Source: Escherichia coli (GTDB lineage: Bacteria > Pseudomonadota > Gammaproteobacteria > Enterobacterales > Enterobacteriaceae). From it: a DNA stretch of 64,000 nt. Location of the stretch: the NCBI RefSeq assembly GCF_003334405.1, contig NZ_QOWM01000018.1; one strand, given 5' to 3'. Made by a program: the position numbers and the translations under genes. Numbering within the stretch: the stretch's first letter is position 1; every line of letters begins with the position of its first letter. Shown one piece after another: positions 1 through 64,000 of this stretch. The notes beneath the pieces are model-generated. The model searched no databases. It was given only the letters and a program-made list of their open reading frames with translations, and was not told the DNA's origin.

Positions 1-15
1 GTACCGGATTGGCAC
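1..15 (-). repeat. shufflon sfx site, partial (cut by window edge), inverted orientation
   Basis: gtaccggattggcac is the reverse complement of the conserved arm GTGCCAATCCGG plus 3 bp of core seen in the other five sites. Confidence 0.6.
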
Positions 16-23
16 TGGCCTAC

Positions 24-42
24 GTGCCAATCCGGTACCTGG
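24..42 (+). repeat. shufflon sfx 19-bp site (arm GTGCCAATCCGG + core TACCTGG)
   Basis: exact 19-mer gtgccaatccggtacctgg; encodes CQSGTW in the frame that continues into the segment to its right. Confidence 0.75.
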
Positions 43-282
43 AAATCATCATCAGCGTCGATATGGACGAATATAAAAACATTTACGTTATATCCCAAAA
101 ACACACAGGTCTTAGGGAGGTTTAAACTGTGTATTAACACCTATCGTATTGACGGGCGTGAAATGGCAGAAACAGAAGTCGTTCCTATTGACATGCCTGA
201 CTCTAACGGCGAGATGACTTGGCAAGCCAAAAACTACACACAGTATTCGTCCTACTTTATGAAGATTACTTGCTTGAAATAG
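25..282 (+). CDS. pilV: PilV thin-pilus adhesin, alternative C-terminal exon (no own start codon; joined to pilV constant region by inversion)
   Basis: open frame runs from repeat-encoded CQSGTW (24-42) to TAG at 280-282; converges on the opposite-strand exon in the same segment. Confidence 0.5.
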   Translation, partial: CQSGTWKSSSASIWTNIKTFTLYPKNTQVLGRFKLCINTYRIDGREMAETEVVPIDMPDSNGEMTWQAKNYTQYSSYFMKITCLK

Positions 283-283
283 C

Positions 284-547
284 TTATTGGCAAAGGGCAT
301 ATACAGTTATTGAACCATTCTGATCTTCGGTTGTATCGCACGCAGCCGACCATGAGTTATTGGCTGATGGGAATGACCTGGTAAGCCATATGTAACCAGT
401 TCGTGAGGTGCATATTCCGCCGCCACCTGTAACACGTTTTCCAGTTGGACAGGTAGCTGTTGCTCCAGGAAAGCGCCAACCTGTGGCCTGTGCTGTAGCA
501 ATTTGAAGCTCACCAGATCCTACCTTTCTCCAGGTACCGGATTGGCA
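284..547 (-). CDS. pilV: PilV alternative C-terminal exon
   Basis: minus-strand frame from sfx 530-548 (CQSGTW) to stop at 284; Gly/Thr/Cys-rich tail. Confidence 0.5.
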   Translation of the reverse strand, partial: CQSGTWRKVGSGELQIATAQATGWRFPGATATCPTGKRVTGGGGICTSRTGYIWLTRSFPSANNSWSAACDTTEDQNGSITVYALCQ

Positions 548-548
548 C
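530..548 (-). repeat. shufflon sfx 19-bp site (core TACCTGG), inverted orientation
   Basis: ccaggtaccggattggcac = reverse complement of gtgccaatccggtacctgg. Confidence 0.75.
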
Positions 549-576
549 GTAGGCCAGCAGCGCCAGCAATTTAATC

Positions 577-876
577 TCAGTTCTGACACGCGACGACATA
601 ACTACATTTTCCGGTTAAATCAGCTCTAAATGTCCCTTTATGGAAATTGTATTCATCATAAAAACCACATTTAACAATTCGATTTGCATCATAAGTTGCA
701 ACTGATCCTGCAAAGTAATTCGGCTTCCAACCTTGAGGGTTTTCTGCATTGCTCACACTCCATGAGCACTGACTGGCAGAAAATCCTGTTGGCAGCGGTA
801 TTTGCTGACCATTTGCTATACGACCAGTTATCACCGTACTACCAGAATTGCTTTTACGCCAAGTACCGGATTGGCA
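577..876 (-). CDS. pilV: PilV alternative C-terminal exon (single exon in this segment)
   Basis: minus-strand frame from sfx 859-877 (CQSGTW) to stop at 577. Confidence 0.5.
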
Positions 877-877
877 C
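859..877 (-). repeat. shufflon sfx 19-bp site (core TACTTGG), inverted orientation
   Basis: ccaagtaccggattggcac; head-to-head with the site at 886-904, 8-bp spacer gtaggcca. Confidence 0.75.
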
Positions 878-885
878 GTAGGCCA

Positions 886-904
886 GTGCCAATCCGGTAC
901 CTGG
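886..904 (+). repeat. shufflon sfx 19-bp site (core TACCTGG)
   Basis: exact 19-mer gtgccaatccggtacctgg. Confidence 0.75.
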
Positions 905-1150
905 GGCGCACCTAAAATTCAATTCACAACGCAGACCTACAACATAGCTAAAAACACTCGTAATTTAAGGCTCGGGGTCCATGCATATTGCTCATGGACT
1001 TACCTGAATGGCTCACCCTTTGGTGGTTTTCAACAGGTATATTCCGACCAAAACAACGTTTGGTATGTGAGTAATTATGCTTGGGGAAATTATGAGTCTG
1101 GTGGGACCATATCAGTCACATGCCTCAATCTTCCTGGTGCTGGAGCTTAA
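887..1150 (+). CDS. pilV: PilV alternative C-terminal exon
   Basis: plus-strand frame from sfx 886-904 (CQSGTW) to stop at 1148-1150. Confidence 0.5.
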
Positions 1151-1377
1151 TTAAAGGGGCAACAGTAGGCATCGACATGTTCCTCATCAACACCATCACC
1201 AATACCGTACATGCGTGTTCCAGTCATAATGTATCCAGTCGGACATTGAATCGGCTTGTAATAGATCGAACCACCACTCTTACCGCCGATAAAGTGATTC
1301 ATTGCTACGGATGATTTGTACCAATTACATGCTGAGTAATTAATTTTATTACCCCCTGACCACCGACCGGATTGGCA
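1147..1377 (-). CDS. pilV: PilV alternative C-terminal exon
   Basis: minus-strand frame from sfx 1360-1378 (CQSGRW) to stop at 1147; converges on the 887-1150 exon. Confidence 0.5.
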
Positions 1378-1378
1378 C
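1360..1378 (-). repeat. shufflon sfx 19-bp site (core TCGGTGG), inverted orientation, adjacent to rci
   Basis: ccaccgaccggattggcac = reverse complement of gtgccaatccggtcggtgg. Confidence 0.7.
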
Positions 1379-1429
1379 GCTTGCAGAGAATGGTTGTTGG
1401 CATTATTTTTTGCCTCTTTTGAGGTTAGC

Positions 1430-2584
1430 ATGCCGTCTCCACGCATCCGTAAAATGTCCCTGTCGCGCGCACTGGATAAGTACCTGAAAACAGTTTCTGT
1501 TCACAAGAAAGGGCATCAACAGGAGTTTTACCGGAGCAATGTTATCAAGCGATATCCCATTGCCCTTCGGAATATGGACGAAATAACAACCGTTGATATT
1601 GCTACATACAGAGACGTTCGTTTAGCAGAAATCAACCCCCGAACGGGTAAAGCCATTACAGGTAATACTGTACGTCTTGAACTCGCCCTTCTGTCATCTC
1701 TGTTCAATATTGCTCGTGTTGAATGGGGAACCTGTCGTACTAACCCGGTTGAACTGGTTCGCAAGCCGAAAGTATCCTCCGGACGAGATCGCCGGCTAAC
1801 GTCTTCAGAAGAACGTCGCCTTTCTCGCTATTTCCGCGAAAAAAATCTGATGTTGTATGTCATTTTCCATCTTGCCCTTGAAACAGCCATGCGGCAGGGC
1901 GAAATACTGGCTTTACGTTGGGAGCACATTGATTTGCGTCACGGTGTGGCTCATTTACCTGAAACCAAAAACGGTCACTCACGGGATGTTCCTCTGTCCA
2001 GACGTGCCCGTAACTTTCTTCAGATGATGCCCGTTAATCTCCACGGCAATGTTTTTGATTACACCGCATCCGGCTTTAAAAATGCCTGGAGAATAGCCAC
2101 ACAACGACTTCGCATCGAGGACCTGCATTTTCACGATCTACGGCATGAAGCAATAAGCCGCTTCTTCGAACTGGGTAGCCTGAATGTAATGGAGATTGCT
2201 GCAATATCAGGACATCGTTCCATGAATATGCTGAAACGGTATACTCATCTTCGTGCATGGCAACTGGTCAGTAAGCTTGATGCCCGCCGGCGGCAGACAC
2301 AAAAAGTGGCAGCATGGTTTGTGCCGTATCCTGCCCATATCACGACCATCGATGAAGAAAATGGGCAGAAAGCGCATCGTATTGAGATCGGTGATTTTGA
2401 TAACCTTCACGTCACTGCCACAACGAAAGAGGAAGCAGTTCACCGCGCCAGTGAGGTTTTGTTGCGTACACTGGCCATTGCAGCACAGAAAGGCGAACGT
2501 GTCCCATCTCCCGGAGCGTTACCTGTTAACGACCCTGACTACATTATGATTTGCCCTCTGAACCCGGGCAGCGCCCCGCTGTAA
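1430..2584 (+). CDS. rci: shufflon-specific tyrosine recombinase Rci
   Basis: N-terminus [13 protein letters not shown], tyrosine-recombinase motifs ([17 protein letters not shown]), starts 52 bp after last sfx site; ATG 1430 (384 aa) preferred over upstream ATG 1394. Confidence 0.85.
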
Positions 2585-2734
2585 ACATCATTCAAAACAC
2601 ATACAGAAAGGCGAGTTGCAACAACTCGCCAAACACATTCGATCTGCATGATCGAAATTATTCGTTTCACCAGAAAAAACACCGAAGATACAATAACCAC
2701 ATGAGCTGAAAAGACTTTTTCAGTCGGAGGAACA

Positions 2735-3559
2735 ATGAGACTGAATACGACCGGTATTGCGGCCCGAATGATGCTCTCGCTGGACAAAAAAGCAATCGGC
2801 GAAAAACTCATCAACGGTCGTCAGATAAACCCGACACCACTGCAGGTCCGTTACCCACAAGGGGTAAGAGAAGTTCTGGGGATAATGAGCGAACAATTAG
2901 CCATATCCACCGCTGATTTAACCCGAATCCTGCTTGAGGATGCTCTTCATAATATGTTTATGCCTGCGGATAACACCACAGGAAACATAATAAGCAGAAT
3001 TGAATACATCATGCTGTCGCATGATATAAATGCGCCATTACTGGCAACATTGCTGTCGCCATGGAATATCCGCTCCACGGTTATACAGGACCCGGCCAGA
3101 CTTGCAGACTATCTTTCAGCTGACGCTCTCGAACATCTTGCTGAATGTTTTAATCTCAATCCGGACTGGCTGAATGGCCATGAAAACTATCCGATAGCGT
3201 TGTCCGGTGAATGGCCAGATACTGCTGATAATTTCAGAATGCTTATTAATGATAGCAGCAACACTGAAGTTATTTTCTGGCATAGTTTCCCCTTCGCAGG
3301 AAACACGAAAAGAGAATATTGCGGGGTAATATTGAGACAGAAAAAAGAAATAAATGGCTCTGTAATATATCCAGCACTATCATTATCACCAACACTTCTG
3401 AACGATGAAAAAAGAAAATGGTTAACTGAATATACAACCAGGCAGAATACAACAATGTCTTTGCGACGTGTTACGTTGAGACCTGGCCTTGCCGGGAACC
3501 TTATTACAGGGCAAATACTACCTGTTAGCTTATTTAATACGTCTTTATTACCCTGGTAA
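2735..3559 (+). CDS. traE: conjugal transfer protein (first gene of tra operon)
   Basis: 274-aa ORF, GGAGG RBS 5 nt upstream; name from position relative to rci/sog (synteny inference). Confidence 0.6.
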   Translation: MRLNTTGIAARMMLSLDKKAIGEKLINGRQINPTPLQVRYPQGVREVLGIMSEQLAISTADLTRILLEDALHNMFMPADNTTGNIISRIEYIMLSHDINAPLLATLLSPWNIRSTVIQDPARLADYLSADALEHLAECFNLNPDWLNGHENYPIALSGEWPDTADNFRMLINDSSNTEVIFWHSFPFAGNTKREYCGVILRQKKEINGSVIYPALSLSPTLLNDEKRKWLTEYTTRQNTTMSLRRVTLRPGLAGNLITGQILPVSLFNTSLLPW

Positions 3560-3644
3560 ATACCAGATAGTACCAAAGTAAAAATTTACGGCACATCCGT
3601 GTCATAGCGTTGTTTTGTCTAAATTCTGATTAACAGGAAATTAA

Positions 3645-4847
3645 ATGATGAAGAAAAATCATATTACCCGCACCATCATTGCATCTGCTGTATTATTTTC
3701 CTTTAACGCTGCAGCAGCGACGTCATATTTTGAAGCACGTAACGATGCAATGGGTGGCACCGGAGTAGCATCTTCCCATTATGGTGTGGCACCTCTGGCA
3801 AACCCGGCTTTACTGACAAAGCACAACAGCAATGATGATTTCAGCCTTCTTCTGCCGTCTGTTGGGGCACAAGTTGCTGATCCTGATGATGTATCAAATA
3901 AAGCTGATGATGTTAAAGATGACTGGGATTTGTTTGATAGTGCTGTAGATAACCAGCATGGCGTACAACAGGCAGCAGCAAATCTTAAACATCGTCTGCA
4001 GGAATTCCGCAATATCAATGCAGATGCTCAGGTAGGTGTATCAGCTGTAGCAGCCATGGCAAATGACACTCTGCCGTTTGCCCTTATGGTCAAGTCTTAC
4101 GGAACTGTCAGCGTAAACGGAAAAGTAAACGATGCAGACCTGGATTATCTGGACAAAGTTGCCAATGGAACAATTACCGACGTCGATAAGAATGCCCTGA
4201 CCTCACGCGCATTCGGGCGTGCAGCTGTAATTACCGACGTCGGAATTTCATTTGCCAAAGAACTGGAAACGGCCGGACAAAAATGGTCTCTTGGCGTCAC
4301 ACCAAAATATCAGCGTGTGGACCTGTTTAACTACAACGTAACGGTTCGTGATTACGACAAAGACGATTTTGACGGTGACAAGTACCACAACACGAAAAAC
4401 GGATTCAACGCCGATATTGGTGCTTATACAGACCTGAATGACAACTGGACTGTCGGTCTTGTTGCCCAGAACATCATTCCACGCAGTATTGATACAAAAG
4501 TCGTCAATGGCTTTAAAGAAACCTTCAAAGTTCGTCCACAGGCAACCGCCGGTGTATCCTGGCATAATGACCTGTTTACCACTGCTCTTGACGTTGATCT
4601 GACTCCTGCCAGTGGCTTCACTTCTGACAGCAAACGTCAGTTTGCAAGTGTTGGTGCTGAATTTAACGCATGGAAATGGGCGCAATTGCGTGCCGGTTAT
4701 CGTCAGAACATGGCATCAAACTCCGGAAGCGCCTTCACCGCTGGCGTTGGTATCTCTCCATTTGACGTCGTACATATCGATGTTTCCGGCCTGGTAGGAA
4801 CTGACCACGATTACGGTGCAATGGCACAACTTCAGTTCACTTTCTGA
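3645..4847 (+). CDS. traF: conjugal transfer outer-membrane protein
   Basis: signal peptide, C-terminal aromatic terminus QLQFTF typical of beta-barrel OMPs; name by position. Confidence 0.6.
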   Translation: MMKKNHITRTIIASAVLFSFNAAAATSYFEARNDAMGGTGVASSHYGVAPLANPALLTKHNSNDDFSLLLPSVGAQVADPDDVSNKADDVKDDWDLFDSAVDNQHGVQQAAANLKHRLQEFRNINADAQVGVSAVAAMANDTLPFALMVKSYGTVSVNGKVNDADLDYLDKVANGTITDVDKNALTSRAFGRAAVITDVGISFAKELETAGQKWSLGVTPKYQRVDLFNYNVTVRDYDKDDFDGDKYHNTKNGFNADIGAYTDLNDNWTVGLVAQNIIPRSIDTKVVNGFKETFKVRPQATAGVSWHNDLFTTALDVDLTPASGFTSDSKRQFASVGAEFNAWKWAQLRAGYRQNMASNSGSAFTAGVGISPFDVVHIDVSGLVGTDHDYGAMAQLQFTF

Positions 4848-4854
4848 TTACTGT

Positions 4855-4889
4855 CCCCGCCCCCGGCACTAAACCCGGGGGTATTTTTA
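4855..4889 (+). terminator. rho-independent terminator-like hairpin after traF
   Basis: CCCCCGG-loop-CCGGGGG stem followed by TATTTTTA. Confidence 0.5.
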
Positions 4890-4906
4890 TATTCAGTTTA
4901 AATAAC

Positions 4907-5491
4907 ATGATGAAACCACGTTCCTCTTATTCAAAGACAGCATTCATTCTTTTATTTTCTGTTTTCCTGGTAGCTGCAGTGACAAAAGCAAAAAGCTCGC
5001 TTCCCGATATCACCCTGGAACAGGCAAAAGAAATTAATGCTGATAACACCGTTATTTTCCTTTTCCGCCATGGAGAACGTTGCGACCGTTCAGATATGCC
5101 CTGCTATTCGGATAAGAGCGGAATCACTATTACCGGTACAGAGAAAGCACAGCAGGAAGGTATTAAGTTCGCAACAATCTTCAGTAAATATGATATTTAC
5201 TCCAGCAATGCAGTAAGAACCATACAAACTGCAAAATTCTTCTCCGGTAAAGAACCCGTCGTTATGGACAGTTTATCAGACTGCAATAATGATCTTTATA
5301 AGACGCTTGAATCAATCGCAAGAGAATCTCATAAAAGGAACATAGTAATAATGACACATAATCATTGTTTATCATTTCTGGCCAGAGACAGGCTCGGCAA
5401 GAAATTCAAACCGGCGTACCTTGATGCCCTGATCATGCATTACGATGGTACCCGGCTCATACTTGACGGAAAATACAACAAAGAGGCATAG
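4907..5491 (+). CDS. traG: secreted histidine-phosphatase-superfamily protein in tra operon
   Basis: signal peptide; RHG catalytic motif FLFRHGER; name by position. Confidence 0.55.
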   Translation: MMKPRSSYSKTAFILLFSVFLVAAVTKAKSSLPDITLEQAKEINADNTVIFLFRHGERCDRSDMPCYSDKSGITITGTEKAQQEGIKFATIFSKYDIYSSNAVRTIQTAKFFSGKEPVVMDSLSDCNNDLYKTLESIARESHKRNIVIMTHNHCLSFLARDRLGKKFKPAYLDALIMHYDGTRLILDGKYNKEA

Positions 5492-5885
5492 AGGATATTT
5501 GAATTTACATAAATTCTGATATACTCAGTAAGATACAAGAGTGTACGGGCACATGTGCCTGTCTGAATTGCAGGTTATCCGGACGAGGGCCGGGAACTGT
5601 TTCAGGGACAAGCGCCGGTACATTCGATTCATAAATCGTCGAGTCATCCATCATGGATCGATTCGGCGCGGAGCGTTAAAGATTACGCTCATATTCGTTT
5701 TATGTCTGACGACACATCAACCAGCCAGTATCAGGAATAATCACCTTCAGTAAACTATGAGGCTATTTACCTGGCCACACTGGCATTTATTTCCGGTAAC
5801 GCAAGTATAGCCGGAAACAAACATCATCCTGTCTGTACCGGAGCACCGGTATATCCCATTCTGATTTAACTGCTCAGGAATTATT

Positions 5886-6344
5886 ATGAACCGTATTATA
5901 CCTGCGGGGTGTCTTGCCGCCCTTTTTCTGGCTGGCTGCAACTCCCCTTCTCAGCATACTCCTGTTCCGCGTAACTACGGTGCTGCCTCTGATGTGGCGG
6001 TTACCCGGCACACTCAGTACACATTATGGGACAAAGGTGTGTTTTCCGGTCAACTTCCGGTTTCAACGGGGTCTCATCTTCTGACAGCTAACAGCGATCG
6101 CCTTTCCTTTGACTGGGAAGGTGATGCGATTGAATTACTGAACGAACTGGCCAGAGTCAGGGGGATGCAGTTTAACTACAATGGTGTCCGCCTGCCGTTA
6201 CCAGTCAACCTTCACGTCCGGGATATGACGTTTTCCAATACGTTGAGACTTATTGAAGCCCAGACAGCCTGGAGAGCAACAATCCATCAATATCCGGGCC
6301 TGTTACAGGTCAGCTTCATGCAGCCGGAGAACCGGAAAAAATGA
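5886..6344 (+). CDS. traH: conjugal transfer lipoprotein
   Basis: lipobox LAGC after signal peptide; name by position. Confidence 0.6.
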   Translation: MNRIIPAGCLAALFLAGCNSPSQHTPVPRNYGAASDVAVTRHTQYTLWDKGVFSGQLPVSTGSHLLTANSDRLSFDWEGDAIELLNELARVRGMQFNYNGVRLPLPVNLHVRDMTFSNTLRLIEAQTAWRATIHQYPGLLQVSFMQPENRKK

Positions 6345-7159
6345 AAGCACTCACCTCTCTCATTTTGCCAGTAATACTGCTTACTGGTTGTTCTTCTTCC
6401 CCCACCATCTCGCCAGGTGGTGTCAATACGCCACCACCTGACATTAATGCATGGCTTAAACCACGAAGTGAAAAGCCGGATAGTCTGTCAGAAACCCGCT
6501 GGAAAATGCTGACCGACGCGGGTAAAACGCTTGGATTTCGTGGTGGCAAGGCTCAGCGTTCATGGGAGCTGATTCAGGCACTCAACGCCCGGGAAAGCAC
6601 ACTTAATGCCTTATACGATTTCCGGCCACTGATTAGCCCGGAAGGCTGGCTACCACCGGTTATTGATGAAGCACAGGACGTTGCTCATATCACGCCAGAT
6701 CAAATCCGGACCTCTTCCCGGGTCTGGACCATCATTCGCCCTGAACGCTTTGTCAGCAATCCACCGGGCTGGCGTGACTGGCTTCTCCGGGGGCTTTCAA
6801 CAACAGCCACTCCGGGTACAGAAGGCAGCGTCGTTCCAGAAGACAGCGTGCAACGAAAAGTGTGGGAAACCGCATTACGGCAGGGATGGCAGGAAGGAAG
6901 ACAAAACGCCGACCTGACGCTTGAAGCCAACCAGAAAACCCTCACCCGTGATTACCGGGGCATGATGCTGTACTCACTTCTCTGGCGTCAGGGCATGATC
7001 ACCCGTCCGGATGTTTCTGATCAAATGCAAACCGTTACAGGTGACGGGAAAAAACTGGTCACTGGAGATCGTGTTCGTCGCCTTAAAAATCATGCGGAAT
7101 TCAATCTTCAGAAATCTCACTGGCGTCCGCTTATAGGCACTGAAGGAGGCTCCCGATGA
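6341..7159 (+). CDS. traI: conjugal transfer lipoprotein (DotC-like position)
   Basis: lipobox LTGC; overlaps traH stop; name by position. Confidence 0.6.
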   Translation: MKALTSLILPVILLTGCSSSPTISPGGVNTPPPDINAWLKPRSEKPDSLSETRWKMLTDAGKTLGFRGGKAQRSWELIQALNARESTLNALYDFRPLISPEGWLPPVIDEAQDVAHITPDQIRTSSRVWTIIRPERFVSNPPGWRDWLLRGLSTTATPGTEGSVVPEDSVQRKVWETALRQGWQEGRQNADLTLEANQKTLTRDYRGMMLYSLLWRQGMITRPDVSDQMQTVTGDGKKLVTGDRVRRLKNHAEFNLQKSHWRPLIGTEGGSR

Positions 7160-8304
7160 ATACTCCTGATGAGTTTGGTCTTTTTCCGTTTCAGCGTTTC
7201 ACTGCAGATGAACTACGGCATTTCTTTGTCTGGTGTGCCGCACATAAAGTCAGTGATGTGGATCTGACCGGTGGGTCGCCCGTATCTGTCAGTCGCTTTG
7301 GCCGACGGGTGCGTTGTTCCAGTGCAACGTTACCAACCACACTCATGTCCTCCCTGATTGATGAACTGTTCGGTCGGGAAGTCATTCCCCGCGTTCTGGC
7401 AGGCAATCCGGTTGACAGGACGATACAGATTAACGGGGATGCATCCGGGCGCTATGGTCTTAAACGCGGAGAACGCATCCGGTTACGCTCTCACCTCATT
7501 CAGGGCACATCTGGTGCGGAGGAGAAAGCAATCTCAATAACCATGCGTGTCATCCCGACAGAAATACCGGACATTCTCTCCATGAATATTGAACCAGACC
7601 TGCTTGAAGCAATGGTCTGCAAAAGCGGTCTGGGATTTGTATGTGGTGAAACCGGGTCAGGAAAATCAACGCTGTGTTCAGCACTGTACCGTTACATTAT
7701 GGACAATTTCCCCGACGCCAAAATCGTGACATATGAAGACCCGGTGGAATATATCCTGGGAAATGAAAACGATCTGCTCCCACCGCATCAGGCAGAAATC
7801 GGGCGTGATGTGGTCAGTTTTGCTGCCGGACTGCGTTCTGCTGTACGACGTAATCCCGAAATTATCGGTGTTGGTGAGATCAGGGATAACGAAACCGCCG
7901 ACGCAGCGGTACAGGCAGGCAACACCGGGCATTACTGCCTGAGCACCATGCATACGAAATCTCCTGGTGAAACGCTGGCACGTCTTCTTGGGCTGTTTCC
8001 CCCTGTCATCAGGGATTCGATGGCCTGGGCTGTCCTGTCACTGTTGCAGTTCATTCTGGTTCAGGTTCTGGTCAGAACAAATGACGGTGGTCGTAAAGCC
8101 GTCCGGGAATATATCGTCATTAACGATGAGCTTCGCGACAATCTTTCCGGAATGCCACATGCAGAGTGGGGGCATCACATTGATGCCATAATCCGGCAGG
8201 AGAAGCGCCGTATCCGGGACCAGATTCTGGAAATGTATATCCGGAATGAAGTTGACCGAAGAGAAGCGATTCTTTTTATCCCACCAGGGGAGTTACGGTC
8301 ATGA
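7156..8304 (+). CDS. traJ: type IV secretion ATPase (PilT/DotB-like)
   Basis: Walker A GETGSGKST; overlapping start with traI. Confidence 0.7.
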   Translation: MNTPDEFGLFPFQRFTADELRHFFVWCAAHKVSDVDLTGGSPVSVSRFGRRVRCSSATLPTTLMSSLIDELFGREVIPRVLAGNPVDRTIQINGDASGRYGLKRGERIRLRSHLIQGTSGAEEKAISITMRVIPTEIPDILSMNIEPDLLEAMVCKSGLGFVCGETGSGKSTLCSALYRYIMDNFPDAKIVTYEDPVEYILGNENDLLPPHQAEIGRDVVSFAAGLRSAVRRNPEIIGVGEIRDNETADAAVQAGNTGHYCLSTMHTKSPGETLARLLGLFPPVIRDSMAWAVLSLLQFILVQVLVRTNDGGRKAVREYIVINDELRDNLSGMPHAEWGHHIDAIIRQEKRRIRDQILEMYIRNEVDRREAILFIPPGELRS

Positions 8305-8591
8305 AAAGAGAAGGTTTCTGGCGATATGCAACACCGCCAGTCAACATCCAGGGCGTACCTCTGCCGTTCACCATGATTTATCTGTTTATATGCCCCTTTC
8401 CCTCCAAAACAACCTTCTGGATTTGCACCGGCATCATTTTATTTTTCGTTATTCTCGACCGTTCAGGCTGGACTGTCAGGACTATCTGTACACGCATTTT
8501 CAGCATTCTGAGAGGGGCCATCGCCTCCGGTCGTCCATGGTGGTATCGCCACCATACGGAATCACCACGAGACTGGACTGGCCTCGATTAA
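8301..8591 (+). CDS. traK: small integral membrane transfer protein (IcmT-like size)
   Basis: 96 aa, two hydrophobic helices; name by position. Confidence 0.55.
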   Translation: MKREGFWRYATPPVNIQGVPLPFTMIYLFICPFPSKTTFWICTGIILFFVILDRSGWTVRTICTRIFSILRGAIASGRPWWYRHHTESPRDWTGLD

Positions 8592-8605
8592 ATTCTGGAG
8601 TCTTT

Positions 8606-9157
8606 ATGTCAGGTAAAAAAACTATCGTTACTCTGCTCCGGGTATCGCTACTGGCATGCCCGTTACTGTTCACGACACCATCGTTTGCAATGATCGACAC
8701 GCCATCCGTGAAGGTCGGCTTTTCTCCTGAAGGAAGCGCATCCGCTCTGGTGCTTGACACAATCAACAGTGCGGAAAGCTCCATCAGGATGATGGCATAT
8801 TCCTTCACCGACCCGGATGTAATGCATGCGCTGGCAAAAGCGAAAAAACGCGGAGTGGACGTCCGTATTGTTGTTGATGACAAGGGGAATACGAACCGGG
8901 CAAGTCAGGAAGCGATGAAATATATCAACCTGCTGGACATTCCTCTGCGGACTGTAGATGCCTTCCCCATCCATCACGACAAAGTCATCATTGTTGACGG
9001 AAACACGGTTGAAACCGGCTCCTATAACTTCTCTCGTGCTGCTGCACGCAAGAATTCAGAGAATGTCGTTGTGCTCAAGAATATGCCGGATGTAGCCGCA
9101 CAATATCTTGAACACTGGCAGGATCGCTGGAATAAGGGTACAGACTGGAGACCCTGA
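8606..9157 (+). CDS. nuc: periplasmic endonuclease, phospholipase D/Nuc family
   Basis: signal peptide plus HxK(x)4D motif HHDKVIIVDGNTVETGSYN; RBS before ATG 8606. Confidence 0.75.
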   Translation: MSGKKTIVTLLRVSLLACPLLFTTPSFAMIDTPSVKVGFSPEGSASALVLDTINSAESSIRMMAYSFTDPDVMHALAKAKKRGVDVRIVVDDKGNTNRASQEAMKYINLLDIPLRTVDAFPIHHDKVIIVDGNTVETGSYNFSRAAARKNSENVVVLKNMPDVAAQYLEHWQDRWNKGTDWRP

Positions 9158-9191
9158 CAAACATTTCTCCCCCGGTTTTCTATCCCCCCAG

Positions 9192-9221
9192 CCACCCCCG
9201 GCTTCCGGCGGTGGTTTTTTT
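9192..9221 (+). terminator. rho-independent terminator after nuc
   Basis: CCACC..CCGG..CCGG..GGTGG hairpin followed by TTTTTTT. Confidence 0.55.
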
Positions 9222-9246
9222 CCGTCTTTTTTCAGGAGAAGCACTC

Positions 9247-12200
9247 ATGCCGTCTGTATCCCGCTACCGCACCTGGCTTGCCGTGCCTGCAGATGAAATA
9301 GAAGATCTCAAAAAAGCACATCCCCCGATGAACGGGCACACGCCCGTCATCTGGGACAAGGAGCACAAACTCTGGTTCGCCCGCCCGGGGGCAGACCTGT
9401 CCAGGCTGGACCGCTGGCTGCCCCGGCCACAGGACGTCTCCATGAACGGCAGTGATCCGGTCACCGAGTTTGCCCAGGTTCTGGAGAATGCCGGACTGGT
9501 TCTGAAAGAACTGCCGGTCATGGACGGGAAAATCCACCGTGTCCCGACCGCCGATGACAAAAAAGGACAAAAAAGTGGCGCATATCGCGGCTTCCTGGAC
9601 GGCAGACCTGCCGGCTGGTACAGGGATTATCGCAGCGCGGATGATTCGCCGATCACCTGGACCTTCTCCGGCGGAGAACAGACAGATCCCCGCGCAAGAC
9701 TCCACCTGAAAGCGCATTCAATGCAACGCAGGGAGGACGCGGAGCGGGAACTGAAAGCACAGTACAACCGACAGGCCGCGTATGCCCGCCGCTATGTCAA
9801 CAAATGGCCGCAGGCCACAGCACATGAATACCTGACCCGGAAAGGCATTCAGGCTGCACCGGGGGTGCGGGTAAACAACAAAAATGAACTGGTTATTCCC
9901 TTCAGTAACCGTAACGGCGCGATACGCTCTTACCAGCGTATTCCGGTCACCGGGGGGAAAGATGCCCGCATCCTGATAGATTCGGAGAAAACCGGTAACT
10001 GGTTTGCGCTGGGCACACCGCGCAACGGTCAGCCGGTACTGTTTGCCGAGGGCTATGCCACTGCGGCCTCCCTGCACGAAGCCACGGGCCTTCCGGTACT
10101 GATGACGGTGGATGGAGGCAACATGATTGCCGTTGCCGAAAATGCCCGGCAAAAGTGGACGCAAAGCCCCTTTATCTTCTGTGCCGACAACGATCATGCA
10201 ATCCGGGTTAACAAAGGTATCGTCAGTGCAACAAAAGCCGCAGAACTGACAGGAGGAACGGTCATCTTTCCTGCGTTCACCGATGCCGAAAAAGCGCAGG
10301 GACTGACCGATTTCAATGACCTGGACGCCAGCCGGGGACGGGCCGCTTTTCAGCATGTCATCAACGCCCAGTTAGAACATATCGGGGTTTCCACCCCCAA
10401 CAGTAACACCCCGGAAATCCGGGAGGCACTGGTGATCGGCAACCTCGTTTTTACACCGGTCCACACTGAGGAAAAAACCATGACTCCGACAGAATATCCT
10501 GAAACATCACCCGATACAGGGCACAGCCATGACCAGGGACCTTCTCTGCCGTCCGCCACGCAGCAGGAACAACCAGCTGCTTCCAGCAGTAACATTGCTG
10601 ATGAAACACAGTCATTTACCAGTCACGCCACTGAAAATAACGGCAAAGATGAGCGGCACGCTGATAACGTTCAGGCGCAAACGGAAAGCTCTGTAGTTCA
10701 GGACTCCCCTGCAGAATCACCGGCGTCCCCGGAAAGTACAACGGCGTCTGCCCCTGATGAACCCGCTCATCCGGCGGAACCTCCGGAAAAAGTTGTCTCG
10801 GTGGCCACAGATAAAGACTGGCGTGAATTTGAAGCCGAACTGTCACAACCGGAAAAAAACGAGTCACAACAGGAATCCGGCACTTCACCTGAAATACCGG
10901 CCCCTGCTGCCGCCCCCGCATCCCCTGAAGACAGTCCCTCATCTGAAACCATGAATGAATCAGCCGAGCCATCACCTTCCCCTGATGCAGTCAAAGAGGA
11001 AATGACCGTGATGACGGAGCCTGATGACAAACAAAGCACCGGAATATCCCCGGATACTCCCCGGGAAGAGGCGGTCAGCCATGTAACTGAAGACATTCCC
11101 CTTCAGCCAGAACCGTTCCTTCCTGAGTCAGATGGCCCTGAAGAATACGAAGACTACAGCGCATATCAGGAGCTGATGAACAATGAAAATCCTGAGCATC
11201 TGCAGGAAAACAGTGATATGCCGTCGCAACCGGACACAGGCCACGTTCAGGCAGATGAGTCAGAACTTCAGACCACAACAGATACTGCAGAACCGGCTGT
11301 CCGGGATGAACCCACTCCGCAGCAACCTGTTCAGAGCACATCACCTTCTGATAATACTTCTTCGTTTCTCGACAAAGCGCGTGGCCTTTTTACGCGTAAA
11401 AAAACGGATTCACAGGCGCATGAGAACAGTGATCCCACGCCCTCACAGGAAACCACGACGACCACACCGACACCTGACAGTATTGTCTACGCCCCGGAAC
11501 GTTCTGATGCACAGATATCGCTCAACATAGACGAAATTCTTAAAGAGCTTGACTGGGAAAAACGAGCAGACAGAACCGTCCTGTACAAACTGGATGGCAA
11601 ACCTGCCTTCATTGACCGGGTAAACCGGCTGGAAATGGTCAACGGTGCCAGCAATGACGATCGCAGCGTTCTGGCCGCACTTGCTGTGGCCACCAAATTT
11701 TATGGGGGCGTCATAGAGCTGACGGGCAGTGATGCCTTTAAGCAAAAAGCAATGCAGTTGATTATCGAGCACAACATCGATGTCCGGATGAAATTGCCAG
11801 ATCAACGGGCTGAACTAGAAAAATTACGCAAGGAAATGGCTGTCAGTAAGGATGCTGTTGTCACCCATCAGCCAACACCGGAACTTAACCGGAATATCCC
11901 TGAACAACCGGCTGTCCCTGACCCCGTTCAGGAAAAAGAAGCCACACAATCCCCGGCGTCCCCTGCTGCCCCTGAAGCATCAACCGTCAGCACCGCTCCT
12001 GCATCATCACCGGCTGAACCAGGCAAAACGGCAGATGCAGCACCAGGTGAAGAACCTCCAGGAAAACTTCGCCCGGGAGAGAGCGTGACTGCCGTACTGC
12101 ACAATTTTGGTCGTGCTGAATATGCACCCGGCAAAGGAGAAAGTTTCTTTGTTGAGCTTAAAAACCGCAGTGGCAGCAAACTCTACTGGGGGGAACAACT

Positions 12201-13014
12201 GGAAAGTCTGGTCAAAAACCATCAGAAAGGTGACGTGGTGACACTGACACTTCAGAACCGCGAACAATTCATCCTCCCGGGAGAGCAAAAAGCACGTTTC
12301 CGGAATAAGTGGTCCATGGAGTCAGTTACCAACGGGATCTCGGTATCACATGATAATCCGGATAAAGGTCAGCGTATTCAGGCGATTCCGGTCGAAACCT
12401 TTATGAAAGTGGCTGCGCAAATCAGCCAGGGATGGCCGGAAGAGATGAAAGCGTTACGTATGCCAGAAAACGTCGGCTCACATCTGTTTATCGGTGAAGA
12501 CCGACATCCGGTCTCCGCGCCACAGAACGCGAATCAGGTAACAGAAATAACCAGTGCAGCCCCTGACAAGCTGACACCTGTTCTGGGATCAGTGGATAAG
12601 GATACGCGTGAACTCAACCTGTTACTTGTCCAGAGTGCCGATGAACATCTGCAGGGTGTGGTCCGGCTGAACGGCACATTGTATCCGGCACTGGCCACCC
12701 CATCGGCCGACAACAGTCAGCTGGTTATCAATGCGCTGACCGACAAAGGTTTACGCTTTGCAGGTTATGGTGAAGCGGTAAACCACGATGCTGACAGCAC
12801 GAATCGCCCCGCACCGGAGCTTATGCAGTTTCATCTGAAAACCCGGGAAGAACCGCTTTTTGCTGCTGTCTACACGCCGGAAAAACAACCTGATGCGTTG
12901 TACCGGAACCTGGGCTTCGAGCAGACATGGCAGCAGTGGTCCAACAGCCAAAAGCCGGAGGACAGGCAGGAAAAAACTCTGCATCAGGATCTCTCCCACA
13001 GCCCCGGCCGATGA
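9247..13014 (+). CDS. sog: Sog DNA primase (large form)
   Basis: 1255 aa, N-terminus MPSVSRYRTWLAV, primase-like N-domain, ~550-aa acidic Pro/Glu/Ser/Thr-rich linker, AGGAG RBS. Confidence 0.8.
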   Translation: MPSVSRYRTWLAVPADEIEDLKKAHPPMNGHTPVIWDKEHKLWFARPGADLSRLDRWLPRPQDVSMNGSDPVTEFAQVLENAGLVLKELPVMDGKIHRVPTADDKKGQKSGAYRGFLDGRPAGWYRDYRSADDSPITWTFSGGEQTDPRARLHLKAHSMQRREDAERELKAQYNRQAAYARRYVNKWPQATAHEYLTRKGIQAAPGVRVNNKNELVIPFSNRNGAIRSYQRIPVTGGKDARILIDSEKTGNWFALGTPRNGQPVLFAEGYATAASLHEATGLPVLMTVDGGNMIAVAENARQKWTQSPFIFCADNDHAIRVNKGIVSATKAAELTGGTVIFPAFTDAEKAQGLTDFNDLDASRGRAAFQHVINAQLEHIGVSTPNSNTPEIREALVIGNLVFTPVHTEEKTMTPTEYPETSPDTGHSHDQGPSLPSATQQEQPAASSSNIADETQSFTSHATENNGKDERHADNVQAQTESSVVQDSPAESPASPESTTASAPDEPAHPAEPPEKVVSVATDKDWREFEAELSQPEKNESQQESGTSPEIPAPAAAPASPEDSPSSETMNESAEPSPSPDAVKEEMTVMTEPDDKQSTGISPDTPREEAVSHVTEDIPLQPEPFLPESDGPEEYEDYSAYQELMNNENPEHLQENSDMPSQPDTGHVQADESELQTTTDTAEPAVRDEPTPQQPVQSTSPSDNTSSFLDKARGLFTRKKTDSQAHENSDPTPSQETTTTTPTPDSIVYAPERSDAQISLNIDEILKELDWEKRADRTVLYKLDGKPAFIDRVNRLEMVNGASNDDRSVLAALAVATKFYGGVIELTGSDAFKQKAMQLIIEHNIDVRMKLPDQRAELEKLRKEMAVSKDAVVTHQPTPELNRNIPEQPAVPDPVQEKEATQSPASPAAPEASTVSTAPASSPAEPGKTADAAPGEEPPGKLRPGESVTAVLHNFGRAEYAPGKGESFFVELKNRSGSKLYWGEQLESLVKNHQKGDVVTLTLQNREQFILPGEQKARFRNKWSMESVTNGISVSHDNPDKGQRIQAIPVETFMKVAAQISQGWPEEMKALRMPENVGSHLFIGEDRHPVSAPQNANQVTEITSAAPDKLTPVLGSVDKDTRELNLLLVQSADEHLQGVVRLNGTLYPALATPSADNSQLVINALTDKGLRFAGYGEAVNHDADSTNRPAPELMQFHLKTREEPLFAAVYTPEKQPDALYRNLGFEQTWQQWSNSQKPEDRQEKTLHQDLSHSPGR

Positions 13015-13031
13015 GCCGGTAAGGAAGCCAT

Positions 13032-13379
13032 ATGAACATGCATAAGTCTCTGGTTGCCGTGCTCGGCCTTATCCTGATTTCATCCACGGCAAGTGCTGCA
13101 ACCTGTCGTGCGGGTAGCGCGGCACAGGCCGGTAGTAATACAGGATATGAGCGAGCACGTGCAGCTGCGGATGCATGGTCACAACGTGAAAACGATGTTT
13201 CCTCATCCCTGCAGTCCTGTCTGTCACGAATCAAAAAAATCAGCATAAACCTCCCCCAGTTCCCCAGCCTTGACGACATTCTGTCGCAGCTGGAAAACCA
13301 GGTCTGCGACGCGGTCGTGGACAAGGTGAATGAAAAGCTGCCGGGGAATATTGATCCCTGGAAGGACTACAACCTATGA
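13032..13379 (+). CDS. traL: conjugal transfer protein, secreted
   Basis: signal peptide; name by position after sog. Confidence 0.55.
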   Translation: MNMHKSLVAVLGLILISSTASAATCRAGSAAQAGSNTGYERARAAADAWSQRENDVSSSLQSCLSRIKKISINLPQFPSLDDILSQLENQVCDAVVDKVNEKLPGNIDPWKDYNL

Positions 13380-14068
13380 CCGAAAATACCGAGCCATCCT
13401 CGCCATCACATCCGGCACCTGACCCGGAAATACTGAAGAGCACAATCAGGGCTATGAAGCAGTCAGAACAGCGGGCAAATAATGTCCCTGCGCTGATAAA
13501 AGCGCTTTTATGTACGGGCACATGTCTTCTTGTCAGTATTACTGGTAACGCCATTCAGTACTGGCACTCAACGAATGTGGAGCGCGAATATTTCGCTACA
13601 GACAATGGTCGTCTGGTCAGGCTGGCACCAACAAGTCAGCCAGCATGGAGTCAGAATGATGCAATGGCCTTTGGCAGCCAGGCACTGGCGACCGCATTCA
13701 ACCTGGATTTTGTGCACTATCGTTCACAGATCTCCTCCCTGTCTCCGCGTTTTTCTGACGAAGGTTTTGTCGGATATGTGAATGCATTACAGGCATCTAA
13801 CATTCTGGAGACGATCAAGAAAGAGAAGATGAATCTGACCGCCACGACAGGTGCTGGCGTTCTGGTACGACAGGGACAAATGTCCGACGGCGTATGGTTC
13901 TGGACATTCCAGTATCCTGTCCGTATGCGTCTGGTCGGCCAGACAACCAGCAAGCCAGAACAGTCTTTTGTTTTCGAAATCACCATCCAGCGTGTTGACC
14001 CCAGACTGAAACCATCCGGTATGGAAATCCGGCAGATGATCTCCCGTAACGCCGGACCGAACTCCTGA
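13376..14068 (+). CDS. traM: conjugal transfer protein
   Basis: 230 aa, overlapping start with traL; name by position. Confidence 0.55.
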   Translation: MTENTEPSSPSHPAPDPEILKSTIRAMKQSEQRANNVPALIKALLCTGTCLLVSITGNAIQYWHSTNVEREYFATDNGRLVRLAPTSQPAWSQNDAMAFGSQALATAFNLDFVHYRSQISSLSPRFSDEGFVGYVNALQASNILETIKKEKMNLTATTGAGVLVRQGQMSDGVWFWTFQYPVRMRLVGQTTSKPEQSFVFEITIQRVDPRLKPSGMEIRQMISRNAGPNS

Positions 14069-14078
14069 GATAAGTAAT

Positions 14079-15062
14079 ATGCAATCACGTTATTTACTGA
14101 GCACACTGCTCCTGGTGTGCAGCGCCGCCACGTCTGCAGATAACGCAGGATGGCAGAACGCACGCACACCACAAACGACAAATTCTGCCAGCGATCACGT
14201 TCAGAACGCCTCCCAAAACACCGGAGGTGTTCCGGCTACACTGGTAAAAGGTGAGCTGCCTGCCCCCGGGCAGGCCAGCCCGCTGGTACAGGATGCGGCA
14301 AGGCTTGATTCTGAGCTCTCCGCCGATGAGATTCGCTCACTACGCAGTCTCATGGCGGATAACGAGCGGGCCATCAATGCGCCCATCACCAGTGTTGTAC
14401 CCCGTATCAGCTCTCTGACAGTTAATCTGTCCCCCGGTGCCAGCCTTCCTCTTGTTCGCACAGCCATGAACAACCTGAGCGTGGTGACATTTACCGATAT
14501 CAACGGTTCACCATGGCCACAATCCGATCCTCCTTATAACGCGGCACCAAAACTCTTTGATGTGCAGTACAACGAGAACATGGTGACAATCACACCATTG
14601 CGGCCATGGGCATCCGGAAACATTTCTGTCTACCTGAAAGGTCTGTCGGTACCGGTCATCCTGAACGTAACCAGTGGCGAAACAGATACGCCGTCATCCA
14701 GTCAGGAAATGGACAGTCGTCTGGATCTGCGAATACCACGGCAGGGACCAACCAGCCCGGTTGTCTCCATCCCGACGGATAAGATCGCCCTGCATGATGC
14801 AACATTACAGGCATTTCTGGATGGTATTCCTCCCCGGGACCCTTCAGTTAAGAGGCTGAAATTCACAGGTAATGTCCCGGATACAACGATCTGGCAACAC
14901 GGCGATGACCTTCTGGTTCGTTCCCGGGCGATATTGCGCGATGAATTTGAACAGACCTTGTCCTCTGCCGACGGAACTCATCTCTGGAAGCTTCCCGTCA
15001 CCCCACTACTGACTTTCTCTGTGAATGGCCAGTCCGTTCACGTGACACCAGAACTGGAGTAA
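14079..15062 (+). CDS. traN: conjugal transfer protein, secreted (DotH-like position)
   Basis: signal peptide MQSRYLLSTLLLVCSAATSA; name by position. Confidence 0.55.
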   Translation: MQSRYLLSTLLLVCSAATSADNAGWQNARTPQTTNSASDHVQNASQNTGGVPATLVKGELPAPGQASPLVQDAARLDSELSADEIRSLRSLMADNERAINAPITSVVPRISSLTVNLSPGASLPLVRTAMNNLSVVTFTDINGSPWPQSDPPYNAAPKLFDVQYNENMVTITPLRPWASGNISVYLKGLSVPVILNVTSGETDTPSSSQEMDSRLDLRIPRQGPTSPVVSIPTDKIALHDATLQAFLDGIPPRDPSVKRLKFTGNVPDTTIWQHGDDLLVRSRAILRDEFEQTLSSADGTHLWKLPVTPLLTFSVNGQSVHVTPELE

Positions 15063-15064
15063 TC

Positions 15065-16354
15065 ATGAGTGCTGAACAGGATGCCGGTAAATCCGGAAAG
15101 AAACTGGCTGCCCTGCTTGGACTGGGCAGCATCATCTTATTTGGCGGCGGCTATATCGCGTTTTCCAAACTATCAGGGAGTAACAGCGATATGCAGTCAG
15201 CCGTGAACATTAACAGTGCAGCAAGCGGCGGAACGCGCAGCGTTACCGAAACGCCTCACTATCGTGAACTGTTAAGAGCGGATAATGAACGAGGGGCCGC
15301 AGCTGCAGCCCGCAATAATCAGACGTTCATTGCCAGTCTTCCACAGGGGCTTGATATTCCGGACACTCCGGAAAAGCAACAACAGCCTGCAGCAAAACCG
15401 GAAAACTATGCTCATCGCCAGGCTTCCGGCACACCCCAGGAGGATCGAGCAGCCAGTGAAAAACGTATGGAGCGGCTGCAAAAGCTGATTGTAAGAATAA
15501 AAGATCAGCATCCTGCCGGTAGTACACCAACCATAGCAACGACTATGTGGAATAAATCTCCGGCAGAAACAACAGGGCAGAATGGTACGCAGCAATTCGC
15601 ATTACAGAATGCCAGCCTGTCCACGCCTGTAGCAGAAAAAGGGATACAACTGATACCTGCTCTGACCCGTATACCGGCATATATTGATACTGCAGTGGAT
15701 TCTGATAACCCGTCATCCAAGGTTATCGCAACCATTCCCGCTGGCCCCTGGGCAGGGGCAACGCTGTTCAGTCCGGGAGTCAAACTGGTGGGTAACGGCG
15801 TGGAGATCCATTTCGACCGGATGAGCTGGAACGGCATGGACCTTAAGGTCAATGCATATGCTCAACGGGAAGACAACCTGATGTCATCCGTGGCCAGCAA
15901 TGTGAATACACGCTGGTTTAAACATATCATTCTACCGTCAGTGTTAGGAGGTGTGGGCAGTATTGGCACACTTTATAAAGATGCCAACACGCAGGTTATT
16001 CAGGGTAACTATGGCACGGTTACCGGACGCGTGGGAATGCCCAGTGGTGAAGCTGTTGCGGGCGTTATTGCCGGTGGTATGGCGGAAAGAGGAAGTCAGA
16101 TATTAACCCGCCAGGCAGAAAGTGAGCCCTATAAACAGGTAGAAGTGTATCAGCATGAAGTCGTATCAATTCTGTTTGTTGACCCGGTAATGACAAACGA
16201 CGCCAGGTCATCTTCCCTTTCCAGTGGCATTTCCCCTTCAGTTAATCGTACATCACAGGCGGAACAACGCTCGCAGGCACGAATGCAGACAGCCATGGAG
16301 CAAAGAAAAGCTGTGATGCAACGTCGGTATGATGAACAACCGGAGACACCATAA
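15065..16354 (+). CDS. traO: conjugal transfer membrane protein (DotG-like position)
   Basis: N-terminal TM helix, 429 aa; name by position. Confidence 0.55.
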   Translation: MSAEQDAGKSGKKLAALLGLGSIILFGGGYIAFSKLSGSNSDMQSAVNINSAASGGTRSVTETPHYRELLRADNERGAAAAARNNQTFIASLPQGLDIPDTPEKQQQPAAKPENYAHRQASGTPQEDRAASEKRMERLQKLIVRIKDQHPAGSTPTIATTMWNKSPAETTGQNGTQQFALQNASLSTPVAEKGIQLIPALTRIPAYIDTAVDSDNPSSKVIATIPAGPWAGATLFSPGVKLVGNGVEIHFDRMSWNGMDLKVNAYAQREDNLMSSVASNVNTRWFKHIILPSVLGGVGSIGTLYKDANTQVIQGNYGTVTGRVGMPSGEAVAGVIAGGMAERGSQILTRQAESEPYKQVEVYQHEVVSILFVDPVMTNDARSSSLSSGISPSVNRTSQAEQRSQARMQTAMEQRKAVMQRRYDEQPETP

Positions 16355-17058
16355 TGAAACCTGAAACAGAAATAGATGAAACCGGCAGCTTCGGTGAACC
16401 CGAAGAGAAACCCGCCCCCTTCTGGAAACGTTCCGTCTGGGGGATATCTGTAGCAACATGGGGGCTATGTGCAGTCGTGTTGCTCGCAGCCATATGGTAT
16501 CTGTTCCTGAGAGCGCCATCGGAAACAGGCATGCCTCCGTTTAATGATGCGGATGCTGGCGTACAGACCTGGCAAACCACACAAGAATCATCACCTTCCG
16601 TTCAGTCCACTGAGACCATGACTGTCCGGACAGGAGAAGATATGAGCCAGCTTGCCCGGGATGTAAAAACAGAGCTGGATAACCGCGATGAAAAAATTCA
16701 GGCAACACTGAATATGCTTCACGACAGCATTAACAAGCTGGGCGAAGCTATAAAAAAGGATGAAGAATACGCACAGGAAACACGCCGTCAGCTGGATGAT
16801 ATCCGGAGCCGCCTGAACGGAATAATGACACAGAAAAGCGTCACTGAATCCTCTTCCACACCGCATCCAGCAAAGAAAAAAACGTCGTCTGTACTTAACG
16901 GAATGAAAATCATGTCGATGGAAACTGGTATGGCCTGGATTCGCTGGCAGGGTAGTACCTGGGCTGTCAGAGAAGGTCAGACGCTGGGCAATGTGGTGAT
17001 CCAGCGGATTGATCCGACTACCCGGACCATCATCACCAGTGCAGGGACGTTACGCTGA
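16354..17058 (+). CDS. traP: conjugal transfer membrane protein
   Basis: single TM helix then charged coiled-coil-like region; name by position. Confidence 0.55.
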   Translation: MKPETEIDETGSFGEPEEKPAPFWKRSVWGISVATWGLCAVVLLAAIWYLFLRAPSETGMPPFNDADAGVQTWQTTQESSPSVQSTETMTVRTGEDMSQLARDVKTELDNRDEKIQATLNMLHDSINKLGEAIKKDEEYAQETRRQLDDIRSRLNGIMTQKSVTESSSTPHPAKKKTSSVLNGMKIMSMETGMAWIRWQGSTWAVREGQTLGNVVIQRIDPTTRTIITSAGTLR

Positions 17059-17585
17059 TGAACATGGATGCCCTGACCGCCATTGAGAACTTTGCCAGCA
17101 GTATTTTCAGTGCCGGAATGGATTTCCTGTTTACCTGGGGAGAATTCATCGGGGTGATCAGCATGATTACCCTGTTTGCCCGCGCCCGTTCAGCCGGTCC
17201 GGTAAAAATGTCTCCCGGAAAATTTATTGCGGGGATGTTAACCAGCTGCATGCTCGTATCACTCCCGGCAATGATTAACGCCGGAGGCGTACAAATGGGA
17301 TTCAGGGCTGACTCATTTGGCCCGATTGCATATGTACAACCTCAGACGTTTGGCGCTGCTGCTGGCGCAGCAAATGCAGTTCTGTCGCTGGCCAAGCTGG
17401 CCGGTGTTGGATTTGTAATGAACGGGATATCCATCTGGCGCAAGGCCGGACTCGATGGACATACCGCACTGAGTGCCAGTGAATCCGTCAGTAAGGGAAA
17501 CGTCAAATTTATTGCCGGCGTCCTGCTGGTCTTTATCGATCGTGTCCTCAATGCCCTGCTGGCAAGCATTGGAATCGTCTTCTGA
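17058..17585 (+). CDS. traQ: conjugal transfer polytopic membrane protein
   Basis: 175 aa, several hydrophobic helices; name by position. Confidence 0.55.
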   Translation: MNMDALTAIENFASSIFSAGMDFLFTWGEFIGVISMITLFARARSAGPVKMSPGKFIAGMLTSCMLVSLPAMINAGGVQMGFRADSFGPIAYVQPQTFGAAAGAANAVLSLAKLAGVGFVMNGISIWRKAGLDGHTALSASESVSKGNVKFIAGVLLVFIDRVLNALLASIGIVF

Positions 17586-17635
17586 TTTTTTTCACCTTCA
17601 TATAAACCACTGATATATCCATTTAAGGAGAAACT

Positions 17636-18040
17636 ATGTCACGTATTCGTGTCGTAGCGGCCCGTCTGTACGCCGCATTTATCCACGCACAACTGTTTGT
17701 AATGTCATGCCGGAGCAAACTGACTAAGTTCCTGCTGCTCATTCCCATGATGTTGCTGCCCAAAGCCGTTCTTGCCGATGGAGATCTTGCCGATATGGTT
17801 CGCAATGTCGAACAAGGTGCCAAAACAGCACAGTCATCATCACTGACTATTGCGCAGTTCATCGGCGTAATTCTGTTTCTCGGGGGCCTGATTGGCCTGA
17901 AAAAAGTTGGGAAACAAGGGGGGATGGGACTGGCTAGTTGCATTGTATCTATCGTCATTGGGGCGGTACTTGTCGCCGGACCTGAAATGATGAGTCGCAG
18001 CCAGAAACAGTTGGGGATTTCCTCAATTTCCATTGGCTAA
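17636..18040 (+). CDS. traR: conjugal transfer membrane protein
   Basis: 134 aa, hydrophobic; name by position. Confidence 0.55.
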   Translation: MSRIRVVAARLYAAFIHAQLFVMSCRSKLTKFLLLIPMMLLPKAVLADGDLADMVRNVEQGAKTAQSSSLTIAQFIGVILFLGGLIGLKKVGKQGGMGLASCIVSIVIGAVLVAGPEMMSRSQKQLGISSISIG

Positions 18041-18103
18041 TCTTGTCCAGGGCACTGGCATTTATCCGGTGCCCTTCCTATTCGGCAATACAAGGAGGCA
18101 CAT

Positions 18104-18292
18104 ATGTCTGCCTGGAGCCCGGAGCACATAACGTTACGACGAACAGAAAACGGCAATGTGATTGCCCACGACAGTCGGGACAATCAGGAATTCATTTTTG
18201 CAGAATGCTGTTCCGATGAAATCGCAAACATCATTCTGGAAGCCGTGAAACGTTACACCAGTACGGAGCCTGCTCATGCAACACAGCATTAA
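18104..18292 (+). CDS. traS: small conjugal transfer protein
   Basis: 62 aa, strong RBS AAGGAGG; name by position. Confidence 0.45.
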   Translation: MSAWSPEHITLRRTENGNVIAHDSRDNQEFIFAECCSDEIANIILEAVKRYTSTEPAHATQH

Positions 18293-19076
18293 AGACTTGT
18301 GGTTGTATCCCTTTCCAGAAATTGATGTGGTTCATACACAGGAGCCACTGTTACCGGAACCGGAATTAACAACGCCCGGTCGATGTATCTGCTGCCGGCA
18401 AAACGTCAGGCACCGTTTCAGACTGGATGACTCATGGCCACTCAGACAGCTTACCGACACAATCAGTGACACACGAGTTCGTCTTAATAAGGCCACAGAA
18501 CATCTGGATAAGTTAAAAAAGCGTGGTGAACCAGTCGCAACCGGCGAAAAGGAAAAGTACAACACGGCAGTAAAAGCCGCTGAACGGGCGCTTGAGCAGG
18601 CCCGTCTGTCTGCCAGACGTCTTTCACTCCGCCATGTACAGAAAGCTGAAATCACCAGTACAGAGCCGTTGTCAGAGAAAGAGCAGGAACTGTTTCATGA
18701 AGACGGCCCGCCTTACAGCTTATGTGCTTTCTGCCACGCCTGGCATTCACTGAATGGTTATGCCGCAGCACAGGGCGTTATGGTATGGCTACCCGACCTT
18801 CATCCATCCACGGTCGTGGCCCTTAACCGTCGTTCATTACAGGAAGTTTTCAGTAATGATAAGTTCCGGGTCCGGCGGGGACGAGAAGCGCTCTCTGCAC
18901 TGATGCAAAACAGACTGGCGGTTGAGGATAAATTCCGCAGTTTCCGCCCGGCCGATTTCGCTGACGTTTTTCGTCGCTATCCACCTTCCGGTCGTTCGCC
19001 CCTGCGTGAAAAAATGAACGGGATTGCCCTGATTCTGACACCAGATTCATTCATCAAAAAAGAATTCGTTGATTGA
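18276..19076 (+). CDS. traT: conjugal transfer protein
   Basis: 266 aa, Cys-rich; name by position. Confidence 0.55.
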   Translation: MQHSIKDLWLYPFPEIDVVHTQEPLLPEPELTTPGRCICCRQNVRHRFRLDDSWPLRQLTDTISDTRVRLNKATEHLDKLKKRGEPVATGEKEKYNTAVKAAERALEQARLSARRLSLRHVQKAEITSTEPLSEKEQELFHEDGPPYSLCAFCHAWHSLNGYAAAQGVMVWLPDLHPSTVVALNRRSLQEVFSNDKFRVRRGREALSALMQNRLAVEDKFRSFRPADFADVFRRYPPSGRSPLREKMNGIALILTPDSFIKKEFVD

Positions 19077-19165
19077 TTTTTCTTCATGCCACTCCAGCGC
19101 GGGGTGGCATTAAAAAAATCAAACTGCACAAACCTCCCTCCTGTAAGTCCGGAGTTCCCTCACCT

Positions 19166-22100
19166 ATGAACATAAACCGTTTAATCTTCACTATCGAAGA
19201 CTGTCTGAACACGCTATCCCGTTTCTCTGTCGCAAGCAGTTTTGTTGAGTATTGCGATTTGCGTACTGTAATTGGTCTGGACAGACAGGATCGTGAACGT
19301 CGCCCATGGCTGAATTCGCCCTATATTGCAGCCACAAAGCGTGGAGAATATCTCTCTGTCTTTGAAGTCAGCGGTGCTTTCAGGGAAATGGATGAAGCAT
19401 CCGACCAGGCTGGCCCAGGTTCACTGGAATCGCTGATCACCAGCATGAGTGACAGCCTGAATACGGCATATAAAAACAGCGGTCATAAAATCAGCTGCGT
19501 TTTCGAGCGTGACCCTGAAATGGGGAAAGAGGAAATCGAAGACATGGTCGCCCCACAAAAACGCTCACTGGCTAATACAGGTATCCAGTTACAGGATGTG
19601 GTCGATGAGAAAGTCACAACACTGTCCCCATGGCTGGTCCGGGAGCGTTGCTGGCTGGCGATCTGGAGTGGACCCGACCTTATCAGCAACAGCGATCGCA
19701 CCGCCCATGATGAGCTTGTCAGAAGACTGGCTGAACGGGTACCGAAAGCACGCTTTGCCCAGTCCCCCTGGCAGTGGACCTTATCTGCACTGAAAATCCG
19801 CCACGAAGCTTTTCTTGATAATGTGGAACAGGCACTGAGACATTCATCTGATGGCCTGATTCTCCGGCTTCTGGATATACACGAAGTCGGGCGTGAAATA
19901 CGTCGTCAGACAGAACGGTACAGCACACCGCGTAACTGGCAACCCCACCTGCCTGAAGATGCCCAGCCAGCAGGATATCGCTGGACTGACGATGAATCCG
20001 TACTACATGCTCCTTCATTGCATTTGCAGTTATTCAACACGCAGGTGACCACACAGGGCAACCTGGTTCAGGCGGGCGGACTCTGGCACGGAATGGTATC
20101 GATTACTTTACCTCCGCAAAATCTGCAGACGTTTAACGAACTGGTCCGTGCCGTCCCCCGCGCAGTCCCCTGGCGCATCAGAATGGATCTGATGCCCGGC
20201 GGGATGAAGGCTCTTAATCTGAAGAAAACGCTTCTGACTTACAGCAGCTTCATTTCTGCCGTTCGTCCAATGTATGAATCCGTTATGACCCTGGCGGCAA
20301 CGGATGAAAAAGAACCTGTCTGCATAATGACCATCATGGCCTCCACGTGGGGAAAAACACGTGAAATATGCGCACGAAACCAGGCCATTCTGAAATCGGC
20401 CATTGAAGGCTGGGGCGTATGTGGCACCACAACAACATTTGGCGATCCCCGACGCGCCTGGGTGAATACCATTCTCGCGGCATCCGGAGGCTCCGGCCCG
20501 GTTCCCCTGTATCCCCCGTTGTCACATGCCATCTCGCTTTTCCCGCTTAACAGGGCAGGCTCTGTCTGGCGAGGCAAAGGGAATCTGATGTTACATACAG
20601 AAGACGGTTCCGCATTTGAGGTTGGTCTGGCGTCATCCCAACAAAATAAACATACAGAACTGGCACCAGGCGATCCGGGGCTGGGTAAATCAGTTCTGAT
20701 TAATACGTTGTCGGAAATACAGATATCATCTGCTCAGAAAAACCTGCCCTTCATTGCCTATATCGATAAAGGATACAGTGCTCAGGGACTGGTTCAGCTT
20801 ATTCGCGACAGTCTTCCTCCGGAAAGAAAAGACGAAGCTGTCGGTATTATTCTGAGCAATGATCCGGAATACACCCGTAACCTTTTTGACGTGATGTACG
20901 GCGCTAAAAAGCCTATTACGCCGGAAAAGAATTTCATGTCATCGGTGCTGTGTGCTCTCTGTGTCGATACCGGTACCGGTCAACCCTGTAACCCCGGAGA
21001 CACCCGACAAATTATCAACCAGCTTATCGAGCTGGCTTTTAAAGAGTACGGTGAAAATAATCCGCGACTTTATCGCGCCTCAACGGAAGAACTGGTGGAT
21101 TCAGCACTGCAGGACTCGGGACTGTATGAAAAACATGATGCAGCCTGGTGGGCCAGATCAACCTGGTTTGAAGTCCGGGATATGCTCCACAATGCCGGGT
21201 ATATCATGGCAGCTCAGCGGGCACATTATCAGGCAATGCCCCAGCTTCCCGAAGTGTCCTCGATGCTGGGCCATACCAGTCTCAGGGATGTTTTCGGTAC
21301 TGTTCAGCGTGATGGTTCAAACGAGCTTCTGCTGGACTACATCCGCCGCGCCCTGGAGCAGGGACATAACGACTACCCCATGATATCCGGGTATACCCGG
21401 TTTATGATCAACCCGGAAACCCGGGTCATCGCTGTCGATCTGAATAATGTTGCCGGTGACAAAACGCCTGCAGGCAGGCTTAAAACCGGCATCATGTACC
21501 TGCTTGCAGGTCAGATCGCCGGTGGTGACTTCACCCTGCCACAATACAGGGATGAAGTGTTAAAGCAGCTTCCACGGGAATACCATGAAATCGCTCTTAA
21601 ACGTATTAACCAACTTGATCAGGAGGTTAAGACAAAAGTTTATGATGAACTGCATAACGCCCGGGGCATTGACTTCATCTGGGAAAATCTGGATACCCAG
21701 GAGCGTGAGCAACGCAAGTTTGCTATCCGCACGGTTCTGAGTACGCAGTATCTGAGGGACTACCCGGAAAGCGTTCTTAAGTCAGCAAATACTCTCTGGT
21801 TACTGCGCTACAAACCCGAAGATATCCCCGTACTGAGGGATAACTTCAACGTTCCTGAATTTATGCTGAAACGCTTCCTGAAAATGCCGGAAGGCCCGGC
21901 ACCAGATGGTAGTGGTGTTCCTGTTCTGGGAGTATTCAGGGTAAAAAGTGGCACACTTGCGAGAATACTCAAATTTACCGTCGGTCCACTGGAGCTATGG
22001 GCGCTGAACTCATCGCCAAAAGACAGTGCCCTGCGTAAAACACTGACAAATAAGTTAGGTTCAGTTCGGGCACGTAAGATTCTGGCCGAAAACTTCCCCA

Positions 22101-22210
22101 GAGGTTCTGCAACGTCATTAATTGAGCACCGGGCGGGCCAACATAACAGTGACAATGTTATTGAAGATCTGGCCTCGGAGCTCATCCGAAAACAGGGATA
22201 CAATCTCTGA
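19166..22210 (+). CDS. traU: type IVB secretion ATPase (DotO/IcmB-like)
   Basis: 1014 aa from ATG 19166 (track ORF starts at a TTG 19073); Walker A GDPGLGKS. Confidence 0.7.
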   Translation: MNINRLIFTIEDCLNTLSRFSVASSFVEYCDLRTVIGLDRQDRERRPWLNSPYIAATKRGEYLSVFEVSGAFREMDEASDQAGPGSLESLITSMSDSLNTAYKNSGHKISCVFERDPEMGKEEIEDMVAPQKRSLANTGIQLQDVVDEKVTTLSPWLVRERCWLAIWSGPDLISNSDRTAHDELVRRLAERVPKARFAQSPWQWTLSALKIRHEAFLDNVEQALRHSSDGLILRLLDIHEVGREIRRQTERYSTPRNWQPHLPEDAQPAGYRWTDDESVLHAPSLHLQLFNTQVTTQGNLVQAGGLWHGMVSITLPPQNLQTFNELVRAVPRAVPWRIRMDLMPGGMKALNLKKTLLTYSSFISAVRPMYESVMTLAATDEKEPVCIMTIMASTWGKTREICARNQAILKSAIEGWGVCGTTTTFGDPRRAWVNTILAASGGSGPVPLYPPLSHAISLFPLNRAGSVWRGKGNLMLHTEDGSAFEVGLASSQQNKHTELAPGDPGLGKSVLINTLSEIQISSAQKNLPFIAYIDKGYSAQGLVQLIRDSLPPERKDEAVGIILSNDPEYTRNLFDVMYGAKKPITPEKNFMSSVLCALCVDTGTGQPCNPGDTRQIINQLIELAFKEYGENNPRLYRASTEELVDSALQDSGLYEKHDAAWWARSTWFEVRDMLHNAGYIMAAQRAHYQAMPQLPEVSSMLGHTSLRDVFGTVQRDGSNELLLDYIRRALEQGHNDYPMISGYTRFMINPETRVIAVDLNNVAGDKTPAGRLKTGIMYLLAGQIAGGDFTLPQYRDEVLKQLPREYHEIALKRINQLDQEVKTKVYDELHNARGIDFIWENLDTQEREQRKFAIRTVLSTQYLRDYPESVLKSANTLWLLRYKPEDIPVLRDNFNVPEFMLKRFLKMPEGPAPDGSGVPVLGVFRVKSGTLARILKFTVGPLELWALNSSPKDSALRKTLTNKLGSVRARKILAENFPRGSATSLIEHRAGQHNSDNVIEDLASELIRKQGYNL

Positions 22211-22824
22211 TGTGTACAATTCATATCACCCCACGCTGCCGGAGACCTGCCAGAGGGCAGGTATTTCTTAAAAAACTTGAGGTAAAAGGTGACAGTTTCT
22301 CATTCACTCTGCCGTCACGTGTCTTCAGGTTACATCCGGCCCCCAATCCCAGAGTGATATACGCCTCAGATGCCAGAACACAGGGAAAGGTTACAGGCAT
22401 GCGGCTGTTGTTGCCGTCCAGCACAGATGAGCTGATAACAACGGCAATATGGCAGGTTTCTGTCCCGGATGAAGCACCATTCGACGTTCAGCATGTCATC
22501 CAGTGGATACTCCCTTCACCGCTGGCTTCGCTGATGTCCGATGATACCTGGTTATGGCCATCCGTTCCCGGAACGCCGGCACTGAGTGCCGGTGACTGGC
22601 CTGTCATGGATACTGACCCGTCCACCTTACGGCGCGTCAGACGTCGTTCTTTCAGCATCATCGATAACCGGAACAGGAAAGGTTATATCACCAGGCGATA
22701 TCAGTGTTTCCCACTGGCCCCACTACCTGAAGACAGAAAATACGACAGCCTTCCTGACCTTGTGCTCCACCCCGAGCAGGAGACAATAAAATGCAAAGAA
22801 AAACATTACTCGCAGCCCTTATAG
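22210..22824 (+). CDS. traV: conjugal transfer protein
   Basis: 204 aa, start overlaps traU stop; name by position. Confidence 0.5.
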   Translation: MCTIHITPRCRRPARGQVFLKKLEVKGDSFSFTLPSRVFRLHPAPNPRVIYASDARTQGKVTGMRLLLPSSTDELITTAIWQVSVPDEAPFDVQHVIQWILPSPLASLMSDDTWLWPSVPGTPALSAGDWPVMDTDPSTLRRVRRRSFSIIDNRNRKGYITRRYQCFPLAPLPEDRKYDSLPDLVLHPEQETIKCKEKHYSQPL

Positions 22825-23993
22825 CCATCCTGAGTGGAACGGCATGCCAGGCTCATGCTTATTCAGTCACCGTCGTCGCCAGCCGCCCCGTTGAACAGCA
22901 GGTCGTCCCCAGAATGGAGGCCATCAAAGGTGTGCTGAGTGACATACTGAGTACCCAGACAGCCACGGGTACCGCTATCAATCAGAACTCTGAAAAGCTG
23001 GCAAGTGTCATTGCCCAGAACGGACAGGCGACACGTCAGCAGATGATTTTCAGTAATGAAACTCAGCGCCTCGAGGAGGCACGGAAAAGCTTCACCGTGC
23101 CAGACTCCATCTGCAGTGAATCCGCATCAGGGATTGCAACAGAAAGCAAAAGTGCCTCAGCATCCGCAGCCTCAAAACTCAGTAAAGGTGGCGGTGTGAG
23201 CAACCGTAACATCCGCGACCGTCTGGCCAGCGCAGCAAACTCTCCCGTGCGGGAAGCTTATGATGGCGCGGCCATACACGCCAGTTACTGTACAGAAGCA
23301 GAATATGCACGTTTTGGAGGAACCGCCGTTTGTCCTTCTGTGGGCGAAATACCAGGTGGAGACAGTCAGGTACGCTCGATTTATCACGGCGCAGGTACAG
23401 CGGACACACCTGCGGCACTGACATGGGATCAGAAGCAAATAGATGCAGCGACGGCTTACATGAAAAACACTTCCCGCCCCTCTGCCGGTCGTGCTCTGGG
23501 TAAAGGAGAAGTGAATACCCAGAGTGGGCGAACCTACGTCGGACTCCAGAACGAATACAACGGCATCATTGATTCTGCGTCGAATCCCCAACTGACGCTG
23601 ATTGCTGACAGCACGCCTAATGAAACCACACGTAAAGCACTGGCTGAAACACTGCAGTCAGACTCAGCGGCCGCTTACTTCGACCAGGTGGCTTCACCAG
23701 AAGCAAAAGCACGGGGATATATGAGTACCCGTGAGTTTGAAGCTTTTGAGGCTGGCCGGCGCTACGCCAACACAGCATACCTGGTGGATTTACAGGAAAT
23801 GCAGGGAGATAACCTGCTCCGTGAACTGGTAAGAATCACTGCGCAAATGAACTGGCAGCTGAACGACCTGAAAGAACAGATCCGCCAGGGTAATGTCATC
23901 TCTGGACAGCAACTGGCTCTGACCGCCCGCCAGTATTATGAAAAACAACTCGGTAGCCTTGAGAAAACAATCAATCAGGCAAACGCACGTTGA
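22791..23993 (+). CDS. traW: conjugal transfer protein, secreted/lipoprotein-like
   Basis: signal peptide MQRKTLLAALIAILSGTAC; name by position. Confidence 0.55.
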   Translation: MQRKTLLAALIAILSGTACQAHAYSVTVVASRPVEQQVVPRMEAIKGVLSDILSTQTATGTAINQNSEKLASVIAQNGQATRQQMIFSNETQRLEEARKSFTVPDSICSESASGIATESKSASASAASKLSKGGGVSNRNIRDRLASAANSPVREAYDGAAIHASYCTEAEYARFGGTAVCPSVGEIPGGDSQVRSIYHGAGTADTPAALTWDQKQIDAATAYMKNTSRPSAGRALGKGEVNTQSGRTYVGLQNEYNGIIDSASNPQLTLIADSTPNETTRKALAETLQSDSAAAYFDQVASPEAKARGYMSTREFEAFEAGRRYANTAYLVDLQEMQGDNLLRELVRITAQMNWQLNDLKEQIRQGNVISGQQLALTARQYYEKQLGSLEKTINQANAR

Positions 23994-24021
23994 AAGCTGA
24001 CGTCAGAACAGGACTGAAGAA

Positions 24022-24606
24022 ATGAATAAGTTACCGGAAAATTCAGACCAGACGAAAAACGTCAAAAAATCACCATCCATAACCCGCATAGCCACCCGGG
24101 GAATTATTAACATTTTTGTTCCTCTGATGGAGACTCGCCTGATAACGAATTCTGTACAGCATATGCTGGAACAACAAAGACGCAGGCTGGACAGATTTCG
24201 TCAGGTAAATAATAAAAAGGCGCAACTCCACCTCACGTGGGAAGAAGCTCTGCAGGCCAGCCATATGTCAGTAGACGATCTGGATCGTCGTTTCCGCCGG
24301 CGCAGAACAGTATGGCGATTCTGTTGCTGGAGTCTGCTGGCCATCGCTTTGTTTCTCAGTGGTATGCTCTTTGCCGCCTCTTCATTACCTCTTACGACTC
24401 TGGTACGCGCCATCAGCACTCTTGTGTTGATACTGTCAGGCGTCGCTCTTTGTGCTTCCAGAGCACTGATTGTTACATACCGCCTCTGGCAGTTGCATGA
24501 ACGAAAAGTCAGCGAACCCGAGCAGGGGACTTTCCGTGATTTTCTGAACGACCGCAATGGCTGGCGCAATGCCACATTAATTGCCGTAACCAGTAAACAA
24601 TACTGA
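24022..24606 (+). CDS. traX: conjugal transfer membrane protein
   Basis: 194 aa, TM helices; name by position. Confidence 0.55.
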   Translation: MNKLPENSDQTKNVKKSPSITRIATRGIINIFVPLMETRLITNSVQHMLEQQRRRLDRFRQVNNKKAQLHLTWEEALQASHMSVDDLDRRFRRRRTVWRFCCWSLLAIALFLSGMLFAASSLPLTTLVRAISTLVLILSGVALCASRALIVTYRLWQLHERKVSEPEQGTFRDFLNDRNGWRNATLIAVTSKQY

Positions 24607-24633
24607 TCACGTCCAGATGCCAGTACCACTGGC

Positions 24634-26871
24634 ATGTCGCCATCCCCCTTAATTAAATCCTGTGTGGCCTTTGCCCATACGCAATTCTATTCCGGAGTTA
24701 CTGTGAAAATTTTACTTCGCGCACTCTGTGCAGGCCTTGCTATATCCTCACTGCCGGCAATGGCTTCAGTGACCTATCAGGATATTGTGTCTGCCGCAAC
24801 CAATCCTGACGATCTGTCCCGTCAGGCGCTGGTCACGATATTCGGTGATGTGGTCACCAATCCACTGTCAACCAGCGCCCCCACCCTAATCGGAAGCATG
24901 TTCGGGGCGTTCAACAGTATCATCGCCGTACTTGCCGTTGTCTGGTTTATGTTCATTGGTATCCGTCATGTTGTGCGTTCGGGGCATCAGGGACAGGTAT
25001 TCAGCACCGGACGCGATATCGTCGGCACACTGAGTGTCGTTGCAGGTTTTCTGATGATCGTTCCAACCGGAAATGGCTGGAGTCTCGCTCAGCTCATTAT
25101 GTTATGGGGCGCATCGATAATGGGGGTTGGGTCCGCCAATGTAATGGTGCAACTTGCCGCTGATAATATCGCAAATGGTTATTCAATGACTGTACAGCCA
25201 GTTCAGGCATCCACACGAACAGCAGCGCGTGGCATTTTTGAAATGGAACTGTGTAAGTATGCGGTTAACGCAGGACTAAATGATTTTAATCAGACGGCCA
25301 AATCCTCGACTTCACTGATGACAGAATCAGCTAAAACCGCCAGTGGTAATTACACTGTCACAGTATCCAATGGCAGCGGTATCTGTGGTACAGCCAGCCT
25401 GTCAGTAGAAGGAAACGGAACAACAGATCAATCGACGATTGGAAAATTCTTTAATCCCTTCAGTAAAAACGAATACAGCGGTGTTATCTCAGCACAACGT
25501 GCAGCCATGGATAATATGATTAGCGACATGGACAACGCTGCCAGTGAGTTTGTGACAACATTTCTGGAAAAAAGAAATTCTGGCAACGGAACATTGCCGG
25601 ATATCGAGACACGGATTCAGAGAGCAGCCGACGAGTATGAGCGTGCTGTACAAAAATCGCTACCTATTGATAACGGAGAACAATCCAGGAAAGAAGCTCT
25701 CAAGTCTTATCTCACAACCTATGGATGGGTAACGCTTGGCGCGTGGTATCAGACCTTTGCCACTGCTAACCAGCGTCTGGCAGAGCTGGCTGACAGAGCT
25801 CCAGCTGTAACTTCAATGTCATCACTTGGGGAAGTTGGCGATACTGATTTATTTAGTGCTGTTATGGGGGCATACAAGACTCAATTACAGAACTCCACAT
25901 ATACTCCAACGATAGGAACGATAACAACTCAAGATGAAAGTAATGCAGCTAATAGCACAGACCCACAAAGTGTGGTCATGAAAAGTATAGCGCCAACCAT
26001 ATTAAAATGGACAAACCAAGCTGCTACTGAATGGTCAGGAACAGGAACAACCAGCAACCAAGTTAACCCATTAATTAAGATGAAAAACATCGGCGATTAT
26101 ACATTGGGTACAACAGAAATTCTCTGGACAGGATATACAACTGTCAGAGTTCTCGCGACAATGGGTGATAATTCTATTTTCGGAAAGGCTGTTAATTTGT
26201 TCTCTGGATTACCTAAAGGATTTGTTGCTCTGCTGGATGCTGCAGCTCCCCCAATATATTTCTTGTTGTTCCTGTTGTTTTGTGCGGGTTTTTCCTTATC
26301 AATTTACCTACCATTTATACCATTCATTTTCTGGATGACAGGCATTGGGAACTGGATAGTAAGCGTATTAATAGGATGCACCGCCGGGCCTCTGTGGGCA
26401 GCAACACATCTAGGAACATCAGAGGACAGAGGAAGTCGAGCAGCTTACGGATATATATACTTAATTGACAGCATGATAAGACCACCTCTCATGGTATTCG
26501 GTTTCTTTTTTGCCTCTGTCGCCATCATTGCCGTCGGCACAATATTAAACTCACTGTTTGGCGCAGCACTAGTTAACGTACAGGTAAAATCATTAACAGG
26601 GATATTCAGCCTTGCCGGGTTCCTGCTAATTTACGCCCGTATGTGTACAACGTCTGTAGCTGCAATATTTGCTTTACAAGCATATCTTCCTGACCATGTT
26701 ATCAATTTCTTGGGTGGTAGAGATGGTGTAAATACTCTTGGCAACCTCACCTCATCAGTAAAAGATATTTTTGCAGGTTCTAATAGAAATATTAGGCACA
26801 GCCCAGGAGTTAGAGAGGACAGACTAAAAAATGTCACAAAGGATGATAATAAAGATGGAATAAAAGGATAA
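24634..26871 (+). CDS. traY: large polytopic inner-membrane transfer protein (DotA-like position)
   Basis: 745-aa ORF with many TM helices; alternative GTG start at 24703 has a GGAG RBS and is followed directly by a signal peptide. Confidence 0.65.
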   Translation: MSPSPLIKSCVAFAHTQFYSGVTVKILLRALCAGLAISSLPAMASVTYQDIVSAATNPDDLSRQALVTIFGDVVTNPLSTSAPTLIGSMFGAFNSIIAVLAVVWFMFIGIRHVVRSGHQGQVFSTGRDIVGTLSVVAGFLMIVPTGNGWSLAQLIMLWGASIMGVGSANVMVQLAADNIANGYSMTVQPVQASTRTAARGIFEMELCKYAVNAGLNDFNQTAKSSTSLMTESAKTASGNYTVTVSNGSGICGTASLSVEGNGTTDQSTIGKFFNPFSKNEYSGVISAQRAAMDNMISDMDNAASEFVTTFLEKRNSGNGTLPDIETRIQRAADEYERAVQKSLPIDNGEQSRKEALKSYLTTYGWVTLGAWYQTFATANQRLAELADRAPAVTSMSSLGEVGDTDLFSAVMGAYKTQLQNSTYTPTIGTITTQDESNAANSTDPQSVVMKSIAPTILKWTNQAATEWSGTGTTSNQVNPLIKMKNIGDYTLGTTEILWTGYTTVRVLATMGDNSIFGKAVNLFSGLPKGFVALLDAAAPPIYFLLFLLFCAGFSLSIYLPFIPFIFWMTGIGNWIVSVLIGCTAGPLWAATHLGTSEDRGSRAAYGYIYLIDSMIRPPLMVFGFFFASVAIIAVGTILNSLFGAALVNVQVKSLTGIFSLAGFLLIYARMCTTSVAAIFALQAYLPDHVINFLGGRDGVNTLGNLTSSVKDIFAGSNRNIRHSPGVREDRLKNVTKDDNKDGIKG

Positions 26872-26920
26872 TTTCAATAAAACAACCTTGCCATAAACAC
26901 TCAATCGCATTAAAATATCG

Positions 26921-27595
26921 ATGAGTGTTTATGGAGGGTTTATTATGCAAATGGTAAAAACAATCAATAGATATCCTGCTTGGTGGACATTATATTACGC
27001 CCTTAGATTTATATATTTCATAAGCATACCAGTGTTATCCATTTTTATTCTTTTCGGAGTGCTCTCCATTACATCTTCAAGATATGTGACGCAAGAAGAT
27101 TATATTTATACTTGCGTCTGTCTGTTTTTACTAATTGCTCCTGCAATATTGATGTATTCCCGAGCAAGCTCAAGAAAAGACAAAATAAAAAAAATTGTCG
27201 CGGAGATAAAAAACACCGGTTTTTATTCACCTGACAAAGAATATGAGGGACTGTCTTTTACTCAGGGCGTCTATTTTGGCGTGGATACCAAAAAAGGCAC
27301 TATGCTGTATGCTCGTGCTTACCCTGGAAATATAATGGATATTATCGGCTTTGACATTGACAACTTCACACGCACTGTGACCGACGCCAAGACACTAGAT
27401 ATTTATACAAAATACATAAATATACCAATGGTCTCAATTCCGTCAGGATGCATCCATCCCAAAATGATGGCGGATACAATGCATGCAATGGCAGAAAGAG
27501 GATATGATTACCCTGTCGACTTTCCTCGCCTAATTCAGGAGAAGCGTAAGGAGTGGGAGCAGATTGCAGGCATGCCTGTAGCCGAAGTATTTTAA
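26921..27595 (+). CDS. excA: entry (surface) exclusion protein
   Basis: membrane protein directly after traY; alternative ATG at 26945 has a better RBS; name by position. Confidence 0.55.
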
Positions 27596-27614
27596 GATAA
27601 GCTCCCTCCATAAC

Positions 27615-27643
27615 AGCCGGTTCAAATGAGCCGGCTTTTGTTC
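27615..27643 (+). terminator. rho-independent terminator after excA
   Basis: AGCCGG-loop-CCGGCT hairpin followed by TTTTGTT. Confidence 0.55.
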
Positions 27644-27666
27644 ATTACAACAGATAACTTATGCCG

Positions 27667-27882
27667 TTACCGATAAATTCGACCAAGTGCTTTAATCGCA
27701 GCAATTTTTATTTCCATATCATCACTTTGACTCAATCTATGTAATTCACGCGTAATGTTCTCCGCCTGACATCGGCCTTCACCTAATGCATAGATCACAG
27801 CAAGTGTAACGTCTTTTGATTTACTCTTCATCATTTCAAACAAGAAAGTATTAGCTATCGCAGGAGGCATGCTCATAATCAA
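27667..27882 (-). CDS. hypothetical small protein
   Basis: 71-aa ORF in AT-rich spacer; no recognisable motif. Confidence 0.3.
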   Translation of the reverse strand: MIMSMPPAIANTFLFEMMKSKSKDVTLAVIYALGEGRCQAENITRELHRLSQSDDMEIKIAAIKALGRIYR

Positions 27883-28207
27883 TCCTCTTCATGAAATAAA
27901 CAATGGCACTCACTTACAAACAGGAGTCCACTATCGCAAGCGACTCAACTTAGTAATATCTCTCAATTTGAATGAAAAAACCAGATGGCATGTGACAGGG
28001 AACCGTCCGCATGATGTCCGTGACTATTTAACCCCATAAGCTGATAAAACATGAATACCGGTATCTCAATGCGAAGAAATAATCTCCGTAGAATCCCCCA
28101 TGAGAAAAATATCATATGGGAGAAAATCGCAATTATCACAGCCAGTGCATTCATTATTTTCGCTGTGCTCTGGCATTAATTATTTTCAACACAAAAAGGA
28201 AAAAACA

Positions 28208-28384
28208 ATGAATCTGGTAGACGCCTTTGTCAAAAAAGTAATATCCGGGCCGTATGAAGAATATGGAAAATGGTGGATAGATGTCGAATACATTTCATGG
28301 GGTGTTCCCGGGAAAACAAGACTGATGTTTGACTCAAAGGAGCAGGCACTGGAAGTTAAGGAAGGGTACAAATTTTTAACGTGA
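28208..28384 (+). CDS. hypothetical small protein
   Basis: 58-aa ORF from ATG 28208 with GGAAAAA RBS, followed by hairpin 28401-28430. Confidence 0.35.
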   Translation: MNLVDAFVKKVISGPYEEYGKWWIDVEYISWGVPGKTRLMFDSKEQALEVKEGYKFLT

Positions 28385-28448
28385 GATCTCTTTTTGTTAA
28401 AGGGCAGGAAGCGGTCACCTCCTGCCCTTAGTTACGTTTCCAGGCTTA

Positions 28449-28544
28449 TCAGTCGATAAGTTCCCGGATCAGTTCCAGAACAGCAATCAGCGCGTTTGCA
28501 ACGGCAACTACTGCCCTGAGAACGATGATTAACAGATTAATCAT
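28449..28544 (-). CDS. candidate small hydrophobic peptide (type I toxin-like), 31 aa MINLLIIVLRAVVAVANALIAVLELIRELID
   Basis: ATG 28544 with GGAG 6 nt upstream; single predicted helix; complementary sRNA-like element nearby (see findings). Confidence 0.3.
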   Translation of the reverse strand: MINLLIIVLRAVVAVANALIAVLELIRELID

Positions 28545-28802
28545 CCGCTTCTCCATCACTGGAGGAAATCACCGTTGCTTACTCTTACATTGCCTGTCAC
28601 AACGGCACTTTCAGTGTTAGTTGAAAAGAGACTTCCTCCTGCCAGAGCACTGAACACAGCACCACCTGTTTGTTCAGCCAGGACTTAAAATCTTGCATCC
28701 ATAGTCCCGATGGATATCACGGCAGAAGTGTCGCCAGACAGAGCTAACCTGCGGATTATAAGGATGGTTGCTATCAAATGAACAGCTCGCTATTATAAGA
28801 AC

Positions 28803-28889
28803 GTTAGTTGAAAAGAGATTACCTCCGGTCAGGGCCACCAACTCTGTAACGGAACAGTAAAAAAACCGACCTCACCAGTCGGTTTTTTT
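28803..28889 (+). ncRNA. candidate ~87-nt sRNA (promoter -35 TTGCTA 28768-28773, -10 TATTAT 28791-28796; intrinsic terminator 28859-28889)
   Basis: sigma70-like promoter with 17-bp spacing, perfect terminator hairpin CCGAC..GTCGG + T7; 5' end 16/16 identical to 28616-28631. Confidence 0.35.
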
Positions 28890-29042
28890 ACATCTGTTGT
28901 TTCTCAAAATCCGCCCGACATGCCCGTCACACCGGGGAAACTCATGCTCTGAATCAGAACCAACCATCTCAACTTTGCCGTCTCCTGAAAAAACTGGCAC
29001 ATTCAGTTCGATAACTACCCATAAATACAGAGAGAAAATCCG

Positions 29043-29294
29043 ATGTCAGAAAAGTGGAGTAAAGAATTCGACTCTTGCTTTCAGGTGGGGAGCATAGAAG
29101 AAATTGCCGATGCTCTCGAGAAACGCAGCGGAAGCGAGGAAAATGCGTTAGCCATGCTGGCAATGACAGCCTTCACACTCATGACCCGACGTGGTATCTG
29201 CGAAATGCAGAACGTGGCCCCCGATGGCAAAGGCATTCGGCTGGAGCTAATGGGCTTCAGGGAAAATGAAACAATACCGGATACGCTTCATTGA
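29043..29294 (+). CDS. hypothetical protein
   Basis: 83-aa ORF convergent with pndA. Confidence 0.35.
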   Translation: MSEKWSKEFDSCFQVGSIEEIADALEKRSGSEENALAMLAMTAFTLMTRRGICEMQNVAPDGKGIRLELMGFRENETIPDTLH

Positions 29295-29365
29295 AGAAGA
29301 AAGGGCGCAATGAGGTCAGCCTTCGCAACAAAGCGGCGGCAGAAAACCTGCCGCCGTGTTGCCCG

Positions 29366-29521
29366 TTAACGTTTAACTTCGTAGGCTAACGTTGCCACAA
29401 GCACTGTGTTTCCCTGCTGGAGCCGGAGTCCGCAAAGCGAATCCCTCACCATCCAAACAAAACACAGAATCGTCACACAGATGACGATTAACATCATTAA
29501 AAACGTTCGCTGTGGCATCAT
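29366..29521 (-). CDS. pndA: Hok/Gef-family type I toxin PndA
   Basis: translated by hand: MMPQRTFLMMLIVICVTILCFVWMVRDSLCGLRLQQGNTVLVATLAYEVKR, GGAGG RBS; not in ORF track (under 60 aa); overlapped by longer pndC/mok-like frame 29373-29657. Confidence 0.8.
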   Translation of the reverse strand: MMPQRTFLMMLIVICVTILCFVWMVRDSLCGLRLQQGNTVLVATLAYEVKR

Positions 29522-29809
29522 AGCCCCTCCATTGCCTTACGGCGGTTATCGGGCTACTATAATGTTGTCTAGGCATTACAGTAGAGCCCTTGGTTGATTG
29601 ATAAAAAAATCTCCAGGGGCTTTCTGCTGTATACCGTCCACAAAACGCTTTCGGCATACAGCCTCAAGCGCCCGCAGCTATTCTAACGACTTTCGTATCT
29701 GCAACAATCCTTTTATCGCACGGCTAATTCCTCTGGTTAGCTCTTATCGCCTGCAAATAAATTTTTAACCTTTCCGTTTGATTTAAATTCCAGAAATGGA
29801 GACTTTGTC

Positions 29810-31018
29810 ATGTCTTACAATCGACAGCCTGTCGCAGAAGATCCTATGCAGATATGGGGCGCTGTTGGTGTCCTTCTTATCCTGCTGCTATTCGTCATAT
29901 GGTTATTCTTGCCGGAAGTGGTTTACGCCAGCTGCCTGATTCTTCATACCTTATGGGGACTGGTAGACTGGGGACCATTTCATAACTATGCAGCACCACG
30001 ATACAACCTGCTTGCCATGACCGGTAACAACGCCGCCCACATAAGCTATAGCCAGTGGGTTAACGTCATGGAGCAGACCATAGGTATTCTGTGGATGTAC
30101 CTCTTACCTGTGACACTCTGGTGTTTGTGGGAGTGGTATCAACATCCGGGACAAAGCCGTTTCACCCGCAGACCAGTAGATATTACCCGACTGCCACACA
30201 TCTTTGCTTCGTTGTCCCCTGCTATCGCCCCTGTACTGGCAGATGGTGATCCGGAAAAACTCTTTCATGGTGGCAAACGACCTGAACGGCGGGTTGCTCT
30301 CACCCCGGAAGCATTTGTCGAACAGCATACTCTCATCACCAATATGCAGCTCGATGTTGCAGCTGCAAGACGATGTTTCATGGCTCAGTTGGGTAAACCT
30401 TTAACGTCCTGGAAAGACATGGCACCACATGAAAAAGCGCTCTTTGCCATATTTGGCCTTCAGTATTTCCTGGATGATCGTAAGGCAGCATTAAAGCTCA
30501 TGGATACACTGAACCTCTCATGCAGAATTAAAAGCAAACGAGACAGCGGGAAATTCTGTACCCCTGTTTATTCACTGGCCAAATCAGCTTTCCAGAGAGT
30601 GATTAAAAGCAACGGAGCACAGCAATGGCTGAAACAACATCGCTACGTCCGCAGTGGGCTGGTCTGGCTGTATGCACATGACCTGCGGCTTACGCCACCC
30701 AACTGGATTTGGCTGAAAGGCGTGGACAGAACGCTGTTTTATGCATTACACCGCGCCAATACCACGAAAGGATTTATTGAAGGCGCTGGCGTGGTGGCCG
30801 TTGCACGTGCAGAGGCCGAAGCCATGCGTTTTGGCCTTCCCTGCCCTGAACCCTGTGTTGATGAAGCGGTGGAAGGCTTACGGCGGGATATGCTCAGTCT
30901 CGGTCTTATCTGGGATGAACCACAACCAGATCGCGACCGGAAACGCCGCATCCTGACCAACTGGTCCCTCACCGACGACATCCTGCCCCGTACACCTGCT
31001 ACAGACAACGAATTCTGA
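29810..31018 (+). CDS. trbA: conjugal transfer membrane protein (DotM-like position)
   Basis: 402 aa with N-terminal TM helices; first gene of trbABC; name by position. Confidence 0.6.
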   Translation: MSYNRQPVAEDPMQIWGAVGVLLILLLFVIWLFLPEVVYASCLILHTLWGLVDWGPFHNYAAPRYNLLAMTGNNAAHISYSQWVNVMEQTIGILWMYLLPVTLWCLWEWYQHPGQSRFTRRPVDITRLPHIFASLSPAIAPVLADGDPEKLFHGGKRPERRVALTPEAFVEQHTLITNMQLDVAAARRCFMAQLGKPLTSWKDMAPHEKALFAIFGLQYFLDDRKAALKLMDTLNLSCRIKSKRDSGKFCTPVYSLAKSAFQRVIKSNGAQQWLKQHRYVRSGLVWLYAHDLRLTPPNWIWLKGVDRTLFYALHRANTTKGFIEGAGVVAVARAEAEAMRFGLPCPEPCVDEAVEGLRRDMLSLGLIWDEPQPDRDRKRRILTNWSLTDDILPRTPATDNEF

Positions 31019-31036
31019 TTATCCGGAGAACTGAAA

Positions 31037-32107
31037 ATGACAATCGAGTACTTTGCAACACGCATTGCAAAACATATTTCCGTGCAGGCAATCTGGCCGG
31101 ATGGCAGGACAGAAATTATTGCCGTCCTTCCACGGGATGCCCTGTCAGGGCTGGTAACACGAAATAATCAACTGATTCATATAGCCTTTGACGCCATGGG
31201 CACCCGTAACAGAGAAACCGTCCTGATTGATAAACAGGAGCATAACGCTGACCAGATACTTACAGCTATTGATTCCTGCCTGCGTCTTGAATACCTGATG
31301 GAACGCCGCTTCAGCAGAACACCTTTGTTCCGTGGCATAATCGCCAGCGTTGTGCTGTTCGTAATGGCAACGATTGGCTTCTCTCTGTTCCGCTATGTTG
31401 ATCGTGTATTCTGGGATGATACAACGCCTGAAGCAGTACAGACAGCAGCTGAGCCACGACTGCTTCCCCCTCACCTGAATCACACTGTGCCATTAAATGA
31501 AGGCATTCAACTCCCGGTTCCCCCGAAAAAAGACGTCCAGGTACCGGAGAAAACAATCACAAGCAAAAATCCGGAAGCCGCAGCTGCGCGACATAATCTG
31601 GCTACTGTTCTGAAGCGGAACGCCGATCGGGGCATGTTTACCATCAACCTGTCATCCGGTCATGAACGAACCCTGTACGCATTTCTCGATCCTGCCTGTC
31701 CTAACTGCAGACTTCTGGAGCCGGCCTTAAAACGCCTGGCCAGCGACTTCAATGTCGTTATCTACCCGGTTTCAGTTATTGGTGGAGAGGAATCCACCGA
31801 CCGTGTGGCACCACTGCTGTGTGAAAAAGATGCTCAGAAACGTGCTGCCGGCTGGCACCGACTGTATTCCGCAGATAACGGAATGATGACGCCATCAGAA
31901 GAAACAACGCCTGCAGATGAAACATGCCTGAAAGCGGCCAGAGCTGCAATTGATGTAAACAATGTCGCCTTCCGTAAGTTCGGATTTGCCGGTACCCCAT
32001 GGGTGCTGTCCGACACCGGCTGGCATCTGCCTACAGGAATTCTGCAGGAAACTGGCACGCTTAATTTATTCCTGAAAACCACCGACAGCGAGTCTGGCCA
32101 TGAGTGA
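31037..32107 (+). CDS. trbB: thioredoxin-fold protein (disulfide isomerase-like) of transfer system
   Basis: TM anchor plus CxxC motif DPACPNCRLL. Confidence 0.65.
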   Translation: MTIEYFATRIAKHISVQAIWPDGRTEIIAVLPRDALSGLVTRNNQLIHIAFDAMGTRNRETVLIDKQEHNADQILTAIDSCLRLEYLMERRFSRTPLFRGIIASVVLFVMATIGFSLFRYVDRVFWDDTTPEAVQTAAEPRLLPPHLNHTVPLNEGIQLPVPPKKDVQVPEKTITSKNPEAAAARHNLATVLKRNADRGMFTINLSSGHERTLYAFLDPACPNCRLLEPALKRLASDFNVVIYPVSVIGGEESTDRVAPLLCEKDAQKRAAGWHRLYSADNGMMTPSEETTPADETCLKAARAAIDVNNVAFRKFGFAGTPWVLSDTGWHLPTGILQETGTLNLFLKTTDSESGHE

Positions 32108-34391
32108 ACATCGCGTTAACCCCGAGCTTTTACACCGTACAGCCTGGGGAAATCCTGTCTGGAATGCACTCCAGAGTCTCAATATCTATGGCTTTTGCCT
32201 GGTGGCAAGTCTTGTGGCCAGTTTTATCTGGCCACTTGCATTACCGGCATGTCTGTTGTTCACACTGATAACAATGCTGGTATTTAGTCTGCAGCGATGG
32301 CGCTGCCCTCTTCGTATGCCCATGACGCTGGAATGTGCTGATCCGTCACAGGACAGAATGATTAAAAGAAGTCTTTTCAGCTTCTGGCCAACCCTGTTCC
32401 AGTATGAGGTCATTCTGGAATCACCGGCCAGCGGCATATTCTATGTTGGTTATCAACGCGTCAGGGATATTGGCAGGGAGTTATGGCTGAGTATGGACGA
32501 TCTGACCCGCCATATAATGTTTTTCGCCACCACCGGTGGCGGTAAAACGGAAACCATCTTTGCCTGGGCGATTAACCCACTTTGCTGGGCAAGAGGATTC
32601 ACCCTTGTCGATGGCAAGGCACAGAATGATACGGCAAGAACGATCTGGTATCTGGCCAGACGCTTTGGACGTGAAGACGATGTGGAAGTCATTAACTTCA
32701 TGAACGGAGGAAAATCCCGCAGTGAAATCATTCTGAGTGGTGAAAAAACGCGTCCTCAGTCAAATACCTGGAATCCCTTCTGTTACAGCACTGAGGCATT
32801 CACAGCGGAGACAATGCAGTCAATGCTGCCCCAGAACGTCCAGGGGGGCGAGTGGCAGTCCCGGGCCATTGCCATGAACAAGGCACTGGTATTTGGTACT
32901 AAATTCTGGTGTGTGCGCGAAGGCAAAACAATGTCGCTGCAGATGCTCCGTGAACATATGACTCTCGAAGGAATGGCCAAACTTTACTGTCGTGGCCTCG
33001 ATGATCAGTGGCCGGAAGAAGCTATCGCACCGTTACGTAACTACCTTCAGGACGTTCCCGGCTTCGACCTGTCGCTGGTCAGGACACCATCAGCCTGGAC
33101 GGAAGAACCCAGAAAACAACATGCTTATCTCTCCGGGCAGTTTTCTGAAACTTTCAGCACATTCACGGAAGCATTCGGAGATATTTTTGCTGAAGATTCC
33201 GGTGATATCGATATCCGTGACAGCATTCACAGCGACAGGATTCTGATGGTAATGATCCCCGCTCTGGATACATCAGCGCATACAACGTCTGCTCTTGGAC
33301 GAATGTTTATCACCCAGAAAAGTATGATTCTCGCCCGTGATTTGGGCTATCGCCTCGAAGGAACTGATTCCGATGCACTGGAAGTCAAAAAATATAAGGG
33401 GCGTTTCCCTTATCTGTGTTTCCTTGATGAAGTGGGGGCATACTATACGGACCGTATTGCTGTGGAAGCCACTCAGGTGCGTTCACTGGATTTTGCTCTG
33501 ATTTTGATGGCACAGGACCAGGAACGTATAGAAGGACAGACAACAGCCACGAATACGGCAACACTGATGCAGAACACGGGGACAAAATTTGCCGGCAGGA
33601 TTGTCAGCGAGGGCAGTACGGCCAGAACGCTGAAAAGCGCCGCCGGTGAAGAAGCCAGGGCGAGGATGAACAACCTGCAGCGTCAGGACGGCATATTTGG
33701 TGAATCATGGATTGACAGCCCACAAATCAGCATCCTGATGGAAAGTAAGATAGATGTTCAGGAGTTGATTGAACTTCATCCTGGCGAGTTCTTTTCTATT
33801 TTCCGGGGAGAAACCGTACCATCAGCATCATTCTTCATCCCTGACAATGAGAAAAGCTGCAGTAGCGATCCCGTTGTTATAAACAGGTATATCAGCGTGG
33901 ATGTACCTCGCCTGGACCGTCTCCGCCGTCTGGTTCCCCGTACAGCTCAACGTCGAATCCCGTCACCGGAAAATGTCAGTGCCATCATTGGCGTCCTGAC
34001 TGCAAAACCCTCCAGAAAAAGACGAAAAATTCGCACAGAGCCGCACACGATCGTGGATACATTCCAGCAACGCATTGCAGGACGTCAGGCGGCTATGGCA
34101 ATGCTGGAAGAGTACGACACGGATATCAACGCACGTGAAAGTGCCTTGTGGGAAACAGCGGTGAATACGCTTAAAACGACCACACGGGAAGAGCGACGAA
34201 TTCGCTATATCACGCTGAACAGGCCAGAACTACCTGAAACAAAAGAGGAAAATCAGATATCAGTGAGAGCAGAAAGAGCAGGTATAAACCTGTTAACGCT
34301 TCCACAGGACAATACCCCCCCGACAGGGCGTCCTGTAAACGGGTTTCATCATAAAAAAACCAACCGTCCGGACTGGGACGGAATGTACTGA
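32100..34391 (+). CDS. trbC: type IV coupling-protein-like ATPase (DotL-like)
   Basis: N-terminal TM helices, Walker A FFATTGGGKTE. Confidence 0.7.
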   Translation: MSEHRVNPELLHRTAWGNPVWNALQSLNIYGFCLVASLVASFIWPLALPACLLFTLITMLVFSLQRWRCPLRMPMTLECADPSQDRMIKRSLFSFWPTLFQYEVILESPASGIFYVGYQRVRDIGRELWLSMDDLTRHIMFFATTGGGKTETIFAWAINPLCWARGFTLVDGKAQNDTARTIWYLARRFGREDDVEVINFMNGGKSRSEIILSGEKTRPQSNTWNPFCYSTEAFTAETMQSMLPQNVQGGEWQSRAIAMNKALVFGTKFWCVREGKTMSLQMLREHMTLEGMAKLYCRGLDDQWPEEAIAPLRNYLQDVPGFDLSLVRTPSAWTEEPRKQHAYLSGQFSETFSTFTEAFGDIFAEDSGDIDIRDSIHSDRILMVMIPALDTSAHTTSALGRMFITQKSMILARDLGYRLEGTDSDALEVKKYKGRFPYLCFLDEVGAYYTDRIAVEATQVRSLDFALILMAQDQERIEGQTTATNTATLMQNTGTKFAGRIVSEGSTARTLKSAAGEEARARMNNLQRQDGIFGESWIDSPQISILMESKIDVQELIELHPGEFFSIFRGETVPSASFFIPDNEKSCSSDPVVINRYISVDVPRLDRLRRLVPRTAQRRIPSPENVSAIIGVLTAKPSRKRRKIRTEPHTIVDTFQQRIAGRQAAMAMLEEYDTDINARESALWETAVNTLKTTTREERRIRYITLNRPELPETKEENQISVRAERAGINLLTLPQDNTPPTGRPVNGFHHKKTNRPDWDGMY

Positions 34392-34396
34392 ACATA

Positions 34397-34429
34397 GGCC
34401 GCGCCGGATTCTGGCGCGGCCTTTTTTTT
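34397..34429. terminator. bidirectional terminator between convergent trbC and nikB
   Basis: AGGCCGCGCC-loop-GGCGCGGCCT hairpin followed by T8. Confidence 0.6.
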
Positions 34430-37127
34430 AACCTGGAGAAGGCGGTTCCCAGCGTTTATCCTGCTCCGGCGGAGGCAGTGATGCGTCATCGTTGCTGTTC
34501 GCCGCGATATAATCGCGGTAGTAGCGTTCACTTCCTTCACGGTGATGATCCACGTCCGGTCGCGTAATCCTGTAGTCTTCGTGACCGGTACGGCCTGTCA
34601 CATTATGCCAGGCAACCATTTCAGCAAAGACCTGGTTAAATTGTTTGTCGTTTCCTTCTGGTTCAAAACCCATGCGTGGATCACGCCCGAATAATACCGG
34701 TGCAATCAAATCCAGTTTATCTGCCAGCGCATTGCGGTCATGGTGATTACGGAAAACAACCCTGTCACCATAATCCGTACAGACAAACTCTCCCGTCCGA
34801 CGGTCACGGAAACGAACACTCCCGTTCTTCTGCAGACGGGCCTCGAGATCACCGGTATTACCGTATACCGGCGTTCCGCCCGGTTCACAAAGCACGACAC
34901 AGCGGTCTGTCGTCGTTGTGCGTGACTTGTCTTTACGGCGATCGCGATAATCCCAGCCTCTCAGCTGCGATACAGCAGCCCTGTCTCCCTGAGCAGCCTG
35001 AATTTCGACCCACTGACGGTAAGAGGGTGGATACCACTTCCCGTCAGCAATAAGTTTCTGTCGCTCATCCCTGATGTCTTCTTTCAGTCTGATCAATGCC
35101 TGCATTCGCTGAACTTCTGCAATGTGATAATGCAGCTTACGTAATGCCGGATCATCGTACTGCGCACGAATGTGTGACTTCCGCAGACGGCATGCCTGAT
35201 GAATTTCCCGACAACGTTCCCCATAACGCAGATCCGGTTTACGCCATTGTTCACGCCATGCCAGATAGCGGGCACGCAGGTCAGCACGGGCCTCAGCCCT
35301 GGCTTCACGTCGCTGCCGGCGCAGCATTGGATCACGTTTACTGCTGACCCCGTACCTGTCACTGACAGCCAGCTCCGGGTTATAGCGATTTTCAGGTTGC
35401 ACCCTGTCAAACAAATCTGCTGGGGCACTCACAAAAGGTCCGGCCTGTGGCTCCGCACGCCCCAGTGTCAGATCAGGATGAATGCTGCTGGCTTTCACCG
35501 GCGTTTGCTCATGATTAAAGGCATCAACGACAACAAGCCCGTGATGTTGTTTCTGTAGCATCAGTCCCTGTTGTGCAAACAGCTCATGACAACGCTGCCA
35601 GGTAAACTCACCCTGTGTGATCATTTCTTCAATCTGAGGGCTACAATGGCTGATGCTGTATCCCCACAGACTTTCTTTGTCAGAAAACAGTTCGCGTTTG
35701 ATAGCCCCCTGCGGCCCCGTACCTGTACGCATACGGTGCCATTCTTTATCGGTCGCAGGACAGCTCTCCATACGACGACCACGGAAGCGTTCTGTTGGCG
35801 TAACCTGGCGAAAAATATCTGTTGGTACAGGCTGCCAGCCACCATCGAGTTGATTCACATTGTCGAGCGTCAGCAGTGACCATACGCTGTCAGCACGAAC
35901 GGGAGTCTGGTTATGATCATAACCGTCACAGATAACCAGGTGACCATGCTGAACACGCATCCATAATCCCGCTTCAGCCAGTGTGCGGTGAATAGCCTGG
36001 CAGTTTTCCAGCCGTCCTTCCCGTGCCATTTCCGGCAGACGTTCTCCAAGATGACGACAGGCATACTGCTGCAGACTTTCTGTTTCAGCGATTTTTTCCG
36101 GGCGAACATCAGCTGCAATGAAGTCCGGATTATAGCGTCCTGGTGCTTCCACCTGGCTGAAAATGTCTTTTGGTACTGGCGTGTAGTCACCCATTTTTTT
36201 CATGAGTTTTTCTGCACACCAGGAAGGGCCAAACGAGTCAAGCTGTACACCTTCCCTGTTGCGATCCCAGCCATCCATCACCAGAAATTTTCCGTCCATC
36301 TGAGACAGGTACAGACCATCTTCAGCAAGACGACGATGCAGGGATAACCAGTCATGTACAGGTTCACTGCGTAAACCAGCTACCGCTGTCTGCGCAACAT
36401 ACTCGCGAAAAGTTTGTTTTCTCCCGCGTGTCCACGCGTTCTGGCGATCACGTTCAACGGCGGTTTTGCGAACGATACGATTTCCCGGTGCATGGACCCA
36501 GCAACCGTTATCCGGAGCAAAACCATGCTTCAGTTCAAGCTCACGGCAGGCACGACTGAGTTTTTCCTGACTCCAGGATAACCGGTTCAGATAACCCGTT
36601 TCAGGGTGTACCCGGTTAACAGCCACATGGGCGTGCAGATTATCTGTATCAGTATGCACGGCAGAGACATACTGATGGTCGGCAAGGCCGAGTGATTTCA
36701 GCGTATGACGTACACTGTCATAAATCTGTTCCGGACGCGGGCTTTCATGTGACTGCCAGGAAAGGATGTAGTGAAAAACAGGATCAGTGTCATCTTTTGC
36801 ATAGTGTGCCTGCCGGGCAATGTACTCCATATCTGCAGCGGCAGTTTCAAGAGAAGTACAGTTATGAAAGCAGGTGACACCATAAAAGTTGACCCATTCG
36901 CAGCCGTCCTTCATGACATCAACCAGCGCCACGAATGACTCATTTCGAAGACGTGTCGCATAATCAACAAGGCGACTGAAACGGCTTCGGTGCGGTTGTT
37001 CAGCCTGCGAAGAAGAAGATAAATCCAGTTCCTCATCGGTCATGTCATCCCGGACAGAGACGTAGGATACCAGGTCTTCGAACGAAGACTTGCCGTCCCT
37101 TCTCTTTTTCGGAATGACTGCATTCAC
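34428..37127 (-). CDS. nikB: oriT relaxase NikB (MOBP family)
   Basis: 899 aa; histidine motif HTDTDNLHAHVAVNRVHPETG; adjacent to nikA and oriT. Confidence 0.85.
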   Translation of the reverse strand: MNAVIPKKRRDGKSSFEDLVSYVSVRDDMTDEELDLSSSSQAEQPHRSRFSRLVDYATRLRNESFVALVDVMKDGCEWVNFYGVTCFHNCTSLETAAADMEYIARQAHYAKDDTDPVFHYILSWQSHESPRPEQIYDSVRHTLKSLGLADHQYVSAVHTDTDNLHAHVAVNRVHPETGYLNRLSWSQEKLSRACRELELKHGFAPDNGCWVHAPGNRIVRKTAVERDRQNAWTRGRKQTFREYVAQTAVAGLRSEPVHDWLSLHRRLAEDGLYLSQMDGKFLVMDGWDRNREGVQLDSFGPSWCAEKLMKKMGDYTPVPKDIFSQVEAPGRYNPDFIAADVRPEKIAETESLQQYACRHLGERLPEMAREGRLENCQAIHRTLAEAGLWMRVQHGHLVICDGYDHNQTPVRADSVWSLLTLDNVNQLDGGWQPVPTDIFRQVTPTERFRGRRMESCPATDKEWHRMRTGTGPQGAIKRELFSDKESLWGYSISHCSPQIEEMITQGEFTWQRCHELFAQQGLMLQKQHHGLVVVDAFNHEQTPVKASSIHPDLTLGRAEPQAGPFVSAPADLFDRVQPENRYNPELAVSDRYGVSSKRDPMLRRQRREARAEARADLRARYLAWREQWRKPDLRYGERCREIHQACRLRKSHIRAQYDDPALRKLHYHIAEVQRMQALIRLKEDIRDERQKLIADGKWYPPSYRQWVEIQAAQGDRAAVSQLRGWDYRDRRKDKSRTTTTDRCVVLCEPGGTPVYGNTGDLEARLQKNGSVRFRDRRTGEFVCTDYGDRVVFRNHHDRNALADKLDLIAPVLFGRDPRMGFEPEGNDKQFNQVFAEMVAWHNVTGRTGHEDYRITRPDVDHHREGSERYYRDYIAANSNDDASLPPPEQDKRWEPPSPG

Positions 37128-37137
37128 CGGAGAATCC

Positions 37138-37470
37138 TCAACCTTCCATTAACTGTTTACGCAATGTATTTGTAAGTTCGGTTATGGCAACAAGCACTTC
37201 TGCGTATTCCTTGTCACCGGTTCTTTTTCCCTGAACAAACAGATGCTTCTGCATCCTTCCCAGTCTCATTAACTCCTTCAGAAAAGCATCATCTGTACGG
37301 GAGTTAATTCGCTTATTCAGTGCTGCATTTCGGATGTAAGCAGATACAGTAAGTCCGGAATCTTCAGCTTTTTTCCTGATGGTTTCATCCTCAACAGGAG
37401 AGAATCTGAGTGTCCTGACAACTGTCTTTTGCCGTACCTCACTTTTCTTTCTTACCGCACTATCACTCAC
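37138..37470 (-). CDS. nikA: relaxosome accessory protein NikA (ribbon-helix-helix)
   Basis: 110 aa from GTG 37470 with AAGGAG RBS; sequence VSDSAVRKKSEVRQKTVVRTLRFSPVEDE. Confidence 0.8.
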   Translation of the reverse strand: MSDSAVRKKSEVRQKTVVRTLRFSPVEDETIRKKAEDSGLTVSAYIRNAALNKRINSRTDDAFLKELMRLGRMQKHLFVQGKRTGDKEYAEVLVAITELTNTLRKQLMEG

Positions 37471-37509
37471 TTCAGGCTCCTTACGGGGTGTCGGGGCGAA
37501 GCCCTGACC

Positions 37510-37570
37510 AGATGGCAATTGTAATAGCGTCGCGTGTGACGGTATTACAATTGCACATCCTGTCCCGTTT
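37510..37570 (+). promoter_or_regulatory. oriT: origin of transfer oriT: inverted repeat 37516-37526/37543-37553 and nick-region motif CACATCCTGT at 37554-37563
   Basis: CAATTGTAATA-N16-TATTACAATTG followed by ATCCTG, directly upstream of nikA. Confidence 0.7.
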
Positions 37571-37703
37571 TTCAGGCCATTATAGCCTGTTATTTTTGTG
37601 CATCATAGTCTTATGCAGACGGCAGAGGCAGGGCGCAGCCCTGCCAGGAGGCAGTTTTTGATGATAAAATCAGACTTCAACATGAAACGGAGAGAAAGTG
37701 CCA

Positions 37704-38039
37704 ATGGCTTCTAAAAAATTTTACTCAGATGATGACATCCAGCTGGCAAAAGCTGCCTTATCGGAATTGCCGGACCTCACCGCTCAACGGAAAACATTGC
37801 GTGATTTTCTTGATGCCATTCGTGATGACATCATTGTCCTGGTAAGGACAAAGGGTTATACACTGGCAGATGTTCGTGACACGCTCAAAAATGCAGGGTA
37901 TGAAGTAGGAGAGAAGGCACTTCGTGACATTATTCGGGAAGCAGAATCGAAAAAACCATCCCGCCGTTCTTCCTCTAAAACAGCACCTAAAAAGACAGAT
38001 TCAGCCAGGAAAGATGGCATCGATATGAACAACAATTGA
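37704..38039 (+). CDS. hypothetical protein with Lys/Arg-rich C-terminus
   Basis: 111 aa from ATG 37704, GGAGAG RBS; palindrome TGTGACAATGTCACA right after stop. Confidence 0.45.
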   Translation: MASKKFYSDDDIQLAKAALSELPDLTAQRKTLRDFLDAIRDDIIVLVRTKGYTLADVRDTLKNAGYEVGEKALRDIIREAESKKPSRRSSSKTAPKKTDSARKDGIDMNNN

Positions 38040-38082
38040 TGTGACAATGTCACATCATGTTCTGAGATTATGATGATTACAG

Positions 38083-38122
38083 AAAAAAAAGCCCCGGTAT
38101 AAATACCAGGGCTTTTCTGTTT
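38083..38122. terminator. bidirectional terminator-like hairpin
   Basis: A8-GCCCCGGTAT-loop-ATACCAGGGC-TTTTCTGTTT. Confidence 0.5.
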
Positions 38123-38124
38123 AA

Positions 38125-38973
38125 TCAGACTCGTGGCGGCAATGAACCAGGATAATGCCGTGCAATAATATCATTCAGTTTTTCAACAAGGTCAGGACGC
38201 TTAAAGACAATGTGTACGGTCCCTTTCTGGTAGCCACGCACCGTAAAATATTCCCCTTCTAACAGCTTACCGACATTGTCGCCGTTCCCGAGAAATTCAC
38301 CATACTGCGCCCCGATGCTGCTCCGGAAGTCAGGAACGTTGCGCCCCTCCAGCAGATAAAACGGACGTACCAGGTCATCCAGTGCCTCTCGTCCGCTGCA
38401 GTCCAGCGTCACACGCCCGTTACTCCAGCGGTACAGCAGGTTTTCAATAATGATTTTCTTGCCCAGACGGCATGGATTGTTGGTTCTGTAATCCCATGAC
38501 AGTTTCCTGTAGACATCAATCAGTCCCTGTTCAAATGTCTGCATCTTACTGGCATTCAGATGGCGAAAAGTTGCCAGCACATTGTCCAGGGTGATTTCAG
38601 GACAGGTGTCGCTCATCAGCTGGCTGTTCCACTCATCACGCTGGCATGAACTCATGAAGGTGTACATCCCCGTATCCGTCATCAGGCGGTCCCAGATTTT
38701 ACGGTCGGCAAGACGGGTGATATTCCTTTTCACTTCTTCCGGTTTATCCATGCACCGAATGGAGTCGGTCACGCAGTCTTCAAAACCGTAAAGAAAAATA
38801 TCACCTGACGCATCAAGCAGAATCCTGCGCGCTGTCGCCAGGCATTCCATCGCCTGCATGAACAGTGCAATACCTTCGTTACGCTGCGCGATGATGCGGT
38901 CGATGGCCACAGACGGAATAACATCTGTCGTGCCGGCAGTATTCAGGTCAGCAGTGGGTAAAGTCTGATTCAT
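38125..38973 (-). CDS. hypothetical leading-region protein (oriT-proximal, first minus-strand gene to enter the recipient)
   Basis: 282 aa from ATG 38973 with GAGGAGA RBS; no motif recognised. Confidence 0.6.
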   Translation of the reverse strand: MNQTLPTADLNTAGTTDVIPSVAIDRIIAQRNEGIALFMQAMECLATARRILLDASGDIFLYGFEDCVTDSIRCMDKPEEVKRNITRLADRKIWDRLMTDTGMYTFMSSCQRDEWNSQLMSDTCPEITLDNVLATFRHLNASKMQTFEQGLIDVYRKLSWDYRTNNPCRLGKKIIIENLLYRWSNGRVTLDCSGREALDDLVRPFYLLEGRNVPDFRSSIGAQYGEFLGNGDNVGKLLEGEYFTVRGYQKGTVHIVFKRPDLVEKLNDIIARHYPGSLPPRV

Positions 38974-39014
38974 CACATTGTCTCCTCATCGTCACGACTG
39001 CCGGGTCAGCCAGG

Positions 39015-39330
39015 TCATCTCCCGGAGGAGCGAAGCTCCTTCTGCCGTCCGGGTCTTCGGGGATTTCCCCGCAGTGGACCTTTCCGACGGGGGACGCTCA
39101 CCACGTCACGGGGCAGTTGTCCGGGGGCAGACGCAAAAGTTTTTGACGCCTGCGGCAAAAAGTTTTGTGGCTGGTACATCTCTCCCCTGGATGACTGAAA
39201 CGGGATGTGGTCGTGTATGTACCCCCGGAAAGTCCGTCTGCGGAGAACGGGCCGCAGGGCGGCGGCAGGCAGGCAGAGAGAACTGCGCCATCAGGCGCAG
39301 TGGCCTTACACACCGTAAGGTGTGCAGGGA
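39015..39330. promoter_or_regulatory. structured repeat family 1, copy A (Frpo/ssi-like single-strand promoter candidate), truncated
   Basis: aligns with 41880-42375 and 48225-48728; lies 5' of the minus-strand gene 38125-38973. Confidence 0.55.
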
Positions 39331-39450
39331 GCGCCGCATCCGGCGCGACCGGAGAAAACCGACGGCACAACAACGGCATGCGGTGGTCACTGGTACACCA
39401 CTCCCGCACAGGTGAAAACAGAGAAAACCGCACGACATCTACAACTAAAA

Positions 39451-39552
39451 AAAGTGAAATTTCTTCACTTTTTTACACTTATTTATTGCGTTGATTTGGT
39501 GATTGTGATGATAAAATAAAGTGAAGTTTTTTCACTTTTTCAAAGGTGTTTT
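39451..39552 (+). promoter_or_regulatory. promoter flanked by two palindromic operators AAAGTGAA-N6-TTCACTTT
   Basis: palindromes at 39451-39471 and 39518-39540; -35 TTGATT 39491-39496. Confidence 0.5.
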
Positions 39553-39804
39553 ATGACCGGCTGGGAACTGCGAATCTGGCGAAAAAGCATGCTCTGGTCA
39601 CGCGAAAAAGCGGCCAGAGAATTTGGCGTGACACAGAGAACATGGCACGCCTGGGAAAATGCGGATCAGGTGGATGTCACCGTCTGGAGGACCACCCAGG
39701 CACTTTCAGTCCGTGACCTGCTGCCTCACATGCAGGGGATGCGCAAGGCAGATATCATCAGGCGTCTGGAAAATGAACTGGGGGAAACGGCAGAGGATGT
39801 GTGA
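39553..39804 (+). CDS. small helix-turn-helix (XRE/Cro-like) DNA-binding protein
   Basis: 83 aa; HTH-like segment WSREKAAREFGVTQRTWHAWENA; only plus-strand gene in the leading region. Confidence 0.55.
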   Translation: MTGWELRIWRKSMLWSREKAAREFGVTQRTWHAWENADQVDVTVWRTTQALSVRDLLPHMQGMRKADIIRRLENELGETAEDV

Positions 39805-39834
39805 GCGTGATTCACAGCCTGGCTGAATGCCAGG

Positions 39835-39993
39835 CTACTGCTCATCAGGAAACAGTTTTTTCAGTTCTTCACCGGAAAGTCCGGTCGCCTCCTGAATCCG
39901 TTCCGGCGGCCAGCCCATATCCCGCAGCCGGCAGGCTATTTCCCGCGCCACTTCAAGAGCGCCTTTTTGAATAAGACGTTCTGCAATCGTCAT
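39835..39993 (-). CDS. free-standing RpnS-like small protein (homolog of Rpn C-terminal tail)
   Basis: 52 aa from ATG 39993: MTIAERLIQKGALEVAREIACRLRDMGWPPERIQEATGLSGEELKKLFPDEQ, parallels the last 61 aa of adjacent Rpn. Confidence 0.45.
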   Translation of the reverse strand: MTIAERLIQKGALEVAREIACRLRDMGWPPERIQEATGLSGEELKKLFPDEQ

Positions 39994-40055
39994 GCTGTTT
40001 GCTCTGCTCCTGCTGGCAAAAAAGCCCGGGATTTTGCCGGGCTTTGCGGTTCTCA

Positions 40056-40970
40056 TTAGTGAGTTATTTTCTTCAGTTCGTCATCGGAAAGTCCGGTAGC
40101 CTGCTTAATCTGCTCCGGCGTCATCCCCATTTTCTGAAGCTGGCACGCAATAGCCAGGGCTTTTTCAAGCGCTCCTTCCATGCGTCCTTCCATCCTGCCT
40201 TCCTGGCGACCTTTTTGCTCAAGACGTTCTGCGATAGTCATCAGTTTATCCTCATGCTGCGGCAGACGCTCAGCCAGCGCCCGCATAAATTCCGGTGATA
40301 CAGAGTCCCCTGCGTTAACGATGTAATGAATCAGAACACGCACCTGCTCGTCTGAAATTTCCACCATGACCTGCGGGAGTTTGTCCAGCAGCTCCATCAT
40401 GTCACGATGGCGGATATGCTTCATCAGCAGCGTCAGTGCGGCCATCCGGCGATGGTTCATGATTTCATTGTCATCAACGACAGTGATATCAACCAGCGGA
40501 AACGGCTTTGTGTATATTTTAGCCGCAAGTGCCGGATTCTCAAAACAGTCCAGCCAGTTCATGCTGTACGGATACGGGCTGCGCTCACCATGATAGAACA
40601 GCACCGGAATCACCAGTGGCAACGTTTTGTGCTGCTCCAGATGTCTCTGCATCGCCGCCACACTGTAACGTAACATGCGGAAAGGCATGTACAGATTTTC
40701 GGTGCTCTGGTGCTCGATGAGCGTATAAACATAGCCATCTTCACCCCCGGTGGTTTTCACGCTCCAGAGGATATCGCTGGCGTACTGATGCAGGTCCGGC
40801 TCAACAAAGGTGGCGGGTTCCAGCTTCAGCGTGGACAGGTCGCACAACTGCCGGTACTCCGCCGGAAGATGCAGTTCCAGAAAATCTCTGGCGACGTCGG
40901 GATTCGCCAGGAACGACCGGAACGCGGCATCGTGCGGCGTGGGCGTTGTGGTGTTTTTCTTCTTACTCAC
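40056..40970 (-). CDS. Rpn-family (YhgA-like, PD-(D/E)xK) recombination-promoting nuclease
   Basis: 304 aa from GTG 40970 with AGGAGG RBS; motifs DGYVYTLIEHQSTEN, in-frame internal Met MTIAERLEQKG 61 aa from the end. Confidence 0.65.
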   Translation of the reverse strand: MSKKKNTTTPTPHDAAFRSFLANPDVARDFLELHLPAEYRQLCDLSTLKLEPATFVEPDLHQYASDILWSVKTTGGEDGYVYTLIEHQSTENLYMPFRMLRYSVAAMQRHLEQHKTLPLVIPVLFYHGERSPYPYSMNWLDCFENPALAAKIYTKPFPLVDITVVDDNEIMNHRRMAALTLLMKHIRHRDMMELLDKLPQVMVEISDEQVRVLIHYIVNAGDSVSPEFMRALAERLPQHEDKLMTIAERLEQKGRQEGRMEGRMEGALEKALAIACQLQKMGMTPEQIKQATGLSDDELKKITH

Positions 40971-41034
40971 GGTTCCTCCTGGTGAGATGTCTGAACGTAT
41001 CCTGCCGCCTGCACAGGCAGACGGCAAGGGTTAA

Positions 41035-41301
41035 TCAGTGGCAGACCCGCTCAATTTCAAGCGCGCGGAGCAGGTGGCCCCATTCGCTGACTTTCATGGC
41101 GGGGATACGCACCCGCTTCTGCTCACTGCAGCGTCTGGCGATATGGCCGCTCATCGCCAGGACGTCCGGGTTAATCTCATCCTGTGCCAGCTCCTGACGT
41201 CTGAAGCGGGTATGGCGGTGCAGGGGTTTATTCTCCCGCAGGCACTCTTCACGCAGACGCTTTACATACTCGGCGGTTGCGAAGATAATTGATGGTCTCA
41301 T
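41035..41301 (-). CDS. hypothetical leading-region protein
   Basis: 88 aa, GGAGA RBS. Confidence 0.5.
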   Translation of the reverse strand: MRPSIIFATAEYVKRLREECLRENKPLHRHTRFRRQELAQDEINPDVLAMSGHIARRCSEQKRVRIPAMKVSEWGHLLRALEIERVCH

Positions 41302-41394
41302 GGCATAATCTCCATAGATAGTGATTGAGATGCCGGACTTCCTGGCGGGGAAGCGCCGGCGGAGAGAGGCAGGGTTTATCGCCCTGCCTCTTTT

Positions 41395-41829
41395 TCATTT
41401 CGGACAGCGACGCAGTGCCAGCGCGAGCGCTTTCATCTTCCAGCCTTCCGGCGTGCGGTACATCACCTTCCAGTAGCCGTCGATGAACACATAATGGAAG
41501 CGCACCTCTTCAGTGCTTTCAGTGGCAATAGCTTCCCTGAAAGAACGGTACTCACGCGCCTCACTGTCCATCCGGAAACCACTGTCACGTCCGTAATAAG
41601 CCGTCACACCGTCCACCGGGTTCTGAAGCGTATGCCCGGCGGGTTTGTCGCAACGGGGACCGAGGCAACGGATATCACCGTGTTCAACCAGGGCTTCGGC
41701 CTGCTGACCGGTGGCATAGTGGGTATGCAGGATGCGACCGTTCCAGGTCGGCTCACCGTGCAGGTGGCAGTAAACGGTACGGAACACCCCGTCGCGGCAA
41801 AAAACGGAAATCGTGCTGCTGACAGTCAT
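41395..41829 (-). CDS. hypothetical leading-region protein
   Basis: 144 aa, AAGGAGA RBS, immediately 3' of repeat copy B. Confidence 0.55.
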   Translation of the reverse strand: MTVSSTISVFCRDGVFRTVYCHLHGEPTWNGRILHTHYATGQQAEALVEHGDIRCLGPRCDKPAGHTLQNPVDGVTAYYGRDSGFRMDSEAREYRSFREAIATESTEEVRFHYVFIDGYWKVMYRTPEGWKMKALALALRRCPK

Positions 41830-41879
41830 GAAAACGTCTCCTTCTGCTGAATCAGGTCGCCGGGCCGACCGGTTGCTCC

Positions 41880-42375
41880 CCGGAGGGGCGAAAGCCCCTT
41901 CTGCCGTCCACTTCTTCGGGGTTTCTCCCCGCAGTGGACCTTTCCGATGGGGCGTCCGTCACCACGTCACGGGGCAGCTGTCCGGGGGCGGACGCAAAAT
42001 TTTTTGCCGGGTTTATGGCTAAAAATTTTGTGGACGGTATATCTTCCCCTGGACTGCTGAAACGGGATGTGGTTACTCCAGCCCCCGGAAAGTCCACAGC
42101 GGGAAACAGGCCGCAGGGGTGGCGGCGGAAGGGTTGACTGCGCCATCAGGCGCAGTTGCCTTACACACCGTCAGGTGTGCAGGGAGCGCCGTTTCCGGCG
42201 CGACAGGGGCGGCGCGACCGGAACGGTCGCTGCAAGCCTGGTTTTTCAGACATCGGACCGTAGCGGCAGCCCGAAACCGCGCCAGCGGGTTCGGCGGAGA
42301 CTGGCGGGTGCGCCAGCAGCTGCCTGTCGGAGTCGGGCCTGACGACCGGATGCCGCCAGGCAGCCGGGAGCCGAA
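41880..42375. promoter_or_regulatory. structured repeat family 1, copy B (Frpo/ssi-like single-strand promoter candidate)
   Basis: ~500 bp, near-identical to 48225-48728; many internal hairpins (CTGCGCCATCAGGCGCAG, CACACCGTCAGGTGTG). Confidence 0.6.
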
Positions 42376-42557
42376 GGTGTCCCCGCCTCCGGAAATCAGA
42401 ACAACAGAAACGACATAACAGAAAAATGCCTCACACCATGACGGGCAGGAAGGGCAGCGCCGCAGGCGCGGCCCTCCTGCATTTCAGGCAGGCGTAAGCC
42501 TGCCAGGGTTTTCCGGCGGCCTGGCAGGCCATACCCCCGCCGGAGCGGGGGAGTAAA

Positions 42558-43058
42558 TCACCGACGGAACACATGACCGTCAATAAAGGTGAAGGAGTCC
42601 AGGAATAAATCCCGCGCATACGCCTCATAGTCAAAATAGAGCGCCACCGTCTCCGGCACGTCAGCCAGCAGGCCGGTATCACTGGCGAACTCAACCGCAA
42701 AAGCCTCCTCACTGTCAGCCTCGCCCCACCAGGCATCGCGGAAGGTGTCAAAATCCGTCTCACCGGTATCATCCACCCAGAGACGATAAGCCTCTTCGCA
42801 GCCTTCATCCCGCGCCTGGCGGAAGCCTTCAACCCAGGCCCAGTTGATATGACATTCAGAGGCCATATTCCCCGGGAATCCCTCATAATCCTGAAACATC
42901 AGTTCAGGATCGGCTTCATCCTGGTGAAGAGCACGGCAGGCGGCGAAAAAGTCGCGCTCATCATCAAACGTGGTCAGGTCAAACCAGCGGCCAGCGATGC
43001 TTCCACAGTTGTATTTGTGCCAGGTTCCAACGTATACAGCAGGGGCAACAACAGACAT
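42558..43058 (-). CDS. ardA: antirestriction protein ArdA (DNA mimic)
   Basis: 166 aa from ATG 43058: [34 protein letters not shown], very acidic. Confidence 0.8.
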
Positions 43059-43085
43059 TCCCGAATCCTCCATAGTCACATGTTC

Positions 43086-43396
43086 TGCGACACCGGGCGG
43101 TGCCGTGCCTCCATAAAAGCCGGGCGATAAGGCGGGGATGCACAGGGCGCAAGGGAAGCCGCAGCCTGACGCACACGGCTGGCGGGAGTTGGAGGGTGAG
43201 ACCGCGAAATCTGAGCGGGTGAACGACCGGAAAATCACGGCAGACGGGAAGGAGGGACCGGGTGACCGCAGCGGCGAAGCGTACCCTTGCATCCCTGCCA
43301 GCCCGGCTAAGATGGAGGCACGGCACAGCCCGCACACGATACGGCGGCCACAGAGCTGAAAACCCACAAGGCCATGCCCCGCATGGCCGGGTAAAA
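43086..43396. repeat. structured repeat family 2, copy 1 (~310 bp, identical to 50040-50349)
   Basis: direct comparison of the two stretches; immediately 5' of ardA. Confidence 0.7.
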
Positions 43397-43520
43397 GCGG
43401 AGCCGCCGGCGACTTCCTTATTCCGGCGAGTGCAGAGGACACGCCGCATGACCTCCAGACCACCCCTGATATGAAACGATCATGATCGGCGTGTCCCTGC
43501 GTAAAATATACATGCCTGGT

Positions 43521-44117
43521 TCACCGGAGAATATCTGTGATATCCACAAGTTTTCTGTCGCGCAGCCAGTCCTGCGCTTCACGCACCACACAACTGTCCG
43601 GTTTCACCGCTTTCAGCGATGATGCCAGTCGCTTGATCAACATCACCAGTTCCCGTGTCTGTATGTCCGGCATTGTCTCCGGCGGAGCAGGGGGACTCTC
43701 ATTTCCGACGCTCATCCCATGCGCTTCCAGTGTGGCACGGACAAACCAGGCGGCATCGACCAGTTGCTGGCGAATCCAGGCCAGATCGGTATTTCTGTCA
43801 CGGGCTGCCATTCGCTCGCCCGACAGCGCCTTGCTGATATGGCTGCGCACCAGATTATCCAGGAGTGCCTGCGCTTCTTCCGGTGAAAAGCCACCTGGTA
43901 TCTCTGTGCGCAACAGCCCTTTCCTGTACAGAAGCTGCAGCAGATCAACCTGCGACCGCACAGCAACTATCAGTACATAACGGACAACATTCGCACTGGC
44001 AGTGGTTTCTGTATCATTCAGCAGTTCTTCCGAATCGTTCCCCCCGGTGTTGCAGAGCAACGGCAACAGAGGTCGCATCCACGCGGGAACCTGGTATTTT
44101 TCGTCTGATTTCATCAT
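43521..44117 (-). CDS. hypothetical leading-region protein
   Basis: 198 aa from ATG 44117, ATGA overlap with psiA stop. Confidence 0.55.
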   Translation of the reverse strand: MMKSDEKYQVPAWMRPLLPLLCNTGGNDSEELLNDTETTASANVVRYVLIVAVRSQVDLLQLLYRKGLLRTEIPGGFSPEEAQALLDNLVRSHISKALSGERMAARDRNTDLAWIRQQLVDAAWFVRATLEAHGMSVGNESPPAPPETMPDIQTRELVMLIKRLASSLKAVKPDSCVVREAQDWLRDRKLVDITDILR

Positions 44118-44833
44118 ATTACGTTCTCCAGCTTGTTCGGGATCATCCACTGCTCAAGTGCACGTACCTGTACCGGTGCACCACGACCGGCCTCACCGGC
44201 TTCAAAAATCAGCCGCCAGAGTGGTTCCTCCTGCCAGAAAAACCGGTCAAATGATGACAGTGATGGAAAACGCCCGCACCACCCCCAGAAAATCGTTTCC
44301 AGATCATGCTCCTCAACAACACCAGACCAGCGGGACAACCAGCTTCCGACCGTGGCGGGAGTATGAAACGCAAGGTCAATCTGCGCCTGAGCAAAACATG
44401 TCTGGTATTCCAGTTCCCGTCGTTCTGCCTCACGTTCCCGCTGGCGGCTGTATTTCTGCTCTGTCAGCGTGGTTTTCTGACGACGACGCTCACCTTCACG
44501 AAAAGGCACGGACGGGAACAGACGGTGCCCCGCATCGGATGGCAGGGGAAGAACACAGACTTCACCAAAACTTTCAATCAGTTTATCCACGGCAGCCAGC
44601 CACAGGAGACGGTTGCCATGAAATTCCTCCTTCGTCAGCGCAGGGGCAAAAAAGCGGAGATCGGTCAGCGAAATCCGGCGACTGCCATTCAGGCAGCGAA
44701 AGAAAGCGGTGGCATAAGGCCATGCTGAAAGTGTGCGTCCCTGACGACGACGTTGTTCTGTGACAGCCACCGCCTGCATGGCGGCCTGTTGTTCTGCGCT
44801 GAGGGGGATCAGTGCCCGTGAACGTGCGCTCAT
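44114..44833 (-). CDS. psiA: plasmid SOS-inhibition protein PsiA
   Basis: 239 aa, [18 protein letters not shown], overlaps psiB stop. Confidence 0.8.
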
Positions 44834-45267
44834 GCCTGACCTCCTTCTGCCATCAGGATATGAATGATGTCGTTAACACTGTATCCCTGCGCATCCAGTG
44901 TCGCGGCAAGCGCCAGCGTGTGACTGATAGCGACAGGCGTGAAGATATGTTGCACCTGAACGACGGCGAAAGGCTGTCCACCACCATTCACCAGAACCAG
45001 CATCCAGAGCTGAGAGACCTCTCCCGGCGAACATAATGCCAGGTGGAAACGTTCGTGGGCTGGCGTGAAACGAACCTGGACGGGGAAAAAGCCCCCGAAC
45101 TCGCTGCCATACTCCCCGTTCATCATCCAGTTAGCCGGTGCGTCCACTTCACGCATCACCTCGTGAGTGAGATTACGGCGCATATCGCTTCCCGCAGCAC
45201 GGATATCTTCATATTCCTGTGCGTTCATGGACTGCAGGGCATTCAGGGTCAGTTCAGTTTTCATCAC
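44830..45267 (-). CDS. psiB: plasmid SOS-inhibition protein PsiB
   Basis: 145 aa, [28 protein letters not shown]. Confidence 0.85.
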
Positions 45268-45318
45268 GGTATCTCCCTTGCTGCCGCCCCGTCTCCGGCG
45301 GGGCGGTGTGGTTGTTCA

Positions 45319-47277
45319 TCAGGCGGCATCAGCCAGGTTAGCGGTGTGTTCAGTGGCATCCGTCTGTGGACGTGGCGCACACATCCAGCCAGGCACCCAG
45401 CGGTTGTCTTTCATATGGAACTCTGCATGTTCAGCCGCATCGCCTTTCTTCATTTTCTCCGCGTCCCGTGCGGCACCGGACAGTCCGGCCTCATTCAGGG
45501 CTGCGATAATCTGCGGCTTTTTCAGGTGTCCGAAGAAGTTTGCTTTTGTCGGCTGCCACCAGTCGCGCATGTGAAAACCGATGGCGCTCTCCAGCGTGTC
45601 CAGCGGGCTGCGTGACGTGTGACCACACTCACGGGTCTGGACACCGTTAAGGCTGCACGCGGTGCAGAAACTGAGCAGGGATAACAGCACCTCCTGACTG
45701 AGTGACAGGAACGTCGTCATGTCCCGTGACCATCCCTCCGGTAACAGGGCCGCAAGACGGGCTTTTTCTGCCATCATCGACAGGAATGCGGCACCTTCCT
45801 TCCCTGACGGCGCATCGCTGGTCAGCGAATAATGTTTACATTCCAGGCTGATTTGTGCTGGTTTACTGTACGCTCCGCTGCCAAACACATTCAGGCAGAG
45901 CGTCCACGCCAGCAGTGCCAGAGATTTGTCCGGTTGCTGCATCAGTGCCGCCTGGACTGCCAGCGTGCGTTCGGAAGACATTTTCGTCAGCAGTGGCAGA
46001 CTGATTTCCTCCACTGATGCTTTCTCCTGCACCTGTTCCGTGCGGTCAGCGTCGTCAGCAGCGTCATCTTCACTGCGCAACTGCACACCACGCTGGACAC
46101 ACACATTACCGTAACGCCAGGACACCACCACACCGCTTCCGGCACGCATCTCCGGCGTCCACGCCCTGACCTTCGCCATGCAGCGCATCAGCTTCATTTC
46201 TGCTTCCAGCAGGTCGGATTCCTCACACTGGTTTTCCAGCGCGTCGTAACGCGTCATCAGTTCGTTCAGGCGTTCTTCTTCCGCCTCCGTCAGCACCGCT
46301 TCCGGCTCCGGCAGACAGCGGTATGTTCCGGCATCCTCACGGCACTCACCGACAGGCTCCATGCGCCCGGCGCACCATTCCCAGCCTTCGGCTTCCCGAA
46401 GGTGTTCAGCGACAGCCTGGAGTTTTTCCAGCAGGGCAGCATCGAGTGCCACGCAGTCCACATAGCCACCCTCGTCGTCGCTGAACAAATCGGTGCGCAG
46501 TTCATCTGGCGAGAAGGCATCAGCCCCCACGAAGCGGAATTTACTGTTCCCTGCCACCGCCACTTCACTTTCGGTCACCAGACGACGAATGGTCTGCACT
46601 TCCGGTTTACCGCCCCATCCCGACTGACAGGCGGCTTCAAACACCTGCACCTGACGCGCGGTGTCGTTCTCCAGCGCCAGCGCTTGACAGTGTTCGGTGG
46701 TGATGCGGTCTTCTGCCAGCGCATCGAGGATGACAGGCGCAAGGTCTGCCAGTTTCAGCATTCGCTGAACGTGGCGGGGTGAATAGCCCAGCAGGTCGCC
46801 AATCTGCGCAGATGTTTTGCCTTCCTGCGCCAATGCGCGGAATCCGGCAATCTGTTCGGCAGGGTGCATATCCCGACGATGACCGTTCTCGGTCATCGAT
46901 GCGGCAGTCGCCAGTTCCTGCGGGATGACCTTCACACGGACAGGCCAGTCAGCCGGAAGGATGTTGCGCTCTGCCAGCATGTTGAGTGCAGCCAGTCGGC
47001 GACCACCTGCGGCGACACCGTAACGGTCACCAGGCAGGGTATGCACGACCAGATTCTGCAACAGGCCAACGCCCTTAATGGACTCAGCCAGTTCGCTGAC
47101 GGACTCCACAGAATACGGCACCGTGCGCACATTCAGCGGTGATTTAATCAGTGAGGCCAGCGGCACGCTCACTTCCTCCGTCTGCGCCAGCAGGGCAGAC
47201 AGGGCAGTTTCCTGCGTTTTTGCAGATTTACGGCTTGCTTTGCGGGTGGTTTCTGGTTCACACTTCGTTACAGGCAT
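45319..47277 (-). CDS. ParB-like nuclease-domain protein of leading region
   Basis: 652 aa from ATG 47277; ParB N-domain motif VAAGGRRLAALNMLAE. Confidence 0.65.
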   Translation of the reverse strand: MPVTKCEPETTRKASRKSAKTQETALSALLAQTEEVSVPLASLIKSPLNVRTVPYSVESVSELAESIKGVGLLQNLVVHTLPGDRYGVAAGGRRLAALNMLAERNILPADWPVRVKVIPQELATAASMTENGHRRDMHPAEQIAGFRALAQEGKTSAQIGDLLGYSPRHVQRMLKLADLAPVILDALAEDRITTEHCQALALENDTARQVQVFEAACQSGWGGKPEVQTIRRLVTESEVAVAGNSKFRFVGADAFSPDELRTDLFSDDEGGYVDCVALDAALLEKLQAVAEHLREAEGWEWCAGRMEPVGECREDAGTYRCLPEPEAVLTEAEEERLNELMTRYDALENQCEESDLLEAEMKLMRCMAKVRAWTPEMRAGSGVVVSWRYGNVCVQRGVQLRSEDDAADDADRTEQVQEKASVEEISLPLLTKMSSERTLAVQAALMQQPDKSLALLAWTLCLNVFGSGAYSKPAQISLECKHYSLTSDAPSGKEGAAFLSMMAEKARLAALLPEGWSRDMTTFLSLSQEVLLSLLSFCTACSLNGVQTRECGHTSRSPLDTLESAIGFHMRDWWQPTKANFFGHLKKPQIIAALNEAGLSGAARDAEKMKKGDAAEHAEFHMKDNRWVPGWMCAPRPQTDATEHTANLADAA

Positions 47278-47335
47278 AATCATCCCCTTATAATTGCTTA
47301 TGTCCTGCCGGACGTTCGCGCGTCCGGCACCTCTC

Positions 47336-47608
<273 letters not shown>

Positions 47609-47626
47609 TTATCACAGTCAGGCCAG

Positions 47627-48157
47627 TCAGAACGGGATATCGTCTGAAAACCCGTAATCGTCACCCTCCGGCGGTTGCGGCTGAGGCTCCGGCTGCGCGG
47701 CCTTTCGTCCACGGCCTTTCGTTTTCGCGCCACCTTTTTTCGTGGCAGCCTCCGGCTGAGGCTGACCGCTGAACTGTGGTGTGCCGTCCGGCTGAGTCTG
47801 AGTTCCTGCGGCACGTCCCAGCATCTGCATGGTGCCCGTGGTTTTAACAAGGATTTCGGTGACGTAGCGGGTGACACCGTTGTTGTCCTCCCAGCTACGG
47901 GTGCGAAGCTGGCCTTCGATGTAGACCTGCGCGCCCTTGCGCAGATATTCACCGGCCACTTCCGCGAGCTTGTCGAACAGCACCACGCGGTGCCATTCCG
48001 TCAGTTCCTTAATTTCTCCCGTCTGTTTGTCGCGCCAGCTTTCTGACGTGGCCACCTGCAGGTTTGCCACTGCGCCCCCGTTGGGGATGTAACGGACTTC
48101 CGGATCATTGCCCAGACGCCCGACGAGGATGACCTTGTTGATACCACGTGCACTCAT
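47627..48157 (-). CDS. ssb: plasmid single-stranded DNA-binding protein
   Basis: 176 aa; OB-fold N-terminus [23 protein letters not shown], Gly/Pro/Gln-rich linker, acidic tail DDIPF. Confidence 0.9.
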
Positions 48158-48224
48158 AAGAACCTCCTGACTGAAAGATGTGAGATAAACCGGATACCGG
48201 CGACGGGACGTTCATGTGCCCCTT

Positions 48225-48728
48225 CAGAGGAGCGAAAGCTCCTCCTGCCGTCCACTTCACAGGGGTTTCTCCCCGCAGTGGACCTTTCCGATGGGGGCCC
48301 GTTTACCGCCTCACGGGACAGCTGTCCGGGGGCGGACGCAAAATTTTTTGCCGGGTTCATGGCTAAAAATTTTGTGGCCGGTGCATCTCACCCTGGACAG
48401 ATGGAACGGGAGGGGGTTACGTCTGCCCCCCGGAAAGGTCCACAGCGGGGAAACAGGCCGCAGAGGTGGCGGCAGGAGGGAAGACTGCTGCGCCATCAGG
48501 CGCAGTTTCCTCACACACCGTCAGGTGTGCAGGGAGCGCAGGTTACGGCGCGACAGAGGCGGCGCGACCGGAACGGTCGCTGCAAGCCCGGGTTTTCACG
48601 CATCGGACCGTAGCGACAGCCCGAAACCGCGCCAGCGGGTTCGGCGGAGACTGGCGGGTGCGCAAGCAGCTGCCTGTCGGAGTCGGGCCTGACGACCGGA
48701 TGCCGCCAGGCAGCCGGGAGCCGAAGTG
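48225..48728. promoter_or_regulatory. structured repeat family 1, copy C (Frpo/ssi-like single-strand promoter candidate) 5' of ssb
   Basis: ~500 bp near-identical to copy B. Confidence 0.6.
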
Positions 48729-48928
48729 GGCGCAATAAAAGACAGCCAGAAACGGTGACAGTGTCACGGAATATCACACCTGTTCCTGGCATACAGTCAT
48801 ACACTACCTTCTGACCGGAAAGCCGGGCCGGCAGCGCCGCAGGCGCTGCACCCCGCGTTTCCGGCAGGCGTCAGCCTGCCAGGGGTTTTCGCGCGGGCTG
48901 ACAGGCGGCCTCCACCGCCTGCCCTGTA

Positions 48929-49120
48929 TCACCTGTTTCTGCTGCCCTGAAGGATATAGTGACCACCGAGGAAAACCGCCTGCTGATTCACCACAAAATC
49001 GCAGATTTCATCAACAATCTGCGCAGTGGTGAGCGGTTTCTGCCCCATTTCACGACGCCGCGCATTAATCACGGCTTTGTAATTGCGCAGAATTTCGCGG
49101 GTTTCTGTGCTGATATTCAT
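48929..49120 (-). CDS. hypothetical small protein
   Basis: 63-aa ORF overlapping stop of upstream gene. Confidence 0.4.
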   Translation of the reverse strand: MNISTETREILRNYKAVINARRREMGQKPLTTAQIVDEICDFVVNQQAVFLGGHYILQGSRNR

Positions 49121-49539
49121 GACATGTGCTCCCCGTCCAGCGCCTGTAACACAACGTCCATCGCTTCGCGTTCTTCCCTGACGAATGCGTCACCGTCGCC
49201 CCCGTTCTCACTCCCGACGGCATACAGGCGCTTCATTTCACTGCCTGCCAGCGCCACCACTTTTTCCAGCATCACCGCCGGGACTGTCACCTGACGGCTG
49301 ACGCGCTTTTCTTCCATCAGTTCACGAACAACGTCGTGAACAACGCTGACATCCGCACCATGCTCAAAGGCATCGTCCAGCCGCTGCATGACGGTTTCCA
49401 GCTCATCGTCTGACAGGTTCCAGTCCTGGGCTATGTGACGCACATCCCCACGGGTCAGCACCACGGCAAAAACGCATTCACTGTCCGGCACGTCTGTATC
49501 CAGCACTTCGCGGATAATTTCTTTAACAGTACAGTACAT
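49117..49539 (-). CDS. hypothetical leading-region protein (paralog of 51256-51705)
   Basis: 140 aa; shares MY.T.EI..E...LSD.E..TV..RL.D and RQV.VP pattern with the 149-aa ORF. Confidence 0.6.
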   Translation of the reverse strand: MYCTVKEIIREVLDTDVPDSECVFAVVLTRGDVRHIAQDWNLSDDELETVMQRLDDAFEHGADVSVVHDVVRELMEEKRVSRQVTVPAVMLEKVVALAGSEMKRLYAVGSENGGDGDAFVREEREAMDVVLQALDGEHMS

Positions 49540-49585
49540 TTTCTCGTCTCCTTTACAGGGGCGGCATTGCCGCCCCGTCCGTTAA

Positions 49586-50011
49586 TCAGTCCAGAGCCGC
49601 GTAAATCGCGTTGCATTCAGGGTGAAATTCGATGTGACGCCACAACTGCGCATCGCGCATCCGGTAAAGCTGGGTCAGTCCTGCATCACCGCTGTCGTGG
49701 TACAGCCACAACTGGCGGTTAATCACAAGGGAAGTCAGAATGATGCCGCAGGCATCAGCACTCACGGTACGGTCAAACCAGTTTGCACCGTTCACTATGT
49801 GGAAACGGTCGCCATCTGGCATCATGTAGCCGCCACCGTCCGGCAGGCGGATGAAGTGCCAGAATCCGCCTTCATATTCCGGCATCATTTGTTTCGCCAG
49901 CGCGTATACAGACGCTTCGGCATACAGAAAATCCTGGCCAAACAGGTAAGGCAGAAAAGACAAACGGTCGCACTCTTCAACGTTCAGAGTGACAGGTTTC
50001 GCATATTGCAT
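49586..50011 (-). CDS. KlcA/ArdB-family antirestriction protein
   Basis: 141 aa; family-like motifs [43 protein letters not shown]. Confidence 0.65.
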
Positions 50012-50039
50012 GATGTTTTCCTCCGTTGTTCACATATTC

Positions 50040-50349
50040 CGCGACACCGGGCGGTGCCGTGCCTCCATAAAAGCCGGGCGATAAGGCGGGGATGCACAGG
50101 GCGCAAGGGAAGCCGCAGCCTGACGCACACGGCTGGCGGGAGTTGGAGGGTGAGACCGCGAAATCTGAGCGGGTGAACGACCGGAAAATCACGGCAGACG
50201 GGAAGGAGGGACCGGGTGACCGCAGCGGCGAAGCGTACCCTTGCATCCCTGCCAGCCCGGCTAAGATGGAGGCACGGCACAGCCCGCACACGATACGGCG
50301 GCCACAGAGCTGAAAACCCACAAGGCCATGCCCCGCATGGCCGGGTAAA
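50040..50349. repeat. structured repeat family 2, copy 2 (~310 bp, identical to 43086-43396)
   Basis: immediately 5' of the KlcA-like gene. Confidence 0.7.
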
Positions 50350-50428
50350 GCGGAGCCGGCGGCGACTTCCTTTGTGCTCTGTCCGGGGACCGGCAGGAAA
50401 AAGGCGGGAATTTACCCCGCCAGTGTCA

Positions 50429-51256
50429 TCATTTCCGGATTTTTGCCAGGGCATCCGCCATGCTGCGGATTTCGGTCCGGGCTTCCCGGACCACCTCCCG
50501 CAGAACACCACGGTCAAACCAGCGGCGGGGCGGTTCATCGGGTATACGCAGCACATCGCAGGCCAGCCCACTGGACAGGATATGCTCAATACAATCGCTG
50601 ACCAGGTACATTTCCACCGACGAAAAACGTGCTCCCCGGTTCACTATGGCATCGAGCACCACGGGCAGGTTTTCGTCATCTTCATCGAGCCAGCAGGGGT
50701 GATCGCTTTCCTTCACGACCAGGCGAAAGCGGCGCGTCTGGCGGGTCAGCAACGTCTGACCGGTGGTGGTCAGCGCCGCACGGATACGCCGCGCATCTTC
50801 TGCCACCTGGTAACAGATGCTTCGTACCGCATCGTGCACCGCATCAAGAACAGCCCTGATTTCGTCTTCGGTCAGCCATTCTCCGGCATACGGGAAAGAC
50901 ACCTGCGTTCCGTCTGCCGGAAGTACCGGCAGCGATTGCCACTGACTGCCGGACAGTACCAGTTCCGCCCCGGTTCCGGTCAGTCTCTGAATGGCGGAGG
51001 CCAGGAGCGGCGGCAGCACGCCGCCGTGACGGTTGATAAGTAAGGTCGCCAGCCGGGGCGCATCCAGCAGAACATAAATGCTGATCCAGCCCGGATACTT
51101 CGGGTTACGCTGGTCAACATCCGTCTCTTCCGGCCAGCCCTGCGCCAGCAGCAGGTTGCGGGCGTGACGACAAATCAGTGCGTTCAGCGTGCTGTTTTCG
51201 TTCATGATTAAGCGTTCTCCCTGTATCGCCGCCCGCAGGGCAGGCGGCGATAACAT
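50429..51256 (-). CDS. hypothetical leading-region protein
   Basis: 275 aa; start overlaps upstream stop (TGATG); alternative ATG 51205 has GGGAGAA RBS. Confidence 0.55.
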
Positions 51257-51705
51257 CAGTTGTTTTCGTGTGTGTTGTTTTTCAGCAGGCTGCGGGCCTG
51301 ATTAACCACCGCCTGACGACGGGTGACGCATTCCGGGACGGTGAGTCCGTTATCACGGGCGGCCCATTCACGCTTCCACAATGCCTGTTCAGCGGTCTGA
51401 ATCAGGGACGCCAGCAGTTCAACAGGGACGGACACCTGGCGGTTTTCGCTCACGTTGCTGATAATCTCCATCGCAGCGGCGGAAGAAATACCGGACTCAA
51501 TCCGCTGGTCTTCCGGGATGTCCTCCAGGCGCGCCAGGACAGTCCTGATTTCATGATCGGACAGGGAAATATCCATTCCGTCAGCGAGGGCCTGAATCTC
51601 TTCCGGGGACCAGACAACCAGCATCAGTGGCGTGTCTGCCGGATACTTTGCTGCCAGCTCCCGGCAGAGTATTTCGCATGTTCCGTACATACTCTCTCCC
51701 CTCAA
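51256..51705 (-). CDS. hypothetical leading-region protein (paralog of 49117-49539)
   Basis: 149 aa, ATGA overlap with upstream gene. Confidence 0.6.
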
Positions 51706-51923
51706 TCTTTGAAGCAGGAATCCAGTTCCAGAATTTCGGTATATGCCTCCATCAGGAGGCGGTTTGCGCGAAACAACGTCTGACGCACCAGACGTTCCGG
51801 CAGGGTGTCAGCATTAAAGCTGTACCGCCGCTCCATCTCATTCATGGTTGTACGCAGGTCGCACATGGCATTGGCCACCTCCGCCACTTCGGCGCGAAGT
51901 TTTTCATGTCCGGCATAGTTCAT
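51702..51923 (-). CDS. hypothetical small protein
   Basis: 73 aa, adjacent to methyltransferase stop. Confidence 0.45.
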   Translation of the reverse strand: MNYAGHEKLRAEVAEVANAMCDLRTTMNEMERRYSFNADTLPERLVRQTLFRANRLLMEAYTEILELDSCFKD

Positions 51924-52607
51924 TTACGCAGCCTCCGGCATAAACCAGTCATCATTTGCGGCCCCCTGCTGCATGGCCCGCTGTACGGCAGCCAGACGTT
52001 GCTGTCCGGCACGGTGATACTGCTCAAGCAGCTCGATACCGATATACCGGCGTCCGGACTGAAGGGCGGCCACGCAGGTTGAGCCGCTGCCTGCAAACGG
52101 GTCCAGCACAATCGCGTTCGGATGTGTGAAGCTCTCAATCAGTGGTTGCAGGCTGGTAACAGGCTTTTCCGTCGGGTGATGACGATTGCCTGAATATTTC
52201 CAGCCCAGCACGTCGGGTAATGGCTTCTGAGGCAGCGCCGGACGGCCTTTTGCCAGAACGTAGGCGCATTCGTGGCGATAACCCACATATGCGGCCTTCG
52301 ATGTGTAGTTTTTGGTGAAGACCAGGTGCCCAACCACACTGAATCCCGCATTTTTCCAGGCGGCCATAAAGCGATCGACGCGGTTCCAGCCGTAGAAGCT
52401 GACCATCAGCGCATCTTTTTTGAGTACGCGATACATTTCATTACAGGCTGGTTGCAGCCATTCATCGGTTTTATCGCCGGCGATGGTACGCCCCTGTCGG
52501 TCACGAAAACCGACGAGGTATGGCGGGTCAGTCAGTATGAAATCAATGCCGTTATCAGGAATACGCGCCATAACATCAATGCAGTTACCGAGGACAAAAC
52601 GGGACAT
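51924..52607 (-). CDS. orphan DNA methyltransferase (N6-adenine/N4-cytosine class, beta-type motif order)
   Basis: motif IV DPPY followed by motif I LDPFAGSGST; AAGGAG RBS; no adjacent restriction gene. Confidence 0.8.
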   Translation of the reverse strand: MSRFVLGNCIDVMARIPDNGIDFILTDPPYLVGFRDRQGRTIAGDKTDEWLQPACNEMYRVLKKDALMVSFYGWNRVDRFMAAWKNAGFSVVGHLVFTKNYTSKAAYVGYRHECAYVLAKGRPALPQKPLPDVLGWKYSGNRHHPTEKPVTSLQPLIESFTHPNAIVLDPFAGSGSTCVAALQSGRRYIGIELLEQYHRAGQQRLAAVQRAMQQGAANDDWFMPEAA

Positions 52608-52991
52608 AACAACACTCCTTCTTTCTCAGAGGGCACCGGGAGGGCACCCCTGTGGTGCCCGTTCCCCGCTGCCTGTGGGCTGTTCACCGCGTCCGGTAAC
52701 GGGTCAGGCCGACCGTGGAATATCGCAGCCGTCGTCTTTTTGACGGCGAGAATATGCCGCGAAAGCGGCTTGAAGGGCGTTCATCAGAAAAGGGCGACAG
52801 GCTGGCGTACACTGTCACCGACGCCAGCCGGGAGCGGTAAAAGCGCCCGTCCCGTGCCCGCCGGACGCGGGACACTGACCACAGGCAGCGTTTATGCCGC
52901 GCCGCATCAGCCGGCGCAGTAAACAGAGGAGCACGGCGACATCCTTTGTCGGAAAAGAAACGGGCGGTTGCCCGCCCGTCTCCGTCATACT

Positions 52992-53918
52992 TCATCCACC
53001 GTAATGCGCCACCTTGTCGACTATCCACGCAGGTCCGGTGACTTCCGGCAGCTCATCGTCATCTGTCGGGGAAGACCATTCCAGTTCCCCCCAGAGCACA
53101 TCAACGAGCTCTCCGCGCTCATACAACTGCCAGCCACAGAAATTGCAGCCCTGTTCGGCGTACCAGTGCTCCAGCGTGCAGCCGAAACGGCGGCTTAATG
53201 CTGCAACAACGTCGCTTTCCGGCTGACACCACGGCGTGTCGAAATCCACCTGAATGCAGTTGTCTCCCTGACTACTGATATTCAGGTCATACCCACAAGG
53301 CCACTTCACGCCATACCGTTCTGTATACCAGTGATATGCAGAAGGAACACCGTTCAGAACACCACCATTAAAGCCATTCACTTCAACATCCAGGCGGGTC
53401 GGCAGAACCGTCAGCAGGTCAAACGGCATGGTTTTTTCCGGCACTACGTTGTCACACAGACGGTTCCACCACACCGATACATCCTCGCTACCCCAGATGT
53501 CACACCAGTCACCTCTTTTTGCGGTGAAATGCACAGTGATGGTTTCCCTGACATCATCCGGTAATCCTTCCCAGCGACGCTGTCCAGTACCGCTCTGCAG
53601 CCAGAGCTCATGCAGCATCAGGCAGTTTTGCTCATCCAGCAGTACACCGTTCTGCAGGTGTGTCAGCCAGCGGGTGAACGCGATATTTTCCGTCGATACA
53701 GCACCACGTCCGGCAGCCGTCACTCCGGGGCACTGTTCAGAGCGGATATTTTCAGTGATCTGCAGAAGTCCGGCACTTCCGGCCAGAAACAGCTGAATAC
53801 CTTCATTTGTGGCGCGGCGATAAAGCGGTGTAACTGCACCGCTGGCCAGTCGTTTAATCTCAGCGATCTGTGCCGGTTCACCAGAAAAATACATACGATT
53901 CGAGCACCAGTTTGGCAT
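52992..53918 (-). CDS. hypothetical Cys/Trp-rich leading-region protein
   Basis: 308 aa from ATG 53918 (MPNWCSNRMYFSG), AGGAGA RBS. Confidence 0.55.
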   Translation of the reverse strand: MPNWCSNRMYFSGEPAQIAEIKRLASGAVTPLYRRATNEGIQLFLAGSAGLLQITENIRSEQCPGVTAAGRGAVSTENIAFTRWLTHLQNGVLLDEQNCLMLHELWLQSGTGQRRWEGLPDDVRETITVHFTAKRGDWCDIWGSEDVSVWWNRLCDNVVPEKTMPFDLLTVLPTRLDVEVNGFNGGVLNGVPSAYHWYTERYGVKWPCGYDLNISSQGDNCIQVDFDTPWCQPESDVVAALSRRFGCTLEHWYAEQGCNFCGWQLYERGELVDVLWGELEWSSPTDDDELPEVTGPAWIVDKVAHYGG

Positions 53919-54242
53919 GGGAATTCTCCTCTCACATGCGGCCTCCATCAGGCCGTGCCGCACCTGTTACCGGGCGACCGCATACGAATGCAGGTGCGGC
54001 CCCGAAGCCGCAGCGCGTGGAGGAGGAACGACGAAACGTGACCGGGTGAGGAGGCCGGCGACAGCGACACACTTGCATCGGATGCAGCCCGGTTAACGTG
54101 CCGGCACGGCCTGGGTAACCAGGTATTTTGTCCACAGAACCGTGCACAAAATGCTGTGGATAAGCTGGACACAGCAGCCCACAGCAGGCATACAGCCACA
54201 CACTCAGAGAATTGAGCGTTTTTTAGTCACAACAATGACATT

Positions 54243-54290
54243 TGACTGTGTGCGGATTCAGTTATTAGAATACTGTATATACATACAGCA
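54243..54290 (+). promoter_or_regulatory. imp promoter (-35 TTGACT, -10 TAGAAT) with LexA/SOS box TACTGTATATACATACAGCA at 54271-54290
   Basis: CTGT-N8-ACAG palindrome 22 bp upstream of impC start. Confidence 0.75.
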
Positions 54291-54311
54291 AAAGAAAAGG
54301 GAGATGAGAAC

Positions 54312-54560
54312 ATGATCCGCATTGAAATTCTTTTCGACCGCCAGAGCACAAAAAACCTCAAATCAGGCACACTTCAGGCGCTACAGAATGAAATCGAACA
54401 ACGTCTGAAACCACACTACCCGGAAATCTGGCTGCGTATAGACCAGGGCAGCGCCCCGTCTGTATCTGTCACAGGAGCCCGCAACGACAAGGATAAAGAA
54501 CGTATCCTGTCTCTGCTGGAAGAAATCTGGCAGGACGACAGCTGGCTGCCTGCAGCATGA
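54312..54560 (+). CDS. impC: DinI-family SOS regulator ImpC
   Basis: 82 aa, MIRIEILFDRQ ... DDSWLP, DinI-like pattern. Confidence 0.75.
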   Translation: MIRIEILFDRQSTKNLKSGTLQALQNEIEQRLKPHYPEIWLRIDQGSAPSVSVTGARNDKDKERILSLLEEIWQDDSWLPAA

Positions 54561-54994
54561 GTACCGTTTATCACCGTCCGGCTGACCCTTCAGGCGATGA
54601 CAGTTACGTGCGACCGTTGTTTGCCGATCGTTGCCAGGCCGGTTTTCCTTCGCCTGCCACTGATTATGCTGAGCAGGAACTGGATCTGAACAGCTATTGC
54701 ATCAGCAGACCTGCAGCCACCTTCTTTCTGCGCGCCAGCGGTGAATCGATGAACCAGGCTGGCGTGCAGAATGGTGATCTGCTGGTAGTGGACAGGGCCG
54801 AAAAACCACAACACGGGGACATCGTTATCGCTGAGATCGACGGTGAGTTCACCGTCAAACGACTGCTGTTGCGCCCACGCCCGGCACTGGAGCCGGTTTC
54901 AGACAGCCCGGAGTTCCGCACACTGTATCCGGAAAACATCTGTATTTTTGGTGTTGTCACTCACGTGATACACAGGACGCGGGAGTTACGCTGA
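54557..54994 (+). CDS. impA: UmuD-like translesion synthesis subunit ImpA
   Basis: 145 aa, LexA/UmuD-type S24 peptidase motifs (ASGESM, GDLLVVDRA). Confidence 0.8.
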   Translation: MSTVYHRPADPSGDDSYVRPLFADRCQAGFPSPATDYAEQELDLNSYCISRPAATFFLRASGESMNQAGVQNGDLLVVDRAEKPQHGDIVIAEIDGEFTVKRLLLRPRPALEPVSDSPEFRTLYPENICIFGVVTHVIHRTRELR

Positions 54995-56268
54995 TGTTTG
55001 CACTGGCTGATATCAACAGTTTCTACGCCTCATGTGAAAAAGTTTTCCGCCCGGACCTTCGCAACGAACCGGTCATCGTACTCAGCAATAACGATGGCTG
55101 TGTGATCGCGCGCAGCCCGGAGGCAAAAGCCCTTGGCATCAGAATGGGGCAGCCCTGGTTTCAGGTGAGACAAATGCGCCTGGAGAAGAAAATACATGTA
55201 TTTTCCAGCAATTATGCGCTGTACCACAGCATGAGCCAACGGGTTATGGCTGTTCTGGAGTCGCTTTCTCCCGCAGTTGAGCCCTACTCAATTGATGAAA
55301 TGTTCATTGATTTGCGGGGGATAAATCATTGCATCTCTCCGGAGTTTTTTGGTCATCAGCTCAGGGAACAGGTAAAGAGCTGGACAGGACTCACCATGGG
55401 GGTGGGCATTGCGCCTACAAAAACGCTGGCTAAAAGTGCACAGTGGGCAACAAAGCAATGGCCACAGTTTTCCGGAGTGGTCGCGCTGACGGCAGAAAAC
55501 CGTAATCGGATCTTGAAGCTACTGGGGCTGCAGCCAGTTGGTGAGGTCTGGGGAGTAGGACGCAGACTGACGGAAAAGCTGAATGCGCTGGGTATTAACA
55601 CAGCACTGCAGCTGGCGCAGGCTAACACGGCATTCATCCGGAAAAACTTCAGCGTCATTCTTGAGCGTACGGTACGCGAACTCAACGGCGAGTCCTGCAT
55701 ATCCCTGGAAGAAGCACCACCGGCAAAACAGCAGATTGTCTGTAGTCGCAGTTTTGGTGAACGAATCACAGACAAAGATGCCATGCACCAGGCTGTTGTT
55801 CAGTATGCAGAGCGGGCCGCAGAGAAACTACGTGGGGAGCGTCAGTATTGCCGGCAGGTGACGACATTTGTACGGACATCACCCTTTGCAGTAAAAGAAC
55901 CCTGTTACAGCAATGCCGCTGTGGAAAAGCTTCCATTGCCCACACAGGACAGCCGGGACATTATTGCCGCCGCATGCAGAGCCTTAAACCATGTCTGGCG
56001 TGAAGGGTACCGCTATATGAAGGCAGGTGTCATGCTGGCTGATTTCACACCATCGGGTATAGCGCAGCCGGGATTATTTGATGAAATCCAGCCCCGTAAA
56101 AACAGTGAAAAGTTAATGAAAACACTCGATGAACTGAACCAGTCGGGAAAAGGGAAAGTGTGGTTTGCGGGGCGAGGAACCGCCCCTGAATGGCAAATGA
56201 AACGGGAAATGTTGAGTCAGTGTTATACAACTAAATGGCGAGATATTCCCCTGGCCAGGCTGGGTTAG
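54994..56268 (+). CDS. impB: UmuC-like Y-family DNA polymerase ImpB
   Basis: 424 aa, MFALADINSFYASCE N-terminus typical of UmuC/DinB. Confidence 0.85.
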   Translation: MFALADINSFYASCEKVFRPDLRNEPVIVLSNNDGCVIARSPEAKALGIRMGQPWFQVRQMRLEKKIHVFSSNYALYHSMSQRVMAVLESLSPAVEPYSIDEMFIDLRGINHCISPEFFGHQLREQVKSWTGLTMGVGIAPTKTLAKSAQWATKQWPQFSGVVALTAENRNRILKLLGLQPVGEVWGVGRRLTEKLNALGINTALQLAQANTAFIRKNFSVILERTVRELNGESCISLEEAPPAKQQIVCSRSFGERITDKDAMHQAVVQYAERAAEKLRGERQYCRQVTTFVRTSPFAVKEPCYSNAAVEKLPLPTQDSRDIIAAACRALNHVWREGYRYMKAGVMLADFTPSGIAQPGLFDEIQPRKNSEKLMKTLDELNQSGKGKVWFAGRGTAPEWQMKREMLSQCYTTKWRDIPLARLG

Positions 56269-56269
56269 T

Positions 56270-56686
56270 TCAGTCATCTCCGAACATATTTTCAGCGTTT
56301 CTTCTGGTCTGGTCTTCACCGTCATTTCTCGACAGACTCTGCTCTGTAAGAGGAGTACTGCAATCCACAGACGTATGGAGACCAGATTGTTTTTCCAGTA
56401 ATTCAAGCAATTTCTTTTCAACCGAAAAAGCACCTGGTATTACGCTGGAAATCACCTTATTAATATCATCCAGAGTCGTATTTTCTGTCAGTAACTCCGA
56501 TATCAGCAAAGGAAGACGTTTATCTATAGCTGCAAACGCCGCACCAGTAACTAACATCGCGCGCATGAAACGTCCCCGCTCCTTCAGTTTTTCATTTGCA
56601 ATGAGCTCATCTGCTATCTTATCTCCTGTCCGTTCATCCGGGAAAAGTTCAAATGAGCAGCGTCTGGATTTATTTTCATCACTCAT
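56270..56686 (-). CDS. partition adaptor (ParR/StbB-like) downstream of actin-like ATPase
   Basis: 138 aa, operon partner of ParM-like gene. Confidence 0.5.
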   Translation of the reverse strand: MSDENKSRRCSFELFPDERTGDKIADELIANEKLKERGRFMRAMLVTGAAFAAIDKRLPLLISELLTENTTLDDINKVISSVIPGAFSVEKKLLELLEKQSGLHTSVDCSTPLTEQSLSRNDGEDQTRRNAENMFGDD

Positions 56687-57659
56687 TAGTCACACCACCT
56701 TTCATTTTTATCATTCCCATGACTAAATCAAACTGCGGGGATGAGCTCAGATAAAAGCGCTCATCAGGAACCTTAGTCAGGTTCTTCACAGCCTCGGCCA
56801 CAATTTCAGCCCCACCACCAACACACATTACATGTGTATAGTCGGTGAAACGGCTGATGACATCATTAACTCGTTTAATAAGCAACTTCTGCCGTTCATT
56901 GATAACATTAATGATAGACTCACGCTGTTCAGCATTATAAATGCGACGGGAAAGGTAGTCAGGTTCATTACGGTGCACAATGATATTGTCAGCCTGGAAT
57001 GAGCTCACTCTTGTATTAGCATGTACAGCCATCTGTTCCTTAACCCCGGATGTAATCAGGGACACGCCGATATTCGGATCACACCAGGTTTTTGTAATCC
57101 CTGTCATTTTGCTACGAACATGCGACACATCAAGAGTTGTACCACCGAGATCTACGATCAAAAGGGATTCATCATCCTCAAGCCCCGCAAGAACACTGAA
57201 ACCAGCGGGAATACTTTCAGGAAGAACGGAAACACTGCGAATAACAAATGCATCACTCCCCTGCACCCGTACTTCACGCATCACATTTTTTTTCTTTCTT
57301 TCAATGTTTTGCTTATTTTTCTGATTGTTGGCGTCAAGGTATTCAGAGATCGGCAATGTGACGATGACATCAACAGGCTGCGCTTTCAGGCCGGTCTGCT
57401 GTAGCGCATGCTGAATGGCCACAACATTCACATCACTGTACTGATAGCGTGTTTCAGTCGTTACGACAGCATCAGCACTTAATGGATCAAATGAAAACTT
57501 CTCGCCGTCGATCTCGTAATTAGCCGGAGCAGCATCATCCAGTAAACTAAAAGACCATTCCGGTTTAAAGCTGTTAGGGCTGATTAACGTTTTCACGTCA
57601 CCATCCTCCAACCAGGCAAGTTTAATGTTGGTAGAACCATCATCAATAAAGATTTTCAT
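56679..57659 (-). CDS. actin-like partition ATPase (ParM/StbA family)
   Basis: 326 aa from ATG 57659 (MKIFIDDGSTNIKLAW), actin-fold phosphate motifs IDLGGTTLD. Confidence 0.75.
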   Translation of the reverse strand: MKIFIDDGSTNIKLAWLEDGDVKTLISPNSFKPEWSFSLLDDAAPANYEIDGEKFSFDPLSADAVVTTETRYQYSDVNVVAIQHALQQTGLKAQPVDVIVTLPISEYLDANNQKNKQNIERKKKNVMREVRVQGSDAFVIRSVSVLPESIPAGFSVLAGLEDDESLLIVDLGGTTLDVSHVRSKMTGITKTWCDPNIGVSLITSGVKEQMAVHANTRVSSFQADNIIVHRNEPDYLSRRIYNAEQRESIINVINERQKLLIKRVNDVISRFTDYTHVMCVGGGAEIVAEAVKNLTKVPDERFYLSSSPQFDLVMGMIKMKGGVTNE

Positions 57660-57754
57660 AACCAGTCTCCGTTGCTCATAAACAAATAGAAAAAACAAAC
57701 ATACTTCATACATGCAATGTATATTCAATTATAATGAAAAAACGGTCTTTCTGA

Positions 57755-57895
57755 AAGGACAAATGCAACATAAAAACACGATAAATTGCATGTACATTGT
57801 ACACACAACTTTAAGACCAGAGGAAATCATAGATACAAAAACATTATGAAGGTTATATGTGATACATAAATGCAATATAAAAACATCGTGAACAT
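57755..57895. promoter_or_regulatory. candidate centromere/operator upstream of parM-like gene (direct repeats AAATGCAAYATAAAAACA)
   Basis: repeats at 57761-57780 and 57868-57888 plus inverted TTGCAT copy at 57786-57791. Confidence 0.45.
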
Positions 57896-58072
57896 CATGG
57901 TTCAGGTTAAGGGAAAAGGAATGAAATGGTGAAACTGAGAGGAAAGGAAAGCGGTGACGAATCATGTCACCATAAACAGAAAGATGTCTAATGGGGACTC
58001 TTTAGGTACGTGAAGAATCCCCATAACGCATTTAAAAGACACACATCAGATACCCTTAAGGTATCCGATAGT

Positions 58073-58381
58073 TTATTGACCTATTGCACCATCACGTTCA
58101 AGCTTCTCTCTTATAGCCTCAATAATATATGAGCTAAAATCCAGAGATGTTTTACTGGTCGCTTTAAGTTCCGCATGAGCTTCAAAATACGACAGCGGTA
58201 TGGCCTTAAGATTCTTAGCCTTCGTCCTGGCAGCCACGGGACGACCTGAAACTTCCTCTGCACCTTCATTTGGCTGAGACGGGGCTGTTGCTGTTACGGC
58301 AGAAGAAGAAGTTTGTAATCTGGCAGAATCCACCAGGTTTTTCAGTTTTTCAGCCTGTGCACTAAATTTCGCTTTGCTCAT
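58073..58381 (-). CDS. small partition/centromere-binding protein (ParG-like)
   Basis: 102 aa, downstream partner of ParA-type ATPase. Confidence 0.5.
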   Translation of the reverse strand: MSKAKFSAQAEKLKNLVDSARLQTSSSAVTATAPSQPNEGAEEVSGRPVAARTKAKNLKAIPLSYFEAHAELKATSKTSLDFSSYIIEAIREKLERDGAIGQ

Positions 58382-58467
58382 GAGATAACCCAGGATGTTT
58401 GTTAGATACTTAAAAGATATCCATTAAAAGCCCAAAGGATACTATATGGATACCCAATAGACACACC

Positions 58468-59112
58468 TTACTGTTTGTTATTTTCAATCAGATGATTGAT
58501 TTCTTCGATCAGGGCAATAACTTCCTTACCTCCTGCCGAATAGCGCCCATGAACAGACTCAGTGATTCCCATCCCAGTCTCAATGACATCCTCAAATTCT
58601 GCACGAGCAGAAATGCGGCTCTTCATCAGCTTCAGATGTTTGAACGATGGCAGGATTGCATCAAGCTTAGGGAATTTCTTCTTGTTAGGATTAACTTTAC
58701 AGAGATACAGGTGAGCAGTTATATCGGTCCCCATGATAGAGCTGATTTCGTCCAGTACTCCATCAAAATGCATCAAACCAATACGTTCAGTCAGGGAGTC
58801 TTTTGAAGGAACAATAACGCAGTCTGCAAAGGCAATCGCAGTACGGGTAAGATCTGAGTCAAATCCCCCACAGTCAATAAGTAACGTCTTATCGCTGTTC
58901 TTGTAGGGAGTCATAATTTCGATTAACTCATCCACTGTTTTGGGTACTTTCACGGAAATTTCTTTTCCTTCAGGTCTCAGCCCCAGAATGATAGAAAGCC
59001 CGGTATGAGTATCCAGATCAACTGTATCAGACTTCATTTCACCAACAATGTTTACGGATGAAGTTGTCTTACCCACACCACCTTTGGGATGCGTATTAGC
59101 AATAACAGGCAT
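58468..59112 (-). CDS. parA: ParA/ParF-type partition ATPase
   Basis: 215 aa from ATG 59112; deviant Walker A KGGVGKTT. Confidence 0.75.
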   Translation of the reverse strand: MPVIANTHPKGGVGKTTSSVNIVGEMKSDTVDLDTHTGLSIILGLRPEGKEISVKVPKTVDELIEIMTPYKNSDKTLLIDCGGFDSDLTRTAIAFADCVIVPSKDSLTERIGLMHFDGVLDEISSIMGTDITAHLYLCKVNPNKKKFPKLDAILPSFKHLKLMKSRISARAEFEDVIETGMGITESVHGRYSAGGKEVIALIEEINHLIENNKQ

Positions 59113-59291
59113 AGTGTATCTCCAGAATCCACATGTAATACCCATAAAGACCCCATAAGACACCTTTCGGATATCCAAGAGGTACTCAATAGATGTTTTT
59201 TTACTCTATACCGGTCCTGCATGTCAACAGAATATGAAATACCGATAATATATCCATGAGATATCCGAAAGGGATTTAAAAAAGTCAGAGC

Positions 59292-60071
59292 TTATGGAAT
59301 TCTTTTGAGCATAGACACCGCATCGGACTCAGGCATCGAAAACTGCACCCGGTGCCGTGCAGCCACATCCAGTGCAAACACCTTCGTGTAGACCTCCGTT
59401 GAGCTGATGGACTTATGCCCCATCAGGCTCTGCAGGACCTTCAGCGGTATACCGGCATACAGCATGTGCATCGCATAGGAATGGCGAAACGTATGTGGCG
59501 TGACCGGAACAGAGAATGTCACACCATCAGCGGCAGCGGCGGCAACCGCTTCCCCAATCCAGGTCCTGACCGTTCTGTCCGTCACTTCCCAGATCCGCGC
59601 TTTCTCTGTCCTGCCTGTTCGTTTATTACGCCGTTCCATGGGGATTTTCAGTGTGGCCACCATCGTCTGCAGCTGGCTGACGTACCAGGCGTCGGAGAGC
59701 GGAACCAGCCGGTGAGTCTGCTGACCGGCGGGCATCCTTCCTGCCGTCCTGGCGGCTTTTTCGGTCCGCTGCTTCAGAGTGGCCAGCTGCACAAACGGAT
59801 ACGGAGGCGTGAGCGAAAAATCCCCCCGCGTCAGCGCCAGTGCTTCATTAATGCGTGCACCGGTGTTCCACAGTGTGGCCAGCAGCATCTTGCGGCGCAG
59901 ATCCGGGACGTAATGGAGCAGGGCGCTCACTTCAGGGGCCAGCAGGTATTTTGGCAGTTCATCATGAACCATCGACATCTGGCGGAGTGCCAGCGCTGCC
60001 GGATAATCGATGGCAACAGGAAGCTGAGCGGCATCCCGGGCATGGTGTATCGGTGCCGGCAGGTGCTGCAT
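59292..60071 (-). CDS. tyrosine site-specific recombinase (multimer resolvase, XerD/ResD-like)
   Basis: 259 aa from ATG 60071; R..HxxR..Y motifs (HTFRHSYAMH, STEVYT). Confidence 0.75.
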   Translation of the reverse strand: MQHLPAPIHHARDAAQLPVAIDYPAALALRQMSMVHDELPKYLLAPEVSALLHYVPDLRRKMLLATLWNTGARINEALALTRGDFSLTPPYPFVQLATLKQRTEKAARTAGRMPAGQQTHRLVPLSDAWYVSQLQTMVATLKIPMERRNKRTGRTEKARIWEVTDRTVRTWIGEAVAAAAADGVTFSVPVTPHTFRHSYAMHMLYAGIPLKVLQSLMGHKSISSTEVYTKVFALDVAARHRVQFSMPESDAVSMLKRIP

Positions 60072-60072
60072 A

Positions 60073-60486
60073 TCAGTGTTCACTCCACGGGGAAACGTCG
60101 GGCAGGTTTTCCACAACACGGTACTTTCCCGGATAACGGAGCTGGTTACCGCCACGCGTCCAGACGGTGACAACAAAACCCCCTCCCTGGTTGTTTTCGG
60201 GGAGCAGGCGATCGCACTGCTCACTCAGCATGTGGATCACGAACGGCGCATCGCTGCCGTCTTCAAATACCAGTTCCAGCGCATCGCGGCCGTGCAGCGT
60301 TCCCTTACTGATGATGACGTACTCAGCTCCCCGCATCTCCCTGAGTAAATGTTTTGCCGCATCCGGGACAAGCAGCCTGGCTGCGCCGGCATTCCAGCTG
60401 AGGTAGACATATCCGGCCTGCGCCTGTACAGACTGCCAGTAATCCGTTCTGGCGACAGCCTGACCTTCATTCTCAATAAAAAACAT
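60073..60486 (-). CDS. hypothetical protein co-transcribed with recombinase
   Basis: 137 aa from ATG 60486 with AAGGAG RBS; stop abuts recombinase start. Confidence 0.5.
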   Translation of the reverse strand: MFFIENEGQAVARTDYWQSVQAQAGYVYLSWNAGAARLLVPDAAKHLLREMRGAEYVIISKGTLHGRDALELVFEDGSDAPFVIHMLSEQCDRLLPENNQGGGFVVTVWTRGGNQLRYPGKYRVVENLPDVSPWSEH

Positions 60487-60569
60487 GGGTGACTCCTTTT
60501 TTCTTTTCCGGGCAGGGACGGTCATGCGATAACGTCATCCATCATCACTGCCCTTACCGTCACGCCGTC

Positions 60570-60591
60570 TGATAACATCATGCCGTTATCA
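60570..60591. promoter_or_regulatory. candidate recombinase core site (TGATAAC-N8-GTTATCA)
   Basis: perfect 7-bp inverted repeat with 8-bp spacer ~45 bp upstream of the recombinase operon. Confidence 0.35.
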
Positions 60592-61053
60592 TCATCACCA
60601 TGATAACAAGCATCCATATAACCACGCCGTTAAATTACCGGAGAACCGTTTCCGTCAGATCCGACTTTCCGGAATATCACAACTTTCCGGAAGTGTACCA
60701 CGCTGAGGAAATAATCATATCGCTGTTTTCCGCCCCTGCGCGGCGCATCACAGGTCAGGGAAACAACACAACATATAGTGTCATAAGCAGCTGAATGTGG
60801 CACTACATGTTGTATTTACAGGAGGTAGCGTTGTGCGGAGATAGAGGAAGATCCGTGACCGCCGGAAACCGGATCTGCGCGGAAGAAAAGACGCAAATGA
60901 TATGATAATAAAAAACACACATAAAATCATATCAGATATGATTTTCATCATTGATGATGAAACCATATCTGATATTATCAGAAATCAGGAGCACACAAAT
61001 CATGCAGGATATTATTTTTACCTGTCAGAACATTATCAGATGGAGCGTGCAGG

Positions 61054-61311
61054 ATGGATGAAGAAAGGGGGTTTTCACTCAGTTATGAACAACTGACCCG
61101 GTTTGCGGAAAAACGCATCCGGGAATGCAATCTGGACAGCCAGGGCGCGATTTATCTCTGCGAGTCAGCCAAAGCCGGAGCCGTGCTGATCTTCTGGCAT
61201 GAACTGGCCATAAATGGCTATGCCTCAATGAATGCCATAAAGAGACAAGAGATCATTGACGCCGACTTTCAGCGCCTCAGAAACCTCATCTGGCCGGAGG
61301 ATGACAGGTAA
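61054..61311 (+). CDS. hypothetical protein
   Basis: 85 aa, preceded by overlapping 19-codon uORF 61002-61061. Confidence 0.45.
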   Translation: MDEERGFSLSYEQLTRFAEKRIRECNLDSQGAIYLCESAKAGAVLIFWHELAINGYASMNAIKRQEIIDADFQRLRNLIWPEDDR

Positions 61312-61901
61312 TGACCCAGAGCCGCCGACCGTCGCCACTGCAGCGGAGAGTGCTGATTGTGCTGGCTGCCCTTGATGAAAAACGGCCGGGCCCCGTGCTG
61401 ACGCGGGACCTGGAACGGGTGCTGGAGCGAAGCGGGGAAGCCCCGGTCTACGGGCCAAACCTGCGCGCCTCCTGCCGTCGTCTGGAGGATGCCGGCTGGC
61501 TGCGTACCCTGCGCGCCCCGAACCTGCAGCTGGCAGTGGAGCTGACGGACGCCGGCCGGGCCGTGGCACAGCCTCTGCTGCTGGCAGAACAGGACCGCAT
61601 CCGGGCAGAACAGCGTGCGGCAGAAGTCGTCGTACTGCCGCTGGTCCCGGCAGCAGGTCTGCCCGCAGGCGGCACTTCTGCCACTGATCTGGCGGTGGAG
61701 CTGAACGGCATGACGTATCAGGCCTGCCGTGGGGATTTTGTGGTGCGTCTCGACGGCAGCACCTGTCTGCAGTTATGGAATAAAGAAGGCAGAGTGGTAC
61801 GCCTGGAGGGCGATCCGCTGGAAGTGGCGCAGTGGCTGCAGGCCTGTCACGATGCCGGAATGGAGGTTCGTGTACAGGTTAATGAAAGCGTCACCCCGTA
61901 A
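61311..61901 (+). CDS. hypothetical winged-helix-like protein in GC-rich island
   Basis: 196 aa, TAATG overlap with upstream ORF; much higher GC than flanks. Confidence 0.5.
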   Translation: MTQSRRPSPLQRRVLIVLAALDEKRPGPVLTRDLERVLERSGEAPVYGPNLRASCRRLEDAGWLRTLRAPNLQLAVELTDAGRAVAQPLLLAEQDRIRAEQRAAEVVVLPLVPAAGLPAGGTSATDLAVELNGMTYQACRGDFVVRLDGSTCLQLWNKEGRVVRLEGDPLEVAQWLQACHDAGMEVRVQVNESVTP

Positions 61902-61966
61902 AAACATGCCAGCACGGTTTACACGTTATCCCATGGTGGCAGCCGGTTAACTTTCCTGCGCCACCA

Positions 61967-62284
61967 GTGGAAAGAGGCCATGCACAGTTAAGTCTTGATG
62001 TTAATCTGCGGCTGTTTTTTGCAATGGCAATCATTGTCTGTGGTTACGGCTATGTAATTATTTATATTTTTATAAAAAATACGCTCGTCTATATTTTAAC
62101 GTTGCCTGGGCTTACATGTCTCAGTTCTTTATTTTCTTTCATGGCATTTAAAGATAACAATATGTGGGTTGATTCTCCTGATTTGACGTTATCAGTAATA
62201 ACAGGCTCTTTTGCGGCTACAGTTATCTTTTATATGTTCTATTTTTTGAGTTATTCCTTTTATCGGATGGGGACGGATGAATAG
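61967..62284 (+). CDS. hypothetical small membrane protein
   Basis: 105 aa, hydrophobic, AT-rich. Confidence 0.35.
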   Translation: MERGHAQLSLDVNLRLFFAMAIIVCGYGYVIIYIFIKNTLVYILTLPGLTCLSSLFSFMAFKDNNMWVDSPDLTLSVITGSFAATVIFYMFYFLSYSFYRMGTDE

Positions 62285-62505
62285 AAAGGCCGATGACCTG
62301 CATTTAAGTAAGCGGCTAACCGTATTGATATTTACTGAGAGCTCAGTTCAACTCTCCAGCGATAACAGATCGCGTTCCCTTCCATGCCGCGCCAGCAGCA
62401 TGGAAGGCGGCATATTATCAACCATGAAAAATCACCTGGCGGAAAATTTACTAATTTATGGATTGTGATATTATTAAAGAGTAGAACAAGCCAGCTGAGG
62501 TATTT

Positions 62506-63099
62506 ATGGGAAAAAATCAGGAAGAAAGGAAGCCCCCCATCATTGTGGTGAAAAAACGTCGTACTTTTTCGCCACCTTCCTTATCCGAAAAAACAGATAT
62601 TATCGCACCTGCATTTACTGAACAGGCGGCAGAATTCCCCCCCGTCGGAATAAATTCATCTGCCGTCGAAAAACATATCCCCGAAGCACCAGCCCGGAAG
62701 AAGAAAAAGAAAAGACATCGTTTCCCACGTCCCGCCCACTGGACCCGTGAGTATACTCACGAGTGCGTGGAAAAAATAAAGACCCTGTTTCCTCATCTTC
62801 GTGCTGAAGGCGGTGGATTTATTCCCCTGAAAATTGGCATCAGCAATGATATTTCGGCATTTCTGGCAGAAAACCCGGATACAGAACTGTCCATGGACGA
62901 ATGGTTCTGTGCAGTGTCCTGCATCACCTCCCGCCGCGTATATCTGCAGCGGACCTCTGTCGCCGGCGTCCCTCGTTATGGGCTGGATGGTCATCCCGAT
63001 GGGCAGGTCTCAGAAACTGAAGCACAGAGTGCTGTTCAAAGACTGGCGATAATAGAACAACGGTGGCTCAGGATGAAGGAACGGCAGACTGAGCAATAA
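62506..63099 (+). CDS. ProQ/FinO-domain RNA-binding protein (FopA/FinO-like)
   Basis: 197 aa; Lys/Arg-rich N-terminus then FinO-like pattern (TLFPHLRAEGGGFIPLKIGISNDISAFLAEN, RRVYLQRTSVAGVPRYGLDGHPDG). Confidence 0.55.
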   Translation: MGKNQEERKPPIIVVKKRRTFSPPSLSEKTDIIAPAFTEQAAEFPPVGINSSAVEKHIPEAPARKKKKKRHRFPRPAHWTREYTHECVEKIKTLFPHLRAEGGGFIPLKIGISNDISAFLAENPDTELSMDEWFCAVSCITSRRVYLQRTSVAGVPRYGLDGHPDGQVSETEAQSAVQRLAIIEQRWLRMKERQTEQ

Positions 63100-63380
63100 A
63101 CATTTCAGATAACATCATGACATTGTGTATCAGAGTCTGCTTACAGACTCATGGATGCCACCAAAGGCTCATCAGATGTAAGGCAGAAGCGACGTAACTG
63201 CCTTTTGAAAGGAAAAAAGCGACCGCAAGGATGCAATGGATATCTGCCGCATACTGAAATAAAGTAACAAAAAAATCACCACAATCACGGGGGCTTCCTT
63301 CCTGTACTCAGGCCATACCCCCCGCCCGGATAAATTTCTCAATCAACAATACAATAAAACTGTGGATAATATCATCATGA

Positions 63381-63989
63381 TTAACGCATAATTACCCGTG
63401 ATTCTTTCCTGGTAACGTAAGTACAGTTATCCGGAACCTCCTCCATAATAAAAGACATGGCTCCAATTTTTACATTACTGCCTATTTTTACGTTAAGCCC
63501 GATAATACACGTATGGGCACCTACATCGACATTATCACCAATAACGATATAATTCTCTCTGCTGTCAGATTCCTTTTCGCCAATGGTCGTATTCTGCCGT
63601 ATAATCACATTCTCACCGATCTTTACATTACCGTGAATGACGACACCTGAATGGTGGGGCAGCACGAGTCCTTTACCAATCTGCGCCCCCAGGCCAATAT
63701 CACATCCATACTTTGCCATAAGCGCATTTTTTATCTTGATCGCACATTTTCGTTGTTTTTTATTCCCCGATATATACATTTCATTAGCCAGACGCCACCA
63801 CAGAAGAAAACCTCTCTGCCTCTGCATACCGTTCCTGATAAGCCGGTGAAAAACAAACTTATCCCGCATGATAACTTCTGCTTTCCAGTATTCCAGAAGA
63901 TGACGTTTTTTTCCTGATAATAAAAATGTACCAATATGGATATAAGAAATAGGATTTTTTATCAGCATACGCAAATTTTCAGAAAACAA
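63381..63989 (-). CDS. hexapeptide-repeat acyl/acetyltransferase (left-handed beta-helix)
   Basis: repeated [LIV]G.N..IG hexapeptides (VVIHGNVKIGENVII, IVIGDNVDVGAHTCIIGLNVKIGSNVKIG); AT-rich; possible internal start at 63869. Confidence 0.6.
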   Translation of the reverse strand: MFSENLRMLIKNPISYIHIGTFLLSGKKRHLLEYWKAEVIMRDKFVFHRLIRNGMQRQRGFLLWWRLANEMYISGNKKQRKCAIKIKNALMAKYGCDIGLGAQIGKGLVLPHHSGVVIHGNVKIGENVIIRQNTTIGEKESDSRENYIVIGDNVDVGAHTCIIGLNVKIGSNVKIGAMSFIMEEVPDNCTYVTRKESRVIMR

Positions 63990-64000
63990 TGAATACAGAT

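Follow-up and report, generated by a model that had tools for sequence, protein, structure and literature searches.

Each of the two long repeats studied here is very probably a class 2 ssDNA promoter, the element called ssp2 in the F plasmid. They lie upstream of two antirestriction genes in a 64,000-nucleotide stretch of DNA, which we refer to as the window. This hairpin promoter is already described in the literature and is not a new discovery; because it has been named and mapped in both pESBL and F, its detection here contributes no new biology. The original prediction had proposed a shared and dedicated early promoter for the antirestriction genes, and it is borne out by the 95-97% identity of the repeats to the published ardA/klcA ssDNA promoters and to ssp2.

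Two copies of one element in an IncI1 leading region

The two copies agree without a single mismatch over 309 nt (43088-43396 and 50042-50350, an offset of 6954), and an exact repeat of this length in 64 kb cannot be of chance origin. The copies of about 310 bp first proposed at 43086-43396 and 50040-50349 are real and their coordinates are right to 1-2 nt; that length is correct for the exact core, but not for the full repeat, which extends over about 344 nt (43076-43419 for copy A and 50030-50372 for copy B). To the left the likeness runs on to 43076, broken by copy-specific mismatches at two positions, 43082 and 43086, and to the right it reaches 43419 past a 1-nt indel at 43393, with a single mismatch at 43406. 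The repeats had been said to end 25-30 bp before the start codons, and we found that the exact core stops 30 nt, and the looser likeness 18 nt, before each ATG.

The first gene downstream of copy A is ardA (42558-43058, - strand, 166 aa, ATG at 43058) and the first one downstream of copy B is a klcA/ardB-type antirestriction gene (49586-50011, - strand, 141 aa, ATG at 50011). The oriT core (37487-37575, + strand) adjoins nikA and contains a 17-bp inverted repeat and the nick motif CACATCCTG|T, located on the + strand at 37554-37563. The motif is taken to be the R64 nick site (Furuya & Komano 1991). All leading-region genes are on the - strand and oriented toward the oriT nick. From the orientation of the nick motif, the + strand is the transferred strand (T-strand), with higher coordinates entering first. 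The leading region seen in the window is of the IncI1 type (R64-like). Both repeats are placed on this strand, the functional one for the element, and sit directly 5' of the ardA and klcA operons with the transferred strand as template.

In the IncI1 plasmid pESBL, the two hairpins that precede klcA and ardA were named "class 2 ssDNA promoters" by Wen et al. (Nucleic Acids Res 2025, PMC12672017). RNA-seq in that study showed strong but transient induction, only early in transconjugants and lasting longer in a uvrD mutant in which the conversion from single-stranded to double-stranded DNA is delayed, and 5'-RACE starts of the pESBL homologs were reported inside the hairpin, in agreement with the authors' predictions. 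Copy A is 96% identical to pESBL 13946-14315, directly 5' of the pESBL ardA gene, and copy B is 95% identical to pESBL 6999-7368. Being in the same plasmid family, at the same two positions and with the same predicted hairpin, the pESBL elements and the window repeats are the same element. Copy B is also 97% identical to positions 12383-12753 of F (NC_002483.1), the intergenic site of ssp2 5' of yfgB, a KlcA/ArdB homolog, and thus a position equivalent to its own in the window. Taken over about 355-372 nt, identity is 94.9-96.0% to pESBL and 95.5-97.3% to F, and a class 2 profile scores the window, pESBL and F elements alike (194-196 bits). F has one copy and no ardA, whereas the IncI1 window has two copies.

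The proposed homogenization of the two window copies by gene conversion is supported. Both copies carry the private variant T at 43340 and the six differences between copies A and B of R64 are gone, while the markers that closely flank the tract (43082/43086 and 43393/43406) have been kept copy-specific. Both pESBL copies likewise carry one pESBL-type haplotype. The window copies are 100% identical over the 309-nt core, compared with 96.5% identity between the pESBL copies, a closeness that is explained by more recent gene conversion. A second suggestion, that the direct repeats could mediate deletion of the block between them, was confirmed in natural plasmids, a synthetic recombinant junction being contiguous in 27 plasmid records. 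Four of these 27 plasmids were inspected, and three of the four show a clean loss of klcA-ssb-parB-psiB-psiA; the other, pDE105, is junction-positive and not a simple deletion.

The T-strand hairpin and its candidate promoter

Structure prediction for both strands, as had been proposed, gave a main imperfect hairpin of about 240 nt on the + strand (43094-43332 in copy A, 50048-50286 in copy B). By ssDNA folding of the hairpin alone its free energy is -74.3 kcal/mol (z -6.2) versus -63.0 for the complement, so that the + strand is the more stable; for 371 nt of the + strand the prediction is -95.8 (z -5.4). In copy A the template arm spans about 43094-43150 and the non-template arm about 43279-43332. 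Beyond the hairpin base, the distal part of copy A (43336-43419, + strand) holds a small hairpin and the motif AAAGCGGAGCCG..GCGAC(T/A)TCCTTA, which is at least 70% conserved across diverged family members.

Covariation gives strong support for the class 2 hairpin across Enterobacterales. Over 29 aligned members, 23 of 80 pairs are altered on both sides; paired cells amount to 81% in the hairpin register as against 47% or less in slid registers, and the covariation score is 0.198 as against 0.059 or less. The genome set was retrieved by a pattern fixing much of the right arm, so that base conservation in this arm is there by construction, and since a split among few clades yields many of the compensatory changes, the independent events are fewer than the cell counts imply.

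The non-template arm contains a candidate -35 hexamer, TTGCAT (43287-43292, + strand; 50241-50246 in copy B), that is fully base-paired, and a candidate -10 hexamer, TAAGAT (43308-43313, + strand; 50262-50267 in copy B), that is partly mismatched, positions 2-4 of TAAGAT falling in the predicted fold within a 3x3 internal mismatch that faces 43115-43117. The match to consensus is weak (3/6 and 4/6, with a 15-nt spacer) and a simple sigma-70 scan does not call these hexamers. The arrangement is retained across clades: the -35 is paired in 28 of the 29 aligned members, the -10 carries internal mismatches in 28 of 29, and the spacer is asymmetric, with 15 nt on the non-template arm versus 19 nt on the template arm. 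Predicted fold, covariation and pairing of the boxes together give a predicted stem-loop that rebuilds a -35 and a -10.

From the hairpin pair list, taking the template positions that pair with bases about 7 nt beyond the -10, transcription is predicted to start on the - strand at 43104-43107 in copy A (about 50058-50061 in copy B). RNA from copy A would then head to lower coordinates, with a leader of about 47-49 nt before the ardA ATG. These models predict a promoter only in the folded single-stranded form of the transferred strand, and of a sense opposite to that of its hexamers in the duplex.

Related elements and alternative readings

The same architecture, in which a leading-region hairpin of the T-strand restores -35 and -10 boxes and is active only as ssDNA, is known from Frpo and ssi1-3, the class 1 ssDNA promoters (Masai & Arai 1997; Bates et al. 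1999; Couturier et al. 2023), which are also dispersed direct repeats able to recombine. The window repeats are Frpo-like in this sense, yet they lie outside the Frpo sequence family and have no detectable sequence similarity to it. Class 1 in the window is the first repeat family (39023-39349, 41881-42206 and 48227-48556), which drives ssb/psiB and other operons, but not ardA or klcA. That the present repeats are unrelated to this family, as originally stated, agrees with BLAST and profile HMM comparisons, neither of which gave a link, and a class 2 profile search at the three first-family sites gave no match. An assignment to classical Frpo/ssi was rejected, given that the published ColIb-P9 Frpo1-3 and F ssiD map to the first repeat family only. 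Samuel et al. (Nature 2024, Supplementary file 4) list candidates that resemble the window repeat: Frpo' 4 aligns with it along some 345 nt at 82% identity, and Frpo* 1 and Frpo* 3 match its right-arm core. Those candidates are computational only, come from an insect-gut metagenome element and were not set apart there from classical Frpo.

The class 2 profile also matched a shorter homolog at 53950-54112 (+ strand) in two collinear segments (E 2.5e-4 and 6e-9), 5' of a DUF1281-hyp-DNA methylase operon, and pESBL, R64 and F gave the same match. The shorter homolog probably corresponds to the published class 3 (ssp3) promoter, which sits 5' of the M.EcoGIX methylase operon. Class 3 has been called different from all other hairpins (Wen et al. 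2025, PMC12672017). At the level of sequence this separateness is unsupported, and class 3 is a shortened homolog of class 2: the two share the basal stem, a CTTG-N11-GCCCGG(C/T)TA...T...GGCACGGC core and the motifs GAAGCCGCAGC and GACCGGGTGA, while class 3 is without about 85 apical positions of class 2.

At least 5000 plasmid records contain the element. In other Enterobacterales we examined 55 elements bearing the motif, and the first gene after the element encodes ArdA (17), an orphan methylase (15) or KlcA (12), and so about 80% of these members lie directly 5' of one of the three gene types; the first-ORF caller is crude, starts within the hairpin giving false N-terminal extensions, and 11 of the 55 were unclassified.

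It is possible, though we consider it doubtful, that the main role of the repeat is structural, as a replication roadblock and/or a priming signal for the complementary strand, and that promoter activity is secondary. A 2026 preprint (bioRxiv 10.64898/2026.01.09.698686) reported that F ssp2 is both an ssDNA promoter and a roadblock: complementary-strand synthesis comes to a halt where its stem ends, an effect that does not depend on transcription and is resolved by UvrD. In the same work class 3 had equal promoter strength without roadblock activity, and in our predictions class 2 is far more stable than class 3 (-74 versus -49 kcal/mol). However, a roadblock is compatible with promoter function, and deletion of F ssp2 abolished expression of the downstream antirestriction gene, with another promoter rescuing part of the phenotype. 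The position of about 80% of members directly 5' of an antirestriction gene also fits a promoter better than a pure barrier.

A role at the RNA level, in which the repeat would act as a terminator or processing site for upstream read-through and insulate ardA and klcA, appears improbable. Read-through RNA from upstream would hold the whole hairpin, and in the conserved distal part at 43336-43419 a small G+C-rich hairpin precedes a T-containing tract on the - strand. Against this, no canonical intrinsic terminator was called, the RNA fold of the distal hairpin is no better than that of shuffled sequences (z -0.9), and a start near the hairpin base, as predicted, would put no more than about 12 nt of stem sequence into the ardA mRNA. 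A search of 38000-56000 against Rfam found no family.

It is very unlikely that these are ordinary promoter or leader regions of the duplex, duplicated along with the 5' ends of two operons and with an incidental hairpin. The repeats are indeed immediately 5' of two genes and any inverted repeat will fold on both strands. But a scan of 42900-43600 for canonical sigma-70 promoters and intrinsic terminators found none, no sigma-70-like promoter toward ardA or klcA was called in the duplex, and the sole -35/-10-like hexamers are on the + strand and point away from the genes. Also at odds with this reading are the preservation of a long-range stem by covariation and the behaviour of the 95-96% identical pESBL elements, with their early-only induction and its prolongation in the uvrD mutant (PMC12672017). 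A coding role, suggested by open reading frames of 70-114 aa that cross the repeat and by a CDS annotated under the match in three plasmid records (in some records a hypothetical or 'YubH family' protein), was rejected and is given almost no credence, since the four repeat-crossing ORFs match no NCBIfam family and are unconserved, with 27 of the 29 aligned members having stops or frameshifts that break the window's 73-aa + strand ORF, while hairpin lengths differ by non-multiples of three, substitutions track base pairing and long open frames are expected at 67% G+C.

Proposed mode of action and meaning for plasmid establishment

The mode of action that we propose for the ssDNA promoter draws on the repeat, homology, T-strand orientation, predicted fold, covariation, conversion and natural deletions described above, and on early induction, 5'-RACE starts and roadblock activity from the literature on close homologs. 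During conjugation, entry of the + strand into the recipient would begin at the oriT nick near 37563 and run 5' to 3'. As long as the DNA is single-stranded, each repeat would fold into the imperfect hairpin of about 240 nt, with a stem that imitates duplex promoter DNA. The higher-coordinate arm would serve as the non-template strand, with a paired -35 (TTGCAT) and a -10 (TAAGAT) kept partly open by mismatches, and the lower-coordinate arm would serve as the template. Host sigma-70 RNA polymerase would initiate near the hairpin base, at about 43105 and 50059, and transcription would continue beyond the hairpin on the single strand, reaching ardA or klcA. Transcribed from the single-stranded form, the antirestriction proteins would be made before the plasmid becomes a duplex target for restriction. 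Synthesis of the complementary strand would then destroy the hairpin and turn the promoter off.

Judging from its homolog ssp2 in F, this very stable hairpin probably stalls complementary-strand synthesis until it is unwound by UvrD, and this stall would lengthen the period of expression from the single strand. The demonstration of a roadblock comes from the single F copy only, in a preprint (bioRxiv 10.64898/2026.01.09.698686), and by analogy we infer such activity for both IncI1 copies; two copies would potentially make two barriers. Since class 3 is a truncated form of the class 2 hairpin, the part that it lacks is a candidate for the roadblock function. As a tentative proposal, which we hold to be possible rather than likely, classes 2 and 3 may form one family serving anti-restriction genes (ArdA, KlcA/ArdB and orphan ssDNA methylase) across Enterobacterales, in which the apical extension of about 85 nt and the longer stem make the roadblock; IncI1 plasmids would then have two roadblocks, one preceding klcA and one preceding ardA, kept identical by conversion, that stage the conversion of the leading region from single-stranded to double-stranded DNA in two steps.

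Our additions are modest refinements of the published element: it belongs to a family held by covariation across many enterobacterial genera and tied to three anti-restriction gene types, and within IncI1 its two copies show concerted evolution and give rise to natural losses of the ssb-psiB block. ssDNA promoters allow anti-defence genes to be expressed in the minutes before the plasmid turns double-stranded, and it is this pre-duplex period that decides the establishment of a resistance plasmid in a new host with restriction systems.

Repeats ahead of ardA and klcA

Comparison of the window with itself showed that 43088-43396 and 50042-50350 are identical over 309 nt at an offset of 6954 nt. 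The likeness continues to the left as far as 43076, with mismatches at 43082 and 43086, and to the right as far as 43419, past a 1-nt indel at 43393 and one mismatch at 43406. The original prediction of identical copies of about 310 bp ahead of both antirestriction genes is therefore borne out, with a repeat slightly larger than described. On the - strand, ardA (ATG at 43058) is the first gene downstream of copy A (43076-43419) and a klcA/ardB-type gene (ATG at 50011) the first downstream of copy B (50030-50372); both copies do end shortly before the start codons, at a distance of 18-30 nt.

Among database entries R64 matches the window best, and the genes follow the order of an IncI1 leading region: trbC, nikB and nikA at the left, then a run of - strand genes (DUF4942, Rpn, ardA, psiA, psiB, parB-like, ssb, klcA, methylase and DUF1281), and finally a dinI-like gene and umuDC. 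Another pair of direct repeats, of 110 nt and 75% identical, is found 212 nt apart at 39856-39965 and 40068-40177, close to where the region of the Rpn-family nuclease gene begins. The oriT core lies beside nikA on the + strand at 37487-37575; it consists of an inverted repeat of 17 bp together with the motif CACATCCTG|T. By comparison with the R64 and IncP nick sites, the + strand is taken to be the transferred strand (T-strand), with higher coordinates entering first. The published statement that the T-strand serves as template for the leading-region anti-defence genes agrees with this assignment.

Our initial expectation was a classical Frpo/ssi element (class 1). The ColIb-P9 Frpo1-3 and F ssiD sequences (Samuel et al. 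2024, Supplementary file 4) matched only the window's other repeat family, at 39023-39349, 41881-42206 and 48227-48556, and neither copy A nor copy B, so that expectation was rejected and the claim that the two families are unrelated was upheld. The repeat finder had placed the three copies of that other family near 39.0-39.35, 41.9-42.4 and 48.2-48.7 kb; they correspond to the published ssi1, ssi2 and ssi3 of ColIb-P9 and are 99%, 86% and 82% identical to ColIb 'Frpo2'. Since ardA is located upstream of ssi2, ssi2 cannot be its promoter.

In the IncI1 plasmid pESBL, a large T-strand hairpin precedes each of six early-induced leading-region operons; three of the hairpins are ssi1-3 (class 1), class 2 comprises those upstream of klcA and ardA, and class 3 is a single hairpin upstream of the M.EcoGIX methylase gene (Wen et al. 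2025, PMC12672017). In the same work, 5'-RACE placed the start sites where they had been predicted, and F was reported to have conserved versions of classes 2 and 3. The F element is called ssp2 in a preprint of January 2026, which shows that it drives yfgB, a KlcA/ArdB homolog, and that complementary-strand synthesis is held up at its stem-loop until UvrD relieves the stall, so that expression from ssDNA promoters lasts longer; ssp3 is described there as a promoter of the same strength that has no roadblock activity. We found the window element at both positions in pESBL (record L004, 13946-14315 adjoining ardA and 6999-7368 adjoining klcA; 95-96% identity to the window) and as a single copy adjoining an antirestriction gene in F (record L002, 12383-12753; 97% identity to copy B). 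The computational candidate "Frpo' 4" (Samuel et al.) is a homolog at 82% identity. From these homologies the element is already known, and judged by sequence the repeat is the described class 2 ssDNA promoter (ssp2). The suggestion of a shared, dedicated early promoter for the antirestriction genes is thus supported by 95-97% identity to the published class 2 and ssp2 elements.

Hairpin architecture and its conservation

As ssDNA, 43060-43430 of the + strand is predicted to fold at -95.8 kcal/mol (z -5.4). Structure prediction on both strands, proposed with the original prediction, gave -74.3 kcal/mol (z -6.2) for the + strand hairpin 43090-43336 alone, whereas its complement folds more weakly (-63.0 kcal/mol). 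The lower-coordinate arm (~43094-43150) is predicted to pair with the higher-coordinate arm (~43279-43332), and the latter is the non-template arm because reaching ardA requires reading the T-strand toward lower coordinates. From this predicted fold, the non-template arm would carry a fully paired -35-like TTGCAT (43287-43292) and a -10-like TAAGAT (43308-43313), whose three middle bases are set against AAA (43115-43117) as a 3x3 mismatch. The spacer between the hexamers is asymmetric, with 15 nt on the non-template side and 19 nt on the template side. The start site would accordingly be predicted near 43105 in copy A and near 50059 in copy B, with a leader of ~48 nt. Beyond the hairpin base, the distal segment (43336-43419 and 50290-50372) contains the motif AAAGCGGAGCCG..GCGAC(T/A)TCCTTA, which is kept in diverged members of other genera while the surrounding sequence is not; no canonical terminator was found in this segment.

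By homology with ssp2, a structural roadblock would likely be an added function of the hairpin, not an alternative to a promoter. There is no support for an ordinary duplex promoter, given that the consensus scan of 42900-43600 found none and that the published induction kinetics are against it; in duplex DNA both hexamers are directed away from the genes. An RNA-level terminator or a known RNA family is likewise unsupported by the terminator scan, the RNA fold test and the Rfam search. A coding role is rejected: the ORFs matched no NCBIfam family, and the reading frame is interrupted in 27 of the 29 family members. In CP048414.1, NZ_CP107061.1 and LC567051.1 the hairpin is overlaid by a CDS annotated as a hypothetical or 'YubH family' protein; since the family does not conserve this frame, such annotations are probably spurious and due to the high G+C content of the hairpin.

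Returning to the ssDNA promoter, we searched one genome per species with the right-arm core CTTG-N11-GCCCGGCTANNNT-N3-GNCACGGC and obtained 47 loci, nearly all from Enterobacterales, in genera including Pantoea, Erwinia, Enterobacter, Yersinia, Rahnella and Klebsiella. At most of these loci the core pairs with a left arm 140-150 nt (long form) or ~90 nt (short form) away. When an alignment of 29 long-form members was scored against the window's own fold, 23 of 80 pairs had changed on both sides, paired cells reached 81% (at most 47% in any slid register) and the covariation score 0.198 (at most 0.059). The right-arm bases that the search pattern specified owe their conservation to it, whereas the left arm lies outside the pattern, and much of the covariation comes from a few clades and not from many independent events. 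The paired -35 and mismatched -10 were present in 28 of the 29. The first gene downstream of 55 elements encoded an ArdA homolog (17), an M.EcoGIX-like orphan methylase (15) or a KlcA homolog (12), the remaining 11 being unclassified, with protein identity to the window genes down to 37-55%; this tally shows that the family's link with anti-restriction reaches far outside IncI1 and IncF.

Four records of Enterobacter/Lelliottia type (L005, L007, L034, L035) each have two elements ~2.56 kb apart, a long form ahead of ArdA and a second, diverged long form directly ahead of the orphan methylase; in these records the methylase would be driven by a full-length class 2-type element and not by a short form. 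Enterobacterial leading-region elements also turned up in assemblies labelled Streptomyces morookaense (L007, with the ArdA and methylase copies, and L008) and Collinsella (L029, a MAG), L008 and L029 being near-identical to the IncI/IncF class 2 element. These contigs, and L042 from a Lachnospiraceae MAG, most likely reflect contamination or mis-binning; the fold of L042 is unlike the family and it may be a chance pattern match.

A short relative ahead of the methylase operon

A profile HMM built from long-form class 2 hairpins only matched the + strand at 53950-54112, directly upstream of the DUF1281-hyp-methylase operon, in two collinear pieces (HMM positions 10-78 at 53950-54018, E 2.5e-4; positions 164-240 at 54034-54112, E 6e-9), and the same two-piece pattern was seen in pESBL, R64 and F. 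The site has the basal stem, the -35/-10 core and the motifs GAAGCCGCAGC and GACCGGGTGA in common with class 2, but is without ~85 apical positions. It aligns with short-form elements of other genera; the consensus fold of these is built in the same way, with compensatory changes in 13 of 37 pairs. As no other large intergenic region lies upstream of the methylase operon, the site is probably the published class 3 promoter. If this is right, the shared sequence would make classes 2 and 3 homologous, which would contradict the description of class 3 as unlike all other hairpins (Wen et al., PMC12672017). The gap in stability between class 2 (-74 kcal/mol) and the class 3-type site (-49 kcal/mol) parallels the reported presence of roadblock activity in ssp2 and its absence in ssp3.

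Conversion and probable deletion between the copies

Across the core, copies A and B of the window share 98.8% identity (100% within the 309-nt centre), compared with 97.1% for the two copies of R64 and 96.5% for those of pESBL. Position 43340 is T in both window copies and C in the five other sequences compared, and all six R64 differences between the copies (43210, 43341, 43343, 43345, 43353 and 43355) are erased in the window, while the copy-specific markers flanking the tract (43082/43086 and 43393/43406) are still present. In pESBL, a separate haplotype is common to both copies at 43143-44, 43192, 43201, 43220 and 43294-96. These patterns amount to concerted evolution of the two copies, with a recent conversion tract of at most ~43087-43392 in this plasmid, in keeping with the gene conversion originally proposed.

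It had also been proposed that the repeats could mediate loss of the ssb-psi block. The junction that recombination between the copies should leave, made up of the ardA side, one repeat and the flank upstream of copy B, was contiguous in 27 plasmid records, and three of the four inspected fit a deletion, if the event was a loss and not a gain. These three (pTW11681_74, pMTY12368_IncI1-I and one Shigella flexneri plasmid; two typed conjugative) have methylase ... hyp, one repeat, ardA and oriT, and are without klcA-ssb-parB-psiB-psiA. In the fourth, pDE105 (L052, NZ_MG569891.1, IncI-gamma/K; 2852-7459), one repeat is followed by ardA and, 9 nt on, klcA, and this different arrangement means that not all 27 records are simple deletions; a group II intron (ltrA) is inserted there between the klcA operon and ssb. 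For class 1, a 9.7-kb leading block is known to be present or absent between Frpo repeats with laboratory conjugation unaltered, and Couturier et al. discussed the same recombination risk for Frpo1/Frpo2 of F.

The repeat itself adds nothing new to what has been described. The accompanying observations are small, testable refinements: the covariation, the association with three kinds of anti-restriction gene, the concerted evolution, the natural deletions and the possible homology of classes 2 and 3.

Follow-up and report, generated by a model that had tools for sequence, protein, structure and literature searches.

DUF1380 genes in described leading regions

A pair of DUF1380 genes, borne side by side in the entry region, is already known and annotated in the F plasmid, in ColIb-P9 and in thousands of other F-like and I-like plasmids. 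In F the products are named YubF/YfcB (DUF1380) and YubJ/YfeC; equivalents including Hp10 are found in ColIb-P9, R64 and pESBL, and RefSeq labels both genes 'DUF1380 family protein' in F and ColIb-P9. The same genes are present in the window, i.e., the whole 64,000-nt stretch of the Escherichia coli contig NZ_QOWM01000018.1 that we analyzed. It shares with these plasmids the order methylase, 73-aa gene, DUF1380 gene, ~258-aa gene, klcA, DUF1380-like gene, 63-aa gene and ssb; the proteins of the window and F are 92–96% identical, and nothing substantive differs between them.

The window contains the leading region of an IncI1-type plasmid, 98.6% identical to ColIb-P9. The nikB and nikA genes are located at 34428–37518, and every leading gene between 38 and 54 kb is encoded on the minus strand. 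In this orientation the transferred strand is the template, in agreement with the location and orientation of zygotic operons, and the layout mirrors the map of pESBL (PMC4288162).

The only orthologs with mutant phenotypes are genes 910 and 940 of plasmid pMS7163B (PLoS Genet 2023, PMC10286972), which occupy the same positions and whose products are 97% and 90% identical to the 140-aa and 144-aa proteins of the window, respectively; pMS7163B has gene 930 where the window has the 258-aa gene. The authors of that work did not note 910 and 940 as paralogs or as DUF1380 members (PMC10286972). We found no functional study in the literature under DUF1380, ycjA, ycgB and similar names. The published mutant data suggest a link between the 140-aa copy and escape from host restriction.

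Both genes also appear in the survey of Samuel et al. 2024 (Nature, PMC11541004), where family 7 (DUF1380/YcgB/YubF) comprises 3957 members with a median gene position of 19 from oriT, and family 14 (YcjA/YcgC/YubJ) comprises 3145 members at position 15, both on the strand that permits transcription from the transferred strand. That study treats the families as unrelated and family 14 tentatively as a methyltransferase, whereas in our analysis they proved homologous, with a predicted fold unlike that of a methyltransferase.

Among characterized proteins of leading regions, KlcA/ArdB shares with the 140-aa copy its operon, early expression and, in the ortholog, a donor-dependent mutant phenotype. 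However, KlcA/ArdB has a solved fold and a demonstrated activity while DUF1380 has neither, and there is no likeness between them in sequence or fold. Like the acidic DNA mimics ArdA and Ocr, DUF1380 proteins are small, strongly acidic (the net charge of the 140-aa copy is −17) and made early from the leading region, but DUF1380 shows no fold match to ArdA or Ocr and no evidence of DNA mimicry, and its 144-aa clade is only mildly acidic.

Homology and predicted structure of the two proteins

The 140-aa ORF (minus strand, 49117–49539; hereafter Y) was identified from the ORF list, phrog_9024 and hhalign. It is also known as YcjA, YubJ, YfeC or YcgC, and its ortholog is pMS7163B_00910. The second ORF (minus strand, 51256–51690; hereafter D) corresponds to YubF, YcgB, YfcB and pESBL Hp10, and to pMS7163B_00940. 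Its 149-aa version is a mechanical ORF that reaches a TTG at 51705; translation more likely begins at the ATG at 51690, giving 144 aa, a start that has a ribosome-binding site, GAGGGGAGAG, and yields the family-conserved N-terminus MYGT.

According to the original prediction the two ORFs align over their length, and this held up under formal scoring, both pairwise and with profiles. Pairwise BLASTP with composition adjustment gave 27% identity over 120 aa (E=9e-9), and the predicted motif string MY.T ... LSD.E..TV..RL.D ... RQV.VP...L is visible in the alignment. Both proteins are acidic and helical and their identity is only 24–27%, as would be expected if the likeness were an artefact of composition arising without homology. 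We regard this explanation as practically excluded: the E-value remains 9e-9 after adjustment for composition, and the observed score of 92 was never reached in 5000 composition-preserving shuffles (mean 29.6, sd 5.2, maximum 63; z=12, Gumbel p~1e-7). Moreover, the conserved positions are collinear from M1-Y2-x-T4 through the RxVxVPAxxL motif to L134, and profiles of the Y and D clades (A3 vs A4) matched with hhalign at a probability of 98.6% and E=5.3e-16 over 132 of about 140 columns. The two proteins also match the same phrog_9024 family (D, 1.4e-71; Y, 1.6e-5). Y and D are true paralogs belonging to one family, DUF1380. Families 7 and 14, listed by Samuel et al. as uncharacterised and very abundant in leading regions, are a single family.

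Of the pair, only D is matched by the Pfam model of DUF1380, PF07128 (E=2e-52, model positions 1–137 of 137). A Pfam scan of Y gave no match even at E<=10, PF07128 included, and its orthologs carry 'weak' precomputed PF07128 matches; Y belongs to a divergent sister clade just beyond the reach of the model. An NCBIfam scan of six proteins from the two operons gave no meaningful match. Two weak matches, of Y to FabG2 in that scan (E=0.003, far below the cut-off) and of D to a PP-binding Pfam domain (E=0.0075), were discarded as noise. No match to the 144-aa protein was revealed in phage genomes by tblastn.

The structure of Y was modelled with AF2. An alignment of 12 sequences gave a pLDDT of 54, and one of 27 sequences gave a model of six helices with a pLDDT of 82. 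This model bears directly on the proposal that Y is a DNA methyltransferase. Family 14 is labelled 'putative DNA-methyltransferase' (PMC11541004, Fig. 1c) and many UniProt entries are named likewise; the best hits are called 'Adenine-specific methyltransferase' for 1082 of the 3145 members, and A7ZH45 is called 'Putative DNA methylase', so that the support consists of database names. The all-helical model contradicts the label: a SAM-binding alpha/beta Rossmann-type fold and methyltransferase motifs are absent, and Y shows neither a Pfam match, nor likeness to the neighbouring methylase, nor a significant fold match. The proposal is almost certainly wrong, and the label on family 14 is untenable.

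In general, DUF1380 products are acidic proteins of about 140 residues, predicted to be all-helical, in which a conserved R-x-V-x-V-P-A-x-x-L linker joins an N-terminal domain to a C-terminal helical hairpin. Members of the Y clade carry a net charge of −13 to −17 and those of the D clade one of −1 to −11, and some conserved residues of the C-terminal hairpin are clade-specific. The charge difference and these residues are compatible with the suggestion that the paralogs may target different host factors. A profile search of PDB sequences yielded only designed helical proteins and calmodulin-like noise, and no likeness to ArdA, ArdB/KlcA, Ocr or any solved structure was found in sequence or fold. 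Since the proteins lack enzyme-like or DNA-binding features, they would most likely act by protein binding. Comparison with the F orthologs revealed purifying selection on both genes (dN/dS of 0.12 for Y and 0.24 for D), as in their neighbours, and we therefore consider both to be real genes.

Operon context and extent of the duplication

The operons and ssDNA promoter classes of the IncI1 plasmid pESBL have been published (PMC12672017), and in the window Y and D were likewise found in different operons, as originally proposed, with separate upstream hairpins (50030–50329 and 52667–52890). A terminator-like stem-loop with a T run (minus strand, 50403–50421) lies between the operons, 8 nt past the stop of the 258-aa gene.

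The first operon consists of klcA, Y and the 63-aa ORF. The klcA/ardB antirestriction gene (minus strand, 49586–50011; phrog_10132 anti-restriction protein, E=3e-18; RefSeq 'antirestriction protein') is followed after 46 nt by Y, which is thus downstream of the KlcA-like gene as predicted, and the start of the 63-aa ORF (minus strand, 48929–49120) overlaps the stop of Y by 4 nt. This last gene is kept in pMS7163B, as gene 900, and likewise in ColIb-P9 and F; in a Hafnia locus it follows ardA. The long hairpin upstream of klcA (plus strand, 50030–50329), recognized by direct repeat D1, inverted repeat I6 and its DNA fold (−81.8 kcal/mol, z=−4.6), has arms at 50048–50079 and 50255–50286 and is folded in the transferred, template plus strand.

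The second operon is composed of the methylase gene, yubE, D and the 258-aa gene. Its first gene (minus strand, 51924–52607; RefSeq 'DNA methylase', PF01555 in orthologous loci) encodes an M.EcoGIX-type ssDNA adenine methyltransferase, a function assigned from published work (PMC7736820; PMC4288162). The prediction had placed D downstream of this gene; D does not follow it directly, as the 73-aa yubE gene (minus strand, 51702–51923; PF27407, phrog_4830 E=5e-34) is situated between them, with gaps of 0 nt to the methylase gene and 11 nt to D, and PF27407 is present in every orthologous locus. The operon ends with the YubG/YchA-type 258-aa gene (minus strand, 50429–51205; phrog_8919 over residues 18–275), whose mechanical ORF reaches 51256 and whose F ortholog has 258 aa. 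The hairpin upstream of the methylase gene (plus strand, 52667–52890; inverted repeat I8, DNA fold of −87.4 kcal/mol, z=−6.4) is unrelated in sequence to the klcA promoter and is kept at the same place in F and in two divergent contexts (L005, L007).

The klcA hairpin is assigned to class 2 and the methylase hairpin to class 3 of ssDNA promoters following PMC12672017; both were recognized here by DNA fold, repeats and published class. No sigma-70-like promoter was found on the gene strand of the operons. A second copy of the class-2 promoter (plus strand, 43076–43375), 99% identical to 50030–50329, lies upstream of ardA (42558–43058). The klcA and ardA promoters are true repeat partners, 98% identical over 355 nt, in line with what has been published for class 2 (PMC12672017).

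It had been proposed that the paralogs mark two duplicated modules and that the island grew by duplication and shuffling of whole modules. Long repeats do occur in the leading region (300 nt at 99% and about 650 nt at 85–95% identity), and promoter–cargo cassettes differ between plasmids, both of which fit such a scenario. However, the long repeats of the window (85–99% identical) are ssDNA promoters and pair klcA with ardA, or the ssb promoter with an element at 41.9–42.5 kb, and never the two DUF1380 operons. Comparison of operon with operon revealed nothing by blastn or tblastx, the neighbours of Y and D are unrelated, the promoters belong to different classes, and an all-against-all BLASTP of 20 leading-region proteins gave no related proteins beyond Y–D and an Rpn fragment. 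Y and D themselves share only 24% identity, and orthologs of each are found at the same position in distant plasmids. Growth by whole-module duplication is therefore very improbable, and the pair marks a single duplicated gene. A weaker form of the shuffling claim stands, namely that promoter–cargo cassettes vary between plasmids: depending on the plasmid, the same class-2 promoter is placed before klcA, ardA or further genes that it drives, and in a Hafnia plasmid (locus L018) ardA takes the place of both klcA and the Y-type gene.

The duplication of the DUF1380 gene is ancient. Identity between Y and D is 22–24% within each of four divergent plasmids, and the KlcA-linked and methylase-linked clades split at 83% bootstrap.

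The genes are not new: thousands of resistance plasmids and roughly two thirds of the complete E. coli genomes have them, with the family label present. Y was detected in 4741 records and D in 4405; out of 5426 complete E. coli genomes, 3479 contain Y and 3301 contain D, i.e., about 61–64%, and in a test of the DUF1380 family 4793 of 4852 E. coli matches were on plasmids. PF07128 has 288 representatives among 1.84 billion proteins, the full-length members being 134–145 aa long, and relatives in AFDB come nearly all from Enterobacterales.

One DUF1380 lineage is always found after methylase–YubE and the other after KlcA. Among the complete genomes of E. coli, klcA was present in 4790 records and klcA or Y in 4824, and the two adjoin in 4659; the methylase gene was present in 4565 and the methylase gene or D in 4590, with the methylase–YubE–D triad in 4353. 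This triad was kept in all five divergent contexts with a visible upstream side (L003, L005, L007, L009 and L010), and the order KlcA–Y in four contexts and additionally in L008; F and pMS7163B have the gene order of the window. The linkage to neighbours stays very tight down to about 25–35% identity.

Mutant data and possible roles

In new transconjugants of pESBL and F, transient induction of the klcA and M.EcoGIX operons from class 2/3 ssDNA promoters has been published (PMC12672017). By analogy, the hairpins of the window would act as promoters once the transferred strand enters the recipient, and both operons would be transcribed for minutes and then silenced when the complementary strand is made.

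In TraDIS of pMS7163B, insertions in gene 910 gave a log2FC of −2.35 (FDR 1.8e-99) and those in ardB −3.41, while the value for gene 940, −1.67, is below the authors' cut-off and confounded by read-through into 930 (PMC10286972). The 910::Cm and ardB::Cm mutants transferred normally from an EcoKI+ donor and poorly from an hsdRMS− donor (PMC10286972); 910::Cm is an uncomplemented mutant in which the cassette may affect the downstream 63-aa gene. The donor-dependent defect, similar to that of ardB/klcA, suggests an accessory role of gene 910 against type I restriction. This previously unexplained conjugation gene corresponds to the DUF1380 paralog linked to KlcA, and 940 to the sister copy. A result to the contrary comes from TnSeq of pESBL, in which the methylase, Hp9 (YubE), Hp10 (the ortholog of D) and Hp11 all scored as dispensable for transfer and maintenance (PMC4288162).

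Once the plasmid is established, gene 940 is silent (Ct ~31 vs ~24 for repA), and ~1000-fold overexpression of 930/940 in cis abolishes conjugation and leads to rapid out-competition, with no growth defect in trans (PMC10286972). Such observations could mean that Y and D time or brake DNA processing, double-strand conversion and transfer of the plasmid itself and take no part in anti-defence. We consider this improbable: gene 930, and not 940, could be responsible for the overexpression effect, proteins that are acidic and lack DNA-binding motifs are poor candidates for regulators, and the 910 phenotype is set by the restriction–modification status of the donor and therefore points to restriction.

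It can also be supposed that Y and D act independently, each inhibiting or serving as a decoy for host factors that have nothing to do with its operon neighbours, such as other defence systems or repair proteins, and that their linkage reflects shared early timing only. To be small, acidic and helical is typical of anti-defence inhibitors, both clades have specific conserved surfaces, and families 7 and 14 are among the largest uncharacterised leading-region families (PMC11541004, Supplementary Table 1). Cloned KlcA/ArdB is reported to be active in vivo (PMC2836571), and cell-free-made M.EcoGIX methylates ssDNA alone (PMC7736820). Therefore, neither neighbour strictly needs a DUF1380 protein. 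In the in vivo study of cloned KlcA/ArdB no DUF1380 partner was reportedly needed. Nevertheless, the very tight linkage to neighbours at low identity, the joint absence of klcA and Y in Hafnia and the donor-dependent phenotype that the 910 mutant shares with ardB make independent action rather unlikely.

Taken together, the data are best explained by Y and D being ancient single-gene paralogs that became fixed operon passengers and serve as accessory anti-restriction factors; as a whole, we would give this explanation about equal chances of being right or wrong. Duplication of one DUF1380 gene, not of a module, produced both lineages, and each has since stayed in its own early 'establishment' operon as a promoter-distal passenger. 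Y would act in one pathway with KlcA and help the plasmid to evade type I (EcoKI) restriction, and D would have a corresponding, undefined role beside the ssDNA methylase and be harmful if expressed constitutively. The present analysis demonstrates that the two genes are homologous, anciently duplicated, linked to their neighbours and under purifying selection, and how their operons are built, while early induction of both operons and the mutant phenotypes come from published work. That DUF1380 proteins bind other proteins, cooperate with KlcA or the methylase and counter restriction is what we infer.

A more specific version, in which DUF1380 proteins are two-branch anti-restriction cofactors, the Y branch partnering KlcA/ArdB against type I enzymes at native levels and the D branch tuning or targeting M.EcoGIX, seems doubtful to us. 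If true, it would give a defined place in anti-defence to two plasmid entry genes that are among the most abundant uncharacterised ones, and Y as a partner of KlcA might bear on the reports that KlcA/ArdB is active in vivo and not in vitro. A role in evasion of type I restriction during plasmid entry is now open to a concrete and cheap genetic test. It should be mentioned that the window carries a less common allele of D, most E. coli copies being 90–95% identical at the DNA level.

Homology and family of the two ORFs

The window is an IncI1-type conjugative plasmid; its segment 48900–52700 is 98.6% identical to ColIb-P9 (NC_002122) and has matches in at least 5000 plasmid records. The leading region (~37.7 to 54 kb) comes after the minus-strand relaxase genes nikB and nikA (34428–37518) and has its genes on the same strand, in the order 283-aa gene, Rpn-family gene, ardA, psiA/psiB, ParB-like gene, DUF905 gene, ssb, 63-aa ORF, 140-aa ORF (49117–49539), klcA, 258-aa gene, 144-aa ORF (51256–51690), 73-aa gene, DNA methylase gene, DUF1281 gene, and then impCAB. 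This block is present in F with an identical gene order. Between psiA and ardA, ColIb-P9 (locus L001, 2924–4099) has a TnpB-family (IS-associated) gene that is missing from the window; in its place (~43.4–43.5 kb) there is a 209-aa ORF (43521–44150).

The original prediction that the 140-aa ORF and an ORF of 149 aa are paralogs aligning over their length was upheld under formal scoring. BLASTP revealed 27% identity over 120 residues (E = 9e-9) between the 140-aa and 144-aa-type ORFs, and the Smith-Waterman score was 92, whereas 5000 shuffles of one sequence averaged 29.6 and never exceeded 63 (z = 12). When the relatives were split into two clade alignments, profile-profile comparison gave a probability of 98.6% (E = 5.3e-16) over 132 columns, which is almost the entire length. 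Both clades share the collinear positions M1, Y2, T4, L13, E21, a glycine near residue 61 and L134, as well as the motif R-x-V-x-V-P-A-x-x-L (residues 82–91). A chance similarity therefore has very little probability. For the second ORF the ATG at 51690 is the most likely start: this codon has a good ribosome-binding site and yields the N-terminus MYGT, as across the family. The TTG at 51705 is a less probable start. The 140-aa ORF does follow klcA, as had been described, but the 144-aa ORF is separated from the methyltransferase gene by the 73-aa YubE (PF27407).

The 144-aa protein is a clear-cut DUF1380 member by its Pfam match (E = 2e-52); the 140-aa protein has no match in Pfam at all. Both match the same PHROG and carry the RefSeq name "DUF1380 family protein" in the ColIb-P9, F and pMS7163B records. 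In Supplementary Table 1 of Samuel et al. (2024, Nature, PMC11541004) they are listed as two separate leading-region-enriched families, 7 (DUF1380/YcgB/YubF, 3957 members) and 14 (YcjA/YcgC/YubJ, 3145 members), and no statement of homology between the two was found in the literature consulted. The genes and the family label are already public, and the paralogy, though correctly noticed, is already embodied in public annotation. It should be mentioned that family 14 is labelled "putative DNA-methyltransferase" in the legend to Fig. 1c of PMC11541004, and many UniProt entries call the KlcA-linked family "adenine-specific methyltransferase". The 140-aa protein is small, is predicted to be all-helical and matches no methyltransferase, so such an activity has very little probability, and the label looks like a carry-over from the neighbouring methylase.

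The family is small, with 288 representatives at 50% identity (many of them fragments) among 1.84 billion proteins, and its hosts are almost solely Enterobacterales plasmids. Among 5426 complete E. coli genomes, 3479 carry the 140-aa gene (4741 records) and 3301 the 144-aa gene (4405 records), and almost all of these copies are on plasmids. DUF1380 proteins 86–91% identical to that of the window also occur on 3–11 kb contigs assigned to Oscillibacter sp. (MAG, L013), Oscillospiraceae (MAG, L016) and Streptomyces morookaense (L017), most likely through contamination of these assemblies with enterobacterial plasmids. The 144-aa gene of the window is an uncommon allele: only one of the 4405 E. 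coli records is at least 99% identical and 4210 are 90–95% identical, while the same 99% level is reached in 146 records for the adjacent methylase and 229 for the 140-aa gene, which hints at mosaic ancestry within the operon.

Age of the duplication and linkage to neighbours

The genomic context of distant family members was examined, including three divergent plasmid contigs with both copies (L003, L005 and L007). The order methylase-YubE-DUF1380 was found in L003, L005, L007, L009 and L010, and KlcA followed by a DUF1380-like gene in L003, L005, L006, L007 and L008, i.e., in every context showing the upstream side. A neighbour-joining tree separated KlcA-linked from methylase-linked proteins with 83% bootstrap support, and copies sharing a plasmid are 22–24% identical, the between-clade average being 23%. 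Since the arrangement is the same, the clades are split and the within-plasmid identity equals this average, the duplication is older than the divergence of these plasmids. Each paralog lineage has kept its own neighbour. Among E. coli records with klcA or the 140-aa gene ~97.6% have both, and among those with the methylase or the 144-aa gene ~95% have both.

In the Hafnia paralvei plasmid contig L018 (NZ_LXET01000065.1) methylase-YubE-DUF1380 is intact, and klcA and its DUF1380 partner are absent together. Their place (1740–2870 in L018) is taken by a class-2-like promoter (75% identity over 113 nt) followed by ardA and then the conserved 63-aa ORF. This contig shows cassette exchange behind one promoter type. 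The shuffling proposed for the island is borne out solely as such promoter-cargo exchange and does not extend to duplication of whole modules.

Fusions of DUF1380 proteins with neighbours are rare and mostly singletons from metagenome assemblies. YubE is fused to DUF1380 in clusters P0123, P0137, P0145, P0149 and P0153, KlcA to the 140-aa type in P0014 and P0071, and the 144-aa type to the 258-aa protein in P0241. As likely frameshifts or miscalled starts, they were not counted as Rosetta-stone evidence.

Operons and promoters

The paralogs do lie in different operons, as originally stated. A long hairpin precedes each operon in the plus (template, transferred) strand (fold z = -4.6 for klcA and -6.4 for the methylase), a terminator-like hairpin (50421–50403) lies between the two, and no sigma-70-type promoter was found on the gene strand. 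These hairpins agree with the description of the IncI1 plasmid pESBL, which has six ssDNA-promoter operons: class 1 (ssi/Frpo), class 2 (ardA and klcA) and class 3 (M.EcoGIX) (PMC12672017). The promoters of the klcA and methylase operons have no sequence similarity and, following the published classes, the two DUF1380 operons use different ones.

The paralogs had also been taken as a sign of duplicated modules, a reading left with very little probability. All-against-all BLASTP of 20 leading-region proteins revealed no related pair besides the two ORFs, apart from a 73-aa Rpn remnant, and comparison of the klcA operon (48900–50430) with the methylase operon (50431–53000) by blastn and tblastx gave nothing above chance. 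The long DNA repeats of the region are promoter elements, not gene modules: 43076–43375 and 50030–50329 (99% identity) lie upstream of ardA and klcA, respectively, and 41883–42515 resembles 48227–48891 (85–95%).

Rpn stands for recombination-promoting nuclease. The remnant (39835–40056, minus strand) resembles the last ~60 residues encoded by the neighbouring 323-aa Rpn-family gene (40056–41027, minus strand; 54% identity, E = 3.6e-14) and, judging by this alignment, looks like what is left of a second Rpn copy. A further hairpin at 53949–54113 (arms 53949–53975 and 54087–54113; template strand, -49.4 kcal/mol, z = -2.8), with the DUF1281 gene (52992–53963, minus strand) downstream, weakly resembles the class-2 promoter (74% over 73 nt, E = 6e-5), is kept upstream of this gene in F (95%) and L005 (82%), and may be another ssDNA promoter. 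Long mechanical ORFs across the G+C-rich hairpin promoters (49984–50589 and 42979–43449, minus; 50216–51043 and 48216–48692, plus) are probably translated hairpins rather than genes; the equivalent of 49984–50557 is annotated "DUF1472 domain-containing protein" in one public record, and the RefSeq name "DUF1472" is present among the homolog clusters.

Mutant phenotypes and proposed role

A literature search found no functional study under the name DUF1380. Both genes do feature, under anonymous numbers, in TraDIS work on the I-complex plasmid pMS7163B (PLoS Genet 2023, PMC10286972). Comparison with the plasmid sequence revealed that its genes 910 and 940 correspond to the 140-aa and 144-aa proteins at 97% and 90% identity, respectively; 920 is ardB/klcA, 950 YubE and 960 M.EcoGIX. 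The family is now tied to phenotypes, which gives a specific testable functional lead.

In the TraDIS mating from TOP10 (hsdRMS-deficient) to J53 (EcoKI-proficient according to the authors), insertions were depleted in 910 (log2FC -2.35, FDR 1.8e-99), ardB (-3.41, 3.8e-156) and 940 (-1.67, 1.8e-73), the last missing the authors' cut-off of -2. The 910::Cm and ardB::Cm mutants transferred like the wild type from MG1655 (Table G) and significantly less from TOP10; the authors put the ardB defect down to EcoKI restricting unmodified DNA and gave no explanation for 910 (PMC10286972). A polar effect of the 910 disruption on ardB is impossible, since 910 is the downstream gene of the two.

What the present analysis shows is the homology of the two genes, the age of their duplication, their linkage and the anatomy of their operons. 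Early induction and the phenotypes are taken from the papers, and we infer protein binding and an anti-restriction role. It can be hypothesized, with about even chances of being right, that the two genes are old paralogs within a family of small, acidic, helical proteins, each fixed to one anti-restriction gene, and that hairpin promoters would allow both proteins to be made for a few minutes in a new host. Accessory restriction evasion would be their most likely role: the KlcA-linked copy may counter type I enzymes within the KlcA pathway, and the methylase-linked copy might play an analogous role beside the ssDNA methylase. Several points stand against this role. The 910 phenotype rests on an uncomplemented mutant, the DUF1380 proteins have no resemblance to known anti-restriction proteins, and KlcA/ArdB is reportedly active without them; M.EcoGIX is active without them as well (PMC7736820).

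Sequence comparison with F indicates purifying selection on both genes (dN/dS 0.12 for the 140-aa and 0.24 for the 144-aa gene, within the range of klcA, ssb and the methylase). AlphaFold2 gave a confident model of the 140-aa protein (27-sequence alignment, pLDDT 82) with six helices, in which a conserved extended linker joins an N-terminal domain to a long helical hairpin at the C-terminus (88–111 and 116–138). Among solved structures it resembled only generic helical hairpins, the AFDB matches were DUF1380 proteins only, and nothing suggests an enzyme or a DNA-binding protein. Net charge is -13 to -17 (strongly acidic) in the KlcA-linked clade and -1 to -11 (mildly acidic) in the methylase-linked one; clade-specific conserved residues, some in the C-terminal hairpin, include the GGGD loop of one clade and the AEQALWxxEW of the other. 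Independent inhibition of host factors by the two proteins, whose targets had been suggested to have diverged, seems less likely than accessory restriction evasion, and a role in plasmid timing is more doubtful still.

In pMS7163B, insertion in 950 raised the 930/940 transcripts ~1000-fold (Ct from ~31 to ~21) and abolished conjugation, and scarless deletion of 950 gave wild-type behaviour (PMC10286972). The wild-type Ct of ~31, against ~24 for repA, means that the gene is essentially silent in the established plasmid, as expected of an ssDNA-promoter gene. Transposon insertions in four pESBL genes, namely the methylase, YubE, Hp10 (the ortholog of DUF1380) and Hp11, left transfer and maintenance unaffected in laboratory matings (PMC4288162).

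Follow-up and report, generated by a model that had tools for sequence, protein, structure and literature searches.

The impCAB operon of an IncI1 plasmid: a DNA polymerase V-type system with a near-consensus LexA operator at the distal end of the leading region

Is the palindrome in front of the impCAB genes of this IncI1 plasmid a LexA operator, and what does the orientation of these genes, opposite to that of most of the leading region, mean for their expression when the plasmid is transferred? Error-prone polymerases carried by plasmids are important for stress-induced mutagenesis and for the evolution of antibiotic resistance. We analysed a stretch of 64,000 nucleotides (the window) and conclude with high confidence that impCAB is a plasmid-borne translesion and mutagenesis system of the DNA polymerase V type under direct LexA (SOS) control. 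The operon is long known and ordinary, and it had been read correctly by the first-pass annotation, whose three reading frames were recovered as follows:

54312-54560, + strand: impC, 82 aa, DinI-like; annotated as 'DinI-like family protein' in ColIb-P9 and R64
54557-54994, + strand: impA, 145 aa, UmuD-like self-cleaving subunit; its ATG overlaps the impC stop codon (ATGA)
54994-56268, + strand: impB, 424 aa, UmuC-like Y-family polymerase; its ATG overlaps the impA stop codon (TGATG)
54298-54303, + strand: Shine-Dalgarno sequence AGGGAG, 8 nt 5' of the impC ATG, by direct sequence reading

The imp operon of TP110 (IncI1) was reportedly sequenced by Lodwick, Owen and Strike in 1990, and Runyen-Janecky is said to have dealt with the Shigella pWR100-type impCAB in 1999. 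By sequence comparison, positions 54100-56300 are 100% identical to ColIb-P9 and R64, and the same stretch was found in thousands of plasmids. In several otherwise identical plasmids it is interrupted by an IS insertion; impB is intact here. Outside imp, ColIb-P9 and the window plasmid share about 98% identity, and the window plasmid lacks the TnpB gene between ardA and psiA. No terminator-like site was found on the + strand 3' of impB up to 58600, and an Rfam search of 53000-57000 gave a single sub-threshold chance match.

The gene identities proposed earlier held at the protein level. ImpC scored 41 bits over residues 2-78 against the NCBIfam DinI model, and because this is below the equivalog cut-off of 111 bits the protein is called DinI-like and not DinI. 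It also matched the DinI structure (PDB 1GHH) over residues 3-79 with an E-value of 6.8e-6, and a DinI-like activity of ImpC is suggested by these profile matches. ImpA and ImpB were both above the cut-offs of their subfamilies, with 143 bits for ImpA against the UmuD model NF007621 (cut-off 110) and 795 bits for ImpB against the UmuC model NF002955 (cut-off 431), the latter covering model positions 1-422 of 422. In the alignment, Ala28-Gly29, Ser64 and Lys101 of ImpA are in register with the cleavage site and the Ser-Lys dyad of E. coli UmuD, which we take to be Cys24-Gly25, Ser60 and Lys97. ImpB carries the catalytic acidic residues Asp6 and Asp101-Glu102, and its structural matches in the PDB are Y-family polymerases.

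Upstream of impC, the following elements were located:

54242-54247, + strand: -35 hexamer TTGACT, by consensus scan; its TTG aligns with the TTG of diverged umu-like operons
54266-54271, + strand: -10 hexamer TAGAAT, by consensus scan, after an 18-bp spacer
54271-54290, no strand assigned: predicted LexA operator (SOS box) TACTGTATATACATACAGCA, with the core CTGT-N8-ACAG at 54273-54288
54244-54263, no strand assigned: a further, weak LexA-like site, GACTGTGTGCGGATTCAGTT, which covers the -35 and spacer, 8.5 bits

The predicted sigma-70 promoter agrees with the consensus at 10 of 12 positions and is the sole promoter-like site on the + strand in 53900-56500. Both hexamers are those given by the first-pass annotation, but the spacer is 18 bp and not 17 bp. 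This spacer and the TAGAAT hexamer are close to the optimum without reaching it, and the promoter is predicted from consensus matches; from the -10 geometry, transcription would start near 54278. The LexA box was found where it had been placed, with 2 mismatches to the 20-base consensus TACTGTATATATATACAGTA, and its 16-bp palindrome CTGTATATACATACAG (54273-54288) has the form CTGT-N8-ACAG with a TA-rich centre. It had been described as overlapping the -10, which is true of its first base only (T54271, the last base of the -10), the 16-bp core beginning 3' of the hexamer. The distance to the impC ATG at 54312 is 21 nt, and not 22 bp as proposed. Relative to the predicted start, the box spans mainly about -7 to +13.

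The bare core CTGT-N8-ACAG occurred once in the window against 0.84 expected, a chance-level count, and it was dropped as evidence in favour of a search with the 20-mer and a weight matrix; the significance of the operator therefore rests on the full 20-mer. In 100 dinucleotide shuffles of the window, no site came within 3 mismatches of the LexA consensus. In the matrix, which was built from 20 E. coli operators (lowest-scoring genuine operator 12.1 bits), TACTGTATATACATACAGCA scored 27.2 bits, level with the best genuine operators, whereas the next best site of the window reached 15.5 bits and 50 shuffles gave a maximum of 17.6 and a mean best score of 12.5 bits. The relaxed pattern CTGNNTN7CAG, with 31 matches against 8.55 expected, was rejected as a sign of many LexA sites; the matches are mostly G+C-rich and intragenic, and the probable cause of their excess is a high frequency of CTG and CAG codons, a feature lost in dinucleotide shuffling.

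The box was also compared with eight plasmid umuD-like operons of 63-68% protein identity to ImpA. In seven of them a strong LexA box is located 12-19 nt 5' of the first ATG, and at the eighth locus, which is without a box, an IS481 insertion replaces the upstream region. The invariant columns of the upstream alignment were CTGTA..T..A.ACAG and the start codon. The same 20-mer has been tabulated 5' of impCAB on the IncI1 plasmid pTF2, at position -21 with a heterology index (HI) of 1.60 (PMC12211044, 2025, Table 1), and in a constitutive-SOS lexA mutant carrying pTF2 proteomics showed a 21-fold increase of ImpC, a 9-fold increase of ImpA and a 2-fold increase of ImpB (PMC12211044). Expression along the operon thus appears uneven, as ImpB was up only 2-fold compared to 21-fold for ImpC. 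The experimental support for LexA control is that from this sister IncI1 plasmid with its identical operator, and a footprint or gel shift of LexA on the imp operator was not found in the accessible literature. Over-expression of impCAB causes a severe growth defect (PMC10286972), and tight repression is thus understandable. For the TP110 and Shigella impCAB, PMC12211044 and PMC10286972 cite UV protection and induced mutagenesis. Taken together, the near-consensus operator on the promoter, its conservation in diverged operons and the pTF2 proteomics bear out the LexA control of impCAB proposed by the first-pass annotation.

Two other readings of the upstream region were considered. That the palindrome is fortuitous or has a structural origin, such as a small hairpin or the remnant of a terminator, with imp being constitutive or under a plasmid factor instead of LexA, draws on the chance expectation of the minimal core and is in our judgement hardly credible, since the full 20-mer is without a counterpart in the shuffles, scores as high as the best operators and occupies the same place in diverged operons, and the published induction of ImpC and ImpA in the lexA mutant contradicts it. 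It is unlikely that repression relies, as in the lexA, recN or colicin promoters, on the strong box (54271-54290) in cooperation with a further LexA site over the -35 (54244-54263). A 1-nt variant of GACTGTGTGCGGATTCAGTT is tabulated as a second site at -48 with an HI of 13.49 (PMC12211044), and the site in the window fits CTG-N10-CAG and overlaps the -35 hexamer. However, its 8.5 bits are below the mean best score of the shuffles and below all of the genuine operators of the matrix, its centre is G+C-rich (GTGCGGAT) and not TA-rich, the relaxed pattern that it fits is common in the window, and it shows no conservation among the diverged operons. It was rejected as a second operator and is probably not functional.

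The preferred reading, a single strong LexA operator on the imp promoter, leads to the following model. In an undamaged cell a LexA dimer would sit on 54271-54290, and RNA polymerase would be blocked, since the operator reaches from the final base of the -10 across the predicted start. Upon DNA damage, RecA filaments would lead to self-cleavage of LexA and to a single imp transcript, on which impC, impA and impB would be translationally coupled via their overlapping stop and start codons. ImpA would cleave itself at Ala28-Gly29 via the Ser64-Lys101 dyad, aided by RecA filaments, two ImpA' would assemble with ImpB as the Y-family catalytic subunit, and ImpC would modulate the RecA filaments; we infer both the processing of ImpA and this role of ImpC.

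For the behaviour of imp during conjugation, two further features are needed:

37554-37567, + strand: oriT nick region CACATCCTG/TCCCG, exact motif match
53949-54113, + strand, that is, the transferred strand: large hairpin with 27-nt outer arms, back-to-back with the imp promoter

The nick within the motif presumably lies at about 37563, as in the R64 literature, and imp is 16.7 kb from it. The location of the nick motif on the + strand identifies this strand as the transferred one, and as the coding sequence of imp is on the + strand too, the entering strand carries this coding sequence and not the template. The orientation of imp opposite to the leading-region genes, noted by the first-pass annotation, was recovered, with 20 of the 23 genes between oriT and impC on the - strand. 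Its further claim, that imp would be transcribed only after synthesis of the complementary strand, follows from strand polarity and fits the general rule of PMC11541004 (Nature 2024), in which umuDC homologues often bound leading-region islands and 90.3% have the same orientation as imp. In the model, the + strand would enter the recipient 5' first from the nick, and imp would be silent while the plasmid is single-stranded because the entering strand lacks its template. Once the duplex has formed, LexA of the recipient could occupy the imp operator, and PsiB, an early leading-region product, would hold the SOS response down in E. coli; this timing after transfer would follow from strand logic. 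R64drd was transferred without SOS induction in E. coli, which the authors credit to its psiB, and cloned PsiB lowered SOS induction; deletion of psiB from R64drd was not achieved, so there was no direct test (PMC2958807).

The imp promoter itself is unstructured, and the sole large hairpin (folding energy -49.4 kcal/mol, z -3.9) faces the divergent operon on the - strand. It is a candidate single-strand promoter for this DUF1281-methylase operon, its position corresponding to that of a 'class 3' ssDNA promoter upstream of M.EcoGIX (PMC12672017). Neither gene-level imp expression nor the sequence of the hairpin was found in the main text of that early-conjugation RNA-seq paper (PMC12672017). 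A large hairpin of its own is also present upstream of samA in pSLT.

It is possible, though doubtful, that LexA control is real and the orientation has no timing function, imp being a cargo module inserted at the outer margin of the leading region. Whichever way it faced, a double-stranded promoter would be inactive on an entering single strand, and that of imp is an ordinary duplex sigma-70 promoter without a hairpin of its own. The six induced operons end at the M.EcoGIX homologue (PMC12672017), and the six genes just past imp (stbB-like, parM-like, parA-like, integrase and others) fall outside these operons although they, too, are encoded on the - strand; early expression is therefore not decided by orientation alone. 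The upstream intergenic DNA of imp gave no sequence match to that of the diverged umu-like operons except for the operator; a conserved module of hairpin plus operator therefore cannot be claimed from the sequence. The orientation shared by 90.3% of leading-region umuDC homologues, often at an island boundary (PMC11541004), is in contrast hard to explain by chance insertion, and in an inverted imp read-through from the adjacent single-strand promoter could express the toxic operon early. A stronger reading goes the other way, with the hairpin promoter firing toward oriT and the LexA-gated imp at the distal edge forming a functional timing device and not a mere module boundary. Imp would then become expressible exactly at duplex formation and would be induced only if PsiB cannot curb the SOS response of the recipient, as in hosts with a foreign RecA, and a mutagenic polymerase would be supplied during a difficult establishment. 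As impB is without a terminator, SOS-induced read-through would in this case enter the convergent parM-like partition operon in the antisense direction. We regard such a device as improbable.

The LexA-controlled impCAB operon described here adds nothing new to biology, the operon sequence dating from 1990, the orientation rule from 2024, and the operator and proteomics from 2025. Its use is that of a landmark: in the window it shows where the leading-region anti-defence island ends distally, and combined with the oriT nick motif it identifies the transferred strand.

Compared with the impCAB operons of the IncI1 plasmids TP110, ColIb-P9 and R64, the operon in the window has the same gene set and order, and nothing of substance differs. 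With the chromosomal umuDC, mucAB of pKM101 and samAB of pSLT it shares a LexA operator abutting the -10, a UmuD-like subunit with Gly at the cleavage site and a Ser-Lys dyad, and a UmuC-like Y-family polymerase, with the two genes overlapping. It differs in the cleavage site, which is Ala-Gly in ImpA and Cys-Gly in UmuD, and in the extra DinI-like first gene impC, which is absent from most umuDC-type operons and was present in only one of the eight diverged loci (L003). The leading-region genes with single-stranded promoters of the Frpo/ssi type (ssb, psiB, ardA, M.EcoGIX) are neighbours of imp, which adjoins the last such operon and a large hairpin of the transferred strand. However, imp is not a member of this single-strand-transcribed class, because the transferred strand is not its template and no promoter-mimicking hairpin faces it; imp is on the other strand, with a conventional duplex promoter and a LexA operator.

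Based on a pattern search we found a single CTGT-N8-ACAG in the whole 64-kb window, within the 20-mer TACTGTATATACATACAGCA at 54271-54290, which is where the first-pass annotation had placed an SOS box. The minimal core alone proves nothing, since it is expected 0.84 times by chance in the window. The 20-mer differs from the LexA consensus TACTGTATATATATACAGTA at two positions, and no site within three mismatches of this consensus was detected in 100 dinucleotide shuffles. Using a LexA weight matrix built on 20 literature operators from E. coli and plasmids, which serves for ranking only, TACTGTATATACATACAGCA scored 27.2 bits, on par with the best genuine operators. The second-best site of the window scored 15.5 bits, and the top scores of 50 shuffled windows had a mean of 12.5 and a maximum of 17.6. 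Recently, the identical 20-mer was reported for impCAB of the IncI1 plasmid pTF2, at position -21 and with a heterology index (HI) of 1.60 (PMC12211044, Microbiol Spectr 2025, Table 1), and in a constitutive-SOS lexA mutant ImpC was up 21-fold, ImpA 9-fold and ImpB 2-fold (PMC12211044).

A consensus scan of 53900-56500 gave one + strand promoter-like site, matching at 10 of 12 positions, in front of the three imp genes:

54242-54247, + strand, -35 hexamer TTGACT
54266-54271, + strand, -10 hexamer TAGAAT, after a spacer of 18 bp
8 nt 5' of the impC ATG, Shine-Dalgarno sequence AGGGAG
54312-54560, + strand, impC, 82 aa, matching the DinI model over about its whole length
54557-54994, + strand, impA, 145 aa, UmuD subfamily model at 143 bits (cut-off 110)
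54994-56268, + strand, impB, 424 aa, UmuC subfamily model end to end at 795 bits (cut-off 431)

These positions correct the earlier spacing, which had the spacer at 17 bp and the box 22 bp before impC; the gap from the end of the box to the ATG at 54312 is 21 nt. The claimed overlap of the box with the -10 does exist, but it amounts to one shared base, the first of the 20-mer, and the operator chiefly covers about -7 to +13 relative to the predicted start.

All three open reading frames lie on the + strand and overlap, impC and impA by ATGA and impA and impB by TGATG, which suggests translational coupling. ImpC scored 41 bits against the DinI model, below the 111-bit equivalog cut-off, and matched the solved DinI structure 1GHH with an E value of 6.8e-6; it is best described as DinI-like. 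Ala28-Gly29 of ImpA aligned with the cleavage site Cys24-Gly25 of E. coli UmuD, and Ser64 and Lys101 with the catalytic Ser60 and Lys97 (established UmuD numbering). ImpB has Asp6 and Asp101-Glu102. The operon is intact in the window, and several otherwise identical plasmids carry an IS element (ISKox3, ISL3 family) inserted within the equivalent of 54100-56300. Over-expressed impCAB was shown to impair growth severely, and strong purifying selection acts on impC and impA among I-complex plasmids (PMC10286972, PLoS Genet 2023). This paper and PMC12211044 both cite the original imp work on TP110 and Shigella.

Nearly throughout the I-complex, the promoter region shows at least 95% identity, so that conservation there says little, and diverged loci were chosen instead. 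We compared eight plasmid loci with a UmuD-like protein 63-68% identical to ImpA. The plasmids are of IncF and other types and belong to Klebsiella, Salmonella and Citrobacter; one of them, an IncFIB/IncFII plasmid of 93.8 kb from S. Typhimurium, was taken by its size and host to be a pSLT-type plasmid with samAB. In seven of the loci, a strong LexA box (19.8-28.6 bits) ended 12-19 nt 5' of the first start codon; in the eighth an IS481 element replaces the upstream region. The only invariant columns of the upstream alignment were CTGTA..T..A.ACAG, one T of the -35 and the start codon. Most of the diverged loci have a -35 TTG and an A/T-rich -10 immediately 5' of the box, and the remaining intergenic DNA had no detectable similarity between imp and the diverged umu-like operons. 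This is the pattern that would be expected of a functional operator.

Other LexA-like sites were also considered. The pTF2 impCAB entry in Table 1 of PMC12211044 includes a second site at -48 (HI 13.49), which is, save one base, the reverse complement of 54244-54263, a weak CTG-N10-CAG site overlying the imp -35. It scored 8.5 bits, i.e. chance level, and no conservation of it was seen in the alignment of diverged umu-like operons; a second LexA site here is therefore unsupported. Intragenic sites at 55586-55605 within impB (15.1 bits) and at 3424-3443 within a 274-aa open reading frame (15.5 bits) are likely due to chance, as their scores are within the range of shuffled sequence. The relaxed pattern CTGNNTN7CAG occurred 31 times in the window, with 8.55 expected from dinucleotide shuffles; most matches are G+C-rich and intragenic, and the excess probably reflects codon usage (CTG, CAG) and not LexA sites, making this pattern a poor LexA screen. 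Separately, a moderate site of 13.7 bits, ACCTGTTTGTTCAGCCAGGA, was observed at 28664-28683, about 105 nt upstream of a small hydrophobic open reading frame:

28449-28559, - strand, 36 aa

The same 20-mer was entered for the DinQ-like toxin gene dqlB with an HI of 11.64 (PMC12211044), and this is a possible second SOS-controlled locus of the window.

An R64-type oriT with the nick region CACATCCTG followed by TCCCG lies on the + strand at 37554-37567, the nick presumably falling between the two as in R64. The complete R64/ColIb-type oriT core (37485-37575, + strand, beside nikA), with its 17-bp inverted repeat, determines the direction of transfer for the entire window. Since the strand nicked at oriT is transferred 5' first, rightward of about 37563 it is the + strand that is transferred. 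This agrees with the placement of nikA and nikB left of oriT and with the gene orientation: of the 23 annotated genes between oriT and impC, 20 lie on the - strand and have the + strand as template, among them ardA, psiA, psiB, ssb, a klcA/ardB-like gene and an M.EcoGIX-like methylase gene. impCAB, 16.7 kb from the nick, is on the + strand, and is thus indeed transcribed oppositely to the leading-region genes. The strand that enters carries the imp genes in the sense orientation and offers no template for their mRNA, hence the claim that imp is transcribed only after complementary-strand synthesis is correct as a matter of logic. Our literature search found no direct measurement of early post-transfer imp transcripts.

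LexA bound to the promoter-borne operator would repress impCAB, and upon DNA damage RecA-stimulated self-cleavage of LexA would free it, derepression and toxicity both being documented for sister plasmids. ImpA would be processed to ImpA', which would pair with ImpB in a translesion polymerase of the polymerase V type. ImpC may modulate RecA filaments. After conjugation the operon would be silent while single-stranded, and LexA could bind once the duplex forms. Transfer of R64drd (psiB+) did not induce SOS in E. coli but did so in Vibrio cholerae; the former was credited to PsiB from over-expression of the cloned gene, deletion of psiB from R64drd not having been achieved (PMC2958807).

Directly upstream of the imp promoter, back-to-back with it, a large hairpin can form on the transferred (+) strand at 53949-54113 (27-nt outer arms, -49.4 kcal/mol, z-score -3.9). 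It is also just upstream of a divergent - strand operon encoding a DUF1281 protein, a small protein, the M.EcoGIX-like methylase and another small protein. Its right arm contains:

54073-54078, TTGCAT
54093-54099, weak -10-like TAACGT or TTAACG

These putative elements would be placed for leftward transcription from near the hairpin base. In the IncI1 plasmid pESBL six single-strand promoters were identified (PMC12672017, NAR 2025), including one hairpin set apart as 'class 3', which lies 5' of M.EcoGIX; judged by its fitting position, the hairpin at 53949-54113 is probably the same. Two leading-region segments, 43066-43419 and 50019-50372 (96.6% identical), precede ardA and the klcA/ardB-like antirestriction gene, a placement that matches the two similar single-strand promoter hairpins published as 'class 2'. 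A second repeated pair, 41883-42376 and 48227-48726, is about 90% identical. Between the large hairpin and the imp promoter, short inverted repeats on CCACAG/CTGTGG cluster at 54125-54200 and give two small hairpins when folded as a single strand. A different large hairpin (-43 kcal/mol) was seen at 211-380 of the S. Typhimurium plasmid locus, some 240 nt 5' of the LexA box that precedes the umuD-like gene (samA, should the plasmid be of the pSLT type), a hint of hairpins recurring next to umu-like operons in the absence of sequence homology.

A single base separates the stop codon of impB (56266-56268) from that of a convergently oriented stbB-like gene (56270-56272). Downstream of impB no terminator-like site was found on the + strand before 58600, so that imp transcription, once induced, may continue in antisense into the parM-like partition operon. 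Homologues of umuCD are often the terminating boundary of leading-region anti-defence islands, and the orientation argument has been published before in general form (PMC11541004, Nature 2024). That boundary position and orientation have been selected as a device for timing, with SOS-induced transcription reading on into the partition genes, we consider quite improbable.

The region 54100-56300 is 100% identical to the IncI1 reference plasmids ColIb-P9 (NC_002122.1) and R64 (NC_005014.1), where the imp genes are annotated as DinI-like, umuD and Y-family polymerase, and is matched by at least 5000 plasmid records. Across the whole window the identity to ColIb-P9 is about 98%, and ColIb-P9 has a TnpB gene between ardA and psiA that the window lacks. 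The first-pass observation is thus confirmed with minor corrections and its interpretation supported; it correctly identifies a known system, both LexA control and orientation having been published before.

Follow-up and report, generated by a model that had tools for sequence, protein, structure and literature searches.

Positions 56270-59291 of the window, the 64,000-nucleotide stretch of Escherichia coli DNA that was analyzed, probably hold two independent and complete partition cassettes, one of type II and one of type Ib, arranged in tandem on the minus strand. This reading is directly supported by the gene identities, the predicted fold, the phased repeat arrays, and the array positions kept in four homologues. 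The original prediction of two adjacent partition cassettes is borne out, and both are complete: ParM with ParR (E = 1e-103 and 1e-27), and the Walker-type ParA protein YefA with YegA. They follow one another head to tail on the minus strand, and the earlier description as back to back is incorrect. The region represents mostly known biology and one modest new element.

The region 56270-59291 is the stability region already known from R64-type IncI1 resistance plasmids. Its sequence is shared, at 99.9% identity, with the backbone of >1,000 sequenced plasmids in PLSDB, R64 among them, and 1,076 plasmid records contain the whole two-cassette block at this same 99.9%. The corresponding segment of the R64/IncI1 backbone (NC_005014, 45383-48225) has the same gene order and neighbors, with resD upstream and impB convergent downstream, and it does not differ at the sequence level. 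In the R64 style the genes are named parB, parA, yegA, and yefA, and their flanking genes are impB and resD; these names are also used in the annotation of pS124. YegA is named "hypothetical protein" or "GroEL" in the R64/IncI1 records, and no repeats are annotated there. The order resD-yefA-yegA-parM-parR, with both cassettes on the minus strand, is conserved in R64-type IncI1 plasmids, and the block is found in about half of I-complex plasmids (PMC10286972).

The tyrosine recombinase gene upstream of the block (59292..60071, minus strand) gives Xer-type matches in NCBIfam and is annotated as resD or as a site-specific integrase. It is likely the multimer-resolution gene and lies on the same strand, directly upstream of yefA. 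The protein is 51% identical to that encoded by the resD of IncL/M plasmids, which is located directly upstream of parM. A terminator-like hairpin (57952..57972, minus strand) was detected between the two cassettes by a consensus scan, as a pattern match only; its stem of 7 pairs includes 4 G-C pairs, and a T-rich tail comes after it. An Rfam scan of 55800-60800 gave a chance snoRNA match and nothing else.

The ParM/ParR cassette and its candidate parC

The parM gene (56679..57659, minus strand; parA in R64) encodes an actin-like ATPase of 326 amino acids that is annotated as ParM in RefSeq. The ATG start codon is at 57659, with GGAG ahead of it. In a phmmer search of PDB sequences, the protein was matched to the solved structures of R1 ParM (1mwk and 4a62) with E = 1e-103 over residues 1-317 of 326. 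The identity is 52% to R1/R100 ParM and 64% to IncL/M ParM. The ParR-type adaptor gene (56270..56686, minus strand; parB in R64) shares 8 bases with the end of parM and encodes a protein of 138 amino acids that matches Pfam PF10784 (Plasmid_stab_B) with E = 1.1e-27. Its identity to ParR from IncL/M and IncF relatives is 35-46%, and an alignment with these relatives shows conservation of the C-terminal motif T-R-x-N...F-x-D-D. Two features of type II systems, a full-length ParM-homologous actin-like ATPase and a ParR adaptor gene immediately downstream, are present. By its sequence, the cassette is a standard type II partition system.

A candidate parC (57705..57886, minus strand), to which ParR would bind, lies upstream of parM with repeats on either side of a promoter-like site. 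This site consists of a -35 hexamer TTCAGA from 57755 and a -10 hexamer TATAAT ending at 57728, with a consensus score of 10/12. The direct repeats that had been noted upstream of the ParM-like gene are real. Two 18-bp copies, at 57761-57778 and 57868-57885, are identical in 17 of 18 positions, and such a repeat was obtained in just one of 300 dinucleotide shuffles of 57660-58072. The candidate parC also contains three copies of TGTTTTTRT (57770-57779, 57835-57844, and 57877-57886) and four TTGCAT cores (57712, 57763, 57786 in inverted orientation, and 57870).

The ParMRC system of R1/NR1 resembles this cassette in its ParM, which is matched over the full-length structure, in a ParR of the same Pfam family, and in the placement of the centromere candidate upstream, around the promoter. 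The parC of R1 is made up of ten regular 11-bp iterons (visible in locus L013), whereas the repeats in the R64 region are irregular, with the 18-bp repeat, the T-rich 9-mers, and the TTGCAT cores spread over ~180 bp instead. The closest studied relative is the ParA/ParB system (ParM/ParR type) of the IncL/M plasmids pCTX-M3 and pOXA-48, in which ParM is 64% and ParR 35% identical. As in R64, resD is found upstream and similar T-rich GTATTTTTCT iterons lie on either side of the promoter. In the IncL/M plasmids parM comes directly after resD, the yefA-yegA cassette being absent, and the gene after parR is nuc. The IncL/M system is required for the stability of pOXA-48 (PMC12365149), and its centromere is upstream (PMC8125031).

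The YefA/YegA cassette and its phased arrays

The yefA gene (58468..59112, minus strand) encodes a small Walker-type ParA ATPase of 214 amino acids with KGGVGKT at residues 10-16. The protein aligns end to end with the NCBIfam model ParA_partition at E = 1.6e-14 and 53.9 bits, which is below the curated cut-off of 180, and its Pfam matches to MipZ, AAA_31, and CbiA are all weak. YefA has the deviant Walker A motif and the length (~200-230 amino acids) of the type Ib ATPases, with no N-terminal DNA-binding domain. A dN/dS of 0.047 relative to the Klebsiella homologue indicates that yefA is under strong purifying selection. No promoter for yefA was returned by a consensus scan of its upstream region. 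A TTGACA hexamer is located at 59222-59227, with no good -10 hexamer at 16-18 bp, and the promoter assignment is therefore weak; yefA may be transcribed by read-through from resD.

The yegA gene (58073..58381, minus strand) encodes a candidate centromere-binding protein of 102 amino acids, in which an N-terminal helix is predicted to be connected by a disordered linker to a C-terminal ribbon-helix-helix. No match to YegA was found in Pfam or NCBIfam apart from an insignificant DUF3950 match in the Pfam scan, a profile search of PDB sequences returned nothing up to E = 10, and a Foldseek search with the monomer model returned no match. The C-terminal part of the monomer model has a pLDDT >90. 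A fused-dimer model, in which two YegA C-terminal domains are placed in a single chain, has a pTM of 0.83, with a strand-helix-helix topology that occurs twice. The modeled architecture of YegA, in which a disordered N-terminal part precedes a C-terminal ribbon-helix-helix, is of the ParG type. The earlier description of the small partner as ParG-like holds for this predicted fold and architecture; it does not hold for the sequence, which gave no match to the ParG family (Pfam PF09274) in the Pfam scan. Nor was a relationship to ParR seen in a profile-profile comparison, which gave a probability of 0.1%. The YegA family comprises 66 clusters at 50% identity, and YegA is often mislabeled "GroEL" in databases. 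The searchable literature, queried with the gene names and the RefSeq protein accessions, contains no functional study of yefA/yegA, including binding or stability experiments. With a small ParA and a small partner that has a predicted ribbon-helix-helix DNA-binding domain, YefA and YegA form a type Ib partition cassette, as judged from the sequence of the former and the modeled fold of the latter.

The motif GGATA(T/C)C had been predicted in all three intergenic regions around the pair, and it is present at 58060-58071, 58425-58456, 59169-59180, and 59259-59274. GGATAYC occurs at 32 sites on both strands of the whole 64-kb window, and six of these are in the three yefA/yegA spacers. On the gene strand, the core RTATCY appears 7 times in 338 bp of spacer versus 0.47 expected (P = 7e-7, for a motif chosen post hoc). 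The GGATAYC sites belong to arrays with 11-bp phasing, located at three places around yefA and yegA, and this phasing had been missed. The self-similarity at a lag of 11 has a z of 5.0 upstream of yefA (59113-59291) and 3.2 between yefA and yegA, and none of 500 shuffles was as high in either case; downstream of yegA the z is 2.4, and 4 of 500 shuffles were as high. Nearly all units share one orientation; the original claim of both orientations can be traced to the palindromic GGATATCC and an inverted pair at 58048-58066. A weight matrix was built from the Klebsiella homologue L006 alone and then run over the 64-kb window. The top three matches all fall within the yefA/yegA spacers, and 9 or 10 of the top 40 lie in these ~350 bp, the count being decided by the boundaries chosen.

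The array downstream of yegA (57985..58070, minus strand) has three clear 11-bp-phased units, CGGATACC, GGGTATCT, and GTGTGTCT, together with degenerate ATGGGGA units, and includes the two best weight-matrix matches of the window (58045 and 58034). At 58044-58070, its first two units also pair with each other as a terminator-like hairpin, with 12 pairs and then a T-rich tail, and the downstream site may therefore be structural. The second array (58383..58466, minus strand) extends across the whole yefA-yegA spacer with 7-8 direct units of core GTATCY at 11-bp phasing; the three highest lags in this spacer are 11, 22, and 33. Upstream of yefA, a proximal array of ~6 phased units (59113..59187, minus strand) reaches up to the ribosome-binding site and is a candidate operator, with weight-matrix matches at 59133 and 59155. 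A distal array (59234..59270, minus strand) has the three phased units CGGATATCT, TGGATATAT, and CGGTATTT. The stretch with the TTGACA hexamer lies between the distal and proximal arrays, and a 13-bp perfect inverted repeat joins 59163-59175 with 59260-59272. These arrays of short repeats, with one unit per helical turn, are probably the centromere of the yefA/yegA pair.

Related cassettes and alternative readings

Four diverged homologous cassettes from Klebsiella and Yersinia plasmids (L006-L009) carry phased arrays at the same three positions. The 11-bp period is significant in each of the three yefA/yegA spacers of the window and in most of those in the homologues. The motifs put forward as operator or centromere sites are good candidates. 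An array between the two genes is found at the same position in L006-L009 (z = 4.2-5.8) and also in L019. It is not a universal trait of the family, as distant members with spacers of 17-30 bp lack it. The R64 core reads GTATCY, compared with GTRTCY in L006 (Klebsiella), GTATWY in L007 (Yersinia), GGAWTCC in L008, and GTACAT in L009. R64 and L006, whose cores are nearly alike, also have identical predicted DNA-contact strands, and this strand is different in L007, L008, and L009. That the three of four homologues with a changed core also differ in this strand supports binding by YegA. The ParA-YegA pair is found on its own in other plasmids and is therefore a self-contained module.

The double par locus of pB171 (par1 of type II and par2 of type Ib) likewise combines adjacent systems of both types on an enterobacterial plasmid, and in its type Ib half the operon has repeat arrays on both its upstream and its downstream side, as observed around yefA/yegA. 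The two operons of pB171 diverge from a shared parC1 region, whereas the R64-type cassettes are in tandem with separate repeat sets. The type Ib system ParF/ParG/parH of TP228 consists of a small ParA and a small partner whose flexible N-terminal part precedes a C-terminal ribbon-helix-helix, and the repeats upstream of the operon double as the operator. YefA/YegA is similar in having a small ParA and, by the predicted fold of YegA, a partner of the same architecture. The YegA units are hexamers at 11-bp spacing, in contrast to tetramer boxes at ~8 bp in TP228, and one of the three YegA arrays lies between the genes. This spacing of one helical turn is that of the ParR iterons of type II systems; omega, ParG, and pESBL ParB use units of 7-8 bp.

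The ParA/ParB(Hp7)/parS system of the IncI plasmid pESBL is also of type Ib and adjoins impB in the IncI backbone; like YefA/YegA, it has a partner of ~100 amino acids and arrays upstream and downstream (PMC7602700). The two ParA proteins are just 24% identical, and the partners are without similarity (BLASTP E = 0.77). The pESBL repeats are GATAACAA octamers at 8-bp spacing, the two genes overlap and so have no array between them, and there is no ParM/ParR. The presence of a pESBL-type ParAB-parS system in the region was ruled out by the BLASTP result for the partner and by the absence of GATAACAA from 57900-59300.

It is very improbable that the GGATAYC sites bind no protein and are chance occurrences in AT-rich spacers, a terminator hairpin, or part of a ResD recombination site. 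The hairpin formed by the downstream pair, the choice of the motif after inspection of the sequence, and the proximity of the upstream arrays to resD would fit such an origin. Most units, however, are direct repeats that are unable to form hairpins, the phasing is above that of shuffles in all three spacers, and the same sites are recovered by a weight matrix from another plasmid. The arrays are also kept in homologues, with a changed core in three of four, including loci with no resD nearby. Partition by ParM/ParR only, with YefA/YegA as a regulatory or accessory module and the arrays as operators only, is quite unlikely. The module might then be a repressor and ATPase that serve resD-mediated multimer resolution or another positioning task. 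The proximal array is operator-like in lying just upstream of the yefA start codon, resD directly precedes yefA on the same strand, a resD remnant lies ahead of the Klebsiella homologue, recombinase genes are found near other family members, and papers on I-complex plasmids give only ParM/ParR as the partition system of R64. Operators between and after the genes would be needless, yet these arrays are the most regular ones in the homologues. In plasmids from Yersinia, K. quasipneumoniae, and metagenomes, the pair occurs with no recombinase gene next to it, and a small ParA with a ribbon-helix-helix partner and flanking arrays is the standard type Ib layout, as in pESBL.

Where two systems reside on one plasmid, one may be redundant or silent. 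That both are true partition loci, one of them a redundant passenger kept by linkage whose single deletion would cause no defect, is unlikely but deserves serious weight. Related backbones have one system each: yefA-yegA in Klebsiella L006, resD-parM-parR in IncL/M, and a different type Ib pair in pESBL. Deletion of the pESBL par system alone barely lowered stability, with compensation by conjugation and toxin-antitoxin systems. The I-complex plasmids studied by Tn-seq were pESBL and pMS7163B, both of which have other par systems. Redundancy is opposed by the intact two-cassette block in the 1,076 records and by the purifying selection on yefA. In known double loci such as pB171, moreover, both halves are active, as Ebersbach and Gerdes reportedly found in 2001.

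Proposed mechanism and significance

For the favored reading of two complete cassettes in tandem, we infer that YegA and ParR bind DNA, that autorepression and ATPase stimulation take place, and that both cassettes are active. ParR would bind the repeats around the parM promoter, which would repress the operon and form a complex that caps ParM filaments, and these filaments would push sister plasmids apart. YegA dimers would bind GTATCY hexamers through the C-terminal ribbon-helix-helix, and the spacing of 11 bp would place successive dimers on one face of the DNA. Binding to the upstream array, from the promoter-like stretch to the ribosome-binding site of yefA, would result in autorepression, and the centromere complex would be made up of all the yefA/yegA arrays together. 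Nucleoid-bound YefA would be stimulated in its ATPase activity by the conserved N-terminal part of YegA, and the plasmids would thereby be positioned.

It is possible, though doubtful, that YefA/YegA represents a distinct type Ib lineage with a three-part centromere, including the array between the genes, that cooperates with ParM/ParR and does not duplicate it. If so, one system could, for example, space plasmids over the nucleoid while the other pushes sisters apart. The biology is expected to be conventional, and the gain is therefore incremental. The labeling of YegA as GroEL, a common database error, is corrected. In human and livestock E. coli and Salmonella, IncI1 plasmids are a major vehicle for ESBL and AmpC resistance genes, and the mapped arrays are defined targets for work on binding, incompatibility, and plasmid curing.

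Two tandem partition cassettes

The block corresponds to R64 coordinates 45383–48225, and the gene order, with R64 names, is yedA, resD, yefA, yegA, parA (parM), parB (the parR-like gene) and then convergent impB-impA-impC. The genes parB through yedA are on the minus strand and impCAB (54312–56268) on the plus strand. This match and gene order place the cassettes in a known part of a classical plasmid backbone, its stability region. The interval 56200–59400 matches 4,146 PLSDB plasmids, mostly conjugative IncI-type plasmids of E. coli and Salmonella; at least 80% of it is covered in 1,076 of these, and the top matches are 99.9% identical. The R64 parAB genes are present in 48% of 460 I-complex plasmids (PMC10286972). 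The stop codons of impB (plus strand, ending at 56268) and the parR-like gene (minus strand, ending at 56270) are one base apart, and no terminator-like structure was found between them. Elsewhere in the window, 61225–61901 shifts to high G+C, unlike the flanking backbone, and contains long overlapping ORFs on both strands, such as 61311–61901 (plus strand, 196 aa, Arg/Ala/Pro-rich). Other E. coli plasmids match the interval 60400–64000 at approximately 97% identity and list its ORFs as hypothetical proteins.

The original prediction of two adjacent partition cassettes is supported; ParM/ParR form a type II cassette, and YefA/YegA are assigned to type Ib. The cassettes are adjacent but in tandem, with all genes on the minus strand, rather than back to back as proposed. 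ParM (326 aa, 56679–57659) matches the solved R1 ParM over its full length (E = 1e-103); its identity is 52% with R1/R100 ParM and 64% with the IncL/M protein. The ParR-like protein (138 aa, 56270–56686) matches Pfam PF10784 (StbB/ParR, E = 1e-27) and has a C-terminal motif that is conserved among its relatives. Stable inheritance of pOXA-48 needs the IncL/M homologues of this type II cassette (PMC12365149), and the centromere of pCTX-M3 is upstream of the first gene (PMC8125031).

The predicted 18-bp direct repeat upstream of parM is real, with copies at 57761–57778 and 57868–57885 that are identical at 17 of 18 positions; a comparable repeat appeared in 1 of 300 shuffles. The same region contains three copies of TGTTTTTRT, four TTGCAT cores (vs 37 sites in the whole 64 kb, both strands) and a promoter-like site scoring 10/12 (-35 from 57755; -10 TATAAT ending at 57728). 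Comparable T-rich GTATTTTTCT iterons flank the promoter of the IncL/M relative on both sides. The repeats upstream of parM are labelled a candidate parC because they are laid out less regularly than the ten 11-bp iterons of R1.

In YefA (214 aa, 58468–59112) the Walker A motif is of the deviant type (KGGVGKT). The alignment of the protein with NCBIfam ParA_partition runs end to end but scores below the cut-off, and its Pfam matches are weak. The yefA gene is under strong purifying selection (dN/dS = 0.047). YegA (102 aa, 58073–58381) has no match in Pfam or NCBIfam and belongs to a small family of 66 clusters at 50% identity, in which the N-terminal segment and the C-terminal 45 residues are conserved and the linker is variable. 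In the AlphaFold monomer an extended segment leads into two helices (pLDDT above 90). Since the fold forms only as a dimer, two C-terminal domain copies were joined by a flexible linker for 36 family members. This artificial fusion gave a YegA model (pTM 0.83) with two successive strand-helix-helix units, from which YegA is predicted to have the ParG type of architecture. The "ParG-like" designation thus holds for architecture and not for family, as YegA is outside the ParG family. A relationship to ParR was rejected by comparison. Homologues of approximately 100 aa (P0001–P0077) are widely named "molecular chaperone GroEL" at NCBI, have no GroEL similarity and carry what looks like a propagated annotation error.

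Phased arrays around yefA and yegA

All three yefA/yegA spacers are made of 11-bp units with the core GTATCY on the gene strand, and the four predicted GGATAYC locations are units of these more regular arrays. Upstream of yefA, a distal array of three units (59234–59270) and a proximal array of about six units extending to the ribosome-binding site (59113–59187) are separated by sequence that includes a TTGACA hexamer; a canonical promoter for yefA was not found. The yefA-yegA spacer contains seven to eight direct units filling 86 bp (58383–58466). Downstream of yegA (57985–58070) there are three clear units and degenerate ones, and the two best units also form a terminator-like hairpin. Self-similarity at lag 11 exceeds that of dinucleotide shuffles upstream of yefA (z = 5.0), between the genes (z = 3.2) and downstream of yegA (z = 2.4). 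An imperfect palindrome between the cassettes (57984–58031; 24-nt arms, 75% complementary) holds ATGGGGA and TCCCCAT, which resemble degenerate units in the arrays of the Klebsiella homologue.

Four diverged cassettes were compared (YegA identity 39–72% in alignment), one from a Yersinia plasmid and three from Klebsiella plasmids, of which one is IncFII. Phased arrays occupy the same three places in all four, and in 11 of the 12 spacers the lag-11 signal exceeds that of all or almost all shuffles. The cores are GTRTCY (Klebsiella IncFII), GTATWY (Yersinia), and GGAWTCC and GTACAT (the two other Klebsiella plasmids). The predicted DNA-contact strand is identical, and the core nearly the same, in R64 and the Klebsiella IncFII homologue; the other three differ from R64 in both. 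With a weight matrix from the Klebsiella locus only, the top 3 matches in the 64-kb window are all within yefA/yegA spacers, 9 or 10 of the top 40 fall in these spacers, which total approximately 350 bp, and the spacer matches are nearly all on the gene strand. A distant family member (L019) also has GATATC units upstream of and between its genes. This comparative pattern would be expected if YegA binds the units. The array between the genes is absent from family members with very short spacers and is therefore a subgroup feature.

Separate modules and other IncI systems

In other plasmids, ParA-YegA is found unaccompanied by ParM/ParR, and in IncL/M plasmids parM-parR directly follows a resD 51% identical to that of the window. 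R64 thus joins two modules found singly elsewhere. The Klebsiella IncFII locus (L006) has the order resD remnant, yefA-yegA, umuC homologue. The remnant, an unannotated fragment upstream of the yefA homologue (2253–2469), is 72% identical to resD of the window and suggests that resD moved together with yefA-yegA and later degenerated in this locus. In two other loci (L016 and L017, 79–5309), a YegA-family pair is between a P1 RepL-like gene and a hok/gef gene with a Rep3 initiator, near a P22 antirepressor-domain gene; this setting may be a phage-plasmid context.

The IncI plasmid pESBL carries a type Ib system adjoining impB with an experimentally proven partition role and a parS of GATAACAA octamers (PMC7602700). 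This system is distinct from yefA/yegA: its ParA shares 24% identity with YefA, its partner has no similarity to YegA, its octamers recur every 8 bp, its genes overlap and ParM/ParR are absent. In pESBL-EA11 (L003, NC_018659), two GATAACAA arrays, spaced mostly by 8 or 16 bp in contrast to the 11-bp units of the window, flank the overlapping parA-parB downstream and upstream (4873–4978 and 6046–6094). The R64 parAB genes have been stated to be 100% conserved in pESBL (PMC10286972); contrary to this statement, comparison of L003 (4994–5919) with the window and the R64 record shows a different ParA, 24% identical to YefA, whose partner is unrelated to YegA, and ParM/ParR are absent from pESBL. 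A search of the non-subscription literature found no functional study of yefA/yegA.

Binding and function are inferred for the cassettes and repeats of the window. The original observation is confirmed and extended, and its interpretation is supported with the two corrections, to gene orientation and to the family of YegA. The region is known sequence with mostly known biology, and the modest new element is an uncharacterized family of type Ib systems carrying three arrays in helical phase.
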